From an uncultured virus (IMG/VR IMGVR_UViG_3300028840_007457) (taxonomy: Duplodnaviria; Heunggongvirae; Uroviricota; Caudoviricetes): a stretch of DNA of 64,000 bases. Location of the stretch: the IMG/VR virus record IMGVR_UViG_3300028840_007457; one strand, written 5' to 3'. Below the pieces are notes generated by a model. It saw only the letters and a list, made by a program, of their open reading frames with translations. It did not search any database and was not told the origin of the DNA. Shown piece after piece: positions 1 through 64,000 of this stretch. Within the stretch, counting starts at the first letter, position 1; every line of letters begins with the position of its first letter. Made by a program: the position numbers and the translations under genes.

Positions 1-1318
1 CAGCAGAATTGGTAGTCCCCAACCTAATACGGCTACGCAACTCACAAGCATAGACTTGTTCCCCAGGTGGAATAGCAGTTCCAGGCCCAAAGTCAAAGGC
101 ACCATAAAGAGGTGTACCAGCTGTATCAGCGTCCGCTCCAATGTAGGAACCTGCATCATCTGGAGGATTCTCATTAATTGAATTTGCATAAGGTGCACCT
201 CCAGGAACAATAGACGGAATAGCAACGTAAGTGATACTATCACTAGTTGGGTACTGATCGAAAATAGAAACAGGAACATGTTTTAAAAATAAATCAACCC
301 CAATCGAACTACAACGTAGAGGTTCTGTGTCTCTATTTTCTAGTCCCACTTCTAAAGCGTTCACTTCTGCAAGCAACCAAGGTGTAGCCACTGGATCTCC
401 ACTAGGCCAACCATGTTGAGGATCGTTTAAATATTCTGCTTCTAAAAAGAACCAGCTATATTCCAACGGGTAGACGTGAGGAGGAAGTTCGGTAGGAAGC
501 TCACTTGTACCAGTTCCAACGTAGTCAACCCCAGCAGACCTAACTACTACTCTTCCTTGCGCTGGATTTGTTGTACCAGGACAACGACATCCACAACGAA
601 CTTGAATTCTATCTATAGTAGCTGGATTAACCCATGGAATTTGTTTAAGGGCAAAAGTGTGTTTTGCTCCAACTACAATACTATCCAGTCTACTTAAGTC
701 CCCGTCCCAAACCCCATTAACATCTCTGTAATCAGGAACAGTGCTAGGATACGGAGAAAAATCAGACCAAAAACCACTGTTAACAGGTTCAGTACGATGG
801 TCGGGAATGAGTTCTGTAATTACGTGAGCTTCCATCTTGGTACAACGAAGTTGACCACCACTGATGTAATTAATTCCCATTTCTAAATCGTGGAAAATAC
901 CAGCGTCCCACGCTACACCAGACGGTACACAAGGAAACAATTTCCAGACTTCAAAATAGCCTGTACTAATAGTTACAAATGATTCAGAATCAAAATCATT
1001 TCCAAAACATCGGAGACGCAATTTAAACTCTGTTGGAAGAGGTGTAGTCACTCTAACTGTAGCAACCACTAAAACTCCTCTTATTCTAGTTGGACGAGGA
1101 TAAACCTGCCCATTGTAAAGAGTGCCAACAGAGGGATCTGTACTTACTCTTACAGTGAAAACAGTATTCTCATTTTCAGTCCACAGATAGGTAGTATCTC
1201 CATCTGCTACAATATCATCAATAGCTTGCCAATAGGGTGAAGAAGGTTGAACTTGCCACGAATTATTATACGTGCCAAGAAAAGGCCCACTAGGTCTAAG
1301 AACTAAATTAGCAGTCAT
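1..1318 (-). CDS. Partial (runs off window start) virion structural/tail-associated protein
   Basis: ATG at 1318 overlaps the upstream stop (ATGA). Manual translation gives MTANLVLRPSGPFLGTYNNSWQVQPSSPYWQAIDDIVADGDTTYLW...; N-terminus resembles that of 9165..10790. Not in the ORF track, presumably because it is truncated. Confidence 0.7.
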   Translation of the reverse strand, partial: MTANLVLRPSGPFLGTYNNSWQVQPSSPYWQAIDDIVADGDTTYLWTENENTVFTVRVSTDPSVGTLYNGQVYPRPTRIRGVLVVATVRVTTPLPTEFKLRLRCFGNDFDSESFVTISTGYFEVWKLFPCVPSGVAWDAGIFHDLEMGINYISGGQLRCTKMEAHVITELIPDHRTEPVNSGFWSDFSPYPSTVPDYRDVNGVWDGDLSRLDSIVVGAKHTFALKQIPWVNPATIDRIQVRCGCRCPGTTNPAQGRVVVRSAGVDYVGTGTSELPTELPPHVYPLEYSWFFLEAEYLNDPQHGWPSGDPVATPWLLAEVNALEVGLENRDTEPLRCSSIGVDLFLKHVPVSIFDQYPTSDSITYVAIPSIVPGGAPYANSINENPPDDAGSYIGADADTAGTPLYGAFDFGPGTAIPPGEQVYACELRSRIRLGTTNSA

Positions 1319-1551
1319 GATAATTTAAGCACAAGCACGGTTACTACTGCTACCAGTACTACAATTACAGAAAGAGCTACCAAAAGTTGTGGAGTAGAAG
1401 ATTTAGATTTTTCCTCAGACATTAAATTTGCAACATCATTAGGCGCAAATTTAATTGGAATGTTAGACCACTTTTCAAAAAAGTCATCATCTTTACGAGT
1501 CAAATTTGATCTCCTCGATGCAGCACTGCAACTTCGTGCGGGGGCAGGCAC
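1315..1551 (-). CDS. Small membrane protein with C-terminal hydrophobic helix
   Basis: LLVALSVIVVLVAVVTVLVLKL at C-terminus; stop coupled to next start; true start may be downstream. Confidence 0.5.
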   Translation of the reverse strand: MPAPARSCSAASRRSNLTRKDDDFFEKWSNIPIKFAPNDVANLMSEEKSKSSTPQLLVALSVIVVLVAVVTVLVLKLS

Positions 1552-1581
1552 CTGCTAGGCACCAATCCGCACAGTGAAAGA

Positions 1582-1866
1582 TCACTCAGTTGGAAGTTTC
1601 CAACAATTTCCTCTAGCTGCATTTAGACTTACGTGAACTACTGAAGTTGTACGTTCAATTTGACGACCATACTGATCTTCTCTTGACGTATCTTCTGCCA
1701 CATAAACTAAATTCAGAGATGGTGGGTGTTGTTCATCAGTAATGTGATGAACGCCATTTTCATCTGAAGGAAATACATCCCAAACAGCCGTCACTAAAGC
1801 AGGGTGCTTCTTTCTGTGGCTATCTAAGAAAATTACGTGATCTCCCACTTTCAGCTTCGCTTCCAT
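1582..1866 (-). CDS. Hypothetical phage protein (small beta-barrel/SH3-like)
   Basis: GGAGG RBS; VGDHVIF...HPALVTAVW...LNLVYV pattern. Confidence 0.6.
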   Translation of the reverse strand: MEAKLKVGDHVIFLDSHRKKHPALVTAVWDVFPSDENGVHHITDEQHPPSLNLVYVAEDTSREDQYGRQIERTTSVVHVSLNAARGNCWKLPTE

Positions 1867-1917
1867 GACTACTAACCTCCTGCAGCTGTCAATGCTGCAC
1901 GGAGGAGATCAAAATAC

Positions 1918-2391
1918 TCACATTTGTTGAACTACTCTCAAAGCCATGCGCATATCGCTATTTTTGGCTTTAAGAGGAAAATGTCCTATGGCGTAAAGAA
2001 ATTTAGTTCCATTTTCAGGACCAATCGGAGAATTTTGAATTTCCGCCCAAACCCCAATTTCTCCAAGTGCGTAATTAGCTTCTCCAATTTCCAAAATACA
2101 ATAATAACAAGCACACTCTGGATTTGGAAATTCATACTGGTTAATCGGTTCAGAACTTAAAACCGGATCTTCAAGAAATCGAGCTTCACTGTTTACAGGC
2201 GTAGCAATTGTGTAATCAAATGTATCATAGCCACCTCTACCAACAGCAAACTCAACTGCTCTTACGCTTGTACCATCAACAGAACCACGTGCCATAAGGT
2301 AACGACCCAAAGACGTAGTTTTAGCATTAACCTCGTAAACATACGGGATTTGCTGAGGTCGGTCAAATTCTGAAAGACCGAAACTAGACAC
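1918..2391 (-). CDS. Tail-collar-fibre-like baseplate protein
   Basis: TSLGRYLMA...FAVGRGG...LGEIGVWA...LYAI pattern resembling the tail-collar fibre (DUF3751-like) family; tail module context. Confidence 0.6.
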   Translation of the reverse strand: MSSFGLSEFDRPQQIPYVYEVNAKTTSLGRYLMARGSVDGTSVRAVEFAVGRGGYDTFDYTIATPVNSEARFLEDPVLSSEPINQYEFPNPECACYYCILEIGEANYALGEIGVWAEIQNSPIGPENGTKFLYAIGHFPLKAKNSDMRMALRVVQQM

Positions 2392-2396
2392 TGTTT

Positions 2397-2786
2397 TTAA
2401 TTACCGCCTACAAGAGATGGATTTTGTTGTGTAGGCACAAATGCCCCATTTTCTAAATTAATTTCATGATCTTCAGGACAATCCATTATTTTCTTCAATT
2501 CTGGATAAGCCAAAGAAAGTTTTTCTCTTTGCTCAGCTAATTCTCTATTCATATTTTGCAAGTCTTTTTGCATACTTTCCATGCCTACTTGAAGCATTCC
2601 GATTCTTAGCCTCAAATTAAGACAATTAAGTCGTTTAATTTCAATTTCTTGAGGAGAGAATTCAGGCACTTCTTTTTCTTCAGTAACATTCTCTTCTTGG
2701 TTTGTTACTTCTACGTCTTTCTCATTTTTAATTTCGTTAGTCATTTGTAGACTCCTCCTCCTCTTCTTCTTCAGGGTATTCTTCAT
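2397..2786 (-). CDS. Coiled-coil hypothetical protein (possible fibre chaperone)
   Basis: Heptad-rich; C-terminal EINLENG motif shared with 2737..3189 and 24524..24859; real start probably MTNEIK. Confidence 0.55.
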   Translation of the reverse strand: MKNTLKKKRRRSLQMTNEIKNEKDVEVTNQEENVTEEKEVPEFSPQEIEIKRLNCLNLRLRIGMLQVGMESMQKDLQNMNRELAEQREKLSLAYPELKKIMDCPEDHEINLENGAFVPTQQNPSLVGGN

Positions 2787-3189
2787 CCTCTAAAACTTCC
2801 TCCTTATCTTCCGCTGGAGATTCTTCTACAGCTTGGGAAGGAGTAGCCCTTGTAATTAAACCGGCTAAATTAACTTTATCTACTGCTAAATCAATTCCAT
2901 ATTTTATACAGATTTTACTTAGCAGAGCATCATACTCTTTACTTGATTCGTCAATTTCTTTTTGCACAGATTGCATAGCATTTTGCGCTTCTAATTGTGC
3001 AATTCTAATTCTAGATTCTAGCTGATCTTTTTTAAGAGTAGCATTATCTTTTTTGTAAAAACATTTCTGAAGAAGTATCACATCTTCACTTCCTAACTGA
3101 TTACTATTAATGGATTTTGGGGGCAATTTTTGGGCTCCTTTTCTGAAATTTTTGAATTTTCTGGATTTTTTGATTTTGTTTCTTGCCAC
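2737..3189 (-). CDS. Coiled-coil hypothetical protein with acidic tail
   Basis: Coiled coil followed by KYGIDLAVDKVNLAG; GGAGG RBS. Confidence 0.6.
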   Translation of the reverse strand: MARNKIKKSRKFKNFRKGAQKLPPKSINSNQLGSEDVILLQKCFYKKDNATLKKDQLESRIRIAQLEAQNAMQSVQKEIDESSKEYDALLSKICIKYGIDLAVDKVNLAGLITRATPSQAVEESPAEDKEEVLEDEEYPEEEEEEESTND

Positions 3190-3216
3190 TATGGGCCTCC
3201 TTACTAACTCACCTTT

Positions 3217-6200
3217 TTATTTTTTCTTTCCTGATGAAAGAAGAGGTCTTCCTTTCGGCCAAAATGCATCTAGAGCTGTTGCTTCAACGGTTTCAGAACT
3301 ATAATTATAAGCTGGCTTTGCGTTATTGGAACTATTTCCCGGGAAAGCAGGTGTCCCTGTAGGACCACCACTTATTTGAAGCATTAGTCTGTTTTTATAA
3401 TCGTCTGCTACAGGGTTTACAAACAAACCCATAAATACATAAGCAATAGGTCCACCATGATCATACTGCATCCAAAGTCTATTACTATCATCGAATAAAG
3501 GTTCTCCTGGTATTGTAGGTAATTTAGGAGGAGGCTGAGCTGTTTGAGAAATCAAATCTCCTGTAGTTTTTAAAATGGTTGATAAATCAGCTCCACTACC
3601 AGGTACTAATATTGGCATTGCAAAACGAGCATTTTGCCCTACGTCACCCACAAAAACACCTCTACCAGCACCTTTGAGATCTTGTGCTCCTAACATAAGA
3701 CTTTCAAGAGTACTTACGTCTCCAGCACTCCAGTTAGGAGGATAACTTGTTCGTACCCCACGCAAATTAGTTTTACCACTAGCAACGCTTATGTTTGGGT
3801 GAGGATAACTGTTGGAAGTTTCCGCTTCGTCACTCTGAGAACTAATAGGTACTTTAATTACATCTACAAATTTATTTTGTATATTTTGATACCCCATATA
3901 CGAAGAGTCATCACTATAAAAAGTATCTAACATTGCCTGTGTTTCATAAATTTCAATTGCTGACCCTCCTATTGGATATTGAAATAATTCCATAATAGGA
4001 GTAACAAATCTATTACCTGCATTAGCTGCCAAACGTTTATAAAGGTAATCTATTTCTCCAGGACATGTTACCAAAGCCGTTAATACTGGAGAACCAGAAA
4101 TCAGTGGTAACTGTGATGACTCTTTTGGATACGCTGTAGTTAGTAATTGACCAGGACGAACTAAATAATCAGCTGGGGAATAAGGACTACCATATACAGC
4201 AATAAATGATCTATTTTCAGGAGTATAGTACTCTAACCCACATTGATGAAAACTAAGAGAATATGATCCATAAATATCATCTATCAATCCTTGTGTTACC
4301 GTTCGTTTTAAAATAGCATTTCGTCCTGGATTTATTTTAGAATACAATAAAAGTTTTTCTCCGCTAGGGCATGACCATTTAGAACCGTAAAATCTAACGT
4401 TTGGTCCTGAATAAACAAAATCACATTGATAATTATCTGGAGTAATAACTAAATTACAAGCAACTTCTCTTCCTTTACCTCGTACAGAAAATGGTGCAAC
4501 AGAATTTAAAAAATGGTCATACCTAACATCACCTATATTATTTCTAAGTGGATTACCGTATCCGGGAGCGTAACTAAGTGTACCAGATCCAGATCCAGCT
4601 CTTACAGGATCCAGATCAAAGTCAGCTACTCCACGGTGGTAATTACCACCAGCATTTAACAAATTAAAATGTGTTGGAAACGGGAGTCTTAATACTGCAG
4701 CAGCATTAAACATTTCATCTCCCAAGAATATATGATTTAATCCAAAGGTACCTTCACTACCATTAGATTTTACAATAGCTGTCCTATTATAAGCAGAGAA
4801 TCTTTCGACTCCCCCAATATTGGGTTTATCTGCGGTTAATTCTGTTAAGCGCTGATTATTAACAGGAAGACCAGTCCAACTTAGCACACCAGAGAAGTAC
4901 GAAGTAGCTCCACTTTGTGTTGCGTAAAAATCACTATTTTCTTCCACCACACCATGAAGCAGATTTTTTAATTTAGGTAATGAGGTGCCTATAATAGGAG
5001 ACTCCCCTCCTTCAGAACTCTGTCCTTGATAAGGAGTATAAGTATATTCGATCAAAATGTGATTAGCAGCACCTGCTGGAGGAGCACTATGTCTAGCTAC
5101 CAAAACAGTAGTATATTGACTTAACGGGGTAGTGTTGAAACTAATCAAATTACTATAACAACCACCTATCCCCGCTGCTATAACATCTAAATTCAAATCC
5201 CAAGGTGTACCAGGAATGTTAGATGCTCTAGTCCAGAATTGTGGCACTAGCCCACTTACTCTTCCATCAATTTCTGGTGGATACCAAATAGAACCTCCTA
5301 AATTATAAGCATAGTCATTTCCGGCTGGTGGTCCTCCAAAGTCAATACTTTGTTGATGCCAAGAAAATAAAGCTTGAATAGACTTACCACCCCTACCTAT
5401 TTCTACCCATTCGTCAACTGTTGTAGTTTCAAAGAAAATAGTTACTTCAAAGTCCCCTGTAAAAGGTGCAGCAAATGTTAAAGTTAGTTCATCCCAAACA
5501 TCTGTTATTTGAGCGGAAGACCACCCTCCCATAACATTTTCATAATCAAATCCTAAAATGGTGTGAGTACCACTTAAACCACTAGCAGCAGCTACTTCAG
5601 CATCTGTAAAACTAACATTAGCAGCCGCTACTAAAGTTTTTCTAATTGTAACAGCTAATGTACCTACATTCAAATCGGTAGGTGCACCAAGAGGATCTTT
5701 AGTAACACGATGAACAGTATCTGGAATTTCTGCTAAACCATAATTAGAATCATAATTATCCACATTGGTAAAGGTACGATCATAATGAACCCACCAAGAT
5801 AAAACAGCAGTACCTACATAGGCAGGGTCACTTAAATCTACGTATCCACGCATTTGTGTAGCTCTACCTAAACTATCTGTAGCAATTACCTCAAATGGTT
5901 CCCCCCACCAAGGACTTCCACATTGTACACCACTTCCTGGACCATAATAATTGTAATGCATATCCTGAGCAATATTAGTACTATCAATTAATTTACTATG
6001 GGCAGGGTTAATAGAATCAAAACTAAAAAGGTTACCATCTCTTGCAATTCTAGTAGTCCAACAAGGTGGTCCATAAAAATCCATAAATAAAGCAGATGCA
6101 CTATTTCCATTAATATACATTTGCGCTGGTAAATGTCTAATTAAAGATGCACCTGGAGGCGCTTTAATAATCAATTCACCTTCTGTAGGACTTAACTGTT

Positions 6201-8622
6201 GCCACTCATAAAGGTCAGCAATTACAGGGCCAGCTAAAGTCATATCTACCGTAGTAGCAACAATATGAAATTCTCTAGCGTCACTCCAAATTCGTTTCAT
6301 CCCATCAGGAGCTGTCAGTTGAAAAGCCCCAGGAGCATTACCAATGATATCTGCTTGTAAGATTCTACTACCTGCTACCGTACCACCAGTACCCGCCCCT
6401 AAAAACTTATTTGCTAAACGAGTTCTTAATTGACCTTTCATAAGAAGGTCAATATTTTCCTCAATTAAACTTTTATAAGAACCGCTATCTAAACCAACCT
6501 GATGTCGTAAATCTACCAAATCATCAGGATGGATAACGTTAAATGCTTGTCGTCCATCATCGGGACGACTCACACCTGTCCCATTAGGATTACTTTGAAA
6601 ATCGTAAGCATTTTGATTACGTCTATGAATTAAACAAACAGGAATTGCCCACTCAGCTCCATAAGGATGCCCACGGTCATCTTCAAGTTCTAAAATAGGG
6701 CGAGACCAAATACCACCATCATCGTATTTTCTCTCTGGTGGTGCTGTTACATCACCGCGTTCCCAAGGATTACCAGAAACTGGACTCACAGCAGCTGCTA
6801 ACATAGCATCGTGCTCGTCCAATACATTGGTAGCGCCTAAAGGTTCTACTACTAACTCATAACTGACAAATCCTTTTACCCAACCTTGACTTCTAAAATT
6901 ACTCCCAATTTTAGATGGAATATAGGGCCGGTGTTGAGGACTTAACATATAATTTGTTACAACAGTTGGATCATTACTGTAACGAGTAATTTGCATTTTA
7001 AGGTAAACAAGTTGACGAGCCCAACCAGCAGCAGGAGCAGCACCTAAATCGACTTCATTAACAGGAAGGGTAAACCAATCTTCCATTCCTCTCACACGAA
7101 TTTTGACTCTTTCATCGTATAATTTTAAACTATTAAGAGCAACCCCAGGACCTATTTGAAAATCCATACCTGTTAAAAACCCACTAGGCTCATCCCAAGT
7201 ACCCTTAGATGCGTTTGCAGGTTGTGTAGGAAATTGCTCAGCTAAAGTTTCAACAGAACCTCTAACAGCATTAAGAATATCACAAATAGGATAAACTTGG
7301 AAAACGTGTCTAATACCGCTTCGGAAAACTTTAATACCTTCGCCAATACCAGGATTTTCAGCAGCCAAACGTCGAACTACAAATAAAGGAATAGCCCAAC
7401 TATAACCGTCAACAGGAGTAGCACCACTAGCGGCTATCCACGCGCGGTCATCGGAACCAGCTGGAGGAGCGTTAAAAGCAGCTCCATCAATATTGGTAGC
7501 TAAAGCAAGAACAGCAGCGTCATTGGGATTGGTAAGCGCAATTTGAGGAACACCGCTTGCTACCGCAAGGCGATACTTTAAAACTCTAAAACCGTGATTA
7601 TAAATTTCAATGGTGTTGAAGTCGTAATTATTCCCACCTATTCCTTTAACCCAATTGTAAGCTTCTTCTTCATCATCTACTTCTTGAATATTGTATTTTA
7701 AAGTTCCGTCTGGGTTGCGATCATAAAGTTGATTTTCCGGAGTAATAATATCTTCTCGCCAAACCTCTAAGAAAACTAAATCTAAGCGATCAGCTGCAAG
7801 GGGAAATGGAATGGTTTGTGAATGTGTTTCTATGTAGTGACCGTTAATAATTGCACTAAAGGCATCTACATCCATAGAATCAGCAACAAACGGAGTTTCA
7901 ATTGGATCTACGTGACGATAACTAGCAAAACTTCCATCACCAGGACGAGTACCGGCCACTACTCCTGAACCTTCAACATTTCGGTAAACTTGGCCTCGTT
8001 CAAGGCGGTCATTCATAAAAGTGGTTTCAGCGTTGTACGTACCAGTGTTGATAGCTTCCCAACTAGAACCATTCCAAAAATAAAATACCTGGTGATCACT
8101 TACCCAATAAACATCATCAACACGATTAGTAGGACTAGTAGGCGTAGGAAGCAGTGCGTAGGTGGTGATACCTCTTATGAAGTTTCTTCCAACTGGAGTT
8201 ACTTCATCTCGGATAGTATAGTCAATATCAGAAGCTCCAACTGAAACAGCAGCTGGAGGAAGATCAAGAACAGCAAGAACATTCATCCAATCTTTATCAG
8301 CATGTCCTACATAAGTAGCCCAATCAAAAACAGTAACGGTTTCTACAGGAACAGCAGGTATACCAAGTTCATTATATTTAACGTACAAAACAATGACATT
8401 TTTAGTACCTGCTGCCATAACTAAATTAACAACAGAATCACTAATAACGGTCATACCATCGTGATTAACAGCAACTAGAGGATTTACTGGTACTGTGAGG
8501 CTCGCAGACGTGCCTACAGATCCGCCCCATAGTAAACCCTTTTGCACTAAATAATTGAATTTATCGTTCAGATCATGAGTTGAATCTGAACTTTGCCAAA
8601 GATTTATTGATTTAATAGGCAT
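3217..8622 (-). CDS. Large virion structural protein (tail fibre/baseplate-associated), 1801 aa
   Basis: AGGAG RBS; Gly/Pro/aromatic beta-rich; internal duplication (DLVFLEV...WAIPLFVVRR vs QLVYLKM...WAIPVCLIHRR); baseplate context. Confidence 0.65.
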   Translation of the reverse strand: MPIKSINLWQSSDSTHDLNDKFNYLVQKGLLWGGSVGTSASLTVPVNPLVAVNHDGMTVISDSVVNLVMAAGTKNVIVLYVKYNELGIPAVPVETVTVFDWATYVGHADKDWMNVLAVLDLPPAAVSVGASDIDYTIRDEVTPVGRNFIRGITTYALLPTPTSPTNRVDDVYWVSDHQVFYFWNGSSWEAINTGTYNAETTFMNDRLERGQVYRNVEGSGVVAGTRPGDGSFASYRHVDPIETPFVADSMDVDAFSAIINGHYIETHSQTIPFPLAADRLDLVFLEVWREDIITPENQLYDRNPDGTLKYNIQEVDDEEEAYNWVKGIGGNNYDFNTIEIYNHGFRVLKYRLAVASGVPQIALTNPNDAAVLALATNIDGAAFNAPPAGSDDRAWIAASGATPVDGYSWAIPLFVVRRLAAENPGIGEGIKVFRSGIRHVFQVYPICDILNAVRGSVETLAEQFPTQPANASKGTWDEPSGFLTGMDFQIGPGVALNSLKLYDERVKIRVRGMEDWFTLPVNEVDLGAAPAAGWARQLVYLKMQITRYSNDPTVVTNYMLSPQHRPYIPSKIGSNFRSQGWVKGFVSYELVVEPLGATNVLDEHDAMLAAAVSPVSGNPWERGDVTAPPERKYDDGGIWSRPILELEDDRGHPYGAEWAIPVCLIHRRNQNAYDFQSNPNGTGVSRPDDGRQAFNVIHPDDLVDLRHQVGLDSGSYKSLIEENIDLLMKGQLRTRLANKFLGAGTGGTVAGSRILQADIIGNAPGAFQLTAPDGMKRIWSDAREFHIVATTVDMTLAGPVIADLYEWQQLSPTEGELIIKAPPGASLIRHLPAQMYINGNSASALFMDFYGPPCWTTRIARDGNLFSFDSINPAHSKLIDSTNIAQDMHYNYYGPGSGVQCGSPWWGEPFEVIATDSLGRATQMRGYVDLSDPAYVGTAVLSWWVHYDRTFTNVDNYDSNYGLAEIPDTVHRVTKDPLGAPTDLNVGTLAVTIRKTLVAAANVSFTDAEVAAASGLSGTHTILGFDYENVMGGWSSAQITDVWDELTLTFAAPFTGDFEVTIFFETTTVDEWVEIGRGGKSIQALFSWHQQSIDFGGPPAGNDYAYNLGGSIWYPPEIDGRVSGLVPQFWTRASNIPGTPWDLNLDVIAAGIGGCYSNLISFNTTPLSQYTTVLVARHSAPPAGAANHILIEYTYTPYQGQSSEGGESPIIGTSLPKLKNLLHGVVEENSDFYATQSGATSYFSGVLSWTGLPVNNQRLTELTADKPNIGGVERFSAYNRTAIVKSNGSEGTFGLNHIFLGDEMFNAAAVLRLPFPTHFNLLNAGGNYHRGVADFDLDPVRAGSGSGTLSYAPGYGNPLRNNIGDVRYDHFLNSVAPFSVRGKGREVACNLVITPDNYQCDFVYSGPNVRFYGSKWSCPSGEKLLLYSKINPGRNAILKRTVTQGLIDDIYGSYSLSFHQCGLEYYTPENRSFIAVYGSPYSPADYLVRPGQLLTTAYPKESSQLPLISGSPVLTALVTCPGEIDYLYKRLAANAGNRFVTPIMELFQYPIGGSAIEIYETQAMLDTFYSDDSSYMGYQNIQNKFVDVIKVPISSQSDEAETSNSYPHPNISVASGKTNLRGVRTSYPPNWSAGDVSTLESLMLGAQDLKGAGRGVFVGDVGQNARFAMPILVPGSGADLSTILKTTGDLISQTAQPPPKLPTIPGEPLFDDSNRLWMQYDHGGPIAYVFMGLFVNPVADDYKNRLMLQISGGPTGTPAFPGNSSNNAKPAYNYSSETVEATALDAFWPKGRPLLSSGKKK

Positions 8623-8702
8623 GAATTTTATCTCCTGATGACTTTCTAAATAGCCATCTGCGCGTCTTCATTATGAGTTAAAACTCTCACTTTGTTTATT
8701 AA

Positions 8703-9140
8703 CTAATATAAAATAGTAACATCAAATTCAGGTGTATCAATTGAAATTACAGAAAGTAACGGTCTATTACAAACTGCTGCAAGAAACTGAGTGCCCACCA
8801 GAGGGTCAGCTGGATCATTTTGAAAAGTAATTTCTCCAAAAAGGGCTATACTAGAAATATCCCCAATGTATTCTGCTTCGTTAATTTTGCAAACATATAC
8901 AGCACAATAATCTGCCTGAAAACGATACTCATCAATAAGCTCTGGTCCAAAAAGAGGTGCTCCACCAGGCATTACTGTAGCACTTGGATCTACCGCAAGA
9001 GCAATACTTGGATCATTGGGGTCATGTCCACTAGCCGAGATACCAAAATATCTTAATTTATAACCACTTCCAGTAATACTAAAAGTGCTGAGAATTTGTT
9101 TGTAGTAATTAGTAGGTATTGCTATGCATTCGTAGGCCAT
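8703..9140 (-). CDS. Tail-collar-fibre-like baseplate protein (paralog of 1918..2391)
   Basis: Aligned motifs GHDPNDPSIALAVD/GYDTFDYTIATPVN, CAVYVC/CACYYC, GTQFLAAV/GTKFLYAI. Confidence 0.6.
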   Translation of the reverse strand: MAYECIAIPTNYYKQILSTFSITGSGYKLRYFGISASGHDPNDPSIALAVDPSATVMPGGAPLFGPELIDEYRFQADYCAVYVCKINEAEYIGDISSIALFGEITFQNDPADPLVGTQFLAAVCNRPLLSVISIDTPEFDVTILY

Positions 9141-9164
9141 TTTTAAATCGTCTTTCTTTTTTCG

Positions 9165-10790
9165 TTATCTGTAAAGTCTCACTTTGTATAACCATAAATT
9201 ATAAACTTTTCCCGCACTACTATTTCTATTAATAGTAAACAATAAATCTTCTGCTTTTGCGTTGGCTATTTTACTAACAATAGCCGACAGTTTAGTTCTT
9301 GGTGTAGAAGAAGGAAAAGTAACACTAGTGAAACCACTTACCCACGCTTTTCCAACGTTATCCCAATACCAAAGATCTGAACAACGCTGAACAATTATTT
9401 CTCCAGTAACTGCTATTTCTGCATCGTCTTTGTAGTCTAAATCTAAACTGTATGTTATAGGATTTCCTTTTGAGTCTGCAAATAGTTGTGAAATATGACA
9501 GTCTTCTGTCCAATCATTTATTGCAAATTTACAAGCATAGTTACTCTGTCCAGCTGTTACACCCGCTAAAGGAATTTTCTTAAGTTTATTTATATCAGAA
9601 TCACCCTCGTCCAATTTAATCATATTTACATTTTGATCAAAAGCAGTCCAATTTTTAGCACTTAAACCTCCACCATCTTTATATAAACACCAAGAAAAAT
9701 AATCCAATTTGTACTGACCAATTCTAGCAACATCAGTAGTCCCAAATAAATACCAAGCATTGCCTATACCAGAAGCTAAAATTGTACTGTAGGGTATGTC
9801 TAATAAGGGTGTATTACCATAATTTATGAAAAGTTGAACTCGTCCTTTTTGCGGCTCATTAATGTATCTTCTTATTTTTAGTCGATAGTGAATGTCTTTT
9901 TTATTATACTCTAATGGTGCATAAGCATAATATTGATTTATGTCTTCTGCGTTTTTACCATTTTCTAATAAACCAACATATTGAATATTATTATGACGGA
10001 AAGTATGCACAAGTAAAAGTTGTTGTAAATCCATACAACCAATTACCATTGCATCAGCACAATTTGGATTTGGATCCAAAATAACAACTGTACTTCTAGT
10101 TTCTATCTCTGTTATATAACCTTCTCTAATATCTCCCACTGATGAGTCGATAAAAGCATAAAATCTGGTATCTGTGTTAGATAAGTCAGTTATTTCTAAA
10201 TAGTCAGAAACAAGAGCTACTGGTTGTGTTCCAAATGTCCCCCAAAGTAAAGGGCCTATAATTGTATCAGGTAAAACACCAAAATATGGATCATAACGAT
10301 AAGGACCGTTAATATATTCAACTTCAAGCCAGAGTTTACTAACATCAAAACTACCAGAAGAAGGAACACTATTAATCTGTACTCCCACTCCCATATTTAC
10401 CAGATCATCAGAAGTAAATCTTTTAGCAGTTACCCAGTCTTCCCTAATTCTAATTTCACCATCTTCCCAATATGTAGAGATAATAGAAAGGGTTTTTACT
10501 TTATGAACAATGCTTCCTTTTTGTATTATTTGTAAATCTACAGATCCCCCAGTTGACGGTTCAGACCTTCTAATACGATAGTGCAGCGTGAGGCCCATAA
10601 TTGAACCACCTACAGGACCGTTAATAGAAGAACAATAAAAACCAGATTTTTGACTTAAAATATTAGAACCAATATATGTGGTATCATCACTGATTCGGAG
10701 TACAGCTTCCCAACCAGCAGAAGCGTCTCCGTAAGTCATCCAGTCATCAGCTCCTCCTGGAGCTGTGGTATCTATAAAACGTCGTGGCAC
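9165..10790 (-). CDS. Virion structural protein, beta-rich
   Basis: 541-aa ORF, aromatic/beta-rich, within baseplate cluster. Confidence 0.55.
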   Translation of the reverse strand: MPRRFIDTTAPGGADDWMTYGDASAGWEAVLRISDDTTYIGSNILSQKSGFYCSSINGPVGGSIMGLTLHYRIRRSEPSTGGSVDLQIIQKGSIVHKVKTLSIISTYWEDGEIRIREDWVTAKRFTSDDLVNMGVGVQINSVPSSGSFDVSKLWLEVEYINGPYRYDPYFGVLPDTIIGPLLWGTFGTQPVALVSDYLEITDLSNTDTRFYAFIDSSVGDIREGYITEIETRSTVVILDPNPNCADAMVIGCMDLQQLLLVHTFRHNNIQYVGLLENGKNAEDINQYYAYAPLEYNKKDIHYRLKIRRYINEPQKGRVQLFINYGNTPLLDIPYSTILASGIGNAWYLFGTTDVARIGQYKLDYFSWCLYKDGGGLSAKNWTAFDQNVNMIKLDEGDSDINKLKKIPLAGVTAGQSNYACKFAINDWTEDCHISQLFADSKGNPITYSLDLDYKDDAEIAVTGEIIVQRCSDLWYWDNVGKAWVSGFTSVTFPSSTPRTKLSAIVSKIANAKAEDLLFTINRNSSAGKVYNLWLYKVRLYR

Positions 10791-10793
10791 GTG

Positions 10794-11054
10794 TTAGTTA
10801 CTTTGTTGTTCGTTTATCTGATTAATAAGTTGCTGTAGAGAAGCTATTAAATTAAGAGCACCTTTTTTACTAATAGTAAATGTAAGTAAAAAATTATCAT
10901 CTGATGGTGCTGCACCTATAGATTCTAGACATAAAGCTTCTTGAAGAAGGGCGTTAGAAAAAGATTGAAGATTGCTTGTTAAAACGTGACGATCTTTAAT
11001 TAAAGTATCGTCAATCATCATTTGCTGAGGCATAGATAGAACTCCAGAGATCAA
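10794..11054 (-). CDS. Hypothetical protein
   Basis: Fills gap between co-oriented genes. Confidence 0.45.
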   Translation of the reverse strand: MISGVLSMPQQMMIDDTLIKDRHVLTSNLQSFSNALLQEALCLESIGAAPSDDNFLLTFTISKKGALNLIASLQQLINQINEQQSN

Positions 11055-12391
11055 ACAAAAAGAGTGCCAAAAACAGGGTTACTAAGAAGACCGTTCGGGC
11101 CTCCTCCAAAAACAGGGTGATGAGGTGTCACCGCACTAACAACGGAATCTTCACAAACAGTAGTGGAGAACATTTTAGTAGTAGGGCCTAAAGAGCAACA
11201 TTCTGTATTATTTGGAGTTTGCACTCCAACATTGTATGTATCTAAACACATTCCCATGTCGAAATGTTTGCTAGTACTTGTTTTTACCCAATAGTCGGTA
11301 AAAGGATCAATATCGTAAAGACTATCAAAAGGACCGTACTCACCATCAAAAGTTTTTCCACTATCAAAATGACTTCCACCAATTCCAGGTTTTTCTACCA
11401 TTTTATCAAATGGATTAGCGAAAAGACAGATAGCTGGTCTGCTTATAATATGTGTAGCTAAAGTTACAGTAATATTATCCATACAACCGAGCGATTCAAT
11501 TAAACCCCTAACTGAACAAGATGGACCACTAGTATTAAAGAGATGTTGTTGATAATTTTCTGTTCCAACTACATTTATGATGACCGAATCTTCATTAAAT
11601 CGACGCAAACTATAAGCGTCTAAATTATCCATAAGAGTAACAAAAGCTAACCATTGGTTTAGACAAGTGTTGGCAAACCAAACGTGTGCTTCAAAACCAC
11701 TTTCGTCTTCTCCAGATAAAACAGGTTGAAATAAATCAGGTTGGAAAAGTTCTTTATTTCCAGCTCCAACAATAGCAGGAGTACTAACTGAAAAAGCAGA
11801 AATTACGTCTGGAATTGCCCCCGCTAAACCATATTCTCCATAAAGAGAATTGGCCAACATTTTAACACTTAAAATTCTAAGCTCTCTGATATCAGGAAGA
11901 TACTTTTTAAATGGAAGTTGGTATTCGACAAAGAATGTGGCCCAAGGGGACCGCATAGCATAGTAGTATTTCTCAATTAAATTCCACATGAAAGCGTAGT
12001 TTTGCTGAGCCATCGCTTGCATGTGAGTAGCAATATGAGTACTAGCCACACTTAAATTAACAGGTTCATCTACTCCATTGGTGACAGTTATGAAATTACT
12101 AGAAGGAGGAGGAGCCAAGTACATCTTGACTCGCACAATAGAAGATAGTGGAACTAATTTTTTTAAAAGGGTGCCGTTAACATAAATACTGACTTTGTAA
12201 CCTTTTTCTGTACCTGATTCAGCTGAGTCAGCATAACGATCTGTAAACAGTAAAAACTCTGTTGGTTTTGTCCCCCTGGGGACCATATCAATATCTTGGT
12301 AGTAAAATTTTCCGGGCGGAATTTCAGTTATGAGATTTTGAAAAACAAAATCCCAAGGCTGAATAGATTGAGCGGGAATAAAATCGAGCAT
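11051..12391 (-). CDS. Putative baseplate wedge protein
   Basis: 446 aa directly downstream of the baseplate J-like gene; assignment mainly by synteny. Confidence 0.5.
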   Translation of the reverse strand: MLDFIPAQSIQPWDFVFQNLITEIPPGKFYYQDIDMVPRGTKPTEFLLFTDRYADSAESGTEKGYKVSIYVNGTLLKKLVPLSSIVRVKMYLAPPPSSNFITVTNGVDEPVNLSVASTHIATHMQAMAQQNYAFMWNLIEKYYYAMRSPWATFFVEYQLPFKKYLPDIRELRILSVKMLANSLYGEYGLAGAIPDVISAFSVSTPAIVGAGNKELFQPDLFQPVLSGEDESGFEAHVWFANTCLNQWLAFVTLMDNLDAYSLRRFNEDSVIINVVGTENYQQHLFNTSGPSCSVRGLIESLGCMDNITVTLATHIISRPAICLFANPFDKMVEKPGIGGSHFDSGKTFDGEYGPFDSLYDIDPFTDYWVKTSTSKHFDMGMCLDTYNVGVQTPNNTECCSLGPTTKMFSTTVCEDSVVSAVTPHHPVFGGGPNGLLSNPVFGTLFV

Positions 12392-12399
12392 GGTGATAA

Positions 12400-13827
12400 T
12401 TAAGTGATATCGTAGTTGGCAGCTAAAACAGGATATTCTGTAGAGCCATCAAAAGGAATGCTTTCAACAGCAAGAGAGGCATTATCAGTACGAATAAAAC
12501 CTGTTAATTTTAGACTGTTCAAACCAGCTACAGCAGCTTTAATGGAATCTACATAATGAGTAGGTTCCAACAGTGTAGAAAATCGTGTTTGAGAAGGATT
12601 ATTTTGATCTCTAAGATAGAGTTCAGTAAATGTCCTCATGTCAGATATTACTTCTTCTTTATCAACGCTAGCACTTATATCTGCTTCTCCAGCAATGTAA
12701 ATGTCAATTGGATTTGCTAAACGTACCAATACATCTGCTCCAAAGGGGCCTTGACGACCCTGAAAAGCCTGCCACCCCTGGTAAACAAAATCATAGTACT
12801 GGTAGGTTATTTGATATGCCTGAAGAGGTAGTAAAGGGGTAACCAAAATTACCTTATCATCAGCAAGAGGAGAACCTCGTGTTTCAACATTTGTATCAGG
12901 ATTAAAATCGAAAGCAACCGGAGTTCCATTTACAGAAACAGAAGTGACACTTAAAACCGGTTTATGGTCGAGGGGAATAGAGAGTTCTCCACCTTGGGCA
13001 ATTCCCTCTTGTTGGTAATCAATCACAACATCAGAAATTACGTAAATATCATATCCAAGTTTGCTTTGAAGTATAGCATAACGTTTAAACAATTCATAAT
13101 TAGTAGAAGGTACAATTGAGATATCATCATAACCAGTAGGATCTATATCTTGAAGTACATCAATAATATGACCTGCAACATCTGAACCAATACCTTGAAG
13201 AGTGTTTTGAAGTTGAATTATAAACTGAATCGGGTCAGCTGGATCTGCACCACTGCGCCTAACATCGAATTTATTTATACAACCATCAAAGTCTTCAAGA
13301 TCGGTGAGAACCTTGGTAATTGTTTCTGGAGGTAAATCGTAATCAGCTCCAGCAGCTTCGGCTTCTACCAAGACTGGAATTTCATACCAACTATCATCTG
13401 GACTATAGTAAATATCAGCATAATTACCGTCCATTGTTCTGCTAGTATCGCTATTGAAAATAAAACGACCATCACCAGAAGAACAAGCTGTTCCTGCTGG
13501 TACGTCGTAAGTTTTATTTACTTCGGGACGAGTATAGCGGTAAAAATGTACGAGGTGCTGAGCTGCTCTACCTCGGTTGGGATCTTTGCCATAATTGTTA
13601 CCAAGGGCAATTACATCTGCATCTTCTAACAGCTCCGCATTTTCTAACTGATAAACATCCTGAAGATAACCAGAAAACTCTTCTGCTCGTTCTAAATCTC
13701 TAATATAGCTATAAATAAGAAGGGCAATTGGACCCTTCATAATATCTACAGCTGGGTTTAACTCACGAGTTGTTTCCTTGATACCTTCAAGGATTTCGTC
13801 AGCAGATCTAGGAGCAGTGTAAGACAT
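12400..13827 (-). CDS. Baseplate J-like (wedge) protein
   Basis: LGNNYG...R...A...VHF...VPAGT...F...IPVLVEAEAAGADYDLPPETI...GADPAD pattern typical of baseplate J/gp47. Confidence 0.8.
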   Translation of the reverse strand: MSYTAPRSADEILEGIKETTRELNPAVDIMKGPIALLIYSYIRDLERAEEFSGYLQDVYQLENAELLEDADVIALGNNYGKDPNRGRAAQHLVHFYRYTRPEVNKTYDVPAGTACSSGDGRFIFNSDTSRTMDGNYADIYYSPDDSWYEIPVLVEAEAAGADYDLPPETITKVLTDLEDFDGCINKFDVRRSGADPADPIQFIIQLQNTLQGIGSDVAGHIIDVLQDIDPTGYDDISIVPSTNYELFKRYAILQSKLGYDIYVISDVVIDYQQEGIAQGGELSIPLDHKPVLSVTSVSVNGTPVAFDFNPDTNVETRGSPLADDKVILVTPLLPLQAYQITYQYYDFVYQGWQAFQGRQGPFGADVLVRLANPIDIYIAGEADISASVDKEEVISDMRTFTELYLRDQNNPSQTRFSTLLEPTHYVDSIKAAVAGLNSLKLTGFIRTDNASLAVESIPFDGSTEYPVLAANYDIT

Positions 13828-13840
13828 TAAAATCTACCTA

Positions 13841-14371
13841 CTAGAGGAAGGTTTTTCCTTGGTCAAGTTTTCGTTCTAAGCCACCAACAAGTGTTTCACT
13901 AATAGCAGGCGGAATTTCAGAAAGAAGTTTTATTTTAAATTGGTCTTCAACCGGCTCACCGGCTTCATTCTTTAAAATGAGTACAAATAAATAACTACTG
14001 TTACCAAGCTTATGGACATTGAGACTGTAAATCTCTTGAATTTTTTCCCTAGAAGTAATAGCTGGATCGTCATCCTGTAAATTCATAAGACGTAAAATAG
14101 ATTCATCAACTTCACTGTAAATAAATACTTCAGCACCAACTCCTAATTCATGTGTAACAAGAGGATTCTTCTCAATTTCAAAAAGACCACTACCATTAAA
14201 CCAATCTGGATTTTCACTGTCTCTATTATTGAGTAAACTTTCTGCTGTGTCTTGTTTAAGCTTGGGCTCGTCCGTAACGGTGTTATATACACCTTCAGGT
14301 AAAAGTACAAGATCACCGTAGGCAACTTCAAGTGTTACACTCATTTGAAACCTATAACAACTCCCATACAC
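13841..14371 (-). CDS. gp25-like baseplate/sheath-initiator protein
   Basis: GDLVL...KLKQD...PDWFNGSGL...EKIQEI pattern; immediately upstream of baseplate J. Confidence 0.6.
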   Translation of the reverse strand: MYGSCYRFQMSVTLEVAYGDLVLLPEGVYNTVTDEPKLKQDTAESLLNNRDSENPDWFNGSGLFEIEKNPLVTHELGVGAEVFIYSEVDESILRLMNLQDDDPAITSREKIQEIYSLNVHKLGNSSYLFVLILKNEAGEPVEDQFKIKLLSEIPPAISETLVGGLERKLDQGKTFL

Positions 14372-14467
14372 GGAAGAGGTAATATATACAGTTGGTAATC
14401 TTTTCTGTCATAGTACATACCAACCCAAAAATCATACCAAGCAAAAATTGGTTTAATAGTCATGAAA

Positions 14468-14998
14468 TTAGTAGAGAGATAAAACTGGTATCCAGCTAGC
14501 TATCTCTTTTTTCTGATCTAATGACAATTCGTATGACGGCATATTGGCAGCTGCCGTCATGTGAATTCTGTGGTACGTTTGTGCTTCTTTTCTTCTCTTC
14601 ACACCACCTAAACCAATATTGAGGGATTTTAAAATAGGTTGTATTCCGGTAGCAAAAACCTTTTCGCCACTACCCATGAGTTGAGTTTTAAATGAATTAA
14701 AACCCGCAAAGATTAAATCCATCTCTAGTGCAGCCCACTCTGCAATATTGGCCTGGTGAGTAACAAAATCACTAAGTAAATCAGCGTAAGCTTTATCTTT
14801 ATTTTGGTTATCTAGAAACTGTTGAAGATACTGAGCTGCTTGATTTTTAATTTCTCCAGAAAGAAGAATGAGCGCAGCTTCAGTATCTTCGCTAACAGAT
14901 ACTCTTGTTCTAGTTTGAGAGTTGTAGTAACTTGGACGAGTACCTTTTCTATTTTTGTTAACTTTTGCCCTTTGTTCTGGGCTTAACCATTCAGGCAA
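14468..14998 (-). CDS. Hypothetical protein
   Basis: AGGAG RBS, helical 176-aa ORF. Confidence 0.55.
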   Translation of the reverse strand: MPEWLSPEQRAKVNKNRKGTRPSYYNSQTRTRVSVSEDTEAALILLSGEIKNQAAQYLQQFLDNQNKDKAYADLLSDFVTHQANIAEWAALEMDLIFAGFNSFKTQLMGSGEKVFATGIQPILKSLNIGLGGVKRRKEAQTYHRIHMTAAANMPSYELSLDQKKEIASWIPVLSLY

Positions 14999-15030
14999 CT
15001 TCTGCTCCTAAAGAGTAACTTGATAAAACG

Positions 15031-17391
15031 TCAAATAATGGCAAAAATAGCGTCTGCTAAAGTGCCAACCGAAGGTTTCAAACAATCTCCACTAGTAGAT
15101 AGATTGAAGTTTCCAGTCAAGCTTAAATCTGTTATTCCGCTGATTAAGTCTCGAATAGCAGCATCAAAAGAATCAATGAACTTGTACTTACTCTCTAAAC
15201 TGTTATTAATGTCTTCAGCTACTTTTTGAAGACCACGATTCACTTCTTGCTGAACCGTGGCAAACGTTTCTTTTACGTTGCCTGAAAAAGCTTGAATCTC
15301 TTCCAATTTTTCAATAGCAGTTTCAGTTGTGGGTAATCCCTCAAGTTGAGGCATTCCAGCTAGTGATTGAGTCATGTCTTCAGATTCATTAATTACGTTT
15401 TGTACGTCAGTTGCAGAACAAGAGTCATCAGGATTTTTTCCTGTTAAACACTCTGCACCTTCTGAAACTCCCGTGATTAAATTGATCATTTTTTGTGCCA
15501 TACAAATAGGAACTTGAATGGCTTTCATAATAGTAGTAAATCCATTGGTCACAACTGAGGTTAAAGAAAAACTAAGTTTCTCCATTGCTGTTACGAACAA
15601 ATCCAGAGGAAGTGACAAACCCCCAATTGAGGGTGTAGAGCCACCTGCCAAACCCCCTGGTGAAGGTACACCAACTCCAGTACCTGTTATGGCACCTGTA
15701 ACTTGAGACGTAGCTCCCAACAAACAGGAAGCCATATTGTTGTTTAACAAATTTTCTCCCAAAGAAGAAAAATTCTGGAGTTGGTTAAGAATAGGTTCTA
15801 ACACGCTTTTCATAGCGCCAAATCCAGAATCAAATACTTTAAGAGCCGAGTTTACTGCTGAAGAGATAGCGGCAAATGCTGATTCTATTTGTTTAGCAGA
15901 GTTGGGCAAATCTTCAAAAGGAATATTAGGAACATCTGCGTTTGGGATCTCAAATTTAGAGGTATCAGATCTCGCACAAGCTTTTCCGCGAGTAGCAAGC
16001 TCTTTGGTTAAATCCGAATCATTAAATGTTTTTCCTAACTTAAGAGCTGTTCCAGCTGCAAGTGCTGGTTTCGCTCTACTTTTCATTCCGTTTTTTAAAT
16101 TCTCTCGCTCTTTTCCTAAAAGAGTGGACAATTGACTAACTTTGTCTGCGACACTTACTTCAGTTGGTAATTTAATTCCATCTAGATTTTTACTTAAGAG
16201 ATCTTCAAGCTCCTCGTCACTCATTTGTAATTTAGACAACAGCTCTGGATCTTCTACAAGATAAACCTCAGGAGGAACGACGGCATTATAAAATGATGGC
16301 TCTGCTGTTTCTTGTTGATAAATAGAATCATAATATTCTTCTGGAATTCCTAACCAATGTAATTTGTCGGTAGTAGCTCCACTGGGAAGAATTTCTGAAG
16401 ACCAAAAAATGTAGCTGTTTAAAATACCGATATCGCCATGTGCCCATTGGTTAGCTATGGTTTTTATATTTTTATCGATAGATCTATAGGTTTCTGTGAC
16501 AGTTACCAGTTCTTGCATTTCATTACAAATAAATTCATAAGAAGTGGTAGAAACATTTTCAGTTACGACGAGGTAAGGATAACCCTCTTGTTTTGCGATG
16601 GAAGCTAAAACTATTTTTAGCTTACTTATGCTTTCTCCTACCAAGCTGTACAATTTATTAATTGCAATTAAATTAGTCCCGTCTATGGTGTAGAGTTTAG
16701 AACCCACAATAGAAGTAGTGGAATCTAAATCTTCTAAAAATTCGGTAGCACTTTTTGTGTCTTCAATTACTGGTATAGAAACTTCTTTAAGAAGATTTTT
16801 GTAATTCGTTTTTCCAAATATTCTGGCGATTTCATTAGAAGAGCTTTCGAGATCTGTAAGAGGAGCGTCTTTTCCACCACTTAAAGTTTCCACACTGGTA
16901 GGACTTAAAATTCCTGAACCACTTCCTACTAAAGAAGCTGAAACAACATTTGTAACGTCTGTATTGGATAGCCAGACAGGTAGAGTAGTAGCTGCACTCC
17001 ACGACGTATCTATAGCCCCAGAGGAATCAACACCTAAAACACAATGAATAATATTGTCTTCAACGTAACTTGAAGGAGGACGAGGATTGAAAATAGGGTT
17101 GAGAGGATCTGATGGATTTTCTGTAATAATGGGGCCTTTGTATTCGTAAAAAATTGCGATTTCATTGCCATCAGATCCCTCTTCAACAGCCTCCCATTTT
17201 ATTTGGGTATCATTAACAGAAAAACCAAGGATTAGACTGGCCTTAGTTTTGGTACCATTAAGTTGCTCAATTTCAGGCTTAATAGAATCAACAGCGTCAA
17301 CAATTACACCTCTAGCCTCTTCTAGAGACTTTCTGAATTCTTTAAGCCCCTCTCCAATGGCATCGTCTATTTGGCAACCAAGATAACGCAA
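15031..17391 (-). CDS. Large structural protein (sheath-like N-terminal segment, helical C-terminus)
   Basis: WEAVEEGSDGNEIAI...LSGGKD segment resembles tail-sheath-type motifs; baseplate context. Confidence 0.45.
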   Translation of the reverse strand: MRYLGCQIDDAIGEGLKEFRKSLEEARGVIVDAVDSIKPEIEQLNGTKTKASLILGFSVNDTQIKWEAVEEGSDGNEIAIFYEYKGPIITENPSDPLNPIFNPRPPSSYVEDNIIHCVLGVDSSGAIDTSWSAATTLPVWLSNTDVTNVVSASLVGSGSGILSPTSVETLSGGKDAPLTDLESSSNEIARIFGKTNYKNLLKEVSIPVIEDTKSATEFLEDLDSTTSIVGSKLYTIDGTNLIAINKLYSLVGESISKLKIVLASIAKQEGYPYLVVTENVSTTSYEFICNEMQELVTVTETYRSIDKNIKTIANQWAHGDIGILNSYIFWSSEILPSGATTDKLHWLGIPEEYYDSIYQQETAEPSFYNAVVPPEVYLVEDPELLSKLQMSDEELEDLLSKNLDGIKLPTEVSVADKVSQLSTLLGKERENLKNGMKSRAKPALAAGTALKLGKTFNDSDLTKELATRGKACARSDTSKFEIPNADVPNIPFEDLPNSAKQIESAFAAISSAVNSALKVFDSGFGAMKSVLEPILNQLQNFSSLGENLLNNNMASCLLGATSQVTGAITGTGVGVPSPGGLAGGSTPSIGGLSLPLDLFVTAMEKLSFSLTSVVTNGFTTIMKAIQVPICMAQKMINLITGVSEGAECLTGKNPDDSCSATDVQNVINESEDMTQSLAGMPQLEGLPTTETAIEKLEEIQAFSGNVKETFATVQQEVNRGLQKVAEDINNSLESKYKFIDSFDAAIRDLISGITDLSLTGNFNLSTSGDCLKPSVGTLADAIFAII

Positions 17392-17399
17392 TTTCTCAC

Positions 17400-18623
17400 C
17401 TAAGCTGTTAAACGTACTTGGGAACTAAGAACAGTAGATATCTTATCTATAGTTTGTTCAATCACTTTAGCTGTAATTTGAGCAGCAATAGGAGATGGAG
17501 AACCTATACCTAGTAGTGCTCCGTCATTAGACATTACAGAAAAGAATGTCAAAAGAATCGAAAAAAGAGGAGTTAAAACAGAGCTAGTGAGATTATTTCC
17601 TAAAACAGCTGGATTAGAAGGAGAAGAACCAAATCCAATATCGGCCGAATTAACTCTAACCTTAAGGGACTTCATTGTCATACTTTTTAGAAAATTGAGC
17701 GAAGCTGAATCTAATCCTGTCATTTTGAGTTTATTCATTTTTGTTTCAACATTATTTACCAAACCAAAATCTATTTTTGTTTCATTAGCTGTTGAAGTGT
17801 TCCGCATAAAAATATTTAACTCTTCATCAATCTCGAAAGTAAGATTACCAGCCAATTTATGATTGTAAGTTTTCTTATGTCGTAGTGTTCTGTTTGTACT
17901 TGTTTGTAGCGTTTCAATTCCTAACTCATTATAAACCGCACTCCCTTCTTGAAGGGAAACTAAATCCAAACCAAGAAGATCTGTGGCTTTAAGCCAACGT
18001 CCATACTCAATCGGAAAGGACCCATCCAAATTCTGAATAATTCGAGTCATACTATTTGGAAAAATAGGATTAAATCTTTTGACAACTCCAAATCTTTCTT
18101 CTTGTCCTAAAGTAACTGGATCGTGTTGATGTAGACGGCGGTGAAAAGTAGGAGAAAGAGCGCTGTGTTCTAAATCCGTTTGGGATAAAGTTTGACTAAT
18201 CATTCCTCCTCTAATTTCAACATCCCCAGCATCACCAAAATAAGCAGAACTCATTCCTCTACTCATAATATCTATTTCACCAGCATGAAGAATTCTAAAT
18301 GGTATATTGCGATCTTTAAGAGCTATTTTAGCAACAGCTGCAAGCTGATGACTTATGTAACCAAATATTTCTTGTTGGTCTAAATCTCCTCTTCGTTGTG
18401 TTAGAACAGTGGTACCAGGTTCAGGCATTGCCCGAATCCAGCTCTTGATTCCTAAAAATGGATGACGAACAGCAAACTCAGGTGCACCAGTAGTACCGAA
18501 AGCTGAAACTTTAATAGTCTCAGTTTCACCGAGTACTTCTTTAATTACACCGCGAAGAGGCAGATCATAGGCTTTAATCTGCTCTCTACGTTTTGCAGCT
18601 TCATAATCACTAATGTCTGTCAT
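17400..18623 (-). CDS. Putative baseplate spike (gpV/gp5-like OB fold)
   Basis: RGVIKEV...WIRAMPEPGTTVL N-terminus, beta-strand repeats, PAVLGN...LSSQV C-terminus; follows hub gene. Confidence 0.6.
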   Translation of the reverse strand: MTDISDYEAAKRREQIKAYDLPLRGVIKEVLGETETIKVSAFGTTGAPEFAVRHPFLGIKSWIRAMPEPGTTVLTQRRGDLDQQEIFGYISHQLAAVAKIALKDRNIPFRILHAGEIDIMSRGMSSAYFGDAGDVEIRGGMISQTLSQTDLEHSALSPTFHRRLHQHDPVTLGQEERFGVVKRFNPIFPNSMTRIIQNLDGSFPIEYGRWLKATDLLGLDLVSLQEGSAVYNELGIETLQTSTNRTLRHKKTYNHKLAGNLTFEIDEELNIFMRNTSTANETKIDFGLVNNVETKMNKLKMTGLDSASLNFLKSMTMKSLKVRVNSADIGFGSSPSNPAVLGNNLTSSVLTPLFSILLTFFSVMSNDGALLGIGSPSPIAAQITAKVIEQTIDKISTVLSSQVRLTA

Positions 18624-18631
18624 TTTAAATC

Positions 18632-21600
18632 TTAAGCCATATTTAGTTTTTCAAGAAGTTTATATGATTCATTTTCAGCTCTCTGCTCTTTCATACGTTT
18701 AAGTTTTTTAGCTAAAGTTTTATTCTCTTTCTTTAAGGTCTCAGCACAAGTTCTTAGTTTTTTAGAAAGGGTACGATAATTGCTAACACCAGTTTCCTTT
18801 TTAGCTTTCAACACACACTGGGTGTATTTAGTTTTTAGTCTTTTACTGTCAGCGTCAGTTGCCTCCTGACAAATTGCTCCACTGGTCAATTTACCACTTC
18901 GCTCATAATGAGCTTGACTACTATATAGCTTTCCTTCATTTTTTAATCTAGTAGCTTCTGTTTCTACTGATTTAGCATACCTAGCCGCATAAGGAACAAT
19001 TTGTTCAGGTTTAAAAAAGAAGAGAGGATTAGTAGCAATTCTTCTTCCTTTAGGTGGATTTATAAGACTAGTTAAAATTCTACTATGACGTACCCAATAA
19101 TTAATAGCATCATCTACTGTTTTAATTCCCTTGTAACTCTTTCTCGCACTAAAATATCTTTTCCAATGAGGAGATAACGCATTACTCTTTGAGCTACCAC
19201 CACTGAACTTTAATTGAAGCTGTGTAGTAAGATATTCATTGTTGGCTTTTCTTACTTCTTCAAAGATATCTTTTTCTATTGATTTATCTCCTGGGTAAAT
19301 ATAAAGTTCAAAATGACAGTGTGGGTCACTATAACCACCACTACTTCCAACATAAGCAATTGTATCAGATTTTTCAGGATCATCAGGATCCGCTTGTGCT
19401 TTTTGTAAATTAATTCCAAACATAAGATTATTTTTCTTGGCTATGGCTTCATTATGTACAAAATTAAAAGAAGCTTTAACACTTTGACCGTCATACTTGG
19501 TACCTTTAGAATTAGGAATTTGAACTCTCCCCATTGCAGTAAGTAAAAGACCATTCCTAGCGTTATGTCTAGCAGTTGCTCTGACGTTTAAATTATTTAC
19601 TTTAACCCCATCTTCTTTCATAGCCAAATATTTTCTATACATCTCCTTATAATAATCAACATAAACAAGAACCGATGTTTCTCCTTCCTTGACAGCGTAT
19701 TCAATCGGCTTTCCGTTTACGTTACGTCTAACAAAAAACATAAAATCATCACCAGCAACAATATTTTCGTGTCTTTTTCTATCTATTTCAATACCATATT
19801 CATTTTTTGTAACTTCAATTGTTATTCTTTTCCATAAACGTCTTCCCAGTACTTTACTTCTATTTCCACCACTTCCTCCTAAGGAAAACCAAACCTGCAT
19901 CGCTCTTAAATTCACGGGTGCTTTAATAGGAGTTCCTCTTGGAACCATAATATCAATTCCAGCGTGCCACGGAACTTCTATATTTCCTCTTCTCTTTTTC
20001 TTATTTTTAAAACCGGATACATAACTTCCTGCACCACCCGATAATTGTTTTCGTAGAATTCCCCAAGTATTAAATCTACCACCAATACTTCCAGCTCCCA
20101 TGCCTCTTGTAGCGTATCGATCAGATCTTTTAAGATAACTCTCCCCGTAAGGATATGGGTCGTAGAACAGTTTGCTAATATTATAGACTTCAAGTTCTTT
20201 CGAGGCTTTTCTGTCTTGAATTCTTAAACCTGATCTGGCAGCATTTACTGTAGAGGCTTTTTTCTCACCTGGGTTAAGCCCTTGTTTAGAAGCTTTATGC
20301 CCTAGAGAAGGATTAGTAGGAGAAGTGGCATTAGGCGGTAACACCGTTTCATTAGTTTGTACGTTACCGGAAGCATCTTTGGTTGTAGTCCCAACTGTAC
20401 CAGCTGGAGCATAACGCCAACCTTGTGTAGTTTGACTAATCTGATCTCCATAAAATGCTGATGCTAGTTGATGTTTCTGCCCCAAAGCAGGAGCACAAGC
20501 AGCATTAGTAAATTGTCTTCCTTTTTTGTATGTAGTAGCGCCGGTACTAACACCTTCTTTAGTTCGGTAATTAATTTCTCCTGTGAATATTCCTGCGTAG
20601 TTAATGACTGGGTCTTTTCCACCCCCCACAGTACGAAAAGTGCCGTCTCTAAATAGCCACCTAGAAAATCCACTTTCTACAGAAACAGTGGCGGGGCCAT
20701 TGGGAGAGTCGAAAGTATAGTTAACAGTTTTAAGTAAACACAATTTATGTCGTGGAATAATCCACATGGGTCTGTTAGGTAACAGATAAGGTCTCTCGGG
20801 AAATGGGTCTACCGTTATTTGGTAAGACTCTCCAAGCTGCTGTTGAATATGAAGAAGCCCCCAAGCAATTAAACTTGTTGCTCCACTAGCCCCATGATTG
20901 TCTACTTGCGCACCTACTCCTGGAATTGCTATATTAACATGTTCTACTTTAACACCATGACGACGAACTAAAATAGGAGCTACAATTGCGATCTTATAGA
21001 GTAAATTTTCGGTAGCTTCAGAACCAGCAACTCGTTTTGCTGGATCTTCCTCCATCCCTGTAATTACCCAAGCACTAGGAACATTTCCACCGTCCTCATT
21101 AACACTCATTCCTGTTATTTCTTTTTCAAGAACATACGCTCCTCTAAAAGTTTTTCCCCAGTACGCAGGCATTGCATTGTAGTGAGGAAATTCAAAAGCA
21201 ATATCTCCAAATGGAGTAACATACCATTGATATTTTAACAGTTCACTAATTTCATCAATCAAATCTTTTCTGCTTTTAAAACTGAAGGTAGGAATGTTAC
21301 CTGTATTTTTAGTAATCTCTTGTTGTACAATTGTTCGTGCACCAGTTCCTGAAGATGGAAGCATGAGGTGCATAAAAATAACCAAAGGACTATAAATTGA
21401 TTTTAAATTACTATCACTTAAAGCTCCTACCGCTGTTACTTCATCATAACTTAATGGTCTTCCAAAAGTACCAAAAAGCATTACACGATTCCAGTTTTCG
21501 AGTTGTCCACGTGCTTGAGCTTTTTGATAACTATCTATCTCCATCAACACTCCAGGAACAACCTGACTCTGACTACAACACAACCATGTTACAGATTCTT

Positions 21601-24025
21601 CATAACTCATTCCAGCAAGGGGATGTAAATTCTGATTAATAGATTTAACCAAATCAGCAAACAAACCAGCTTGCTTCGCTTCAAACGTTGGTTCTACCTG
21701 AATAAGTTCAGCATAATTTCTAGCAGTGTCTGTTCTACCTGTTAGTTTCTTTTTGCCTTGATTTCTCTTTTTTCTCCATTCAACTTCTATACTACCAAGT
21801 TTACGGAGAAATTTTTCTTTCCCCATACTTTTAGCAGCTTTGGTGTTAAACAGTTCTTTTTTACTACTTTCAATTTCTTTTTTGATAGCGTCATAGAGAG
21901 CTTTAAGTTGAGGACGAAGTTTCTCTTCTAACTTTCCTCTAGTTGATTTCAGTTTTGGTATTATTGTATGTTTAAGATATCCAACTAATCCTCCAATATT
22001 TTTATTTCTCCATTTTTTTAATGCTGCTTCATTAGTTCTAGCTTCCGGACGTAAAACAGCAATAGTTGTTATAAACACATTTGTAGAAGAACTACAAACT
22101 TGAGCTATTTGTTTCATAACTGAAACATCAACTAAACCTGCTAAAGTAACACGATCTTTTTCTTTAGGAAATTTAACCTCAGTTCCTCTTTCAAGAGGAG
22201 CAGTTTGAAGATAATTAATGAGAGCGAATAATAGATTATCATCACTAGAAGACTTGCCTTCTGTACCTGGAAGTTTTATATTTATTGCTCCAATATCTTC
22301 AGCAGTTGTACTTGTTATACCTTGAGTAGAATACTTCAACCAACTAATATCGAAACTAGTATTAACTTTAACAGCTGCTTTATATTCATACTGACGAGTC
22401 TTTTTATTAAGGACAACAACCTTATCTTTAATTAATTGTGCCAGTTGTTTTTTAGTTACGTTTCCATAAAGTATTTTACCGCTTTTATCCTTTTTAACTA
22501 TTTTAATAGTAGTTGCTGATGCATTTTGTGGTGGTCCACCAGTAGCTGCTGCCGCCACAGCGTCTAAACGTGCTTGCTCAGCAATTCGTTTTTGGGCCAA
22601 AGTTTTCTTTACTTTTTCTTTGTAATTTAGTGTATCTTTTTCCAACCAAGCTTTTACCCCAGCTATTTTCTCCAAAACATCTGTATTTTTAATAAATTCA
22701 TTTTCCAGTGTTTTAAGTGTATCTATAGCTTTTTTCATATATCGTGGAACACCGCCTAAATCTTTAGTAAAGCATTTATTATAATCTTCACTTTTTCCTG
22801 TTTGATCTACTTTTAAACATTTTGCCTGTCCTATTTTAACTCTATAATCATAAAGCTCATCTAAGATAGACATGAAGCCTTGTTGAGTAGCAACAGCTCT
22901 AATACGGTTATCTTTAATAATAATAGTCCCCCCACCAGAAACACCTGTACTTTTATCTAGTAGTTTATCTGTTTCAGTCTTTTTTCTTTTTCTAACAGCG
23001 GTTGTAGATCCAGACCCAACCCCACCCAAAGGCAATCCAGTAGTACGAACCCGCATTTGTTCCATGAGACCTCTGTAGTCAAAGCAGTCAACACTGACTA
23101 CGCGATCCCCATCGATATAATTATCTTTCCAAATAGCGCTACGAACAAACCCAGTAAAAGCAGGAATCCATAAATCGTAATAAACATTTTTAGTTTTAAA
23201 CTTAACTCCTGTACCGCTAATATGACCCAACCTTCTGAAAACACGTATACAATCATGCTTAGCAATAATACAACTATAAGGATCTAAGCGGTAAAGCCAC
23301 ATTCCTGTTTCACTGTCTATTTCTGCACTTTTGCTTCCAGGATTAACACGCAGAAACTTTTTTCTGTAGATTAAATATTTGGCAAGTTCATCGTAACGAG
23401 GTTCGTTGTGAATGATAGGGTCTTTTTTCAAGTCAGATTTATCTATTCTCCATCCACTGGTATTTAAATTAGCACATATGTTAACAGGTGTTATAATAAA
23501 AGCGTCTTGGGTATTATTTAAATCAAAACTGCAACTATTGGTTCCCCCAGTTCCTTGAAGGCCCCAATTCATTGCACCTCTAACATAAGCAGTTATTTCT
23601 ACACCTTCGATAAATACCCTATAATCTGTTTCCCTTTGTGCATTAGCTTGTTCAACAAAATCTAAAGGGGTACGACAAATATATGAACCTACCTCACCAC
23701 TATTTGGAAGAGTAGATTCATTACGTTTTACTCTATTTTTAACAGAGCTACTAGGTTGGCAGTAAGTTCTTTTAGAAGGTAAGACTCTCCAATGTGTACT
23801 ATCAAAAGTTATGGTACCAGGACGACGGCTTCCAGCTTCTAAAATTACCTTTCTACGTCTTAAACTTTCTTTATATGCTTTTATACGGGCAGCTGCTAAT
23901 TCCCCTTGTGTTAATTTTGAAGCTTTAGAAATTGGAATATTTACATGAGTTTTATTACCAGCACCAGCACTTACCCCAGCCAGCTGAGCTGTTGAACCTC
24001 TAACATATGTAGAAGATTTTCCCAT
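18632..24025 (-). CDS. Baseplate hub / tail-associated lysin with C-terminal M23 peptidase
   Basis: Hub-like YRVFIEGVEI...CSFDLNN...FTGFV...VDCFD and WYVTPFGDIAFEFPHY; M23 motifs HAGID...GTPIKAP and VGSSGGYSDPHCHFE. Confidence 0.75.
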   Translation of the reverse strand: MGKSSTYVRGSTAQLAGVSAGAGNKTHVNIPISKASKLTQGELAAARIKAYKESLRRRKVILEAGSRRPGTITFDSTHWRVLPSKRTYCQPSSSVKNRVKRNESTLPNSGEVGSYICRTPLDFVEQANAQRETDYRVFIEGVEITAYVRGAMNWGLQGTGGTNSCSFDLNNTQDAFIITPVNICANLNTSGWRIDKSDLKKDPIIHNEPRYDELAKYLIYRKKFLRVNPGSKSAEIDSETGMWLYRLDPYSCIIAKHDCIRVFRRLGHISGTGVKFKTKNVYYDLWIPAFTGFVRSAIWKDNYIDGDRVVSVDCFDYRGLMEQMRVRTTGLPLGGVGSGSTTAVRKRKKTETDKLLDKSTGVSGGGTIIIKDNRIRAVATQQGFMSILDELYDYRVKIGQAKCLKVDQTGKSEDYNKCFTKDLGGVPRYMKKAIDTLKTLENEFIKNTDVLEKIAGVKAWLEKDTLNYKEKVKKTLAQKRIAEQARLDAVAAAATGGPPQNASATTIKIVKKDKSGKILYGNVTKKQLAQLIKDKVVVLNKKTRQYEYKAAVKVNTSFDISWLKYSTQGITSTTAEDIGAINIKLPGTEGKSSSDDNLLFALINYLQTAPLERGTEVKFPKEKDRVTLAGLVDVSVMKQIAQVCSSSTNVFITTIAVLRPEARTNEAALKKWRNKNIGGLVGYLKHTIIPKLKSTRGKLEEKLRPQLKALYDAIKKEIESSKKELFNTKAAKSMGKEKFLRKLGSIEVEWRKKRNQGKKKLTGRTDTARNYAELIQVEPTFEAKQAGLFADLVKSINQNLHPLAGMSYEESVTWLCCSQSQVVPGVLMEIDSYQKAQARGQLENWNRVMLFGTFGRPLSYDEVTAVGALSDSNLKSIYSPLVIFMHLMLPSSGTGARTIVQQEITKNTGNIPTFSFKSRKDLIDEISELLKYQWYVTPFGDIAFEFPHYNAMPAYWGKTFRGAYVLEKEITGMSVNEDGGNVPSAWVITGMEEDPAKRVAGSEATENLLYKIAIVAPILVRRHGVKVEHVNIAIPGVGAQVDNHGASGATSLIAWGLLHIQQQLGESYQITVDPFPERPYLLPNRPMWIIPRHKLCLLKTVNYTFDSPNGPATVSVESGFSRWLFRDGTFRTVGGGKDPVINYAGIFTGEINYRTKEGVSTGATTYKKGRQFTNAACAPALGQKHQLASAFYGDQISQTTQGWRYAPAGTVGTTTKDASGNVQTNETVLPPNATSPTNPSLGHKASKQGLNPGEKKASTVNAARSGLRIQDRKASKELEVYNISKLFYDPYPYGESYLKRSDRYATRGMGAGSIGGRFNTWGILRKQLSGGAGSYVSGFKNKKKRRGNIEVPWHAGIDIMVPRGTPIKAPVNLRAMQVWFSLGGSGGNRSKVLGRRLWKRITIEVTKNEYGIEIDRKRHENIVAGDDFMFFVRRNVNGKPIEYAVKEGETSVLVYVDYYKEMYRKYLAMKEDGVKVNNLNVRATARHNARNGLLLTAMGRVQIPNSKGTKYDGQSVKASFNFVHNEAIAKKNNLMFGINLQKAQADPDDPEKSDTIAYVGSSGGYSDPHCHFELYIYPGDKSIEKDIFEEVRKANNEYLTTQLQLKFSGGSSKSNALSPHWKRYFSARKSYKGIKTVDDAINYWVRHSRILTSLINPPKGRRIATNPLFFFKPEQIVPYAARYAKSVETEATRLKNEGKLYSSQAHYERSGKLTSGAICQEATDADSKRLKTKYTQCVLKAKKETGVSNYRTLSKKLRTCAETLKKENKTLAKKLKRMKEQRAENESYKLLEKLNMA

Positions 24026-24036
24026 ATTAACTCCTG

Positions 24037-24564
24037 TTACTGCTTCTTACCACGCAGTTTCTCTTTTGCTTGATGTATTAGATACTCTTCATCTGTTCCA
24101 AAGAAATTAGTTTTACCAGTACCTCTACCTAATACACTTACTTTAGAACCACCACCAAACAAAGCTTTAATTCTAGTGGTCATAATTTCATCTAGGTAAC
24201 CACCCAATTTAAATGCTTCTGTAAAATCTTTCAATGCTCTTAGTTCTAACAATTTACGATGAATTTCTTGGAAAAATCCCCGCTGAAACTCATCTGGAAC
24301 TTCTTGACCTTCATCATCGTTATCAACGAAACGGCTAATCAAATCGGCTTCAAATTTAGCAGCTGCTAAAGCTGAATCATCAGCGTCTTTGTAAATCTTG
24401 TCAATAATACCATAGAATTCTTCCGCATTATCGTTAAGAATTAAAGAAGGTAACGTAACTGGTTTATCAACAAGGTCTTCTTTTTTAACTTTTGGTTTCT
24501 TGCTTTTCTTTTTACGCTTTTTCTTAGTCTTCTTGGGATTCAGAAAGTCGGTCATTTTCCCCAC
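24037..24564 (-). CDS. Hypothetical protein with Lys-rich N-terminus
   Basis: 175-aa ORF, co-oriented with module. Confidence 0.55.
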   Translation of the reverse strand: MGKMTDFLNPKKTKKKRKKKSKKPKVKKEDLVDKPVTLPSLILNDNAEEFYGIIDKIYKDADDSALAAAKFEADLISRFVDNDDEGQEVPDEFQRGFFQEIHRKLLELRALKDFTEAFKLGGYLDEIMTTRIKALFGGGSKVSVLGRGTGKTNFFGTDEEYLIHQAKEKLRGKKQ

Positions 24565-24859
24565 TCACTCTTTGAATTTCGCCAGTTGCAAAGTTTAGCT
24601 TATCATCTCCTGCCATACCATACTTTTGTCTAATCTCTACGTAGTAGGAATTTAATTCGTGAGTGACTTTTTCAACCTCAGCAGTTGCTTCTTTTTTCTT
24701 GTATCGTGCCAGTTCTAGTTCTGCTTGACATCTAGATTCTGTATCAACTATAGAATCGACTTTCTGTTTTGCTAACCCTAAGTAGCTTGTTAAAAGCTGA
24801 AGCTTGACAATGTCCAATTCGTCCACTTGATTTTTGGTATTGTGTTTTTCTTCTGTCAT
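24524..24859 (-). CDS. Coiled-coil protein, possible tail fibre chaperone
   Basis: Directly downstream of the fibre gene; KYGMAGDDKLNFATGEI motif. Confidence 0.55.
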   Translation of the reverse strand: MTEEKHNTKNQVDELDIVKLQLLTSYLGLAKQKVDSIVDTESRCQAELELARYKKKEATAEVEKVTHELNSYYVEIRQKYGMAGDDKLNFATGEIQRVSGENDRLSESQED

Positions 24860-24878
24860 GGACTTTCCTTTTTCTTAC

Positions 24879-26399
24879 CTACCTGTTAAGAATTAACATT
24901 TTAATAGTTCCTTCTACTTCTTCCAATCTCTCTAAGGCTTTTCCAATTATGGTTCCTTCTTCAAAAATAGGAGAACCATGTTCTGTAACAGCTTTATAGT
25001 GAACACAAGCTTTTCCTTTATAAGGACTACTCACCAATAAATCTCCAGGTTCGACTGCTGGATTGCCTGGAATAATTACACATTTAACCGGTACTGTTCC
25101 ACACATCGCAATTGCTACTTTGGTCTTCTTAGAGTCTCCTTCTTTTTCATTCATAATCATGGCGGGTTTTGTACTCACTACTCCTACCACAGAGGGATCT
25201 GCTCCCTGTGTAGTAGGCTCCACTTTACCATGTGCGTTAATTTTCACCACTGTACCAGGTTCAAAATCTTCTTTGTTATCTTCAATTTCAAAATACTCAG
25301 CAATATCAGCTTGTGCGTGATTTATTGCCCGAGTGTAGTAAGCACTTCCGTCACAACGTACAGAGAAAAACACTTCTTTATTTATACCAGCATACGCACT
25401 TACACTAAACAAACGAGATTTATCATTACCAATACTATCAACATCAATACTACTGTGAAAATTGACTAGGTGAGTATAATCCAAGAGGTTAGTATTGGTA
25501 ATTCTATTCCAAACATAAAATCCAGCTCGTCTTTCTTTTACATTTGGACTTACTACCATACAGGTTGCTTCTGTAGTGTAGTTTGGATCTCCACTGTAAC
25601 CAATCGTAAGATCCCGAGGATCTAAATTTTGAGTACCAGGTTCTCCCCCCAAACAAAAACTTAAACATTTAGTAGGTGGGATTAAACTGTCTTCATAAGA
25701 CCCATTAAAGAAAACTGTTTTCTCTTCTCCGGTGTCTGCAGCTTTAAATTGATAATTTTTATAGTTATCATCATAATTAAATACTAAATCGTCAGAAGTA
25801 GAACTATAAGTAGTACCAGCACTTAACTTAATTTCATTACCAGCACTAATACGAATATCTTTACCCACACCAGTTCCAAAAGCTATGTCTCCTAAAGATA
25901 AAAGGGCGGTTACAGCCGAACTACAACTTAAAAAACCGTAAGCTTGAGCTGTACCACCTACTTCCCCCGCTCCTAAAATTAAACTAGCTGGAACATCATC
26001 ACCCACACCCACCAAACCTAAATTAGGCCCAATTCTACAGTAAACAGGACCGGCTGGGTCACTCTGACTTCCAACACTAAATAATTCGTGAGTAGCATCA
26101 GTTACAGGAACTGTCTGCTGTCCCTTGTTAACTCGAAAATAATTGGTGTAAGGACTGGTAGGATTATTATTATCAGAATCAATGAAGAATTCCATGTCTC
26201 CTGTGCTAACAAATGTTCCACCCCCACTAACTCCACCATAACTCAAACTAGTAGCTAAAGCATTTCTTTCTGCCTCAGTGCTGTTTACTGCAACAGCTTT
26301 CAACAGTTCAATAGAACCATCGTCGCTGATGTAACTACCAGCTCGCAGGCACCGAATAATGGTGTCTACTAAAGCTTCGTGAACAAGCATATTTTTCAT
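24879..26399 (-). CDS. Tail fibre/spike with C-terminal intramolecular-chaperone (peptidase G2-like) domain
   Basis: ADIAEYF...EPGTVV...VVGVVSTKPAMIMN...AMCGTVPVK...PGDLLVSS...IIGKALE. Confidence 0.75.
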   Translation of the reverse strand: MKNMLVHEALVDTIIRCLRAGSYISDDGSIELLKAVAVNSTEAERNALATSLSYGGVSGGGTFVSTGDMEFFIDSDNNNPTSPYTNYFRVNKGQQTVPVTDATHELFSVGSQSDPAGPVYCRIGPNLGLVGVGDDVPASLILGAGEVGGTAQAYGFLSCSSAVTALLSLGDIAFGTGVGKDIRISAGNEIKLSAGTTYSSTSDDLVFNYDDNYKNYQFKAADTGEEKTVFFNGSYEDSLIPPTKCLSFCLGGEPGTQNLDPRDLTIGYSGDPNYTTEATCMVVSPNVKERRAGFYVWNRITNTNLLDYTHLVNFHSSIDVDSIGNDKSRLFSVSAYAGINKEVFFSVRCDGSAYYTRAINHAQADIAEYFEIEDNKEDFEPGTVVKINAHGKVEPTTQGADPSVVGVVSTKPAMIMNEKEGDSKKTKVAIAMCGTVPVKCVIIPGNPAVEPGDLLVSSPYKGKACVHYKAVTEHGSPIFEEGTIIGKALERLEEVEGTIKMLILNR

Positions 26400-26420
26400 G
26401 GGCTCTTTCCTTAAAAAGAC

Positions 26421-26449
26421 ATAAAAGGGGTGTAGTTCTCACACCCCTT
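26421..26449 (-). terminator. Rho-independent terminator
   Basis: Minus strand AAGGGGTGT-gagaact-ACACCCCTT followed by TTATGTCTTTT, just after the stop of 26478..27062. Confidence 0.7.
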
Positions 26450-26477
26450 AGAAAGTAACTTGGTCAGAAAACGGAAC

Positions 26478-27062
26478 CTAGGGGCTAATTTTATTGGACC
26501 ACCGAGCATTGTCGTCCAATTTAATTTGCTGTTTGAGACTGTCCTTACTATCTCCTAGATGACCATGAACAATTTGACACAGCTTATCTAAACCATCCCA
26601 ATCTGCTCGACGGCGAGAGAGTAAAGGACAAACCAAAGCAATACGGTCTTTACTGGCTTGCTTAGTCATACTACTGGTAATAAAATCATGACGAAGTAAA
26701 ATACTACGAACAATGGTTTCTACCCTACTTAAGGCTTGGAGTACCTTAGCTACACTAAACTGGACAGCAGCTACTCTATGTTGGTAGCTATCCAATTGTT
26801 GAAGTGCTTCTTGAGCGGCTTTTACGTCCTTACGCCGAGAAGCACTAATATGCTTAGGAATGACAGGAGGACTAGCAAGATAAGCTTCTAGCTCACTGTA
26901 AAGATTATCGTCAATATCTAACGTGGTACTTTTTAGTTCTCTATTTACCTTTTTGATGGTACCGTTGTGCTTTTTTAGCTCTTTGGCTCGAACAACAGGA
27001 CTGTTAGCTCTAGGCATGTTCTTACTCACCATTCCTGTGGAAAATGGACGCACCTCAAGCAC
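26478..27062 (-). CDS. Hypothetical helical protein
   Basis: 194-aa amphipathic helical ORF between structured RNA and terminator; start uncertain. Confidence 0.6.
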   Translation of the reverse strand: MLEVRPFSTGMVSKNMPRANSPVVRAKELKKHNGTIKKVNRELKSTTLDIDDNLYSELEAYLASPPVIPKHISASRRKDVKAAQEALQQLDSYQHRVAAVQFSVAKVLQALSRVETIVRSILLRHDFITSSMTKQASKDRIALVCPLLSRRRADWDGLDKLCQIVHGHLGDSKDSLKQQIKLDDNARWSNKISP

Positions 27063-27490
27063 CCAGATAAATCGTCAACTACCACTATTTAACAAAGTTC
27101 GCCGCGAGAAAGCGGCATTGGAGTATCTACTACCTCAGTGTGCCTTTGGCCCGTCTGAAGGGGGCCAAATGCACCCAAGATACTAAATACCGAAAAACTG
27201 ACAACGTTTAGAAGCAGCGACAAATTTTTAAGTGTCAAGTAGCAAGCGTAAAATACCAACTCGTAACTGTTGTCGAGAGTCAGTCATCTAAATTGATATT
27301 ACGAGAGATGCTAACAGCTGGATTGGGGTTGCAATACTTTTCCAAAGCCTCCCTACGTCATTGACGTCAGTGGCGCTAAATTAAGCTAGTTCTACGTTCA
27401 ATCGGTAGAACCTTAACCAAATGACGTCAATCTTATCTAGAGATTCTAGACGTGAAGACTGTCAACAACAATATTGTTCGTCAACAATCG
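27063..27490 (-). ncRNA. Candidate large structured ncRNA or structured 5' leader (~430 nt)
   Basis: No minus-strand ORF >=60 aa; many nested stems with G-U pairs only on the minus strand; promoter directly upstream. Confidence 0.55.
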
Positions 27491-27496
27491 TTGATT

Positions 27497-27525
27497 ATTC
27501 TACTCCTGTACGAGATTTTTGTCAA
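27497..27525 (-). promoter_or_regulatory. sigma70-type promoter
   Basis: Minus strand TTGACA-17 nt-TAGAAT. Confidence 0.75.
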
Positions 27526-27691
27526 AGAAAAAGTGAAGCGGTGGGAATTTAAATTTCACGGCAGGAACGGAAAATTTCAGGAAGAGGGAGGAAGGAGGGA
27601 AGCATTTTCCGGGAGAAAAAGTAGGAATTAAAAGACAAAAATAAGGTGCAATGCACAACTCCCCTTTCCAAATATCAGAAATTGGTTTTTC

Positions 27692-28984
27692 TTAGACAGT
27701 TTGAGTTTTAATTTTTTGGTGATTTAGGTTTTGAAAAGGCGGTCCACGAGGGTAGTAAACCTTCCAGCTTGATTTTCCAAATTTGACTTCTTGAGAAACA
27801 AGGATGACTTCAATATTTTTGGGGAGTACTCTAACTCTTTTGAGGAACAACCTTTTTAGAAATGTAAGCACTAAGCAGGTTGCATATAGAACAATAAGAC
27901 GAACTTTTATAAACCAGTTGTTGAGGTAAACCAAGTCATTTTTAGCGGTAGTTTCGTTAATGGACCATGTGGGATCCCAACTCAAAATTCCAGTTTGGAG
28001 CCAACGCAGCCGGTTGTAGTAACGGTTGGAAATGGTGAGTGGGTTAAAAGAAGCAGTTTTTAAAGATTTTTTGAGCTTGGTGTAACGGTACGCCTTAGGA
28101 TTAAGAAATAGTAGATCCTCTTGACGGTAATTAAATGTATGAGCAATTCTAGGAGGGGTAAAGGTACTTTCAAAATGTCGGTACCTATTTTTATCTTTGG
28201 TGCCGTGTTCACTAATTGCTTGCACTAAAGAAGGGGCTAAAGAAGATAGTTTTTCAACTGCTGTGTGAGGAATATCGATGTAGGTACTCTTACTTATGAA
28301 AGCAGCGTTTCGTCTTCTTCCGTCTGTGTCAATTAAGACTCGTTTAATTCGGAAATGATAAACCTTTTTATTGCAAGAAAATTGTTTTCTTCCGGTAGGA
28401 GCTGGTTTTTCATATTCTTTACTCCAGGGTGTAATAAAATCTCCCTCAACATTTTTGTCATAAATGTAGCTGCAACGTACTTCTAAAATTTCAAGAGCTT
28501 TATCTGCTTCTCTATCTGCTTTAGTCGGATCGTAAATTCCTATGGTACTTATTTCTGTTTGGCATAGTTTTTTAACTTCGTTGGCTTCTAAGGTGTAAGG
28601 TTTTTTACCCAGGGAGGAATTTAGACCAGCAGAAAAAGCAACCAGGTGCCTTAAAGTTCTCAGAAAAGCTTCTAAGTGACTTTTCTCAGAAATGTCATAG
28701 AAGAACGGTTTTGTAGATTGTTGCAGTTTGTAGGGTTTTTTACCATTACTTGTCATTCCACAAGGTCTACGGTTGGCTTTCGAAAAAGCCAATAGTGGAA
28801 TACCTTCAGAGTCACTAAAATACAGCTGCAGCTCTTCAGGCTTCCGGCCCCACCAATCTCCAGTGAGCCAGGATGAACAGAAAGAAGATTTTCTAAAACC
28901 AGGAGGAAGGGTAAAAGAAGGGCTCTTTTCTTGAAATTGACGGTCCAATTTTCGACTTGGCAATTGCAAGCGACGTAGCCCCAC
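27692..28984 (-). CDS. Hypothetical basic protein, 430 aa
   Basis: Long ORF; hydrophobic segment and RGPP near C-terminus; no family recognised. Confidence 0.55.
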   Translation of the reverse strand: MGLRRLQLPSRKLDRQFQEKSPSFTLPPGFRKSSFCSSWLTGDWWGRKPEELQLYFSDSEGIPLLAFSKANRRPCGMTSNGKKPYKLQQSTKPFFYDISEKSHLEAFLRTLRHLVAFSAGLNSSLGKKPYTLEANEVKKLCQTEISTIGIYDPTKADREADKALEILEVRCSYIYDKNVEGDFITPWSKEYEKPAPTGRKQFSCNKKVYHFRIKRVLIDTDGRRRNAAFISKSTYIDIPHTAVEKLSSLAPSLVQAISEHGTKDKNRYRHFESTFTPPRIAHTFNYRQEDLLFLNPKAYRYTKLKKSLKTASFNPLTISNRYYNRLRWLQTGILSWDPTWSINETTAKNDLVYLNNWFIKVRLIVLYATCLVLTFLKRLFLKRVRVLPKNIEVILVSQEVKFGKSSWKVYYPRGPPFQNLNHQKIKTQTV

Positions 28985-29068
28985 GAAGATTTGGTTGGCA
29001 GTCAGATGAGAGAAGCTGTGGAGCGACCCTCACGTCAGAGAGTAACTTAGTACTGCTGGATCTTAATT

Positions 29069-29992
29069 TTAGTCATCATCGGAAGATGAATCGTAGTCAT
29101 CAGAGGATGAGTCATATTCATCATAGTCTTCCAGAGCTTCCACTACTGTGGGATGCTCAAGGTCCAGCTCACAAGTTGTCACAGGCTTTCCATCAGGGTT
29201 TTTGTTCGGCTGCTGACCCATGATGAGGATGCCATCCTCCTTGGCCCGATGGAAAATCTGTTGGCACGTCTTGACGTTTTCGATTCCCAGCTTGCTAGGC
29301 ATCAGGCGTTCGATAAGGAGCTGAACACCTACGAACTCCAAATAGTTCATGTTGTTCTTGATTAAGCGAATGAAATCGGTCAAGTCGTAGTTTTCTACGT
29401 CAACATTATCCGACATGTTGGAAATGTCGCTTAGAGTAAACGTGTAGTGGCAATAATCCCGGATATAGTTTACCCGGGCTCCCTTTGGCACCACCAAAAT
29501 AACCGTCTTACCCCGAGACACCAAGAACTTCGCAACATCAGCATAAGTAGAATCAGCTGTAACGAAAACGTAAACATCGGTGGGGCAATCCAGCATAGAG
29601 CGCATGACTTCGGTAGTCACCAACACTCCAGAATTACTCATGTGCAAAGGACGTTGAGGGTGAATCCCTTTTCGTTGCCAGATTTTGGTAATGTAATCTT
29701 TGGTGTCATTAATGGCAACAAAGATAGTACAAAGACGACCAATCCGATTTCCGAATTCGATCAAACCGTGAGACAAGTCTCCGTGCCCCAAGTGACGACT
29801 CAGTTCATCTTCTCCTAGTACTTCTTTCAAATTCTGCATGTCTACATAAATAGACACGGCAGGATTTTGTGTAATGTCGTCAGCGAACTCCACAAAATCA
29901 ATGTCTTCTACCGAATTAACGTGCTTTTTCTTTGTTCCAGAGAGCATAGTCAACTCCTTCTGTCCACGAAATGGGAATTGCTCTTTTTGCAA
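29069..29992 (-). CDS. NYN (LabA/DUF88, PIN-like) domain protein with C-terminal HTH-like extension
   Basis: VSIYVDMQNL ... FVTADSTYADVAKFLVSRGKTVILV ... CHYTF. Confidence 0.75.
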   Translation of the reverse strand: MQKEQFPFRGQKELTMLSGTKKKHVNSVEDIDFVEFADDITQNPAVSIYVDMQNLKEVLGEDELSRHLGHGDLSHGLIEFGNRIGRLCTIFVAINDTKDYITKIWQRKGIHPQRPLHMSNSGVLVTTEVMRSMLDCPTDVYVFVTADSTYADVAKFLVSRGKTVILVVPKGARVNYIRDYCHYTFTLSDISNMSDNVDVENYDLTDFIRLIKNNMNYLEFVGVQLLIERLMPSKLGIENVKTCQQIFHRAKEDGILIMGQQPNKNPDGKPVTTCELDLEHPTVVEALEDYDEYDSSSDDYDSSSDDD

Positions 29993-30075
29993 TTCCAGTT
30001 TTACGATCCAAATATAATGGTCTTAATGGTAATCCACTTCGCTCACAAACAATAGCCTCAGGAGGAAGAGGATCA

Positions 30076-32334
30076 TCATTTTTCTGTTGAACTTTCAGGA
30101 ATTCCATTCCGTCGAGTCCAAACAACAGGTTTTTTGAATTTTCGTTTCGTATGATCTTGGCCTTGTGAATTGTTTTGTTGAACTCCAACAAGGGAAAGAT
30201 CTGTAATTTTAATTTCTGGGCTTCCTCCTTCGTCATCGTAAATATCCTCATAATCAACATCAATAATATCGTCACCATCGTCTAAATTAAATGAGTAGTC
30301 AGCACCTCCAAATTTTCCTTCAGTTTTATCTACAAATTTAATCTCAGGTCCACACTCTTCGATAAAACGAGATGGTTCCGTATAATTATCATCACCGTAA
30401 ATCCCTCGTAAATAACTTGTCAAAGTGAGACCTTCTTCAGCTCTGGTGATAGCCACATAAAAGACCCTGCGTTCCTCTTCCAAATCTTTTAGTAGCTGCT
30501 CTTTGCTTTTCAACCTATCGTGATCATCCGTCAAACGGATAATGGGAAACCTCCCGTCATTAAGACAAGCTACAAATACAGTGTTAAACTCCAAACCTTT
30601 TGCTGCATGACAGGTCATGAGTAGGACTTTATCATCCTCTTCTTTTTCATCTGCCTCTTGCATAAGGCTAACCCACTCTAGAAATTCTAGACTACCCCCA
30701 CCTGTATCCCTTTCAAATTGTGCGGTAGCTTCCAAGAATTCATTAATGTGTTCCAGTTTTGTAACGTCTTCTTCTTTTGAAGAAAGTTCTAGTTTTGTTT
30801 TGTAACCAGTTAATTCTACAATAGCTTTTGCCAACTCATGGACACCAACGCTTTCGTCTTTGTCCATCTTTCTAAGGGTGCGAAAAACACTACATAGCTT
30901 ACTTATACCGATCTCAGCTCGCTTTGTCAAGTGTTTTTTGTAGTATCCCCTGAAAAGTACACGCATGTAGGAACAATCATGTTCTTCCCGAATAGCTGAA
31001 AATTGGTCAAAAGAGACCTTACCAAAACCTCTGGCTGGTTTGTTGTAAATACGAACGAAACTGGCATTATCTTTAGTATTTACCACCAATTTCATATAAG
31101 CTAGTAGATCTTTTATTAATGCTCTGTTATAAAATCCTTTTGCTCCGATAATTTTATGAGGAATTCCTTGAAGAACACACTCTTCCCCTAACGCACGGCT
31201 GCTAGATTTAATTCTGTAGAGAATTGCGAAGTCACCATAGCTAGTTTTTTTGTCAAGTTTAATGGCAGTTTTTATTTCTCCGATAATGTAACGAGCTTCT
31301 TCACGACTATCCAATAATCGAACGTGTTTTATTGTTGTGTGCTTAGTTTTTACTGGGACTGCTGGTTTTCCTACAACAGATTGATTATGTCCTATTAACT
31401 GATTTGATATTTCAATTATTTCTGGTAAGGATCTGAAATTGCGTGTTAGATTGTACTGAATTGCAGATGGATATGTTTTATGAAAATCAATGACATTATT
31501 TATATCTGCGCCTCGAAATTTATAGATAGATTGCCTAGCATCACCAACTACGAATATATTTTGATGGTCTTTAACAAGCAATTTGCAAAGTAAAAACTGA
31601 CAATAGTTTGTATCTTGGTATTCATCTACCTGTACAAAATCAAATCTTTTGGCTACTTTTTGTCGTACTCGTTTGTTTTCCTTCATTCTAAGTACGACTT
31701 TCATCATAAGATCATCAAAATCTAGAGAATTACTCTTAATAAGTAATTTTTGATATTGATTGTAGCATTTTATTAAAAATAAATCTAAATTTTCATCCTT
31801 TCCAAAACCTTTGGCCTGTTTAGGTGAGAGTAAATTAGATTTCCAAGAACTAATTACTTTTCTGACATAGCTGGGTTGTAAATCAAAAATGCCTTCTTTT
31901 CCAACATCTTTAAGAGCACAACCAAGTATTTCAGACATAGCTTGTTTGACATAATTTTTAGCGTCATCTTCGTCACAAATTGTGTAACGTTTCTTTACTC
32001 CAAAAGTATTTGGTAAAGATCGCAATAATCGTGCGCAGAAGGAATGAAACGTACACATGGTTACTTTTTTAGCCGCTTTTTTAGGGACTAATTTGGTAAC
32101 TCTTTCCTTCATCTCCCCCGCTGCTTTATTGGTGAAAGTAACTGTAAGAATTCTGCTGGGATCTACACCTTTTTTAATAAGTCTAGCTACTCTACGTGTG
32201 ATGCATGCTGTTTTTCCCGCTCCAGCTGCGGCAATTACTAAAGCAGGTCCAAAACCATGTTTAACAGCAGCTTTCTGTTCATTGGTCAGGTTGGTTAGAA
32301 GTTTGACTTTCTTTTTCTTGATTTTCTTTTTCAT
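30076..32334 (-). CDS. uvrD: UvrD/PcrA/Rep SF1 DNA helicase
   Basis: AAAGAGKT, TFTNKAAGEM, VDEYQDTN, VGDARQSIYKFRGA, NFRS, MTCHAAKGLEF, EERRVFYVAITRA. Confidence 0.95.
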   Translation of the reverse strand: MKKKIKKKKVKLLTNLTNEQKAAVKHGFGPALVIAAAGAGKTACITRRVARLIKKGVDPSRILTVTFTNKAAGEMKERVTKLVPKKAAKKVTMCTFHSFCARLLRSLPNTFGVKKRYTICDEDDAKNYVKQAMSEILGCALKDVGKEGIFDLQPSYVRKVISSWKSNLLSPKQAKGFGKDENLDLFLIKCYNQYQKLLIKSNSLDFDDLMMKVVLRMKENKRVRQKVAKRFDFVQVDEYQDTNYCQFLLCKLLVKDHQNIFVVGDARQSIYKFRGADINNVIDFHKTYPSAIQYNLTRNFRSLPEIIEISNQLIGHNQSVVGKPAVPVKTKHTTIKHVRLLDSREEARYIIGEIKTAIKLDKKTSYGDFAILYRIKSSSRALGEECVLQGIPHKIIGAKGFYNRALIKDLLAYMKLVVNTKDNASFVRIYNKPARGFGKVSFDQFSAIREEHDCSYMRVLFRGYYKKHLTKRAEIGISKLCSVFRTLRKMDKDESVGVHELAKAIVELTGYKTKLELSSKEEDVTKLEHINEFLEATAQFERDTGGGSLEFLEWVSLMQEADEKEEDDKVLLMTCHAAKGLEFNTVFVACLNDGRFPIIRLTDDHDRLKSKEQLLKDLEEERRVFYVAITRAEEGLTLTSYLRGIYGDDNYTEPSRFIEECGPEIKFVDKTEGKFGGADYSFNLDDGDDIIDVDYEDIYDDEGGSPEIKITDLSLVGVQQNNSQGQDHTKRKFKKPVVWTRRNGIPESSTEK

Positions 32335-32430
32335 CTGTTTTTAACTTAAAGTTTTTTAATACCGAAGCAAACGGATTATGTGTTAACGGTACAGTTTCTT
32401 TCTTTCGAACTTTTTTACGTTTTTGCATTG

Positions 32431-33003
32431 TTACATTCCATCCTGCCAATTTCCTTGTGTTTCTCTGTAGAGTGACCCTGTGCTTTGATCTTCCTCATCA
32501 TGTTTTTCTTGTCTTTTATTGTATCCCAAAAAATAATCAAAGTCACCCACCCCAACTCTGAAAAATCTAAAGGTTTTTTCTTCTTCGTAAAGAAGCAAAG
32601 GTGCTCTATTTTTGATTTCAAGAGGATCTGAGTAACATAATGCTACGAAAAAAGTATATTGGTAAATAATAGGGTCTCCAACATATAGTAATATTATTCC
32701 TAAATCCCTTTTTCTTTTAAGTTCTTTTGCCTCCCCATAAACACCAAAAAGTACTACGTTGTGTCTAATTACCAATGGTTTTAAAAAGAATTCTTCATTA
32801 AATGCTAAGTTCATAAATTTAAGAACAAATATGGATGACCCACTTTCTTCAATAAATTCTTTTCTAAAATTTTTCCAATTAGTTAGAACAGTTTTAACCT
32901 CTTTTCCTAATTTCGTTGTTTTTGGCTGACCATTGATATCAAGAACTCCACCGAGCTTGATTCTAGCTTTAGAGCGGTTATTCTTAGATATGATTTTCCG
33001 CAT
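32431..33003 (-). CDS. Hypothetical protein
   Basis: 190-aa ORF, overlaps upstream gene; start uncertain. Confidence 0.45.
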   Translation of the reverse strand: MRKIISKNNRSKARIKLGGVLDINGQPKTTKLGKEVKTVLTNWKNFRKEFIEESGSSIFVLKFMNLAFNEEFFLKPLVIRHNVVLFGVYGEAKELKRKRDLGIILLYVGDPIIYQYTFFVALCYSDPLEIKNRAPLLLYEEEKTFRFFRVGVGDFDYFLGYNKRQEKHDEEDQSTGSLYRETQGNWQDGM

Positions 33004-34184
33004 GTCTGAATCTTTATGGGGGCAATGTCTGGTGACAGGTGAATGAAGGCTGTAAAATATTTACTCTGTACAGCTAAGTTCGCCATTCCTTTTTTAGCTT
33101 TTATTTTCTTAGCTGGTATTTCTGTTTTAGCTGTGTTGTCGTCTGCCATAGTATTAATTTGTATAATACCTTCTTTTTTCTGAGCTTTCATATTTAAAAC
33201 AATTGATTCTGAGGAAGTAGCTACCGATGTAACTGCTCCTATTGCGTCATAAATATCCTGCTTTCTAGCAATAAAAGAACAACCTATATTTTTAGGATTG
33301 GAGAACTTTTTAAGAACAAAATCTACATTATCAAATGGAATAGAAAGCACAGGATGAAAAATGTCAAAAGTTTCGGTTTTAAATCTAATCAGAGCTGGAT
33401 TTCCATCCATATCATAAACTAAACCTATCCGAATTGGAACTCCTTCTCCAATAGAATCATCGTCTACTTTAGCAATTCCTAATTCTTTTACAATATTGTT
33501 CAAAATTGTTGTTTTTAAAACAGCTTTAAACGATTTTTTAACAGCAATATCTTCTCCAGTTGCTTCTACTCTGGCAAAACTATAAGCATCTAAACCTGTA
33601 AGAACAATAGATCCAATTTTATTTTTCTTTTTCGTTATTTCCAACTGAACTCTAAGAGCTTCGTCTTTTACTCCTGGTTTAAATGAAATAGTACTAAGCA
33701 GAGTTCCAAAAGTATCAGCCGTTACTACTGCAAAATATTTAGATTTTAATCTATTCTTATTGGGTCTTCCTGTATTTACTAGCTCTTCAGCTTTCTTTAA
33801 TTCTTTAATTCTATAGCGATAGGATTTACTTGTTATTGAAATAGTAGAACTTTTCCCTGTGTAATTAAGTTTTACTGTCTCTTTTATGAGGCATCTAGCT
33901 GCTACAGAAGCGGATATTCCTACAGAACCTTCTTGTTTAACACGAGCTTTAACAATTTGTTTAATATAGAGACCATAATTTGCTGCTTCCAAAACTACAT
34001 AGTCATCTTTCGCAGTGAGGAGACAAGGATTGGCTGTATCATCTTTCACTTTTTTGGCGAAAGAGCTGAGAGCAATAATAGCTCGTAAAGCGCTATGGAA
34101 TTCATCTGCGTTTGCTTCAAATTGCATGAGTGTATTTTCCTGTAATTGAATCCAATTCTTCTTTAGAAAAAGAAAAAACTCCAC
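32907..34184 (-). CDS. DNA polymerase III beta-clamp-like sliding clamp
   Basis: Probable start MQFEAN; three-domain size; LEAAN...VKQEGSV, LTGLDAYSFA, AVQSKYF...FLI patterns. Confidence 0.6.
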   Translation of the reverse strand: MEFFLFLKKNWIQLQENTLMQFEANADEFHSALRAIIALSSFAKKVKDDTANPCLLTAKDDYVVLEAANYGLYIKQIVKARVKQEGSVGISASVAARCLIKETVKLNYTGKSSTISITSKSYRYRIKELKKAEELVNTGRPNKNRLKSKYFAVVTADTFGTLLSTISFKPGVKDEALRVQLEITKKKNKIGSIVLTGLDAYSFARVEATGEDIAVKKSFKAVLKTTILNNIVKELGIAKVDDDSIGEGVPIRIGLVYDMDGNPALIRFKTETFDIFHPVLSIPFDNVDFVLKKFSNPKNIGCSFIARKQDIYDAIGAVTSVATSSESIVLNMKAQKKEGIIQINTMADDNTAKTEIPAKKIKAKKGMANLAVQSKYFTAFIHLSPDIAPIKIQTCGKSYLRITALKLESSSVEFLISMVSQKQRN

Positions 34185-35007
34185 TTGATACTAAAAATTT
34201 CTTAAGTTTGTTTGGTTTAGGTTTTTTGACTTTTACGTTCAATTCTAAATTATCTCGGAGTTTAGCTAGTTTGTAGTTAATCTTAACTTGCTTTTTACAA
34301 AGCAGTAGATTATCTTTTTCCTTTTGGGTAATCCAGGAAAAATCTTTCTTTTTTAACTCTTTTAGAAAAAGAAGAAATCCTTTTAGAGTAGACACCTCTT
34401 TTACAAGTCTAACTGCTGTTTTATTTCGTAAGTACGGAACTTTTGGAATGTTGTCAGAGTTATCTCCGTATAGTATTTTGTACAACAATACCTCTTTAGG
34501 TTTGATCCCTTTAAGAACTTGAGTTACCAAACCCTCTGTCAGTTTGCCTCGTTTAGATGATTCTACCCAACGAAAAGGGTCTTGAACGAGCTGCCATAAG
34601 TCCTTATCCTCGGTAACAATACCAACCTGATCTGATGGTCTAACCTGTTGAGATAAGAAGGCTGCAATAGCGTCGTCTGCTTCTCCGAGTGGAGCTTTGA
34701 TTTGTTTTTTGGCCAAAAAGTTAAGCAATTCCAATGACTTAAGATAATATCTGGAAGGAATATTGAGCGATTTTCTGGCTCCGAACTTGTACTCAGGAAA
34801 TAATTTTCTCCGTTCTTGCTTTCCTTTTCCTTCAAGTGCGAAAACAAATTCAAAGTTGTTGAATGATTCTCTATAGTTATGTACCATAGAGAGCAATCTT
34901 GTCAAGAACTTATCCTCGCTCTCGTTAGAAACTGAAAATGCTCTAGCAACTATATTAGACCAATCCAGTATAAGTATATGGTTTCTTTGGTTAAAAAGTG
35001 GTTTCAT
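34117..35007 (-). CDS. 5'-3' exonuclease / flap endonuclease (PolA N-terminal, T4 RNase H-like)
   Basis: LILDWSNIVARAF, RRKLFPEYK, GEADDAIA, TEDKDLWQLV, GDNSDNIPKV. Confidence 0.9.
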   Translation of the reverse strand: MKPLFNQRNHILILDWSNIVARAFSVSNESEDKFLTRLLSMVHNYRESFNNFEFVFALEGKGKQERRKLFPEYKFGARKSLNIPSRYYLKSLELLNFLAKKQIKAPLGEADDAIAAFLSQQVRPSDQVGIVTEDKDLWQLVQDPFRWVESSKRGKLTEGLVTQVLKGIKPKEVLLYKILYGDNSDNIPKVPYLRNKTAVRLVKEVSTLKGFLLFLKELKKKDFSWITQKEKDNLLLCKKQVKINYKLAKLRDNLELNVKVKKPKPNKLKKFLVSSGVFSFSKEELDSITGKYTHAI

Positions 35008-35074
35008 TTTATTGTAATTAGCTCTTGCTTTTTGTACTTCTAGGACTCACAATAGAAGAAGAGGAGTTAGAACA

Positions 35075-35269
35075 ATGCTTGTGAACAAGAGCGTCAAAAT
35101 GGTTGCAGATCCTGCTCAATTGGCTTTATTACGCCGTCTGCCCCGGCATTCGGGTGCTTTGGCTCATTTGGGTATCCGTCTGCCTAAAGATGCCATTATA
35201 CTTGTAGGTAGTGAAGGAATCAAGATTGTTCTGCCTAAGCAGAATAAAGAAGAAACTATCCAAGCTTAA
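35075..35269 (+). CDS. Small hypothetical protein, divergent orientation
   Basis: GAGGAG RBS; fills gap between minus-strand genes. Confidence 0.55.
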   Translation: MLVNKSVKMVADPAQLALLRRLPRHSGALAHLGIRLPKDAIILVGSEGIKIVLPKQNKEETIQA

Positions 35270-36579
35270 CGCTGGCTCATCCCGCCTTCTAGCGGAAGTT
35301 CCTCTATCCGCGTTCTAATCGTCATTTTATCCATCATAAATTGAACAGGGAAAGTTCGTTTTTTACCATGACGAGCCTTTGCTAGGTGGAACTCTGTTTC
35401 ACCTTCTTCCTCTTCCTCTTCTCCGTATTGCCATCGAATCCAGTAGTCGGTATTTTCCTTTACTGCACGACCGTAGCGTATCTCATCATCTTCAGTCATT
35501 TGTGTAAGCACATTAGTAATACAATCTAATCGTTTGCATGTTCCTTTAAAATACCTGCTATACTCTAATTGCATTCGCCAAATATCCCTAAATTTGTGAC
35601 TTAATAGAGTCAGGTAATCAATGTACAAAGAATCATATTTAAACGGTTTGAGTGATAGCTCTATTTGTGGTGGAGTAAGATCATTTTGTACATCCCAAAT
35701 GGTAAAACGAGCTTTTTTCTTTATACCCCTACGGCGTAATTTTTTGAGTGTTTTACTGATTTTAATTATTTCCCCAGGACCATAATCGTTTTGCATACGA
35801 ATAATATCATGCGGAGTTTTAGTTAATCTAGAGAGCATACGATGCAGTAACTCTAAATCTCGCATTTCCATAGAAACAAAACAAACACTATATCCAGCCA
35901 AATATTGATTGATTGCCATATTAAGAGCAACAGCAGTTTTACCACCACTACTGTTAGCTGAAAGTGTGACTAAGTTTCCGCGTTCAAATCCTTTGATATA
36001 GTAATCCAGAGCCTCTAGTCCAGTTGGAATAAATCTATTAGCTCTTTTTTCAGTGAGTCTGTTAGTTAGATTTTTAAGATCTTCTTTACTTTGCCCCTTA
36101 CCAATGTGAAGCAGTGGTTGACGTTCAAATCCTTTTTTCAGATTAACTAAACTATCTTCTAAAACTGCACAAAACTCATCTATTTCTTTTTCTCCAATAG
36201 CGTCTTCTAAAACCTCTGCTCCTTTTTCTAAGCAATCATAGGCTATCCGCGCACGTTTAGTTGCTTTGAGAATATCTATTAATTTGTTTATTCTTTTTCT
36301 ATTTATATTTTTAGCTGCTTTGCGTAACTTAGGGGTGCCTCGGATAAATTTTTTGGCGTTTTTACTTAATCCAGGATCGGAAGAAAAATCTACAGCTGAA
36401 CCTAGCGGTTTGTCCAGCTGTATAAGTTTATCCATTCTCTCGCGTACTTCAATTCCAAATTTGCTACCGTAATCATCTGGCAGTGTTTCAGCTAAAATGT
36501 AGTTTCTGAGTTTTGGAATTCTGCATTCCAAAACCCCCAATAACAGCTTTTGCTCTGTACGGCTATCAATTAAATTCAA
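35266..36579 (-). CDS. dnaB: DnaB-like replicative helicase
   Basis: IPTGLEALD, ANSSGGKT Walker A, FVSMEM, YIDYLTL, LTQ, LAKARHG. Confidence 0.9.
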   Translation of the reverse strand: MNLIDSRTEQKLLLGVLECRIPKLRNYILAETLPDDYGSKFGIEVRERMDKLIQLDKPLGSAVDFSSDPGLSKNAKKFIRGTPKLRKAAKNINRKRINKLIDILKATKRARIAYDCLEKGAEVLEDAIGEKEIDEFCAVLEDSLVNLKKGFERQPLLHIGKGQSKEDLKNLTNRLTEKRANRFIPTGLEALDYYIKGFERGNLVTLSANSSGGKTAVALNMAINQYLAGYSVCFVSMEMRDLELLHRMLSRLTKTPHDIIRMQNDYGPGEIIKISKTLKKLRRRGIKKKARFTIWDVQNDLTPPQIELSLKPFKYDSLYIDYLTLLSHKFRDIWRMQLEYSRYFKGTCKRLDCITNVLTQMTEDDEIRYGRAVKENTDYWIRWQYGEEEEEEGETEFHLAKARHGKKRTFPVQFMMDKMTIRTRIEELPLEGGMSQR

Positions 36580-37130
36580 AGTACAATGTCTTTCGGTTTG
36601 AAAATTAAGGTAGGATATAAACCCAGCTTATCTTTACACCACGCTTCTGGATCATGAACACCAGCAACAGCAACTAGACGAAAAGAATATTGAAATCTTA
36701 AACATAAATCTCTAATGTGGGTAGTTCTAGTAGAATCTACTGTTGCCAAAATATTGTGAAGTAGAACACAAAAAGGATAATTTCGATTCCATTTTACTTC
36801 TTCTCCTAAATTAAATATTGCTGTTTGATAACGTCTTTTAAGCAAAGAAAACAAAATATGATACGCAACTACTAAGGCACCCGTATCTGTGGGTTCACTA
36901 GCTACAATGATAAGGGGGTTGTTTCTCCGGGTTTCCTTTGTCAATGACGCGAGCCAACTTCGTTGAAGAGTAGAGTTGAATTTTTCACCTTGAAAAGGTA
37001 CTTGTGTAAATCCCACTTTTTTAATCAAAGTGTCATCCCAAAATAATCTAGGCACACCTAATTTATATAGCTTCTTATGCCAAGCTGTTTTAATAAAAAT
37101 CTTGTCGGTGTAATTGTGTATTTGTTTCAT
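36576..37130 (-). CDS. Degenerate DnaC-like helicase loader (putative)
   Basis: LGVPRLFWD N-terminal motif, P-loop-like fold without canonical GKT; coupled to dnaB. Confidence 0.4.
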   Translation of the reverse strand: MKQIHNYTDKIFIKTAWHKKLYKLGVPRLFWDDTLIKKVGFTQVPFQGEKFNSTLQRSWLASLTKETRRNNPLIIVASEPTDTGALVVAYHILFSLLKRRYQTAIFNLGEEVKWNRNYPFCVLLHNILATVDSTRTTHIRDLCLRFQYSFRLVAVAGVHDPEAWCKDKLGLYPTLIFKPKDIVL

Positions 37131-37164
37131 GATTGTGTATAAATAGTTTTAACAAAATTGACTT

Positions 37165-38688
37165 TTATCTTCTGGGAGACCAGTAACTCATCCCGCCACT
37201 ATCGAAAAGGGTGGGCTCGCTGTATTCTATTTTCCAACCCTCATTTTCACACAATTTATGTCTGCTTTTGTAAGCTCCTGTTATTTGTCCACCTTCATCT
37301 ACGTAATCTCTAACTAGAGGGGTACGTTTACCCTGCCATTCTCGTCTTGCTCGCCCGTAGATTTGTTTAACAGGACCGTGTTTGACCAGAGGAGCTACAA
37401 AATGTAGACAGTCTAACGACTCGATATTCACCAATGCATCCATGACTTTGCTGGCACAAAGTACATGATACCGACCTTCATGCATGTCTTGATATATTTG
37501 ATCTCTGTTTTTGGTATCCCCGTCTACGTAGGCAACATCATAACCATCCATACGAAGACGTTTTGTAATTTCTCTAATAAATATTTTTTGTTGAGGACTA
37601 ATACAAACTATCTTTCTTTCATCTTCAATATCTTTATAGAGCCAGCTTAAAATAGTATCGTAGCGACTTTTTGATTTAGCTAGATGTTTGAGACAAAAAT
37701 TCCACTTTGCTCCTGGGTGCCAATTTTTCTTATAAATCCACATGGGGACTTTTACCCCCGTTTTAATAAAGGTAACTGTAGGCTCCATTTGCCTACCTTC
37801 ACCCTCTACTACAACTGGACCGAAAATATCAAACTCTCTAAGGTGTAATTTATCCTCTCTCTCTTCTGTAGCTGTCAAACCACAAATTACTGTGGTATTA
37901 AAAGAGGAAGGAACAATGCTATAGCGTTTGGTTACTAGTTCATGAACCTCATCTGCCAAAAGTGTTCCAAATTCATTTTGGTAACGAATTAAATCTTTAA
38001 ATCCACGTTTACTTTGTGTAAAGCTTTGAACGGTTCCAATAGTTATAGGGTATATTTTTCTATTTTTAGCATGATACATTCCTATTAATTTACGTCCTAG
38101 TTTTTTCTCCAGTTTAGTTATATTGGTAAGCTTTCTAAATTCTTTTAACCAGTGTCTATTTCCATCTTTTCGCTTACTGATTACTAAAGTAGTTAAACCC
38201 AGAGCTGCAGCAATAGCTACTCCAATTACTGTTTTTCCACTTCCTGTATCACTTTTTACAATGCCATGTCCATGTTTGAGAAATTCCTCTACACATCTTT
38301 TTTGGCCATCCAACCAGCGATGATCTTTTTTTACCTTCTTTTTAAGTTTTAGGTTGAAACCTAATTGGGGGATAGGTCGTAAGTCTCTAACAGGATACCG
38401 TTTAAAAAAGTATTTACACTTCTCCCAATCCCCTTTTGGAAGGCCGATAAAATTTATTCCACTGGAAGTATTTATTTCATTGAAGGTTCGGAGGGATCTG
38501 TCTATGTATTCAATATCATAAAGAGGGTTTCCAGCATGGTCAGTTTCAATATCCCCTTCTTCATCTATTCTTTCTACGTATTTTTTCTCTTCCCATTCGT
38601 AATACCACTTTTTTAATTGTCTTCTAGTGACTAAATTTTCTGGTACGTATAGCTTGTTGGAAAGTACTAAAGTAGTATTTCTCTTCAT
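37165..38688 (-). CDS. SF2 helicase (UvsW/Rad25-like)
   Basis: TGSGKT, DEVH, GLTATEERED, QIYGRARR. Confidence 0.9.
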   Translation of the reverse strand: MKRNTTLVLSNKLYVPENLVTRRQLKKWYYEWEEKKYVERIDEEGDIETDHAGNPLYDIEYIDRSLRTFNEINTSSGINFIGLPKGDWEKCKYFFKRYPVRDLRPIPQLGFNLKLKKKVKKDHRWLDGQKRCVEEFLKHGHGIVKSDTGSGKTVIGVAIAAALGLTTLVISKRKDGNRHWLKEFRKLTNITKLEKKLGRKLIGMYHAKNRKIYPITIGTVQSFTQSKRGFKDLIRYQNEFGTLLADEVHELVTKRYSIVPSSFNTTVICGLTATEEREDKLHLREFDIFGPVVVEGEGRQMEPTVTFIKTGVKVPMWIYKKNWHPGAKWNFCLKHLAKSKSRYDTILSWLYKDIEDERKIVCISPQQKIFIREITKRLRMDGYDVAYVDGDTKNRDQIYQDMHEGRYHVLCASKVMDALVNIESLDCLHFVAPLVKHGPVKQIYGRARREWQGKRTPLVRDYVDEGGQITGAYKSRHKLCENEGWKIEYSEPTLFDSGGMSYWSPRR

Positions 38689-38690
38689 TG

Positions 38691-38957
38691 TTAATTTTTT
38701 TGACCATCGAAGATTATTTCTGGTCCCTGCTTGGTTTGACGCGGAAAAATTACCTTACCGTCTGGTCCTGTAACATTTATACCTTCTCGGTTTAGTATTG
38801 CATCAATACGAGGATCATTTAAATGTACCAACTCAAAAAATATACGAACCGATTTTTCATACAAGTCTTTGTATTGAACAATTACATTACGCATTTCAAC
38901 CAGTTGGGTTACTACTTGCTCGAATTTTTCAATCATTCCGTCTAAAGGTTTTTTCAC
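38691..38957 (-). CDS. Hypothetical protein
   Basis: Tightly packed co-oriented ORF. Confidence 0.55.
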   Translation of the reverse strand: MKKPLDGMIEKFEQVVTQLVEMRNVIVQYKDLYEKSVRIFFELVHLNDPRIDAILNREGINVTGPDGKVIFPRQTKQGPEIIFDGQKN

Positions 38958-38962
38958 GATCT

Positions 38963-39595
38963 TTATCCTCTCTTAAATATACCTTCCATCTCAATATATT
39001 TTGAGATAATGTTTAAGACTACCTCTTTGGTTAGTCTTTTATCCTCAATAATATAGTAACTGTTACTCTTATTTTGCCAAAGTCTCACACGTTGAACAAA
39101 GAAATGTCTATCGTTGGGATGGTAACAAACTCTTATACGAGCTACTACCATTCTCTTTATTACTACTACAATAGGGGTCCATGTAATAAATCCGTTCGGA
39201 AGTCTTTTAACGTCGGTCCTGCTAAGCAGAAAAAATAAACTATCATCTTTTATTTCATCAGGAATATATCTGTAAGCATCATCTGTAATTGGAGGAGAAC
39301 GAAAAGCGAGGCTCATAGGAACAGCAAAAGGAAGAATAAACTGTCGTTCACAATCTGCAAGTAAATCTGTTTGAGCTGTGGGAGTACCAGGTTTGTATAC
39401 TTCTAACTCTCTTTTTTCGTAACGAGAAAATAGTCTTTTTCCCTGAGGAGGACTCCATTCTACATCGTCAGGAACCTCTCTACCTTGACTAAAAGTGCCT
39501 CGTTTAGAAAGTTCAGAAATTGTATTTTTAGCAATACCTTCTTCAGTAAGATGACCGAAAATAGAATCATCTCTTCCATAAAGATTGGATGGCAT
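38963..39595 (-). CDS. Hypothetical protein
   Basis: 210-aa ORF with AGGA RBS. Confidence 0.6.
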   Translation of the reverse strand: MPSNLYGRDDSIFGHLTEEGIAKNTISELSKRGTFSQGREVPDDVEWSPPQGKRLFSRYEKRELEVYKPGTPTAQTDLLADCERQFILPFAVPMSLAFRSPPITDDAYRYIPDEIKDDSLFFLLSRTDVKRLPNGFITWTPIVVVIKRMVVARIRVCYHPNDRHFFVQRVRLWQNKSNSYYIIEDKRLTKEVVLNIISKYIEMEGIFKRG

Positions 39596-39607
39596 TTGCT
39601 GGTCCTT

Positions 39608-40126
39608 TTATTTTTTTCGTTCTTGGGCAGATGTAATTACAATTTCACTTGGCTTGTTTACAATGTTTTCTTCTTCGTCTTTGTGATCTTCTGCATTATA
39701 GGGAGCAGAGGTAAACAAATCAGAATTAGGACCCATCACCCTGATGTCCCCATAAAAAGCGGGTTTTAAATCCTCTTTGGTAAATTGTTTAGCAGCTATT
39801 CCTCCATCAGGTTTAATACCAATTAATCTTATTTTCCAAAATCCTTTTTTGTGATGATCTAAGTGCCAACTTACTAGTAACATTTTGTCTGAATTTTCAT
39901 ACAAAACAAAAGCACACGATTTTGTAGAGTCAAAAGGAATTTGTTTAGCTAGTTTTCCGTCAACTCTGGGAATAAAAGGAAACCCTTCTTTAAAAGACTT
40001 GCAATTTTTCTTGGTTAAATTTTTAGATTTTTCATCATCATAGTAACATCCAGATTTACCTCCATATGTAGTATATAAAAATTTACATTTTTTACATTTA
40101 TTTCCTACTGTGGGTTTGTCGCTCAT
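39608..40126 (-). CDS. Hypothetical protein, Cys-rich N-terminus
   Basis: CKKC...C...C motif. Confidence 0.6.
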   Translation of the reverse strand: MSDKPTVGNKCKKCKFLYTTYGGKSGCYYDDEKSKNLTKKNCKSFKEGFPFIPRVDGKLAKQIPFDSTKSCAFVLYENSDKMLLVSWHLDHHKKGFWKIRLIGIKPDGGIAAKQFTKEDLKPAFYGDIRVMGPNSDLFTSAPYNAEDHKDEEENIVNKPSEIVITSAQERKK

Positions 40127-40132
40127 TTGCCA

Positions 40133-40639
40133 TTACCTGATCCGGTTCCGCGTGTCAATAGGATGTCCATCTATGACATGTTTCTCAAAATAAGTTTCGT
40201 CACCCAATACCCGTTCCCACAGATCTGTCTTTAACCAAGCTTTGCTTTTGTCACTGTTGTAAACTCCTTCTAATTTAAAGCGGTAAGGAATAGTGCTTTT
40301 TCTTGTTCTTGACATTTTGAATGCTAAAATAGGATGCACAGGGCCAGGAAATAAAGGTCCCTCAGGAGCTTGTGTGCCTCCTATTTCCATATAGTAGCCG
40401 GGATGTCCTGCAAAATCTAACAGGTTTACTCCTCTGGTTACAGCATGAAAATGTGTTAAGTCAGCTCTTCTACTGCCAAAGAAATGTTGTATAACCCTTA
40501 AGCATTCCTTTTCTCCATCTAACCGGATGAACTCTACCCAAGGTTTTCTAAGAACCCCTCGTAATCGATCATCCGTAAACTTTTTGGCTTTCTTTTTAGA
40601 AGTGGTCAAACTATCTTCCTTTAGGCTTTTTCGTTCCAA
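40133..40639 (-). CDS. Hypothetical protein
   Basis: 168-aa ORF, overlapping upstream stop. Confidence 0.55.
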   Translation of the reverse strand: MERKSLKEDSLTTSKKKAKKFTDDRLRGVLRKPWVEFIRLDGEKECLRVIQHFFGSRRADLTHFHAVTRGVNLLDFAGHPGYYMEIGGTQAPEGPLFPGPVHPILAFKMSRTRKSTIPYRFKLEGVYNSDKSKAWLKTDLWERVLGDETYFEKHVIDGHPIDTRNRIR

Positions 40640-41514
40640 TAATCCATAGTAGCGTCTTCATCTTCCAATTCAGCTTCAGTGAATTCATCTACATCGTTTT
40701 CCATTTCACTTTCTAAAAATTCTGCAAACTTTTCATCAGAGAAATTCAGTTCAGGTAAAATAGAAAACATACCATCATTTATGCGATCTATAGTTGCTGC
40801 ATCCACATAGTATTTTTCAACATCCTCAGGATGAGCTGGGTATACCGGTTCTCCGTAGACACTGATAGCTTTTCCTAGTAGAAGAGCCCCGACATCTACA
40901 TCCACGCAAGTGACTATTTCTTCTTCATCTTCTTTTTCGTTGAAGGTACAGACTAACACGAAAGTATCTGCAATTGACAAGTGAACTACAGGAAGATCTT
41001 TGCTTTCATCTAATTCCGGCTCGACTTTAATATGAATTGAGTAAACTCCGTCTGGCCATTTTGGTATTTTCAGGTTTTCGAGTAAATCTGTATGACTTAA
41101 ATCAGGACAAATTAAAAGTGGCCAATGTTGAGGCCCTCCGATGATAGTCCAATTATCTTCTACTTTCTTAACTACACAAGCTATAGCAAAATGATCTACA
41201 AAAATAGTGCGTAGTGTGTTGGCTTCAGGAGGAGAAAAACTTAAAACGGAAAATCCATATTTTTCTATTTCAGCAATGTGAGGATTTAAGTCTTTAGTAT
41301 TGGTAATGTTGGTAATCTTTTTGAGAGTCTCGTTTCCAGTTGGATTTCCTTCTTCATCAACTTCTATGTAAGTAATAAAATCGCCCACATTTATCTCCAT
41401 ATTGGCAATTCTCATATCATTAGTTCTAGACCCATTTTCTATGGCTTCAAATTCCTCTTTAGAACACTTTCTTTTAATATGTTGAGGTCGCTGTAACATT
41501 TTAGCATTCCTCAT
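40621..41514 (-). CDS. ASCH/DUF3850-like domain protein
   Basis: KCSKEEFEAIENGSRTNDMRIANMEINVGDFITYIE...TG N-terminus. Confidence 0.65.
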   Translation of the reverse strand: MRNAKMLQRPQHIKRKCSKEEFEAIENGSRTNDMRIANMEINVGDFITYIEVDEEGNPTGNETLKKITNITNTKDLNPHIAEIEKYGFSVLSFSPPEANTLRTIFVDHFAIACVVKKVEDNWTIIGGPQHWPLLICPDLSHTDLLENLKIPKWPDGVYSIHIKVEPELDESKDLPVVHLSIADTFVLVCTFNEKEDEEEIVTCVDVDVGALLLGKAISVYGEPVYPAHPEDVEKYYVDAATIDRINDGMFSILPELNFSDEKFAEFLESEMENDVDEFTEAELEDEDATMDYWNEKA

Positions 41515-44314
41515 AACCGCATTGTTGATTAGTACAGTGTGTACAATGGTTTGGTATTTTTAAGAGAGTAGCATTTCCACACTTAGGACAGAGGTCTAGA
41601 TTTTGATAAGCGCTTTCTTTAATAGGGATTTCAGTTTCAGTGTCTTGTTTGCTTTCTAAAGCCACAGCTTCATAACAAGATCCAGTTTTAACTAAGTTTA
41701 TAGCTTCGGTTTCGTTTTTGCACGCTCTTAGCTTTTTAACAAAGCTGAGAATATTTTCTTCACCCATCGGAAGACCAGCTAACGGAAAATCACCTTCCAA
41801 AAAAGAATTGATACACTTGGCTACACCATCGGGTAAGGAACGAACAGCTTCAGGACCATAACCAGTTTGCCCTCTTCCTAAAATACCATCCAATTGCCCC
41901 ATAATAATTTGGAGACGAACTTCTTGAGGAATGGTTATATTATCTGGCCAACGCAAAATAACACTGATTAATCTACCCAGAGCTTGCGAATCTGCACCTA
42001 CGTCCCCTTTTCCACTAGTACAAAAATAATCATATGGCTCACCTGTCACAGGATGGAACCTAACTGTATTGTGCATCGTTCCAATTGGGGTATCTTTAGA
42101 AAAGGTAACACTATGTCCACAATCAATACGTGGTCTTAAAAGAGGGACCATTGTAGTTGGATCTGAGCTGTCTTGTGAAAACACTTCAATTGTAATTTCT
42201 TTGTTGCCAGTAAGAGGATTGTCTGTCTCTACTTTTTTCATTTCAAGTTTTTTAGCTTTTTCATTGTCTTCGTCTTTGACTCTATAAAGTACTTGTCCGC
42301 CGAGTTTACTACCATCTCTGTAAATAGTTCCCCCTTTACACCCCAAATCGTACATAGCCATATAAGCTTCATTTACATCTTTTGTAGTAGCTGATGCTGG
42401 CATATTGATCGTTTTGGAAATACTTGCGTCTATAAAACGTTGTAGAAGAGCCTGAACTTGAACATGTTCTAGCGGAGTAATATCATCTACTATGACAGCA
42501 TAAGAAGGCCAGTTCTTAATAGAAGAGCCAAATTTTTCTTCCATTTCTTCCCAAATATTTATCGTTTCTGTGGTAGTACCAATACGACTTCTAGCTTTCC
42601 ATTTAAAACTAAAATATGGTTCACAGCCTGTACTAGTTCCAAGGAGAGTTCCTACACTACCCGTCGGAGCAATTGTGTTAAGTGTTACATTTCTAATTCC
42701 ACTTCTGTTTATTTTATTTAATATTGAAGGAGGTAGGTCACGCACAAATTTAGATTCAAGATATTTTTCTTTATCAAATTTTGGAAAAAACCCTTTTTCC
42801 TTAGCGAGTTCAGTTGAAACAATATATGATGTATTTCTAAAATGGTTTAACACATTTTCTGTAAATTTAGCAGCTTCTTCGGAACCATAACGTAATCCTA
42901 CCCTCATTAATAATTCTGCATAACCTAAAAATCCTAAACCAATTCTACGTTCTTCTTTAGCCATCTTTTCCATATCAGGATCGTGATACTTATTAGCATC
43001 TAAAATAGTATCGAGAAATCTTACCCCAACAGCTATTGCTTTATCTAATTTATTAAAATCAATTTTAGCAATGGCTTCTATCGCGGTTATTTCTTTTGAT
43101 GGAAATTGTTCTGAATCGCCTCTAATAAATTTAGCAAAATTAAGATGTCCTAAATTGCAAATACCATTTGAAGGCAACGAGATCTCTCCGCACGGATTAG
43201 TCGCGGTAATACGATTGTAATAATAGCTATTTGACATTTGATTAGCACGATCAATAAACCAAAGTCCTGGATCTCCGCACGACCAAGCTGCATATACAAT
43301 TTTATTCCAAATTTCTTTTGCAGGAATAGTTTTATAAGTATTTACTTTTTTACCTAGTTTTTCCCAGGCTTTAATATCTCCATCCCAAACGGTATTATAA
43401 TCTGAGTCAGAAGTTTCTGGAAAGATAAAACTCCAATCTTTGTTTTCTTTAACAGCTTTCATAAAATCATCAGTAATGGCTACACTTACATTGCAGCCTT
43501 CCCAACGCTCTTCTTGCTTAAGAATTTCTTCTTTACAATGCGGACAGTTAAATGACTCTACTTTGCTCTTGAACTCGATAAATTCTATACTATCTGGATG
43601 CCAAATTGGTAAAATACACATTAAGCTGCCTCTGCGACTTCCTCCTTGTTCAACTGTAGTAGATATACTTGAAAAATGATTATTCCAACTACATATTCCA
43701 GAGCTTCTACCATTTACACCACGTACAGGAGCATCACGAGGACGTAAAATAGCACTGTTAAATCCACACCCCCCACCTCTTGAAAATATCTCAAACAGAT
43801 TACCAAAATGTTGGGTTATCCCTTTTCTAGAATCTTCAGGAATAGCTTTAACGAAGCAATTGAAAAGTGTAACGTCTAAGTCAGTACGACCAAAACCAGC
43901 TAAAATTCTACCAGCTGGCATGAAAGCTTCTTCTTTGAGGAACTGTTCTAAATTTACCAAATACTCTTCGTTACTATCCCACTTTGCAGCATTTATAACA
44001 ATACGTTCACAGATATCAAACCAAGATTTTTCTACAAGTATCTCGAATTTTTCCCTACCCATATCTTCCAATGTTTCCCATTGATCTTTTGGAAGAGTTT
44101 CATCTTTTAGTTTTATTTGAAAAGTAGGGATAGAGACAGAATTATATTTTTTAGTAATAATACCAATTTCTCGGCTTTCTTTTTCTTTGCCATCAATTTC
44201 GGATTTTCGATCTAAACTAACAACAACAATATCTCCAACTGATGGCTCTCCGGTGATATCCCGTATGGCATACCGGTCTAACATAACACGATCTCTAACT
44301 GAGGTAGAAGCCAT
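41501..44314 (-). CDS. nrdJ: Class II (adenosylcobalamin-dependent) ribonucleotide reductase
   Basis: PAGRIL, TLFNCFV, QGGSRRG, TNPCGEI, CNLG, TIAPTG, ISKTINMP, YRDGS, C-terminal TSCPD-like domain and CPKC..C..C ribbon. Confidence 0.95.
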   Translation of the reverse strand: MASTSVRDRVMLDRYAIRDITGEPSVGDIVVVSLDRKSEIDGKEKESREIGIITKKYNSVSIPTFQIKLKDETLPKDQWETLEDMGREKFEILVEKSWFDICERIVINAAKWDSNEEYLVNLEQFLKEEAFMPAGRILAGFGRTDLDVTLFNCFVKAIPEDSRKGITQHFGNLFEIFSRGGGCGFNSAILRPRDAPVRGVNGRSSGICSWNNHFSSISTTVEQGGSRRGSLMCILPIWHPDSIEFIEFKSKVESFNCPHCKEEILKQEERWEGCNVSVAITDDFMKAVKENKDWSFIFPETSDSDYNTVWDGDIKAWEKLGKKVNTYKTIPAKEIWNKIVYAAWSCGDPGLWFIDRANQMSNSYYYNRITATNPCGEISLPSNGICNLGHLNFAKFIRGDSEQFPSKEITAIEAIAKIDFNKLDKAIAVGVRFLDTILDANKYHDPDMEKMAKEERRIGLGFLGYAELLMRVGLRYGSEEAAKFTENVLNHFRNTSYIVSTELAKEKGFFPKFDKEKYLESKFVRDLPPSILNKINRSGIRNVTLNTIAPTGSVGTLLGTSTGCEPYFSFKWKARSRIGTTTETINIWEEMEEKFGSSIKNWPSYAVIVDDITPLEHVQVQALLQRFIDASISKTINMPASATTKDVNEAYMAMYDLGCKGGTIYRDGSKLGGQVLYRVKDEDNEKAKKLEMKKVETDNPLTGNKEITIEVFSQDSSDPTTMVPLLRPRIDCGHSVTFSKDTPIGTMHNTVRFHPVTGEPYDYFCTSGKGDVGADSQALGRLISVILRWPDNITIPQEVRLQIIMGQLDGILGRGQTGYGPEAVRSLPDGVAKCINSFLEGDFPLAGLPMGEENILSFVKKLRACKNETEAINLVKTGSCYEAVALESKQDTETEIPIKESAYQNLDLCPKCGNATLLKIPNHCTHCTNQQCGYEEC

Positions 44315-44404
44315 GCTCAGCTCGTCCTTTCCTGATTTTTCAAGAGTTGATCAGAGATGTTTTAGATTACTCTAACCAGGTGGGATTGTTTTACAAACTA
44401 GGGA

Positions 44405-44590
44405 TCAATTTTGATCTGGTAGTGCAGTGCGAACTCCACAACGTTGGCAGCTTAGAGACTCTTCTTTTGGCTTCTCTATTGAACCAGTTCTAAAAGATAC
44501 CCGTTTCATCTTTTGACCACACTTTGGACAATTATCATCGTGGTCGGGGTGAGTATGAGTTGTTTTTTCATTGGTCGTCATTTTCTTCAT
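44405..44590 (-). CDS. Small zinc-ribbon protein
   Basis: CPKC...CQRC. Confidence 0.55.
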   Translation of the reverse strand: MKKMTTNEKTTHTHPDHDDNCPKCGQKMKRVSFRTGSIEKPKEESLSCQRCGVRTALPDQN

Positions 44591-45221
44591 CCTCGTTATC
44601 TACATCTACATCTGCGTCTGATGCAGCTTGTGCTTTTTCTTGAAGAGCTGTAAAGGCTCCTAATTTACCACAAATAGTAGTGGGTGATAGAGGACCATCT
44701 TCTTTGGTTTTAACCTTACAAGCGATAAAAATAGTACCATCATCTTCAATCATATACTTACCAATTTTGGAAATTAGTACTTCTTCTGGGAAGGATGGTT
44801 CTTCTGCAAGAGTTGCTTTTAACTCTTTATTTTTCGCTTGAACGTCTTCTAGTGACTTCTGAAGTGGTTCAATTCTTTTAGAAGCGGTTTCCAATTCTTT
44901 TTTAAATCTCGCATTTTCTTGAGTTAGAATTTCCAGGCGTGATTTTGAATTGTCCAGTTGTTGTTCTAATTCATCTGCTTCAATTTTTAGAGCAGCGTTT
45001 TCCTCTTTTTCAATGGTTAATTTTTCTTCAAGAGAGGTCAATATTTTTGAATTTTCGTTAGGGTCTTTTTCTGAATTTCCACTACTTTGGTTTTGTTTAA
45101 GTTGAGCAATTTCTTGATTCAACTTTTGAATCCTACTTTTTAAGAATTCTTCTGTATCTGGTTTAATCTTCTTGTAAATTGTAATATCTCGTGGGGCTTC
45201 ATCTATTCTTCTTATTGACAT
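44568..45221 (-). CDS. Coiled-coil hypothetical protein
   Basis: Long heptad region; GGAG RBS. Confidence 0.6.
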   Translation of the reverse strand: MSIRRIDEAPRDITIYKKIKPDTEEFLKSRIQKLNQEIAQLKQNQSSGNSEKDPNENSKILTSLEEKLTIEKEENAALKIEADELEQQLDNSKSRLEILTQENARFKKELETASKRIEPLQKSLEDVQAKNKELKATLAEEPSFPEEVLISKIGKYMIEDDGTIFIACKVKTKEDGPLSPTTICGKLGAFTALQEKAQAASDADVDVDNEDEENDDQ

Positions 45222-45234
45222 ATGATTTTTCTCC

Positions 45235-45774
45235 TCACTCTTGGTTAAAAACGTGTTCTACGGCATATTTAGCCATATTTGCTGCGTCTGCTTCGTGTTC
45301 AGTATTAAGATGTTGCCATTCTTTATAAGTTGTGATATCATATTTTCGTTTTATTTTTCCACGTGTAGTTTCTTCTCTAAAACCTACTTCGAAATTTCTA
45401 CTTAACCAGCTTTTGTGAGTAGCAGCTGTTACCAAATCTACAGGTAGGCCACAACTTAAAAATACTTCAACAGCGACACCTATTGCCAGGTTTACAAGTT
45501 CGAGGTTCTTTTTTGATCCACGACGAGGTTGACTGTGAAACCGTTCAATACAAACACAGTCAGGTTGGTGTGTGTTTAGAATTGTGACAATATTTTTTCG
45601 GAAAAAAGAGATGTCTGTAACTTTATCAATTCCATCTGTGACACTACTGTGTGTTAATCCTAATCCTCTAATATAAATCGCCCATCCGAAATTTTCTTTT
45701 CCTGGATCACAACCAAGAGCTTTTCGGTAATTTTTTAGAGGAAGAGATTTTTTAAGGTTGGGAAGAAGAAGCAC
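45235..45774 (-). CDS. RuvC-like Holliday junction resolvase
   Basis: ALGCDPGKENFGWA, VCIERF, HEADA. Confidence 0.8.
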   Translation of the reverse strand: MLLLPNLKKSLPLKNYRKALGCDPGKENFGWAIYIRGLGLTHSSVTDGIDKVTDISFFRKNIVTILNTHQPDCVCIERFHSQPRRGSKKNLELVNLAIGVAVEVFLSCGLPVDLVTAATHKSWLSRNFEVGFREETTRGKIKRKYDITTYKEWQHLNTEHEADAANMAKYAVEHVFNQE

Positions 45775-45814
45775 CGTTTTCTCTGAATTTTTGGTTTTTA
45801 GGCTTCAGTTGTTT

Positions 45815-46477
45815 TTAATATGTAAATACAGTAGCAGGTGTGAGTGGAGAAGCAACTGCATCAATAATTGCCCACCGTTTGTGTTGTTTAAAAAATCCCC
45901 ATAATTGTTTAAGTGCTGCGGCTGCGTCAGCTTGCGTAACAACTGGTGTAGCATAAGTTGCAATATTAACTGGATCTGCTGCAGTATGAATACCAGCATC
46001 AGCAGTGTGCGCATTGAATTTTGTTTTAGCTTGCGTCAAAAAAGCAACCAAAGTAGGCCAATCAGTGGGGGGAACACCAAGTCCTGTTATTTGATGTGTT
46101 CCTACAGGACCAGTATGAAGAGCAGCATCTTTATCGTGAATATTGTAGGATGTATTAAAATTAGTTGCATTTTGCAGCATCAAATTTAGATTCCCCGCAG
46201 CAATGATATCATAATCTTTGGGAAGCGGTGTTATATCTTCTGAAGTATGGAGATCATTGTAAGCATTCACCACAATGATTCCGAGTCTTATGGCAGTTGC
46301 AATTTCTTCTTTTGTTCCATCTCCAAATCTTCTAAAGATATCGCTATCTAAACGAATAGTATTTGTTTTAGGCTTACTAACAGGGGTAAGAGAAATTTCT
46401 ACTGGTAATCTCCAATGACCTTTATGAGCAGTTCCGATTGCCCAAAGGTAGTCACTAACATTTATAATCTGAATCAT
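45815..46477 (-). CDS. Hypothetical (possibly structural) protein
   Basis: 220-aa ORF with repeated His-containing motif (YNIH..H / FNAH..H). Confidence 0.55.
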   Translation of the reverse strand: MIQIINVSDYLWAIGTAHKGHWRLPVEISLTPVSKPKTNTIRLDSDIFRRFGDGTKEEIATAIRLGIIVVNAYNDLHTSEDITPLPKDYDIIAAGNLNLMLQNATNFNTSYNIHDKDAALHTGPVGTHQITGLGVPPTDWPTLVAFLTQAKTKFNAHTADAGIHTAADPVNIATYATPVVTQADAAAALKQLWGFFKQHKRWAIIDAVASPLTPATVFTY

Positions 46478-46491
46478 TTGTCAAAATCCTT

Positions 46492-47454
46492 TCACCGTCG
46501 TACCTGATCTAATTCTCCTACAGGTACCATAGCTGGCGCTTCGTAATGTTGAAGCAGACGAGTTTGCAGGTCCCAACTAGTTAATTGATCAACAGGAGCA
46601 ACCTCTTTAGCATTATAAATTTTCCACTTAGTAGCCCCATCCAAAGAGCATAAAAAATCTCCAGGATTTACTCTTCTAACTTCATCGGTAAGCCAGAAAG
46701 CTTGGCGCTGCCAATCATCATCCATACCCATGTCGCTGAGGACGTTTTGACGGGGTGTAACTGGAATATCTGCCAGTATAGACATGGTCGGCTTATATTG
46801 GTAACGCAGATAAATAAATTTGAAAACAGGACTATCTATGATGGCACTAGCTCTTCTAAGCTCGATTCTAAAATCAATGTAGGGAGTACAAAGGCGACTG
46901 GCTATTTCTTTTTCGTGGGTAAATAAGATCCAAGATGAATCTGTGGAAGCTTTTAAATAGTAGCGAAATTCAGTTCCTTCCAATAATCGATGGCTAACTG
47001 TAAAATCATCCAAAATTCCAATATTTGGTTTTAAATTAATTCGGCCTTCTAGATATCCTGAAGTGGCTTTTGGTATGAGAACAAATCCAGCTGGTTTTTC
47101 GTTGGCCCTATAATTCGGAAGTACGTTGACGGTTTTAACTTCTGGATAAGTGACATCCAAAACTTCTAAGTGAGTACCGTATTTTAAGTAGCCCCCAACT
47201 GTACCGGTACCAAAACAAGCACTACAATGATTGCTCGGACTGGTTTCAATTTGAAAACAGGAGCAACGTCTTCCAACAAACAGTTTGTTAAACAAGAAAA
47301 ACCTAACACCTTGACCTTGTACAGCAATTTGATTCTGAACTTTAATTCGGGGAAGCAGGCGTTCTTTTACTATGGTACCAACTTTTTGATCTAGAACTTG
47401 TGTTGCATCTGCAACGCGGTCATCTCGTCGTAATCGAAAACTTTTGGTACCCAT
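46492..47454 (-). CDS. Putative neck/head-completion protein
   Basis: GRRCSC...CSACFGTG..GGY motif as in large-phage neck proteins; head-closure-like C-terminus. Confidence 0.5.
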   Translation of the reverse strand: MGTKSFRLRRDDRVADATQVLDQKVGTIVKERLLPRIKVQNQIAVQGQGVRFFLFNKLFVGRRCSCFQIETSPSNHCSACFGTGTVGGYLKYGTHLEVLDVTYPEVKTVNVLPNYRANEKPAGFVLIPKATSGYLEGRINLKPNIGILDDFTVSHRLLEGTEFRYYLKASTDSSWILFTHEKEIASRLCTPYIDFRIELRRASAIIDSPVFKFIYLRYQYKPTMSILADIPVTPRQNVLSDMGMDDDWQRQAFWLTDEVRRVNPGDFLCSLDGATKWKIYNAKEVAPVDQLTSWDLQTRLLQHYEAPAMVPVGELDQVRR

Positions 47455-47544
47455 TCTACAGTGCTCTTACTGAGGACAAACTACCCCATTAGAAGGTAAT
47501 TTGTTTTTTGCAATCCGTGTTACTCTCTAATAGGAGAGAAAACC

Positions 47545-48735
47545 ATGCAAATTATTCGAGGAACACAGGCTCGATTCAAAGCTCAGTTTTTGGATTCTGA
47601 TGGAGAGCCACTGGTTTCGGCTGATGAAACCAAGTGGCCAGCTATCGTAATTCGTAATCCTGACGGAGAAGACATTTTTAATGCAGTTGGTAGAAAAATA
47701 GGAACTGAAGGAGAGTATCAATTTGAATGGTTTGTTCCAGTTGATGCTTCTCTAAGCGAAGCTCCAAATAGATGGTCTATTAATTGGTACTTTACAAATG
47801 CGTATGATCATACTAGATCTACAGAACAATTTTTTGATATTGTTGACAAAATAGTTCCGACTGAAGAAGAAGGCCAAGAAATGTACCTAACTAGAATAGG
47901 TACACGAGAAAGATTGGTGCTTCCTTTAGATGTAGAGCCAGCTGAAATTTCTCTTACACTTATGGACGAAAGTTTTAATTCTTTTCTTGTTGTAAATCAA
48001 GTAGCAAACCAACCTAGTGAAGCTTTGGAAAGTGAGCCAATTAAAAATCGGAAAATTGGGCTTGTTATTGAAGACACAATGTACAAATATTATTTTAACA
48101 CTGAACCGTTTTCAACTGCTGGACTCTACAATGCTTTCTGGGCTGTGAGAGATAGTGTTGTTGCTCCTAAAAATGAGGAACAACAAGTCATAAGAGTACC
48201 AGAAAATAAATATTGGTTATTCAATAAAAGTCTTCGTATGTTAATTGATAAATTGCGCAAAAAACTGGTTACATTTCAAGCCTACACTGAAGACCAAATT
48301 TATGAGTTTATGATTCGTGGTCTAGGGTTTGTAAACGGAATAGAGCCAGCTACAGCTTGGGATTTGAGTACTATTCCAGAAAGAGTTGCTTACGGTGTAG
48401 CGGAAGCAATGCTCTTGGCAGCTGCTAAATATGCACTTATATCTCAACAGGTACTTGAAACAGAATTAAGTTTCGACCACAGTGGCCAAACTGTTACCCT
48501 TGCAGTTAATCATGACTATGGTGGAGTAATCGGTCATATTGATACCATGCTGGATAAATTTGCAGAGGCAAAACCACGACTATATAGAATCAGCTGTCCC
48601 ATTGGAATGGTTGGTACAAGACGCTATAACAGAGGATTCAGAAATAAAGTTTGGAAAATTGGAGGAGGTATGGGTGGGGGAGCACTTAACGCAAATGTCT
48701 TAGGTTCCCAGCTAATAATGGCCATGGACCTATAA
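47545..48735 (+). CDS. Putative head-tail adaptor/neck protein with Ig-like N-terminus
   Basis: AGGAG RBS; LRMLID...YTEDQI...VN..P...LSFDHSGQTV adaptor-like C-terminus. Confidence 0.5.
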   Translation: MQIIRGTQARFKAQFLDSDGEPLVSADETKWPAIVIRNPDGEDIFNAVGRKIGTEGEYQFEWFVPVDASLSEAPNRWSINWYFTNAYDHTRSTEQFFDIVDKIVPTEEEGQEMYLTRIGTRERLVLPLDVEPAEISLTLMDESFNSFLVVNQVANQPSEALESEPIKNRKIGLVIEDTMYKYYFNTEPFSTAGLYNAFWAVRDSVVAPKNEEQQVIRVPENKYWLFNKSLRMLIDKLRKKLVTFQAYTEDQIYEFMIRGLGFVNGIEPATAWDLSTIPERVAYGVAEAMLLAAAKYALISQQVLETELSFDHSGQTVTLAVNHDYGGVIGHIDTMLDKFAEAKPRLYRISCPIGMVGTRRYNRGFRNKVWKIGGGMGGGALNANVLGSQLIMAMDL

Positions 48736-48777
48736 TTTCACAACCCAAAAACTAAGAGTCCACAAACGAAAGGAAAA

Positions 48778-49566
48778 ATGATGGCTAATTTTTTTGATTT
48801 AGTAGAGCAAGGAAAGCCAATTTTAATTACTAATCATGGGGCTGGAGTTGTTTTGCTTGAGTTAGAACGTCCCGGAAAAAATAAGAAACCGTACACTGTC
48901 AAAATTCCACAGATTACTAAGTACCCAATCCCCTTTCACAAGATTATTCCACGTCCTATTTTAGAACATGACTCTGACGCTATTTACGAATGGATTAAAA
49001 AAGGTGTATTTAAACTGTGGGAACCTAAAATAGCTAAAAAGAAATTCGGCACCGATGTTGATATGGAAAATGCAATTGTTGAAGTTGTGAACAAAACCAA
49101 TCAGCAGCATCGCTTCGAAGCACCTAAGGCTAAAGGTAAACCATTTAAAACTGCTGCTGGAGCAATGGATTTGGCCAAGACGGTCACAGGAAAAGAAACT
49201 ACAGCTGATTTAGGTTTAACAGATGAGATTGAAGATGATGATGATGATACAGGGCCTATGGGAATAAAGACTACAGAAGATGGAGCAGCACTTTCTCTTT
49301 CTTCTGAAACCACAAGAATTCCACCTAAAATCAAACAAATGATTGCTAGCTTACGTGAAGATAAATCTCTAGCAAAAGAAATACTTCGCGATTTTAAATT
49401 AATGGATGACGATATTATGACTGATGACGCTTTAGGACTTGTTATTCGGAAAACGAAGAAGTTTAAGCCTATTCAAAAATGGGCTAAACAAGAAATGGCT
49501 CGTCGTACCAATGATGCAGTAGTTGAAGAAGAAGACGAAGAAGTTTTATTGGAAAATGACGAGTAA
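48778..49566 (+). CDS. Hypothetical protein
   Basis: 262-aa ORF, AAGGA RBS. Confidence 0.6.
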   Translation: MMANFFDLVEQGKPILITNHGAGVVLLELERPGKNKKPYTVKIPQITKYPIPFHKIIPRPILEHDSDAIYEWIKKGVFKLWEPKIAKKKFGTDVDMENAIVEVVNKTNQQHRFEAPKAKGKPFKTAAGAMDLAKTVTGKETTADLGLTDEIEDDDDDTGPMGIKTTEDGAALSLSSETTRIPPKIKQMIASLREDKSLAKEILRDFKLMDDDIMTDDALGLVIRKTKKFKPIQKWAKQEMARRTNDAVVEEEDEEVLLENDE

Positions 49567-49644
49567 ACTTTAAGTTTTTTCGGTTGCCCCAGTTCAAAAT
49601 CCATTTTAGCTCAAAATCCATTTTTCTGAGTTGGGAGCAATTTC

Positions 49645-50577
49645 ATGGCAGATGTTGAAAGATTACTAGTACCATATTTTAGTAGTGCTACAGGTTTTAG
49701 TAGACAAACTGTTGGAAGTGTAGCTGAACAAATTGTTAATGGTCAACCTCCAGAAAGTGATCAAACAACTCCTCCTCGTCATGCATATCATTATAGAGCG
49801 CCAGATATTTTAACAACTAGAGTAGGTCTAAGAAGAGGGATTTATATTAAACTATTTTGTAATCCTTCCAGTGGAAATTGGACGCTCACTAAAAGAGGTA
49901 ATTTTACTAAGACTGCTGGAGGAGGAGTTCACAATACTTGGAGGAATCGCCATAGGGGTTCATATTTTGATGTTTTCCCTTTAGCTTTAGAATTTCAGTC
50001 TGGAAATATTCACCCAAGTGCTGGTCATAATGTAGATTTGATGGATACTGAGCGAGCTATTTTGGCCCGCAATAATCCAAGATTGCCTCCTGGTTTGGAT
50101 AATTGGTACAAATTTCTAGCATTGGCCAATTCCAGCTCTTTAGACGGAAATGATCCTAATTATGTAATCTTAATTTATCATAGTAGAGTTTTTCCAAATT
50201 TATGGATTGAAGGCTTCTTTTCGGATGACTCTATTAGCTTCAATGAAGATGCCTATGCTAACGCCAATATGTTAAAATGGAGTGCTACTTTAATGGTGGT
50301 GCGTACAGCTCCTCCAATTCATAATTATGGTCTTATGAGGGCGATGTATATTGATTACATTAGAAATACAAATGCCAGAGAAGCCAGCCCCTTAGAAATA
50401 GCAGCTTATAATGAAGACCGTGAATGGCGAAATGCTAGAGAAATATTTGAACAGAGTCTTAATAAATTGGACGCTAAAGTTGCTCGAACAGAAGGTCAAC
50501 CTAGTAAATACCAAAAATTTAAAGCTGGTACTACAGGTACAGAAATTTCTGAACAAGGAGTAAACGTTTTAGCTTAA
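49645..50577 (+). CDS. Putative tail-tube-like/baseplate protein
   Basis: LFCNPS...TKTAGG...W...IEGFF...FNEDA pattern resembling tube-initiator proteins. Confidence 0.45.
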   Translation: MADVERLLVPYFSSATGFSRQTVGSVAEQIVNGQPPESDQTTPPRHAYHYRAPDILTTRVGLRRGIYIKLFCNPSSGNWTLTKRGNFTKTAGGGVHNTWRNRHRGSYFDVFPLALEFQSGNIHPSAGHNVDLMDTERAILARNNPRLPPGLDNWYKFLALANSSSLDGNDPNYVILIYHSRVFPNLWIEGFFSDDSISFNEDAYANANMLKWSATLMVVRTAPPIHNYGLMRAMYIDYIRNTNAREASPLEIAAYNEDREWRNAREIFEQSLNKLDAKVARTEGQPSKYQKFKAGTTGTEISEQGVNVLA

Positions 50578-51513
50578 ATTTACCAACCTTTTTAATTCTT
50601 TGTATTCTTTTTTAGAACCCAAAGCACCAGGATCACGTTTACGGGGACAGTAATAGTGTTCTATGGTAAACATGTCTTTTGCATCTTCTTCTACCTTTTT
50701 CCTCATTTTATCTCCAGCTTTATCTCCATCTGAAGCAACTACCAACCGTTTAATTCCCAAATTAATGAGGTGAATTATGTTGCTAACGTGCCAGCTGGTA
50801 GAACCAAGAGTACTCAAAGCAGGTATATCTTTATCTATGAGGCGAAGAGCATCATAAGGACCCTCAACAATAGCAACAGAAGTAGTACGCATTTGTTCTA
50901 CAATAAACCAAGGATAAAGGATATCTAATTTAGGTAAATTAGGCATATCTCGGTATTTCATATCTTTGCTTTTATCTAATCTTCGTGCAGTCCAACCTAT
51001 TAATTCTCCGTACATCCAAATTGGAAGCAGAACACGATCACAACGTTTTTTATCATCGTAGTAGTGGTAAGCTGTAGCAGCGTTCATAGTGTAGGCGCTG
51101 ACTTTTCTCCAACGTGTGGTCCACGGTTCTACATCCCAAGGAATGGAAGCTACAGCTTGAATTTTATTTCTTTTTTCTTTTAGTTGTTCTTTAAGTAGGT
51201 GAAAAGGGTCTGGCATCTCCTCTTCTGAAAGAGTGTCAGCATTTAATAACTTGGCAAGATCGTTCCAGGCGTGGCCTTTTTTTCCACACCCGAAACAATT
51301 AAATTTTCCATCTATTTTTTGTATACTTAGACTGGCGGTTTTTACGTCGTGGCCTCCATTAAATGGGCAAAATACCTGAAAATGTGTAGGGGTCTCACGG
51401 AAAATTTGCACACCTTTTCTCATGAGCTGCTGCGCAATGAAAATGCCTAGATTTTTAGGAGCTTTCTGCATTGTAGGAGTGTTTAACAAAAAGGTTTTAA
51501 AAACTGTTGACAA
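50569..51513 (-). CDS. DNA primase (Zn finger + TOPRIM)
   Basis: CPF..H..KTASL...FNCFGC; WTARR; IVEGPYDAL; DGDKAG; DPG. Confidence 0.9.
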   Translation of the reverse strand: MSTVFKTFLLNTPTMQKAPKNLGIFIAQQLMRKGVQIFRETPTHFQVFCPFNGGHDVKTASLSIQKIDGKFNCFGCGKKGHAWNDLAKLLNADTLSEEEMPDPFHLLKEQLKEKRNKIQAVASIPWDVEPWTTRWRKVSAYTMNAATAYHYYDDKKRCDRVLLPIWMYGELIGWTARRLDKSKDMKYRDMPNLPKLDILYPWFIVEQMRTTSVAIVEGPYDALRLIDKDIPALSTLGSTSWHVSNIIHLINLGIKRLVVASDGDKAGDKMRKKVEEDAKDMFTIEHYYCPRKRDPGALGSKKEYKELKRLVNLS

Positions 51514-51536
51514 CCATCACTATTATGTCATAATAT
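51507..51536 (+). promoter_or_regulatory. sigma70-type early promoter
   Basis: TTGACA then TGtCATAAT (16 nt) or TAATAT (18 nt), then AGGAG and ATG 51558. Confidence 0.65.
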
Positions 51537-51557
51537 TAAGTAGGAGATAAAAACCTC

Positions 51558-51920
51558 ATGAGTCGAAACGCAGCAGATACAGGAAACTGGATTAGAAAAG
51601 ATAAGCGTTTGGCCATTTACCTTCGGGATGGTGAAGCCTGTATCTGGTGTGGACATACCCTCGAAGACGGAGCTGAGCTTACCCTAGACCACCTTATTCC
51701 TTGTGAATTGGGTGGTGACAACAGCGAGAAAAATCTTGTAACCGCTTGTCGTTCCTGCAACTGCTCAAGAAGAGATCTCACTGTTCGTCAGTGGCTTGTA
51801 GTACTGAAGGATAAGGGTATTGACATTACAGGACTTTCTGTTAAAGTTCGTAAGCATGTGAGCCGGAAACTCACTTCGTATCGTAAGCTGGCGAAAAAAA
51901 TCATTGCTGCTCGGAGGTAA
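51558..51920 (+). CDS. HNH endonuclease
   Basis: RDGEACIWC...LTLDHLIP..LGG.N...NLVTACRSCN. Confidence 0.9.
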   Translation: MSRNAADTGNWIRKDKRLAIYLRDGEACIWCGHTLEDGAELTLDHLIPCELGGDNSEKNLVTACRSCNCSRRDLTVRQWLVVLKDKGIDITGLSVKVRKHVSRKLTSYRKLAKKIIAARR

Positions 51921-51925
51921 AAATT

Positions 51926-52114
51926 ATGAAGTTCTATCGGCAAAATTACAATGAATTCAAGAGTTGGGTTCGTTGGCACGATTACGTATCCATTCTCATT
52001 AACGAATTTCCTCTTCTTCTGGCTCGTCGCTACGATTGGATGGGAGATGAGAAGAGCACATTTTCCTTCTACGTGGCAGGTTTCAAGATTTACCAGAAAA
52101 TTTGGAGTTGGTGA
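51926..52114 (+). CDS. Small hypothetical protein
   Basis: GGAGGT RBS. Confidence 0.55.
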   Translation: MKFYRQNYNEFKSWVRWHDYVSILINEFPLLLARRYDWMGDEKSTFSFYVAGFKIYQKIWSW

Positions 52115-52383
52115 AAAAGTCCTCGCTGCCAGGAGATGATATTATGGAAAAAGATAAACGTTACGTCGTAATGGGTGGTGTTATGGAGTATATGGCACAC
52201 CTTCATTGTATAGCAGAATCGGAGGAGGAAGCGTTGGTCAAGTGGGACGCAGCCTTCCCGACTTGTGCGCGTGCAGTGTTTCTCCCGGAAGCGGTGAGCT
52301 TGGAGGAGCGTTCCGACATGGCAAAGCACTGGACCCATGATGGTTACCGGTACTACTCTGGTGGGTATCGGTACACGTACTAA
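52102..52383 (+). CDS. Small hypothetical protein
   Basis: Probable start MEKDKR after AGGAG. Confidence 0.55.
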   Translation: MELVKKSSLPGDDIMEKDKRYVVMGGVMEYMAHLHCIAESEEEALVKWDAAFPTCARAVFLPEAVSLEERSDMAKHWTHDGYRYYSGGYRYTY

Positions 52384-52392
52384 AGGAGTGTC

Positions 52393-52587
52393 ATGAGCAG
52401 ACCCGACGAAAGTATTTGTCCCCGCTGTGCGCAGTACATGGAAGCGCAACGGATAGGCAAGAACAAGGACGGCAAGCCCATCTTTATCTACATGTGCCAT
52501 ACGTGCAATTCCCGCCAGTCTGGTGCGCTCGAACATTACTGCATGTGCATGGGGATAGAGATGCCGAAGCGCAGGCGAGGTTGGTAA
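52393..52587 (+). CDS. Small Cys-rich protein
   Basis: AAGGAG RBS; CPRC...CHTC. Confidence 0.6.
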   Translation: MSRPDESICPRCAQYMEAQRIGKNKDGKPIFIYMCHTCNSRQSGALEHYCMCMGIEMPKRRRGW

Positions 52588-52684
52588 TGTTTTGTAAAAA
52601 CTTAACACAATTTTTCCGTGTAAAAATGGAGAGTTTGTAATTCTTCACAAGTGCGCTACCATCGTATACAAAAAGGAGTAACCC

Positions 52685-52951
52685 GTGTCAACCATTTATT
52701 GCAAGAAATGCGGAAACGCTCAACAAAGTGACGGTTTGGACCAGAATCACATCTACTGTCCCTGCCACACCAGTGACGAAAACGACGCTGGAACGGGGCT
52801 AATTTGTCTCAACCTTCGTGAGGGACCAGAGTGGCGCGGCATTTGCCCCGACTGTGACGCCGTGGTGGTGGAAAACAAAGAAAGTCGTAGAGTTCTCTAC
52901 GCGCGACCAAAAAAGAATGGTGAGCTGGACTTTTTCCGAGCTGTGGGGTAA
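52685..52951 (+). CDS. Small zinc-finger protein
   Basis: AAGGAG RBS; CKKC...CPC...CPDC. Confidence 0.6.
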   Translation: MSTIYCKKCGNAQQSDGLDQNHIYCPCHTSDENDAGTGLICLNLREGPEWRGICPDCDAVVVENKESRRVLYARPKKNGELDFFRAVG

Positions 52952-52959
52952 AAATAGTA

Positions 52960-53172
52960 ATGCCCAAACATCATTCCAATAATTCAGTTCTTTCACTTCC
53001 AGCAGATCTGCCGGAATATGTGAAACAAGAATTAAACGATGCCTTTGAAAAATGGAAAGCTAGTAAGACTATATCGAAAAATAATAGTTCTCTAGATGTT
53101 AATAGAATCGTTGATGCTTACGTAAAATTCTCTAAATTGATGCATAAGTATGTAGATGCTTCTTGGAGCTGA
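52960..53172 (+). CDS. Small hypothetical protein
   Basis: Tight packing in + strand operon. Confidence 0.5.
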   Translation: MPKHHSNNSVLSLPADLPEYVKQELNDAFEKWKASKTISKNNSSLDVNRIVDAYVKFSKLMHKYVDASWS

Positions 53173-53175
53173 AAA

Positions 53176-53433
53176 ATGTCAAAAAGAATTTGTTCCCACG
53201 GTGAAGACAGTAAAAACTGTACCGTTTGTTGTCCAACTTGTCTTGGAACCGGGTGGATTCTTTGCGTTTGCAAAGCAGGGGACGGTACAGATTCTATAGA
53301 ATCAGAAGATTGTCACGAATGTGACGGGTGTGGTAATTTAGAGTGTGGAGATTGTGGAGGCACCGGTTACGGTCCTCACAGAACCACCATTTTTCAAAAT
53401 TTTGGAGATGGTGTGTGGGTAGGTAGAGAGTAA
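53176..53433 (+). CDS. DnaJ-type CxxCxGxG zinc-finger protein
   Basis: CPTCLGTG, CHECDGCG, CGDCGGTG. Confidence 0.7.
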   Translation: MSKRICSHGEDSKNCTVCCPTCLGTGWILCVCKAGDGTDSIESEDCHECDGCGNLECGDCGGTGYGPHRTTIFQNFGDGVWVGRE

Positions 53434-53460
53434 TTTACCAAATACTTTTAAAATCTCCCT

Positions 53461-53488
53461 TTGACAAAAGTTACTTTTCTGTTATAAA
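53461..53488 (+). promoter_or_regulatory. sigma70-type early promoter
   Basis: TTGACA-16 nt-TATAAA with extended TG; AAGGAG RBS before 53513. Confidence 0.6.
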
Positions 53489-53512
53489 TCCTAATAGGAA
53501 GGAGTTAAAATC

Positions 53513-53770
53513 ATGTCAGCAACTTGGGTAAAAGAATTTGGGGATGACTTCTGGTGGGCAGACGTAATTACTCACTCTTGTGCTGTTACTTTTGCAGCTC
53601 GTATCAGAGAATACGATAGAATGTGTCGGGTTTACGGAGCCCAGGCTTTGGAAGCCAAGAAAGCTGGAAATTATCGACAGTACCTTTTTTGTCAGTACAA
53701 ATCTGACGCTTACGAATGTGCTTTGCGAAATGAACGAGAAGCCAGAAATGTTGGCTTTGGGATGAGGTGA
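53513..53770 (+). CDS. Small hypothetical protein
   Basis: Strong RBS after promoter. Confidence 0.6.
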   Translation: MSATWVKEFGDDFWWADVITHSCAVTFAARIREYDRMCRVYGAQALEAKKAGNYRQYLFCQYKSDAYECALRNEREARNVGFGMR

Positions 53771-53774
53771 AATC

Positions 53775-54038
53775 ATGGAAAAAGCAGCTAGATCTTGTCA
53801 TTGGGGACATTGGTGGATCGAATTTTGGAGAGGGGACATTCATGCTCTTCCAACTCTCAGTGACCCCCAGCCGAGAAAAGATTCCCAACTGGTTGCGAGA
53901 CTGCACTTTGGTGTCGGGCCTTGCGGACCTGTAGATGGTACGCTTGGGTCACCTACTCGTTCGAATTATCGCGAGTATTGCCATAACTGGACACTTAGTG
54001 GAGAGCTTCCTCAGGTATCTAATTTGGAAGTTATTTAA
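53775..54038 (+). CDS. Small hypothetical protein
   Basis: GAGGTG RBS. Confidence 0.55.
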   Translation: MEKAARSCHWGHWWIEFWRGDIHALPTLSDPQPRKDSQLVARLHFGVGPCGPVDGTLGSPTRSNYREYCHNWTLSGELPQVSNLEVI

Positions 54039-54043
54039 AAACG

Positions 54044-54232
54044 ATGTCAACCAAAACCGAGAAAAAAGAAAAAGTTGAGAAACCTTCTGGTCCTGGTTGG
54101 TGTAAAGTTTCTGGAAATCACTGGGAAAGAACTGTAGAAAAACCAGATTCTTCTTGTGGCTACTGTGGCTGCACCACGTTTGTGGAGTCAACCTACAGCT
54201 GGCCTTACTGCGCAGATTGTAAAGGCACTTGA
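54044..54232 (+). CDS. Small zinc-ribbon protein
   Basis: CGYC...CADC. Confidence 0.55.
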   Translation: MSTKTEKKEKVEKPSGPGWCKVSGNHWERTVEKPDSSCGYCGCTTFVESTYSWPYCADCKGT

Positions 54233-54233
54233 A

Positions 54234-54416
54234 ATGTCTTACATGGTTCTTTGTCGGGAAGATCGTAAACTGGATGGTACACCAGGCAGATTTGTTGTAG
54301 CAACCCAAAAACAATTTTCCTTACTAGAGGAAGCACAACACTACGTCGCTACCATCTCTTCTTCCAGAGAACCAAAGGTGGTGAAAATAACTTCTGAAAA
54401 GGAGCTAAAATCATGA
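54234..54416 (+). CDS. Small hypothetical protein
   Basis: ATG 1 nt after previous stop (MSYMVLCREDRK); ATGA overlap with next gene. Confidence 0.55.
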   Translation: MSYMVLCREDRKLDGTPGRFVVATQKQFSLLEEAQHYVATISSSREPKVVKITSEKELKS

Positions 54417-54823
54417 GCTACGAAGGCTACGAAATGTACTTGTGTGCCAACGGGCACCTGACCAGGGAAGATGCACTTGCTGGTTGTTACTTTGGAGAAG
54501 AGCCTACCATTTGCACAGTCTGCAAAGAACCCATGGTTTGGCGTTGCTGTGTGGACCAAACCAATGACGGTGGAGTGGCTCCTGTGTTGGTAGAGCACGA
54601 AGCAGAAAAGACCAAAACTTGTGAGTGTTGCGGTCACACACGAGTAACAGAAGAAGCCACTTTTTGCATTCCCTCCAACGCTGGACATCGGTTGAGGGAT
54701 GACCACGCTGACGAAATTCCAGCTGAAGTCCCCCTCGTGGAAGTCCAATTCAAAGACGTGGACAGTGGCGAGCTGTTTCCCACCGCTGACGAGGCGTGGA
54801 GAAACAAAGGCTACCACCGCTAG
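54413..54823 (+). CDS. Cys-rich hypothetical protein
   Basis: AAGGAG RBS; MSYEGY..LCANGH...CTVC...VDQTND...CECCGH. Confidence 0.65.
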   Translation: MSYEGYEMYLCANGHLTREDALAGCYFGEEPTICTVCKEPMVWRCCVDQTNDGGVAPVLVEHEAEKTKTCECCGHTRVTEEATFCIPSNAGHRLRDDHADEIPAEVPLVEVQFKDVDSGELFPTADEAWRNKGYHR

Positions 54824-54839
54824 CAGCTCCTCTTTTTTC

Positions 54840-54868
54840 TTGACAAAATTGTAGCACCGTGCAATAGT
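54840..54868 (+). promoter_or_regulatory. Possible sigma70-type promoter upstream of the cas12 operon
   Basis: TTGACA-17 nt-AATAGT with extended TG; flanked by inverted repeat AGCTCCTCT/AGAGGAGCT. Confidence 0.45.
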
Positions 54869-54900
54869 GAGGGAACTTTTCAGAGGAGCTATGCGTCTTT

Positions 54901-55291
54901 ATGTACTATAATGTCATTTATTTAGTAGTTGGGGAAACCGGTGAGCACGGTGATTTTCGTCATTGGATTGTAGCTGCTTTTACCGACAGAGAATCAGCTT
55001 ATTGTTGGCGCAGTTCTTGTCAAAAACATGCCGATGCTTTCTGCAAAAAAGATGGTCAGTATGATGAAGATTTTAGAGCTGAAAATGGTGATAAATTAGA
55101 GGAACGTGTAGAGGAACTAGCAATTAAACATCCTCTTAGGTGGTCTTAGATTGACAGCTATGTGGGAAATAAATCCATTTGACCCCCTTATGCGGGTAGA
55201 CTATACTGGAACTAATTATAAAATTGAAGAGGTTGTCTTTGATCCTTCCGATGAATCAAACACGTTTAATTTCTGTTTCAAACAAGTTTGA
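54901..55291 (+). pseudogene. Hypothetical phage gene apparently split by a +1 frameshift
   Basis: 54901..55149 (IYLVVGETGEHGDFRHWIVAAF) plus a +1-frame segment open from 55121 to 55291 (NPFDPLMRVDYTGTNYKIEEV). Confidence 0.4.
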
Positions 55292-55311
55292 GATTTTAGG
55301 AGTGACTTTCC

Positions 55312-57066
55312 ATGCGTGTTTACAAGTACGGCCTTCTTCGTCCTACCACCAATGCTGACCTGGTTCACGAGCAAATTAAAATAGGGCATAAGTATAGAAA
55401 TAAATTGATTGAGCTGGAGATCAAACGTAGGGATTTGATTCGAGCAGAGGTTGCAAAATCTTCTGTTGTGGAAGATGATTTTACCGATGCTAAACTCGCT
55501 GTTGAAAAGTTTAAGCATCTTGATAAGCTACTAAAACAAAAAAATGCACAACATAGAAGTAAAAGACACAATAATCCAGATCTAAAAAAAGACCACACCA
55601 AAGCCAGAAAAGAAAAAACAAAAGCCATTAAAAAACTAGAAGAGACTAGACGTAAAGTTCTTAAAAAGTGTAAAGAAACAATTAAAGTTTTTAATGATCA
55701 GTACATTGAAGAGGAGAAAAAAGTTAGAAGTGAATGTGCTCCTTTTTGGGGTACTTATCAAGTAATCGAAGATGCTATGAAAAGGTCTAGAAAATCTCTC
55801 CCTCTTTGGGATGGATTAGAATCAAATAATCCTAAATTCAGACGATTTAATGGCATTGGACGAGTGAGTATACAACTTCAAAAAGATGTCATTGATAAAA
55901 ATAATGGTATGAATGTTGATCTCGTTTTTGGTACAACAGATACCCGTCTTCAGGTGGCTCCTGTTCCAGAAGAAGCTTGGTACAGTCCTATTCGAAGTGT
56001 GAGGCGAAAAAAGTCTCGAACAGTTCTTAAAATGAGAATTGGGTCTGAGGGACGTGCCCCCATTTGGGCGGAGTGGCCTATGATCATGCACCGTCCTCTT
56101 CCTGACAACGGAAGAATTAAAAGGGTTACGGTCAACTTCCGTAAAATTGGACCACGGGAAGAATGGACAGCGGATTTCTTTATAAATGATAGTGCTACCC
56201 TTCATGAGCAATATGAAGTGTCAGGAGCTATTGGTTTGGACGTTGGGTGGCGTCTCATGGATGACGGTTCTCTTAGGGTAGCTTTCTGGGAGGATGATGA
56301 GGGAGAAAAAGGAGAGTTTCGCCTTTCTCCAACCCTCATGGGAGCATTTAAAAAAGCAGACGATCTACGGTCCATTAGAGACAAAAATAGGGATGAAATT
56401 AAAGAATTCTTGATTCAACATTTTAGTAAAAATCCCATGCCTAGTTGGATGTTGGATTTTGTAAAAGGAAAAGAAGACTCAAAACGACCTACCAATAAGC
56501 AAGCTTGTGTTTATCTTTCCAAGTGGAAATCAATTGCCAAACTAACGAAATTGGTTCAAACTTGGAAAGAAAAGGGTATTACTAAAAGACACCAAAAAGC
56601 TTATAACCGTTTTGAGGACTGGCGTTATCATGACTTTCATCTTTGGCAGTGGGAAACCAGTCAGAGGAAAAAAGCCGAACGTAGGCGGAAAGATAATTAT
56701 CGTGTACTTGCCTCAAAACTCTCTAAACAGTACCACACACTGGTGTTGGAAAATTTTGATTTGCGAAAGGTTGCCCGAAAGAAGGCAGCAGATGATGATT
56801 CTTTAGATATTAAAGCAGCTAATCACAATAGATTTGTAGCCAATATTAGTGAGCTTCGATTGGTACTTAGAAATGCTTTTGAAAAGTGTGGAGAGATTGA
56901 ACTTGTAAAGGCTGTAAATACTACCAAAATTTGTTTCTGGTGTGGATTTATTAATAATTTCGACCAGGCTAAAAATCTGATTCACCAGTGCTACAGTTGT
57001 GGTGTGGTGTGGGATCAAGATGATAACGCCTCAACAAATATTAGACGAAGACGAAAACAGGGATAA
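55312..57066 (+). CDS. cas12m: Compact type V CRISPR effector, Cas12m-like (V-M/V-U1), 584 aa
   Basis: AGGAG RBS; FWGTY...FRRFNGIGRVSIQLQ, MRIGS, MHRPLP, GLDVGWR (D310), LVLENFD (E480), CFWC/CYSC zinc finger, DQDDNA (D570); CRISPR array 171 nt downstream. Subtype from recalled resemblance to Cas12m sequences. Confidence 0.8.
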   Translation: MRVYKYGLLRPTTNADLVHEQIKIGHKYRNKLIELEIKRRDLIRAEVAKSSVVEDDFTDAKLAVEKFKHLDKLLKQKNAQHRSKRHNNPDLKKDHTKARKEKTKAIKKLEETRRKVLKKCKETIKVFNDQYIEEEKKVRSECAPFWGTYQVIEDAMKRSRKSLPLWDGLESNNPKFRRFNGIGRVSIQLQKDVIDKNNGMNVDLVFGTTDTRLQVAPVPEEAWYSPIRSVRRKKSRTVLKMRIGSEGRAPIWAEWPMIMHRPLPDNGRIKRVTVNFRKIGPREEWTADFFINDSATLHEQYEVSGAIGLDVGWRLMDDGSLRVAFWEDDEGEKGEFRLSPTLMGAFKKADDLRSIRDKNRDEIKEFLIQHFSKNPMPSWMLDFVKGKEDSKRPTNKQACVYLSKWKSIAKLTKLVQTWKEKGITKRHQKAYNRFEDWRYHDFHLWQWETSQRKKAERRRKDNYRVLASKLSKQYHTLVLENFDLRKVARKKAADDDSLDIKAANHNRFVANISELRLVLRNAFEKCGEIELVKAVNTTKICFWCGFINNFDQAKNLIHQCYSCGVVWDQDDNASTNIRRRRKQG

Positions 57067-57237
57067 GGGTCTGCGAGAGCTTCGGTGGTGAGAAAAATCT
57101 AGGAGGCTCTCGCACCCGTAAAAACAGATAGTTACGTTCTTTGACAAAAGAAAAGTAGGCCATTTTGAGCTTGGTAAAAGAGGCTCTCGCAAAGCTCCAG
57201 GTAAAAATGCTAAATGTTTGGTGTTTTTACTGGAGCG
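57067..57237 (+). promoter_or_regulatory. CRISPR leader with inverted and direct repeat motifs
   Basis: TGCGAGAGC 57072-57080; GAGGCTCTCGCA at 57103-57114 and 57180-57191; hairpin 57194-57236 abutting repeat 1. Confidence 0.6.
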
Positions 57238-57713
57238 GTAACAACACCAGTCCAAAGGTTTATGATTTGGAACGCATATAATTAATATTACCAGGCAAGC
57301 AAAAATACGAGTGTAACAACACCAGTCCAAAGGTTTATGATTTGGAACACTTGTCTGCCAAGCCATGCCTTCGTCGCCTTCGGGTAACAACACCAGTCCA
57401 AAGGTTTATGATTTGGAACTGAAAAAAAGGCAGGAGGCGATAGCAAAGTGCCTTGCCAAGTAACAACACCAGTCCAAAGGTTTATGATTTGGAACATCTG
57501 AAATCGTCTCATGCAACCGTTCCTTCGTGAGTAACAACACCAGTCCAAAGGTTTATGATTTGGAACGTGCCTTAGCAAACTGGCCGGAAGTATCGTGTCG
57601 TTTGTGTAACAACACCAGTCCAAAGGTTTATGATTTGGAACCTTATCTTCGACAAGCCATGAGGTCAACCTAATTTTGTAACAACACCAGTCCAAAGGTT
57701 TATGATTTAAAAT
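57238..57713 (+). CRISPR. CRISPR array, 7 repeats / 6 spacers
   Basis: 36-nt repeat GTAACAACACCAGTCCAAAGGTTTATGATTTGGAAC at 57238, 57313, 57384, 57460, 57531, 57606 (identical) and 57678 (3' degenerate); spacers 39, 35, 40, 35, 39, 36 nt; stem TCCAAA/TTTGGA then AC. Confidence 0.98.
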
Positions 57714-57740
57714 ATATAGTCAAAGGAAGACTAGTAATAC

Positions 57741-57975
57741 GTACCAACAGTAGCTCAACACTTTTGAAGTTGAGACTGCAGGACATGTGGCAACAATCCT
57801 GTATAATAACAATAGCTCAACATTTTTAGAGTTGAGACATAGCAGTTGATCAACTTTGTAAAACAGGACAAGAAACCGACACTACTGCAGCAACAGAATC
57901 AGCTCAGAGATTTGCCTTTTCTGAGACCGAAGAGGTTCCTTGCTCATAGTAGCTTAGTGCTTTAATAACTAAGAC
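57741..57975 (+). CRISPR. Non-canonical array of 4 divergent, structure-conserved repeat-like units
   Basis: Units 57741-57776, 57803-57838, 57890-57927, 57940-57975, each N11-AG-6 bp stem-9 to 11 nt loop-stem-AC like the canonical repeat. Confidence 0.75.
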
Positions 57976-58009
57976 AACCGCGCGTTGCAGCTTTTAAAAA
58001 GGTGAAAAA

Positions 58010-58339
58010 TTGACTCGTTTACGTTGTACACTTTGTGAGTGGACCCAAGATCATTTTTGGGATCAAACTCTTCACAACCCCATTAAAAATCTTCTCTCGC
58101 TTGAAAAAGATCTATTAGAAAAAGATTTAGATGAAATTGTTAAAGGAGATAATGAAGGTAAACGTCCTCCTCTTCCCAGACGAACGCTAATTGCTATGCT
58201 CATGCAAAAAGCCTCTTCTAAGGTATTGTCTATGAAGTGGAGAACCTACGATGAATGGAAAAATGATCCTCATCCCTATTGTCCACAATGTGACGCTGAA
58301 TTAGAACTACACGGAACAGATTCTGAATTAGGAGACTAA
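58010..58339 (+). CDS. Hypothetical zinc-binding protein
   Basis: AGGTG RBS; CTLC...CPQC. Confidence 0.6.
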   Translation: MTRLRCTLCEWTQDHFWDQTLHNPIKNLLSLEKDLLEKDLDEIVKGDNEGKRPPLPRRTLIAMLMQKASSKVLSMKWRTYDEWKNDPHPYCPQCDAELELHGTDSELGD

Positions 58340-58340
58340 T

Positions 58341-59279
58341 TTGCTTCCCGTACCTACCGTCGAAAATATCGATAAAGACATACTTTCCGGTTTTAAAGCA
58401 ATCCGAGAGGGGGAAAGAGAGTTAGACTATCCAGTTTTTACTGAGGTGCGTGCCAGCTCCATGCCTATTTGCCCCCGAGCTATTCATATTTCTAGAAGAT
58501 TACCCAGGAAAAAAAGACCTTCTAAAACGGAAAAATTCGTCAGTGAAGCCTCTACCCTCATGGGTACAGCTCTTCATCTTGTTCTTCAAAAATGGTTCGC
58601 TATCATGTTCCCAGATTCCTTTTATGGAAATTGGGAATGTCTTTTTTGTAAAACTTTAATTAAACACAAAGCTGGAATTCAAATCTGCCCCTCGTGTGGG
58701 CGAGAAATGATCTACAAAGAATACTTTATTAAAAAGCAGAAAGGCATACCTTTTGACGGACACGTTGACGGTATTTTAAGATTCCCAGATGCTAATTATC
58801 TTTTGGACTACAAAGGTTCTTACCAGGAAAAAATGCGCTCTATTCGTATTGAGAGAAGACCAGTTAGGGGTCATTTTTATCAAACAAACAGTTACGCTTG
58901 TGCTATCAATACTGGTAAGGTACCTGTTGGAAAACTGGGTAAAATTAGTAAAATCATCATTATCTATATAGAAAGAGGGAAACCTCACCGCTTGTGGTAT
59001 CCCATGCAAGTAAGTGTAGATAAAAACGCCTATAAGCAGACAAAACAGTACATTCGTCTAGGAAATAGAAGTCTTAAAGATTTGGTGCTTCCACGTGGAT
59101 TTTGCATGGGACCAAAAGATGAAATTGGACGCTGGTGTATTTGGAATCCTATCTGTTTTTCTCCTACGTTAGAAGATAAATTAAGTGACCGTGTTTACCC
59201 TGAAAAGAAATTTAAACCCAAGCGTACTGAGCTTCTTCCTCTTTTGCTCGATTCAGAGAATATGAAAAATCAGAGCTAA
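58341..59279 (+). CDS. Cas4-like PD-(D/E)XK exonuclease with Fe-S-type Cys motif and Zn-ribbon insert
   Basis: RASSMPICPR, GTALH, GHVDG, LLDYKG, QTNSY, C-terminal C...C...C; insert CLFC...CPSC. Confidence 0.8.
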   Translation: MLPVPTVENIDKDILSGFKAIREGERELDYPVFTEVRASSMPICPRAIHISRRLPRKKRPSKTEKFVSEASTLMGTALHLVLQKWFAIMFPDSFYGNWECLFCKTLIKHKAGIQICPSCGREMIYKEYFIKKQKGIPFDGHVDGILRFPDANYLLDYKGSYQEKMRSIRIERRPVRGHFYQTNSYACAINTGKVPVGKLGKISKIIIIYIERGKPHRLWYPMQVSVDKNAYKQTKQYIRLGNRSLKDLVLPRGFCMGPKDEIGRWCIWNPICFSPTLEDKLSDRVYPEKKFKPKRTELLPLLLDSENMKNQS

Positions 59280-59293
59280 GAGGTAATGTCCAC

Positions 59294-59608
59294 ATGTCTA
59301 ATCTGTCTCCACCATCTGTTTTGGAGGAAAATCTTTTAGAAAATCTTAGAAATTTGGATAGAATTGGGGATTTGGATCCAACCATTTTGGTCCAGCTTCT
59401 TTTTTCTTTTTTGGCAGAAGAAATTGGTGACTTAGAAGTCAATCAAACTAGACTTGGAGATTTGTATATTTTGAATTTTGTAGTGGGAGAAAATAATAAG
59501 GCTAAAATTATTGGTAAAAAGGGTCACATACTGAAAGCTGTGTGCAGTATTTGTAAAGCTTATTTTAAGACCCGAGGAAAAGATGTAGTTATTAATGTTA
59601 AAGATTAA
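59294..59608 (+). CDS. KhpA-like single KH-domain RNA-binding protein
   Basis: V...NKAKIIGKKGHILKAVCSI (GxxG loop); KhpA-like size. Confidence 0.7.
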   Translation: MSNLSPPSVLEENLLENLRNLDRIGDLDPTILVQLLFSFLAEEIGDLEVNQTRLGDLYILNFVVGENNKAKIIGKKGHILKAVCSICKAYFKTRGKDVVINVKD

Positions 59609-60288
59609 CGGAATTTAGTAAAACTGGCAGAACGTTTATTAGCAGCAACTTGAGCTTCTTTCTCTTCTAACGCTTGCATTTTATCTAAAGCGGGGTTACC
59701 GTGTTGGGTAAGAGCCCATTTTTGCGCTTTGAAAAGATGCTTACAGAGGTAGGGTATTTTAAGAGGATTGGTAACGTTGGGTTGTTCACCATTTGAGTTT
59801 TTAATGCTAGAACTATCTAAACCACTCAAAACGGTTTCGAGCACAAATTTAAAATTTTCGCAAGAACACCATACCCAAACAGGGGTATCAACACTAATAG
59901 GTCCATAAAATCGAATCAAGGATTTGTGTTTTCTTCCGGAACCACCAGAAGCTTTAGAGGAAACACTGTAAACACGGGCTTGATTATAAAATGTCTTATA
60001 CTTATAATAAGTACGTCGGAAGCCATCCATGGAACCAGCTTCAAAATGTCTTTCAACTAATCTAACACCGTATGATCTTTCTCTTATACTGTCTGGAGTA
60101 GCAATAACCAGCTCTTTAAGAGTCATCTCAGGAAGATCTTGACTCTTATACTTTAACTTCCCAGCTGCTAAATGCAGGGCTTGAGCGTATTTTAGAATAT
60201 CTTGTCTAGGCATTTTGATTTCCTTCTTTGTTAAAGAGTAACTAAGAAACTTAGGAGATACCATCTTTGTCTTCCTCTTCTGATGCAA
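59605..60288 (-). CDS. SWIM-type zinc-finger protein
   Basis: VWCSCENF...LCKHL; probable start MPRQDIL. Confidence 0.7.
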   Translation of the reverse strand: MHQKRKTKMVSPKFLSYSLTKKEIKMPRQDILKYAQALHLAAGKLKYKSQDLPEMTLKELVIATPDSIRERSYGVRLVERHFEAGSMDGFRRTYYKYKTFYNQARVYSVSSKASGGSGRKHKSLIRFYGPISVDTPVWVWCSCENFKFVLETVLSGLDSSSIKNSNGEQPNVTNPLKIPYLCKHLFKAQKWALTQHGNPALDKMQALEEKEAQVAANKRSASFTKFR

Positions 60289-61589
60289 CCTGGAAAGTAT
60301 TTAACCAGATTGCTAAAAAAGTGCTTGCTCAACACAATATCGAAGGGGATGATCTTAAAGATGTATTTTTAGAAATAGAGCAGTACATTTTTTACGCTCT
60401 TGATTTAATTATACAACATACTAGTTTTGTGGAAGATAATCTGTGTTATCTTCTTAGTGAAATAGCTACAGGAATAATAAAAAGCAGAAAAGTATATAAA
60501 GGAAAAAGAACTAAAAAAAGGGTAACCGTTGGACCTTTTGCAGATATGGGAATTGAAAATTACCGAATTTTGTCTGCGGGTTTTGATCTTTTTAAACTTT
60601 CCCGGTGCCCTCGAAAAGAAGCTGCTCCTCGTGTGAAACGTGTAGTTCGTTCAATTAAACTAGGTACTCATGTCTACGAAAATATTGTGAAAGCCTTTGT
60701 AAATAAAACCGAACCTTATATAGGTTTAGTAGAAGACTTATTATTCACCCAATTAAAAAACGAAAACAATAGTAAGATCGAGGAATTGGAATTACAGATA
60801 ATTGATTTGGAAAAAAGTGTGGGTTGTTGTGATCCAGATAACCTATATGGGGTAGTGAGTTTAGTGCGAAGAGTTTTAAATAGAATTTGCAATCTTCAAG
60901 AAAAAATTATTCGTGCTTATCAAAAAATGATTCTTAAGCCTGCTAGAAGGAAATCACGTTCTGAAAATGAAGCACTAGAAAATTTTCAAGCGGGAAGTTT
61001 AGGATTAGCACACGCAGTTTCTGTTTTTGACTTAGACAATAATTCATCTTTTCCATCTTTTGCAAATTACTGGATTAATCAAAAAATACTAGGCTTCTTA
61101 AAAAGAAAAGGCCCTCTTATTAAATTGAGCTGGTCTACATGGGAAAGCTATCTACTCATACGTCGTGCGGAAAAGAAGTTTGAAGATGATCCCATTAAAC
61201 GATACAGTTATACAGATTCTGATATTGCCAAAGAACTAAATAAAAGTATTCGTAGTATTCGTAAAGTACGAGAAAAGGTTCAAACTGTTAAAGTTGTTCC
61301 TTTAGATGATGTGGTACGAAACCAAGACGGAACTGATTCCAACCTTGTAAAAGGAGAGACACTGATAGACACTAGTTTTGAAAAAACAGAGGAATTGGAA
61401 AATTATCGAAAATTGTTTAAGAATATTCTTCAGAATCTTTCTCCTTTGGAGAAAAAAGTAGTTTGTTTGAGATTTGGATTAATTGATGAACTTAAAAATG
61501 TTAAATTAAATGAGGTGGAAGTAGCAAAAGAACTACTAAGGCAAACGGCATGTAAAGCTGCTGCCTATGTGTATTTAACTCACAAATAA
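60267..61589 (+). CDS. Phage sigma70-family RNA polymerase sigma factor
   Basis: Region 2 ENFQAGSLGLAHAVSVFD...FPSFANYWINQKI; region 3 DSDIAKEL; region 4 start LSPLEKKVVCLRFGL. Confidence 0.85.
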   Translation: MSSSSDATWKVFNQIAKKVLAQHNIEGDDLKDVFLEIEQYIFYALDLIIQHTSFVEDNLCYLLSEIATGIIKSRKVYKGKRTKKRVTVGPFADMGIENYRILSAGFDLFKLSRCPRKEAAPRVKRVVRSIKLGTHVYENIVKAFVNKTEPYIGLVEDLLFTQLKNENNSKIEELELQIIDLEKSVGCCDPDNLYGVVSLVRRVLNRICNLQEKIIRAYQKMILKPARRKSRSENEALENFQAGSLGLAHAVSVFDLDNNSSFPSFANYWINQKILGFLKRKGPLIKLSWSTWESYLLIRRAEKKFEDDPIKRYSYTDSDIAKELNKSIRSIRKVREKVQTVKVVPLDDVVRNQDGTDSNLVKGETLIDTSFEKTEELENYRKLFKNILQNLSPLEKKVVCLRFGLIDELKNVKLNEVEVAKELLRQTACKAAAYVYLTHK

Positions 61590-61659
61590 ACTAAAATCCA
61601 ACTTTGTTAAAATAGAGACAGAAGAAACCAAAAAACCAAAACCTGTGAGGTGATTTTAA

Positions 61660-63120
61660 ATGTCAGACTACAGAGGCGGTAGAATGGGATTCGATGACGA
61701 TCCCGCTGAAAGCCAGAAAAAATGGTACACACAATTTTCTTACATTGATCCCCCTGATGCTGAAGAAACTAAAGAAGTGCGTCCTGCTGGAGGAATGTAT
61801 CCTGTTGCGCAGCATTGGATTAGGTTTAAAAAAGAAGGAGGAGGGTGGGGTAGTTTTGCAATTGTATGTCCCGATTACGATAGAGTAGCTCGTAAATTTA
61901 AAAGTGGTTCGGAATCTGTATGTCCTATCCATAGGGATTTTCAGTCTGAAAAACTTCCTGATAAACTTAAATTCTATGCTTCATTTAGATATTATTTTGA
62001 TGCTTTTGATATTCAAAAAATTAAAGATGGTGCTAGAAGGGGTAAGCTGTTTGGAGTAATTAGTTGTAATAAATATGGTCGAAAAGATATTACTAAAATA
62101 GGAAAACAGATTAGACGTCCTGTTGACGATTTAAAGAAAGGTATGACTTTATTTTGGATGCACGATGATGATGCTGGAGATGCTAAAGAGAAAGATAGTT
62201 TTTCTAAAGGGGATCCTTTTAAAATTAAGTGGATTAAAAAGAAGGGTCTTTATTTGTTAGAATATGAGGGGAATAAAATTTATGGGGAGCCAACTCCTTA
62301 TGAAGAGATTGTCCCAATTCCAGATCCAGAGGAAATTGAGGAAACTTTAACCCGTGTCGGCTGTTACGACTTGCTTGAGGAGGCATTAGGTAAAATGGCA
62401 AAGAAGTCCAAAAAGAAGCCTACCAAGACGTCTAAGCGTAAGGGACGTGCTGAGTATGACGAGGATGACGACGACGAAGATCTGGATAGCGAATATGAAG
62501 ACGATGAAGATGAGGAAGAGTACGAGGAGGATGAAGACGAGGAAGAGTACGATGACGACGATGATGACGACGACGATGATGACGACGATGATGATTTAGA
62601 TGACGACGATGAAGATGAAGACGATGATGATTTAGATGACGACGATGAAGATGAAGACGATGAAGATGAAGACGATGATGATGATGATGAAGACGATGAC
62701 GACGACGACGATGATGACGACGACGATGATGATGAAGACGATGACGACGACGACGATGATGATTTAGATGACGACGATGATGACGACGATGACGACGACG
62801 ATGATGACGACGATGATGACGACGATGATGACGACGATGATGACGACGATGATGACGATGATGACGACGATGATGACGACGATGATGACGACGATGATGA
62901 CGACGATGATGACGACGACGATGACGACGATGATGATGATGATGATGACGATGATGACGATGATGATGACGACGACGATGATGACGAAGAACCAGCGCCT
63001 AAGAAACGTAGGTATAGTAAGAAGCGCAAAGATGCCAAAAAGAAAAAGGCAGCTCCGAAAAAGCGTGGACGTCCAAAGGGCAGCAAAAATAAGAAAACTA
63101 AAAAGAAGCGCAAGAAATAG
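61660..63120 (+). CDS. gp32-like single-stranded DNA-binding protein with long acidic tract and AT-hook tail
   Basis: HW...CP...CPIH...RYY core; ~180-codon D/E tract; KKRGRPKGSKNK; upstream of recA-like gene. Confidence 0.6.
   Translation: MSDYRGGRMGFDDDPAESQKKWYTQFSYIDPPDAEETKEVRPAGGMYPVAQHWIRFKKEGGGWGSFAIVCPDYDRVARKFKSGSESVCPIHRDFQSEKLPDKLKFYASFRYYFDAFDIQKIKDGARRGKLFGVISCNKYGRKDITKIGKQIRRPVDDLKKGMTLFWMHDDDAGDAKEKDSFSKGDPFKIKWIKKKGLYLLEYEGNKIYGEPTPYEEIVPIPDPEEIEETLTRVGCYDLLEEALGKMAKKSKKKPTKTSKRKGRAEYDEDDDDEDLDSEYEDDEDEEEYEEDEDEEEYDDDDDDDDDDDDDDDLDDDDEDEDDDDLDDDDEDEDDEDEDDDDDDEDDDDDDDDDDDDDDEDDDDDDDDDLDDDDDDDDDDDDDDDDDDDDDDDDDDDDDDDDDDDDDDDDDDDDDDDDDDDDDDDDDDDDDDDDDDDDDDDDDEEPAPKKRRYSKKRKDAKKKKAAPKKRGRPKGSKNKKTKKKRKK
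62452..62991 (+). repeat. GAY/GAR trinucleotide low-complexity tract (poly-Asp/Glu)
   Basis: Runs of GAT/GAC, often as GATGATGACGAC units. Confidence 0.95.
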
Positions 63121-63226
63121 TCCAACTTGCTATGGTTATTATCGTGAAAAACCACGGTGCAAAAAGTGTATCTGGTTAGCTCCTTGTGTGGATTTAAACA
63201 CGATACTGCTTTCAATCAAACGATAA
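63032..63226 (+). CDS. Possible small Cys4 protein overlapping the SSB 3' end (+1 frame)
   Basis: MPKRKRQ...CYGYYREKPRCKKCIWLAPC. Confidence 0.4.
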   Translation: MPKRKRQLRKSVDVQRAAKIRKLKRSARNSPTCYGYYREKPRCKKCIWLAPCVDLNTILLSIKR

Positions 63227-63259
63227 TAATTTGTAGATAAAAGAACCAGATTACTGGCG

Positions 63260-63625
63260 ATGGTACGCAGTTGGAAATATACAGGAACCTGGAATGATGC
63301 TAAGACTTTACATCAGCGTTCTTGTTTAGAAGTACCGTGGTATATTCCAAGTGCTTTATCATCGCTAGGTGAATCTTTTATTCTTTATTTATTTAGTGAT
63401 AATCCTATTAGTAAACATTTTACTACTGTTATTGATAATTTTTTAGTTAGAGAAAACCATCAAAATAATCTAATTGTAGCAGTAAATGTAAAGTCAGAAG
63501 AGATACTAAATTACTTTTCTGTTTCGATACTACCACAATTAAGAATTTTTTATGTTGGGAAAGAAATATCACGGCATCACGGTACTAAAAGTTATGACGA
63601 ACTTTATAAGTTATTAGTTTCGTAA
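63260..63625 (+). CDS. Thioredoxin-fold protein lacking CxxC
   Basis: VAVNV...FSVSILPQLRIFYVGKEISRHHG. Confidence 0.6.
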   Translation: MVRSWKYTGTWNDAKTLHQRSCLEVPWYIPSALSSLGESFILYLFSDNPISKHFTTVIDNFLVRENHQNNLIVAVNVKSEEILNYFSVSILPQLRIFYVGKEISRHHGTKSYDELYKLLVS

Positions 63626-63648
63626 CAAAATGAAAAGGTACAAAATTC

Positions 63649-64000
63649 ATGGGAGCCAAGAAACCCGTCTTTGCATTTCATCCAGCAATTGCAGCCATTA
63701 ATGCTTTTAAAGCTGTTAAAGGTTTGGATTGTGCTCCTCTTAAAGAGGCTAGACGAGTACACAATACTGTATCTTCTGGTAGCCTTTCTATAGATTTAAT
63801 TTTAGGGGGTGGATTTCCTTCAGGAAAATTTGTAACTATTTTCGGGCCAGAAGGTTGTGGGAAGAGTACACTATTGCAGGAATTAATTGTTAGTTGTCAA
63901 ATGAATTTTATTACTGTAGTTCATTATGATTTTGAAAGTGGATCTGATCCGGTTTACATGAGTAATCAAGGTATCGATCTAGATCACAGCATTGTTTTGC
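63649..64000 (+). CDS. recA: RecA/UvsX recombinase (partial, runs off window end)
   Basis: Manual translation: SSGSLSIDLILGGGFPSGKFVTIFGPEGCGKSTL...HYDFE. Confidence 0.9.
   Translation, partial: MGAKKPVFAFHPAIAAINAFKAVKGLDCAPLKEARRVHNTVSSGSLSIDLILGGGFPSGKFVTIFGPEGCGKSTLLQELIVSCQMNFITVVHYDFESGSDPVYMSNQGIDLDHSIVL

What the first reader, a model, noticed from the sequence alone, without database searches (positions are those of the whole stretch)
55312..57713. Phage-encoded Cas12m-like effector with an intact D-E-D RuvC triad and no cas1/cas2
Seen: 584-aa protein with D310, E480, D570 and a zinc finger, an adjacent array with a 3' hairpin+AC repeat, and no cas1/cas2 in the window. It sits at the end of an early-type operon. 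Established: characterised Cas12m proteins process their own crRNA and silence DNA by binding, with non-canonical RuvC residues and no DNA cleavage. Inference: this is either a nuclease-competent, tracr-independent compact relative (a TnpB-to-Cas12m intermediate) or a silencer that retains the triad. Either would be of evolutionary and tool interest.
Basis: partly seen in the sequence, partly recalled or inferred. Interest (0 to 1): 0.78.

Follow-up and report, generated by a model that had tools for sequence, protein, structure and literature searches.

The report
Phage Cas12m DNA-binding CRISPR locus
A large marine-sediment phage carries a compact CRISPR system of the known Cas12m type, which most likely silences target DNA by binding rather than cutting; close equivalents are already published, so it is a new example and not a new kind.

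Summary
ORF 55312-57066 (+) encodes a 584-aa protein with D310/E480/D570 and a CxxC...CxxC zinc ribbon. A CRISPR array follows, and no cas1, cas2 or cas4 is detectable in the window. The protein is a full-length Cas12m (type V-M, formerly V-U1): PADLOC Cas12u1 E 9.6e-96, and an AlphaFold model (pLDDT 95.7) with TM 0.81-0.83 to Cas12m2 and GoCas12m. Its closest solved relative is TfCas12m (PDB 23vw).

The intact triad is not unusual. D-E-D is the majority state among its homologs (74 of 105). Bigelyte et al. 2024 tested four D-E-D Cas12m proteins, including TfCas12m and one from an IMG/VR viral contig, and none cut dsDNA. A 2026 preprint describes a phage Cas12m with D-E-D, an array and no cas1/2/4. 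The protein is not a TnpB-to-Cas12m intermediate.

Two things are new here. The 36-nt repeat folds as a pseudoknot with strong covariation across 16 loci. The array also continues to 57975, with four divergent repeat units that keep every base pair through compensatory changes.

Spacer targets were not found. Verdict: a new member of a known kind, most likely a binding-only silencer.

The parts
55179..55207 (+). sigma-70-like promoter candidate (TTGACC-17-TATACT) in the 162-nt gap upstream of cas12m
   Evidence: Consensus scan, 10 of 12 matches. The scan found 33 sites in 9 kb against 16.5 expected from shuffles, so this is weak evidence.
55312..57066 (+). cas12m (type V-M effector), 584 aa, with D310/E480/D570, the H260-R261 dyad and a C541/C544/C560/C563 zinc ribbon
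57067..57237 (+). leader between cas12m and the first repeat, strongly structured with two long hairpins
   Evidence: MFE -65.5 kcal/mol against a shuffle mean of -45.4 (sd 4.4), z = -4.6, 0 of 200 shuffles as low, for 57060-57240. Its role is not known.
57238..57713 (+). main CRISPR array: six identical 36-nt repeats, one terminal repeat with a broken 3' stem (57678-57713) and six spacers of 35-40 nt
57741..57776 (+). trailer repeat unit A (S1 AGT:ACT, S2 CTCAAC:GTTGAG, ends in AC)
   Evidence: Covariance model 30.6 bits, E 3.3e-5 over the whole window. Strict architecture scan. MFE hairpin.
57803..57838 (+). trailer repeat unit B (S1 AAT:ATT, S2 CTCAAC:GTTGAG, ends in AC)
   Evidence: Covariance model 16.7 bits. 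Architecture scan. Found as direct repeat D3 together with unit A.
57890..57927 (+). trailer repeat unit C (S1 ATC:GAT, S2 CTCAGA:TCTGAG, 8-nt linker, ends in AC)
   Evidence: Covariance model 21.5 bits. Architecture scan.
57940..57975 (+). trailer repeat unit D (S1 AGT:GCT with one G-U pair, S2 CTTAGT:ACTAAG, ends in AC)
   Evidence: Covariance model 16.8 bits for 57943-57975. Architecture scan hit starting at 57940.

Best explanation
This is a type V-M (Cas12m) CRISPR locus carried by a large, phage-like element from marine sediment. Shown here: the protein is a full-length Cas12m by profile and by fold. It keeps the H-R dyad that contacts the end of the crRNA handle in Cas12m2. Its repeat has the family's pseudoknotted handle ending in G...AC. 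No anti-repeat (tracrRNA) is present, and no adaptation genes lie in the window. Inferred from published work on close relatives: Cas12m cuts its own pre-crRNA within the 5' part of each repeat. The mature RNA is a pseudoknot handle of about 28 nt followed by a guide of about 17-20 nt. The complex finds a 5' T- or C-rich PAM, opens an R-loop and stays bound, blocking transcription or replication without cutting DNA. In this model the D-E-D site holds the displaced strand through Mg2+ rather than hydrolysing it. For the phage, the likely use is silencing of competing mobile elements or host genes during infection. The six identical repeats next to four old, divergent but structurally intact repeats suggest a recently expanded array beside an ancient remnant. 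That would imply spacers were added in trans or before capture by the phage.
For: Family: PADLOC Cas12u1 E 9.6e-96 over residues 1-581. PDB phmmer gives 23vw_A E 2.2e-74, UnCas12m4a 1.8e-26, GoCas12m 4e-25 and Cas12m2 1.3e-21. The printed 23vw sequence is that of TfCas12m in Tables S1-S3 of PMC11013384.

Fold: pLDDT 95.7, pTM 0.89. Foldseek TM 0.81 to 8hhl and 0.83 to 8pm4; the next fold class (Cas12f, Cas12p, TnpB) reaches at most 0.44.

H260/R261 align to Cas12m2 H269/R270 and are at least 90% conserved in 105 homologs.

Repeat pseudoknot: 97.2% of 144 cells paired, 9 of 9 pairs with changes on both sides, 0 of 500 shuffles as high, and slid controls 23-47% paired. The pairing scheme matches the one described for PmCas12m crRNA.

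No anti-repeat of 11 nt or more within 54000-60000.

Published function: eight Cas12m tested (four D-E-D), none cleaving dsDNA. Purified D-E-D MsCas12m showed no cis or collateral cleavage. TfCas12m interfered with a plasmid only when aimed at the ori.

D-E-D is the common state: 74 of 105 and 80 of 120.

Viral context is recurrent: 16 IMG/VR loci and Virus Rctr197k with an annotated array. Cas1 was found in 0 of 5 such viral records, two of them rated 100% complete. Al-Shayeb 2020 reports V-U systems without adaptation genes in huge phages.
Against: No biochemical test exists for this protein or its five-member clade, and TfCas12m is a distant relative (254 bits). No protospacer was found for any spacer, so neither PAM, target nor biological role is shown. 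There was nothing in GenBank phages or PLSDB plasmids for the whole array. There was nothing in IMG/VR for spacers 2 and 5. In JGI metagenomes spacer 1 matched only the element's own contig. Strict retention of D-E-D in most of the family is unexplained if the site only binds DNA. Omura 2023 explicitly raised hydrolysis for clades 3 and 4. The phage assignment rests on PHROG hits to baseplate, connector, replication and recombination genes. No capsid or terminase gene was recognised in the window, and two structural candidates had no match in GenBank phages. Minimum-free-energy values of single repeats are not better than shuffles (z from 0.06 to -3.4), so the structure rests on covariation.
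Confidence: 0.75

Rival explanations
1. The protein is a nuclease-competent Cas12m. In this reading the intact D-E-D site cuts target DNA (double-strand, nick or single-strand), perhaps only under conditions or with host factors absent from published assays.
For: The triad is intact and aligns to the catalytic positions. It is invariant in the 20 closest homologs. Omura 2023 suggested that clades 3 and 4 may hydrolyse DNA. The MvCas12m preprint also suggests nuclease activity from the same residues. A listing shows another phage-borne miniature Cas12 that needs host thioredoxin; I saw only its title and the start of its abstract.
Against: Four D-E-D Cas12m, including the closest solved relative TfCas12m and a viral-contig protein, gave no dsDNA cleavage. 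Purified D-E-D MsCas12m gave no cis or collateral cleavage of DNA or RNA. TfCas12m interference was limited to the ori target. Converting Cas12m2 from HDD to DED did not restore cleavage (reported there as data not shown). The depositors named 23vw a 'DNA-binding protein'.
Confidence: 0.1
2. The locus is not used for defence or competition. It would instead be a fixed-guide regulator or a decaying relic: the guides are old, no longer match anything, or repress genes of the phage or host as a programmed switch. The trailer units might be decoy RNAs against rival Cas12m systems.
For: No target was found for any spacer tested. There is no adaptation module in the window. Relatives in two Polyangiaceae MAGs and on some viral contigs carry only a single repeat followed by a partly conserved guide. 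The S2 stems of trailer units A, B and C are identical to the S2 stems of the L001 and Rctr197k repeats. The Koonin-group review notes phage single-repeat units that inhibit CRISPR systems (abstract of PMC11656645).
Against: Six perfectly identical repeats and an intact ORF argue against decay. No self-match of spacers or trailer segments beyond 11-12 nt occurs in the window. Heterogeneous but structured repeats also occur inside ordinary arrays of relatives (3 stem variants in L001, 5 in L002, 3 in L007), so an old array end is the simpler reading of the trailer.
Confidence: 0.12
3. The gene is an ordinary IS200/IS605- or IS607-type TnpB with its own omega RNA, and the repeats are unrelated.
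For: NCBIfam IS607_TnpB matches the C-terminal part at E 4e-6. The Pfam TNB domain is shared with TnpB. Public sources name some homologs 'transposase'.
Against: The IS607_TnpB score is 26 bits against a cut-off of 350. The full-length profile and fold matches are to Cas12m, and TnpB structures reach only TMq 0.37-0.40. No TnpA lies nearby. The array sits directly 3' of the gene, as in 12 of 20 related loci.
Confidence: 0.01

Closest known systems
TfCas12m (Thermanaerosceptrum fracticalcis DRI-13, QNB45423.1; PDB 23vw); clade c3 in Bigelyte et al. 2024
   Same: Best solved-structure match (E 2.2e-74, residues 5-578). Same D-E-D triad at aligned positions (D306/E459/D550 against D310/E480/D570). 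Similar size (567 aa against 584). Single-crRNA system.
   Different: Only distantly related (254 bits). Bacterial chromosome rather than a phage-like element. This protein is untested, whereas TfCas12m showed no dsDNA cleavage and interfered at the ori.
UnCas12m from an IMG/VR viral contig (Bigelyte et al. 2024, Tables S1/S2, clade c3, D304/E457/D548, 583 aa)
   Same: A D-E-D Cas12m of the same size from a viral contig, with an adjacent array.
   Different: Different habitat (deep subsurface aquifer, per Table S1). Its similarity to P0001 was not measured here. I did not read which of the six binding-positive proteins it was.
MvCas12m of myxophage MV-1 (bioRxiv 10.64898/2026.09.14.751636)
   Same: Phage-encoded V-M locus with D-E-D (D305/E463/D555), an adjacent array of 8 spacers, no cas1/2/4, no tracrRNA and no protospacers found (passages).
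   Different: High-GC myxobacterial host lineage against a 38% GC marine-sediment element. That phage genome is complete, whereas only a 64-kb window was available here. No trailer of divergent repeats appears in the passages I read.
Cas12m2 (MmCas12m, PDB 8hhl) and GoCas12m (PDB 8pm4)
   Same: Same fold (TM 0.81 and 0.83). Same H-R dyad (H269/R270 against H260/R261). Same handle logic, with a pseudoknot ending in a G:A pair plus C(-1).
   Different: They carry H-D-D in place of D-E-D. Sequence identity in the fold alignment is about 19%.
Type V-U loci of huge phages (Al-Shayeb et al. 2020) and the Virus Rctr197k locus (KX853510)
   Same: Compact arrays (median six repeats), no Cas1/Cas2/Cas4, effectors with conserved catalytic residues. 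Rctr197k has a 35%-identical homolog next to a 1.5-kb annotated CRISPR, with the same repeat architecture.
   Different: Those loci were catalogued, not characterised. In Rctr197k the gene is annotated only as 'similar to transposase'.
TnpB (ISDra2, PDB 8h1j)
   Same: Shares the RuvC plus zinc-ribbon/TNB core.
   Different: TnpB is about 400 aa without the REC2 coiled coil. It uses an omega RNA rather than a CRISPR array. TMq is only 0.40.

Membership tests
Cas12m / CRISPR-Cas type V-M (formerly V-U1) | Full-length sequence match to the V-U1/Cas12m profile | tested here: met
   PADLOC Cas12u1 E 9.6e-96, residues 1-581 on profile positions 3-530 of 533. PDB Cas12m chains E 2e-74 to 1e-21.
Cas12m / CRISPR-Cas type V-M (formerly V-U1) | Bilobed fold: WED, REC1/REC2 coiled-coil insertion, RuvC and zinc-ribbon/TNB | tested here: met
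   AF2 model pLDDT 95.7. TM 0.81-0.83 to 8hhl and 8pm4 over about 617 aligned columns. Long helices at 15-162 and 340-473.
Cas12m / CRISPR-Cas type V-M (formerly V-U1) | CRISPR array directly 3' of the gene with about 36-nt repeats forming a pseudoknotted handle that ends in AC | tested here: met
   The pairing scheme is as described for PmCas12m and Cas12m2 crRNA.
Cas12m / CRISPR-Cas type V-M (formerly V-U1) | Conserved His-Arg dyad in WED that reads the 3' end of the handle | tested here: met
   H260/R261 align to Cas12m2 H269/R270 and are at least 90% conserved in 105 homologs.
Cas12m / CRISPR-Cas type V-M (formerly V-U1) | No tracrRNA | tested here: met
   No exact anti-repeat of 11 nt or more in 54000-60000. 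One 10-nt match lies inside the CDS. This is a sequence test only; no RNA data were available.
Cas12m / CRISPR-Cas type V-M (formerly V-U1) | No adaptation module (cas1, cas2, cas4) in the locus | tested here: met
   None among the 67 window ORFs given to PADLOC. The rest of the ~298-kb contig was not searchable.
Cas12m / CRISPR-Cas type V-M (formerly V-U1) | PAM-dependent dsDNA binding without cleavage, and self-processing of pre-crRNA | not testable with these tools
   Known only for relatives (PMC11013384, PMC10442227).
Cas12m clade 3 (D-E-D / N-E-D) | D-E-D or N-E-D at the RuvC triad, and closest to clade-3 references | tested here: inconclusive
   The triad is D-E-D, and the best characterised match is the c3 member TfCas12m, far ahead of UnCas12m4a (254 against 96 bits).
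TnpB (IS200/IS605, IS607) | Score above the family cut-off, about 400 aa, TnpA partner or IS ends, omega RNA | tested here: not met
   NCBIfam IS607_TnpB 26 bits against a cut-off of 350. The protein is 584 aa with a REC2 insertion. No TnpA among the neighbours.
Cas12f (V-F) | 400-550 aa effector that works as a dimer with a tracrRNA | tested here: not met
   Foldseek TMq at most 0.41 to Cas12f structures. No anti-repeat. One PADLOC model labelled 'Cas12f' (PDLC01692, E 4.3e-93) matches full length like the Cas12u1 model. I read this as a naming overlap in that library, which is my inference.

The most novel reading that the evidence does not exclude
The four trailer units (57741-57975) may be working crRNA handles rather than debris. 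One Cas12m would then read at least five different handle sequences by shape plus a few fixed bases (G13, A35, C36). In that case the locus records two phases: an old array whose repeats drifted by compensatory change, and a recent burst of six acquisitions that copied one derived repeat. That would mean a phage without Cas1-Cas2 gains spacers in trans. A bolder variant is that the trailer units, whose stems match those of other Cas12m systems, act as RNA decoys against rival elements' Cas12m.
Probability: 0.3. Interest if true: 0.55.

Novelty: new member of a known kind. Interest (0 to 1): 0.3.

Why it matters
The headline claim, a phage Cas12m with an intact D-E-D triad and no cas1/cas2, repeats what is already in print, so it does not open a new question. 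It adds a low-GC, marine-sediment, large-phage lineage (a five-member, all-D-E-D clade) to a family whose characterised members come mostly from bacteria and plasmids.

The more useful results concern the RNA. Covariation across 16 loci supports the pseudoknotted handle. Arrays in this family tolerate very different stem sequences as long as pairing is kept. That bears on guide design for Cas12m tools and on how arrays evolve when no adaptation module homogenises the repeats.

The retained triad remains an open biochemical question for the whole clade. This protein would be one more candidate for testing it, not a special one.

Tried and rejected
Spacer targets:
- The whole array region against GenBank phages and PLSDB plasmids (blastn, E up to 1) gave no match.
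- The 24-nt prefixes of spacers 2 and 5 in IMG/VR gave none.
- The spacer 1 prefix in JGI metagenomes matched only the element's own contig (L021, identical to window 47274-62780).
- Spacers 3, 4 and 6 were not scanned in the large collections.
- Self-targets in the window: longest match 11 nt. Trailer segments: 12 nt.
- Spacers against the 20 related loci: best match 14 nt, E 0.02.

Own genome: none is held, so cas1/cas2 outside the window could not be checked.

IMG/VR searches: the exact repeat gave nothing, and the single-protein query gave nothing. The 20-sequence alignment worked.

Sequencing runs: no RNA holder is listed. The two DNA holders have contigs of identical lengths and may be one data set filed twice. 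Their contigs break at the array, so spacer variation could not be read.

Synteny: none of 17 neighbouring ORFs, including the PD-(D/E)XK gene, has a relative in the 20 related loci. I therefore rejected the idea that the Cas4-like gene is an accessory of the system.

Phage hallmark genes: no capsid or terminase was recognised. Two structural candidates had no match in GenBank phages. An Atlas look-up of the 430-aa ORF gave only scores under 0.9.

Other:
- Rfam gave nothing at or near threshold in 54800-58400.
- Earlier findings of this scan: none for this genome.
- Wu et al. 2022 (Mol Cell) is not held. Its clade scheme is quoted from Omura 2023.
- A search for 'Cas12m3/Cas12m4/UnCas12m4a' found no paper, so what was learnt from the 23vu/23vw structures is unknown to me.
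- bioRxiv supplements are closed, so the MvCas12m sequence could not be compared.
Full report
**What is there.** The window is about 38% GC. It carries replication, recombination and nucleotide-metabolism genes typical of large phages:
- UvrD-like, DnaB-like and other helicases
- primase
- the large subunit of ribonucleotide reductase
- a RuvC-like resolvase
- a UvsX-like recombinase
- a sigma factor
- an HNH endonuclease

It also has a baseplate-wedge-like protein, a head-tail-connector-like protein and a tail-spike-type Peptidase_G2 domain. The protein of interest occurs on contigs of up to 298 kb. Two public runs labelled sediment and seawater metagenome hold the stretch, and they may be one data set filed twice. 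No capsid or terminase gene was recognised in the window, and nothing similar is in GenBank phages. 'Huge phage' is therefore the most likely reading, but not a proven one.

**The observation.** ORF 55312-57066 (+) encodes 584 aa with D310, E480 and D570 and a CxxC...CxxC zinc ribbon. An array of seven 36-nt repeats and six spacers of 35-40 nt starts 171 nt downstream. The first six repeats are identical, and the seventh has lost its 3' stem. No Cas1, Cas2 or Cas4 profile matched any of the 67 ORFs tested with PADLOC.

**What the protein is.** The PADLOC Cas12u1 model (V-U1, the old name of V-M) matches end to end at E 9.6e-96. Pfam sees only the TNB zinc-ribbon domain. The NCBIfam IS607 TnpB model scores 26 bits against a cut-off of 350. 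Against PDB sequences the order is:

| PDB chain | Protein | E-value |
|---|---|---|
| 23vw | 'CRISPR-associated DNA-binding protein Cas12m' | 2.2e-74 |
| 23vu | UnCas12m4a | 1.8e-26 |
| 8pm4 | GoCas12m | 4e-25 |
| 8hhl / 8hio | Cas12m2 | 1.3e-21 |
| (several) | TnpB and Fanzor | above 5e-4 |

. The printed 23vw sequence is that of TfCas12m, Thermanaerosceptrum fracticalcis QNB45423.1, labelled clade c3 in the supplement of Bigelyte et al. 2024.

An AlphaFold2 model built on 105 homologs has pLDDT 95.7 and pTM 0.89. Foldseek places it on Cas12m2 (TM 0.81) and GoCas12m (TM 0.83) over its whole length. Cas12f, Cas12p and TnpB reach at most 0.44.

Counting through the phmmer alignments gives these equivalences:
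- D310/E480/D570 fall on TfCas12m D306/E459/D550.
- The same residues fall on Cas12m2 H317/D485/D579.
- H260/R261 fall on Cas12m2 H269/R270, the dyad that Omura et al. describe as reading C(-1) and the G:A pair of the crRNA handle.

**Is the intact triad unusual?** No. Of the 120 best homologs listed I aligned 105, dropping 15 that were fragments, fusions or much longer. The triad is D-E-D in 74, N-D-D in 10, N-E-D in 7, H-D-D in 6, and other states in 8. A FastTree of these plus 15 viral-contig proteins (L009 was left out because only a partial match was found) shows D-E-D in 80 of 120, with other states scattered in small groups. This is a quick tree with local support only. P0001 sits in a fully supported five-member clade with P0002, P0003, P0004 and the IMG/VR protein of L001, all of them D-E-D. 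The family is large: 1,750 clusters at 50% identity match at E <= 1e-30.

In print:
- Omura et al. 2023 quote four clades, with clades 3 and 4 mainly D-E-D, and speculate that they might hydrolyse DNA (Discussion).
- Bigelyte et al. 2024 then tested eight proteins: four D-E-D, two H-D-D and two N-D-D. They saw no dsDNA cleavage for any. Six of the eight showed PAM-dependent binding. Purified D-E-D MsCas12m showed no cis or collateral activity. TfCas12m interfered with a plasmid only when aimed at the ori (passages and section 38).
- One of their four D-E-D proteins, UnCas12m, came from an IMG/VR viral contig (Tables S1/S2).
- A September 2026 preprint describes MvCas12m in a complete myxophage genome. 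It has D-E-D, eight spacers, no cas1/2/4, no tracrRNA and no targets found (passages).
- Al-Shayeb et al. 2020 had already reported V-U variants in huge phages, almost all without adaptation genes and with a median of six repeats.
- A review notes that V-M is enriched on plasmids and present in some prophages.

**Relatives on viral contigs.** A 20-sequence alignment found 16 IMG/VR loci encoding relatives at 26-42% identity. GenBank holds one, Virus Rctr197k (197 kb), where the gene is annotated as 'similar to transposase' beside a 1.5-kb annotated CRISPR. A covariance model of the repeat finds three or more hits directly 3' of the gene in 12 of 20 related loci. Cas1 (PF01867) was found in 0 of 5 of the viral records, two of which are rated 100% complete. 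The same search scored in 7 of 14 control genomes. None of this window's neighbouring genes recurs in those loci. The cas12m-plus-array module therefore moves as a unit.

**The crRNA handle.** Aligning one repeat from each of 16 loci gives invariant A6, G13, A35 and C36 and two crossing helices:
- S1: columns 9-11 with 20-22
- S2: columns 14-19 with 29-34

Of 144 cells, 97.2% pair. All 9 pairs show changes on both sides. No shuffle out of 500 reaches the observed values for four of five measures, and sliding the partners by 1-3 columns drops pairing to 23-47%. This H-type pseudoknot ending in G...AC matches what the cryo-EM papers describe for Cas12m2 and PmCas12m. Single-repeat folding energies are unremarkable. 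There is no anti-repeat in the flanks.

**The trailer.** A covariance model built from those 16 repeats, with S2 as its structure, was run without filters over the whole window. Its eleven best hits all lie at 57238-57975 on the + strand:

| Element | Score (bits) |
|---|---|
| six main repeats | 36.2 each |
| unit A, 57741-57776 | 30.6 |
| unit C, 57890-57927 | 21.5 |
| unit D, 57943-57975 | 16.8 |
| unit B, 57803-57838 | 16.7 |
| broken seventh repeat | 15.0 |
| best hit elsewhere in the window | 11.3 |

A sequence-blind scan was also run. It required 3 of 3 S1 pairs, 6 of 6 S2 pairs, a G before S2, a 5-8 nt linker and a terminal AC. It finds the six main repeats, units A-D and one stray hit on the + strand, plus one hit on the - strand, in 64 kb.

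The stems differ between units:

| Unit | S1 | S2 (5' arm) |
|---|---|---|
| main repeat | ACC:GGT | TCCAAA |
| A | AGT:ACT | CTCAAC |
| B | AAT:ATT | CTCAAC |
| C | ATC:GAT | CTCAGA |
| D | AGT:GCT | CTTAGT |

The trailer stems are closer to the family consensus, and identical to those of L001 and Rctr197k, than the main repeat is. Arrays of relatives also mix stem variants that all pair: 3 in L001, 5 in L002 and 3 in L007.

My reading, which is inference, is that the trailer is the old end of the locus. Its repeats drifted under selection for shape. The six identical copies of a derived repeat reflect recent additions, either in trans or before capture by this element. A decoy role for the trailer units is a less likely alternative.

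**What remains unknown.** No protospacer was found, so target, PAM and biological role are open. Spacers average 45.5% GC against 37.9% for the window. That is a weak hint that the targets are foreign DNA. Expression could not be assessed.

**Verdict.** This is a real, intact type V-M locus on a large phage-like element. It most likely works as a crRNA-guided DNA binder that blocks transcription or replication (confidence 0.75), with nuclease activity a minority possibility (0.1). It is a new member of a known kind. The intact triad and the lack of cas1/cas2 are both typical and already published for close equivalents.

Noticed in passing
window 57060-57240: The leader between cas12m and the first repeat is unusually structured (MFE -65.5 against -45.4 for shuffles, z -4.6). 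One long hairpin lies right after the stop codon and another abuts the first repeat. The motif GAGGCTCTCGCA occurs twice and could pair alternatively with TGCGAGAGC.
   Followed up: partly
window 58341-59279 (+): A 312-aa PD-(D/E)XK, Cas4-like nuclease with an inserted zinc ribbon lies about 370 nt after trailer unit D (630 nt after the seventh main-array repeat). It matches phrog_1706 'CRISPR/Cas system associated' at E 3.3e-20, and its Atlas neighbours are viral PD-(D/E)XK clusters at 0.99. There is no Pfam, PADLOC Cas4 or PDB hit. It is not found next to cas12m in any of 20 related loci, so it is probably an ordinary phage exonuclease.
   Followed up: yes
L018 2253-2288 and L019 9869-9904 (Polyangiaceae MAGs); also L003 9752-9788 and L010 9959-9994: Some Cas12m relatives are followed by a single repeat unit instead of an array. 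In the two Polyangiaceae MAGs the sequence after the solitary repeat starts with the same 9 nt and stays similar. That would fit a fixed natural guide, meaning a regulator rather than an immune locus.
   Followed up: partly
window 56063-56096: A second, GC-rich contig in the same runs matches 34 nt of the conserved WPMIMHRPLP region with 3 differences. Another organism in that community probably also has a Cas12m homolog.
   Followed up: no
window 57349-57383 and 57642-57677; 57420-57459 and 57567-57605: Spacers 2 and 6 share the 9-mer CAAGCCATG, and spacers 3 and 5 share GTGCCTT. I estimate roughly a 1-in-10 chance for one such 9-mer among six spacers, so this may be chance or may hint at related targets (sequences).
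   Followed up: no
window 3217-8622 (-) and 18632-24025 (-): Two ORFs of about 1,800 aa have no PHROG match and no Pfam match above its curated cut-off (only a sub-threshold Peptidase_M23 trace in one). They lie in what looks like the structural module.
   Followed up: no
window 60267-61589 (+) and 59294-59608 (+): A phage sigma-factor-like gene (phrog_351 E 7e-21; Sigma70_r2) and a small KH-domain protein lie just downstream of the CRISPR locus.
   Followed up: no
window 56739-56748: A 10-nt exact complement of the repeat (ACTGGTGTTG) lies inside the cas12m coding sequence. I expect about 0.08 such matches by chance, and it is too short and too isolated to call an anti-repeat.
   Followed up: partly

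Follow-up and report, generated by a model that had tools for sequence, protein, structure and literature searches.

Behind the regular part of its CRISPR array, a phage that encodes a Cas12m effector carries four repeat-like units that have diverged from the canonical repeat and from each other, while both helices of the predicted crRNA scaffold are intact in each. The pairing evidence supports a description of these units as crRNA-scaffold-like elements that have been kept by compensatory base changes. Here, we analysed a 64,000-nt stretch of an uncultured virus (IMG/VR IMGVR_UViG_3300028840_007457), hereafter the window, and compared it with 136 Cas12m loci (80 metagenomic, 7 genomic and 49 viral). 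Mixed repeats of this kind are a common trait of Cas12m loci and are not peculiar to this phage. The reading that we favour, with confidence about evenly balanced, is that the units are old, compacted and still-working crRNA modules, which would form the diverged tail of the phage's adaptation-less V-M array.

The window has the look of a large phage, with a baseplate wedge, a connector, a DnaB-like helicase, a primase, a ribonucleotide reductase and a sigma factor, and database records place its Cas12m protein on a contig of up to 298 kb. The effector ORF [55312-57066] matches the PDB entry 23vw, 'DNA-binding protein Cas12m', with an E-value of 2.2e-74, which bears out the initial annotation of a Cas12m-like protein. 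Matches to the same family include the Cas12m2 structures 8hio and 8hhl (E 1.3e-21). The entry 8pm4, a 614-aa chain deposited as 'Transposase', is matched as well, together with Cas12m2, at E 1e-21 to 1e-25, and the TNB domain PF07282 of Pfam at E 2e-8. Residues H260 and R261 are invariant among 36 homologues and, in our own reading, would correspond to the scaffold-reading His269 and Arg270 of Cas12m2. The gene lies on the same strand as the units, 675 nt upstream of the first of them. No second cas12m paralogue was found in the window, and none of its 61 scanned ORFs has a Pfam match to Cas1, Cas2 or Cas4.

By sequence reading and repeat finding, six intact repeats and one degenerate repeat of 36 nt were located at 57238-57713. 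The arrangement of the locus, with the covariance-model scores described below, is as follows.

55312-57066, + strand: cas12m, 584 aa; the units resemble the RNA handle of this effector (PDB and Pfam matches)
57067-57237, + strand: array leader, in which part of a former coding stretch for a C-terminal tail appears to persist in another frame
57238-57641, + strand: six identical repeats of 36 nt and the five intervening spacers (repeat finding, motif scan); second helix ACC/GGT
57642-57677, + strand: sixth spacer; all spacers of the regular part are 35-40 nt
57678-57713, + strand: repeat 7, degenerate at its 3' end, 33/36 identical, 7/9 helix pairs, 27.2 bits
57714-57740, + strand: 27-nt segment behind repeat 7 (sequence reading)
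57741-57776, + strand: unit U1, stem CTCAAC/GTTGAG, second helix AGT/ACT, 44.2 bits
57777-57802, + strand: guide-like 26-nt segment behind U1 (sequence reading)
57803-57838, + strand: unit U2, stem as in U1, second helix AAT/ATT, 45.7 bits
57839-57889, + strand: 51-nt segment behind U2, containing a 12-nt palindrome
57890-57927, + strand: unit U3, stem CTCAGA/TCTGAG, second helix ATC/GAT, 9/9 pairs, 18.6 bits
57928-57939, + strand: 12-nt gap behind U3
57940-57975, + strand: unit U4, stem CTTAGT/ACTAAG, second helix AGT/GCT (one G-U), 38.4 bits
57976-58009, + strand: segment behind U4, running into the ribosome-binding site of the next gene
58010-58339, + strand: 109-aa ORF without a family match (ORF list, Pfam)
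58341-59279, + strand: PD-(D/E)XK nuclease-like ORF

The four units had been described in the initial annotation together with irregular gaps of 27, 26, 51 and 12 nt; the gap lengths are correct, and every unit is present letter for letter at exactly the coordinates given there. U3 is 38 nt long and has an 11-nt loop, and the end of U4 is 34 nt from the start codon of the next same-strand ORF. No ORF of at least 40 aa overlaps 57696-58009 on either strand. Over a core of 29 positions, the units are identical to the canonical repeat at 13-17 positions and to each other at 17-25. Near-identity of direct repeats and similar spacer length, two traits of a canonical CRISPR array, are both absent from U1-U4, the gaps of which contrast with the 35-40 nt of the regular part. 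As had been predicted for identity-based finders, repeat finding did not recover the set, recognizing only U1 and U2, as a pair. What had been proposed as a 'hidden second array' makes better sense as the old, diverged end of the regular one. In repeat 7, three of the 36 positions depart from the sequence shared by the other six repeats, each of them within the last 5 nt, and the final base is T, not C. The loss of pairing ascribed to it was confirmed, with 7/9 helix pairs left as compared with 9/9 in the canonical repeat and in each of U1-U4. An ordinary degenerate terminal repeat is found at the trailer end and has lost its pairing, and repeat 7 is exactly such a repeat; in contrast, U1-U4 keep all nine pairs despite 11-16 differences in the 29 core positions. 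Among the sequencing runs that contain this stretch, two are DNA runs and none is recorded as RNA. Over 57679-59300, the contigs of the two DNA runs have the same sequence as the window, without variants, and they end inside the regular array; their sizes are the same in both runs, which are possibly one data set filed twice.

The units stand out clearly from chance. Both strands of the 64-kb window were scanned for AG followed by a perfect 6-bp stem with a loop of 7-12 nt and then AC. The + strand gave 10 matches, which are the six canonical repeats and exactly U1-U4, and the - strand gave 0, as compared with a mean of 0.44 and a maximum of 3 per strand in 200 shuffles. The initial annotation had also suggested building a covariance model. 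Ours was trained on nine units, namely the canonical repeat, U1, U2 and U4 of the window and five units of L002, the closest relative for which DNA was compared (56% identical Cas12m); U3 was left out. When run unfiltered over the whole window, this model returned only the seven repeats and the four units. The untrained U3 was the best match outside the training set, with 18.6 bits (E 0.085), and the next match in the window reached 11.7 bits (E 2.5). An Rfam search of 54000-59000 gave no match at threshold, and the minimum free energy fold of 57678-58012 has a z-score of -1.2, an uninformative value. The self-complementary segments pointed out earlier in the gaps are indeed present. Self-complementary stems of at least 5 bp occur in 26-28% of the inter-unit gaps of Cas12m loci, which is close to the shuffled expectation, and they are therefore not evidence of anything.

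The fold of the units can be compared with the known scaffold of Cas12m2. In the available text of the structural report, the Cas12m2 crRNA scaffold begins with 7 disordered nt and contains a 6-bp 'pseudoknot' helix on which a further stem is stacked; a flipped-out A is followed by a G that forms a pair with A(-2), the C(-1) at the end is recognized by its base, and the helices are contacted through the backbone only (Omura 2023, PMC10442227). V-M repeats are also drawn with two stems in the accessible part of Bigelyte 2024 (PMC11013384). By this comparison, the 6-bp stem of the initial annotation appears to be the pseudoknot helix, and its AG and AC appear to be the base-read nucleotides, an equivalence of positions that we infer across a loop that is 1 nt longer here. 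The AG before the stem and the AC after it are present in 4/4 units, as had been claimed, and they match the A, the G...A pair and the terminal C of Cas12m2. The 6-bp helix is perfect in 4/4 units, and 6/6 of its pairs change on both sides across the nine units of the window and L002. There is also a second helix of 3 bp, absent from the earlier description, formed between the 3 nt that precede AG and the first 3 nt of the loop; it is complete in 4/4 units, with one G-U pair in U4.

In a gap-free alignment of the nine units, 81/81 cells pair and 8/9 pairs change on both sides, and 0/500 shuffles reach the observed pairing and covariation, which agrees with the compensatory substitution claimed for the stem. 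As controls, the pairing partner was shifted by 1-3 columns, and only 19-44% of the cells then pair. Since the 6-bp stem was partly the criterion by which the units were selected, its pairing count is circular for the units of the window. The second helix was not used to pick units and is therefore an independent test; taken alone, it pairs in 27/27 cells, and 2/3 of its pairs change on both sides in the nine units. For diverged pairs of units, if as many substitutions as observed were placed at random, the probability that all nine pairs survive would be only 1e-4 to 8e-4. U1 and U2 differ at 4/29 core positions, of which two form one compensatory pair, and no helix is broken, which argues for structural selection after their duplication.

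The window Cas12m has 125 homologues at E 1e-10 or better. The closest is P0002, with 65% identity, on a 3.4-kb contig. A scan of viral contigs with the single protein gave no relative, and an exact scan of viral contigs for the canonical repeat gave 0 matches. In L002, the whole 'array' consists of five units of three stem types with gaps of 12-33 nt, located right after its cas12m. L002 and the window have no common gene except cas12m, and the gene and the units therefore travel together; similarity between the two leaders is weak. The cores of U1, U2 and U4 are identical to L002 units at 20-21/29 positions, which is more than their 13-17/29 to the canonical repeat of their own array, and the tail therefore looks like an older, lineage-typical repeat type.

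To cover the family, a two-helix descriptor was applied to the 136 loci, giving 684 matches on the cas12m strand and 27 on the opposite strand; both helices and AC are required by this descriptor, which cannot itself prove pairing. After removal of identical loci, and with units kept only if they lie at most 150 nt from another, 555 units remain, in 67 non-redundant loci that have two or more clustered units each, and the opposite strand gave 0 clustered matches in the same analysis. At least two stem types occur in 41 of these 67 loci. In 36/67, a pair has changed on both sides within one locus. A uniform array followed by different units, as in the window, is found in several loci, for example L046, L006 and L059. 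Among 354 distinct unit sequences of other loci, the best core match to the window units is 23/29.

Other arrangements also occur in the family. In L040 [2853-4437], a unit recurs every 46-49 nt or so; the 29 units have 11 stem versions among them, with a conserved core of about 29 nt and a variable part of about 17-21 nt, and this whole array is compact and mixed. In L005 [3825-3932] and L008 [1668-1775], three units with three different stems follow each other head to tail with zero gap and a 36-nt period. In L003 [3419-3454] and L005 [1822-1857], a unit with the stem TTTGCG/CGCAAA lies at most 30 nt upstream of the cas12m start, and its 'guide' runs into the ribosome-binding site. Given these gapless and pre-cas12m units, some scaffolds of the family would act, if at all, free of guides.

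The gaps between units depend on whether the neighbours are alike. Between identical neighbouring units, 209/244 gaps measure 33-41 nt. Between different neighbouring units, the gaps spread widely and have a second mode at 10-14 nt (36/220). Thirteen loci, the window and L002 among them, have gaps of 11-13 nt; two of these loci are homologous copies, and about 20 of the gaps come from L040. If the 7 nt at the 5' end of the following repeat, which are dispensable, are added to such a gap, the sum is 18-20 nt, just above the 17 bp of the Cas12m2 heteroduplex as given in the available text (PMC10442227). The 12-nt gap between U3 and U4 plus 7 nt of U4 would make a potential guide of 19 nt. In our own reading, short gaps may be spacers shrunk to a functional floor, and this would speak for guides that are still needed. 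GC content is 47% in the inter-unit segments and 46% in the canonical spacers, as compared with 38% in the phage, and this spacer-like composition is mildly suggestive of guides. In 10 homologous modules from 3 locus pairs, differences are about three times denser beyond guide position 19 than in the first 17-19 nt, a count too small to be significant and drawn from pairs that are very similar and rearranged. In one 12-nt gap (L065 [5204-5215] as compared with L066 [3900-3911]), three adjacent positions, 4 to 6, differ, and the units on either side are identical at all 58 core positions compared.

From these features, the following course of events can be proposed for working crRNA modules. 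Array and units would be transcribed together from the leader, a proposal consistent with the finding of no terminator-like site on the + strand from 57067 to 58010. Each unit would fold as the two-helix scaffold, be bound by the phage's own Cas12m and be cut upstream of the scaffold. The products would be crRNAs with guides taken from the following 19-58 nt, of which about 17 nt are needed for DNA binding; crRNAs processed by Cas12m from a V-M scaffold are expected to measure 50-60 nt. Cas12m is a binding-only effector, and the guides would therefore silence their targets and not cut them. As V-M loci have no adaptation genes, old modules would not be refreshed by repeat duplication, and their repeats would therefore diverge. 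As the repeats drift, selection for Cas12m binding would keep both helices by compensatory changes, and deletions would shrink the spacers to the functional minimum. Transcription of the units, their binding and processing by Cas12m and a present-day guide function are all predictions from the sequence.

Guide targets were sought for these segments, and the search for matches behind each AC that had been called for gave no target in the window, in phage and plasmid collections or in viral contigs. In the window, the best guide match is 15/20, which is chance level; phage and plasmid collections gave guide matches only at E of 3 or above, and four exact scans of viral contigs with 19-20 nt guides gave 0 matches. 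Seeds of at least 9 nt are few in the window and none is at a promoter. A 10-nt seed at the start of the U1 guide matches 40403-40412 on the - strand, next to a TTT flank, in the middle of the ORF [40133-40639] (chance expectation about 0.04-0.08). When the unit clusters of the window and L002 are aligned, the units align and the inter-unit segments are not conserved, and this comparison gives no support to the 'fixed' character proposed initially. The missing targets and the unconserved guides both count against the favoured reading, as do the gapless units of L005 and L008, which cannot carry guides.

We weighed other readings of the units against working modules. They could have stopped working recently without yet decaying. 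Under such a history, which we consider unlikely, the units would have diverged in a working array of an L002-like ancestor and would be a retired relic now. The closeness of U1, U2 and U4 to L002 units fits it, as does the degenerate repeat 7 that separates the units from the active-looking part of the array, and it would account for the empty target searches and for guides that share nothing with L002. It is opposed by the 36/36 intact helix pairs of the four units, next to a repeat 7 that has lost 2/9, by the compensatory change between U1 and U2, which postdates their duplication, and by the U3-U4 gap, which falls on the recurrent 11-13 nt mode that neutral decay does not predict. Moreover, phage genomes tend to purge unused DNA. 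Somewhat more doubtful still is the idea that the units are guide-independent scaffolds, serving as sites where Cas12m binds or cuts the RNA of the operon; they might sever the array part of the transcript from the genes behind it, serve to tag or cover the next mRNA at its 5' end, or sequester Cas12m and so tune its free level. The short distance from U4 to the next start codon, with no + strand terminator-like site between, and the gapless and pre-cas12m units of other loci suit this idea. Yet the covariance model finds no further unit elsewhere in the 64-kb window, about 107 nt separate the last L002 unit from the next ORF, and between the two lies, in our own reading, a sigma-70-like promoter (TTGACA, 17 nt, TATAAT). 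The 11-13 nt gap mode is also better explained by a minimum guide length.

Two further readings start from known non-array RNAs. Regulatory mini-arrays beside the effector gene have been described for types I-B, I-E, I-F and V-A (Shmakov 2023, PMC10120712; bioRxiv 10.1101/2023.03.10.532045). In the available text of these sources, such CreR/CreA/crlRNA elements are, like our units, repeat-like, effector-adjacent and outside the regular array, with shortened spacers and overlooked by identity-based finders; they consist of one conserved and one degraded repeat, and their spacer partly matches a nearby promoter with a PAM. Short regulatory guides akin to CreA had been put forward for the units. 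A regulator of this type, partly complementary to a promoter, whether that of cas12m or that of some other gene of phage or host, and repressing it together with Cas12m, is, in our view, improbable. Its form fits, as repeat-like units with short spacers lie beside an effector gene, and the 10-nt U1-guide seed with its TTT flank could be counted for it. However, the promoter, leader and downstream-start regions [54700-55340], [57040-57240] and [57976-58060] contain no seed of at least 9 nt and no 12-of-17 match. In contrast to CreR/CreA, there are four units in a row in the window, all fully folded; their different guides exceed the need of an autoregulator, and a binding-only Cas12m needs no partial matches to avoid self-cleavage. 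We give least credence to decoys of the Racr type, for which the units would mimic repeats of host or rival Cas12m systems and tie up their effectors. Racrs are, as far as the accessible text goes, phage-encoded mimics that copy host repeats, keep the effector-binding fold and need no guide (PMC10651486), and several scaffold versions together could match several foreign effectors. In the window, the likeness is to the phage's own system, and the units cluster with its array at guide-like spacing. Lying in line with that array, they would equally bind its own Cas12m; none of the 354 unit sequences from other loci exceeds 23/29 against their cores, and decoys do not require guide-sized gaps.

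Returning to working crRNA modules, a broader extension of that reading is possible and stays tentative. V-M arrays on phages and plasmids may be, instead of immune memories with steady turnover, long-lived, separately evolving guide-RNA genes with drifting repeats that compensatory changes repair and with spacers trimmed to about 17-19 nt, in which the tail units act as hard-wired silencers. If this is true, non-identical repeats would also protect the set from recombinational loss, and the tail units would silence particular host or rival genes during infection. In CRISPR-associated transposons (I-F3, V-K), atypical diverged repeats set fixed homing guides apart from the regular array. The window differs from these in that none of its 61 ORFs has a transposase-family Pfam match and no guide is conserved with L002.

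The closest described systems are the V-M arrays of MmCas12m2 and GoCas12m. In the available text of the two reports (PMC10442227, PMC11013384), these have an effector of the same family, a 36-nt two-helix repeat with the G...A pair and terminal AC, and an array directly downstream of the gene, with no tracrRNA and no adaptation genes nearby, all as in the window. They are presented there with uniform repeats, and repeat conservation between orthologous V-M systems is said to be high (Bigelyte 2024, PMC11013384); the window, in contrast, has four stem versions, five scaffold sequences and irregular or very short gaps. A full-text literature search gave no description of mixed, co-varying V-M repeats in the literature outside Wu et al. 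2022 (Mol Cell), reportedly the first Cas12m paper. Mini-arrays and solitary repeats are already well described, and what seems new here is that at least four repeats stay folded while diverging, and that this extends across the family. It would show a CRISPR system without adaptation genes evolving by keeping and polishing its guide modules, not by replacing them. The units would also be natural support for the view that Cas12m reads the shape of the handle and a few bases, which could be useful in the design of non-repetitive multi-guide arrays for Cas12m silencing and base-editing tools. V-M guide repertoires are under-counted because standard repeat finders miss such units; in the window, the undercount amounts to 4/10 intact units. 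A first Cas12m in a phage is claimed, according to its available text, only in a 2026 preprint.

Several minor observations concern the neighbourhood of the array. Just past the cas12m stop codon, at 57084-57131, the DNA reads, in another frame, GGEKNLGGSRTRKNR followed by a stop. This resembles the extra C-terminal tail of a 56% identical relative, P0003 (...NGEKRSGGDTCKRTNRKKTKE), and P0002 ends at the same point as the window protein; it therefore seems that this lineage lost the tail by truncation and that a remnant of it persists in the array leader. By eye only, two copies of GAGGCTCTCGCA can be seen in the leader segment [57067-57200], at about 57102 and 57179, and so can a long inverted repeat with imperfections, GGGT(CT)GCGAGAGC ... 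GCTCTCGCACCC, directly behind the stop codon. A promoter-like site between U1 and U2 (57780-57807; AGGACA, 16 nt, TATAAT; 10/12) is probably due to chance, since a start there would cut into the U2 scaffold. The palindrome behind U2, AGTTGATCAACT at 57844-57855, is perfect over 12 nt and has a GATC core. Downstream, the PD-(D/E)XK ORF has no NCBIfam match at E of 0.01 or below; it matches PHROG 1706, 'CRISPR/Cas system associated' (E 3e-20), with no Cas4 model, and the second downstream same-strand ORF in 58341-59608 is a small KH-domain (RNA-binding) ORF. Elsewhere in the family, one 153-kb viral contig carries two separate cas12m loci (L089 and L091), about 49 kb apart.
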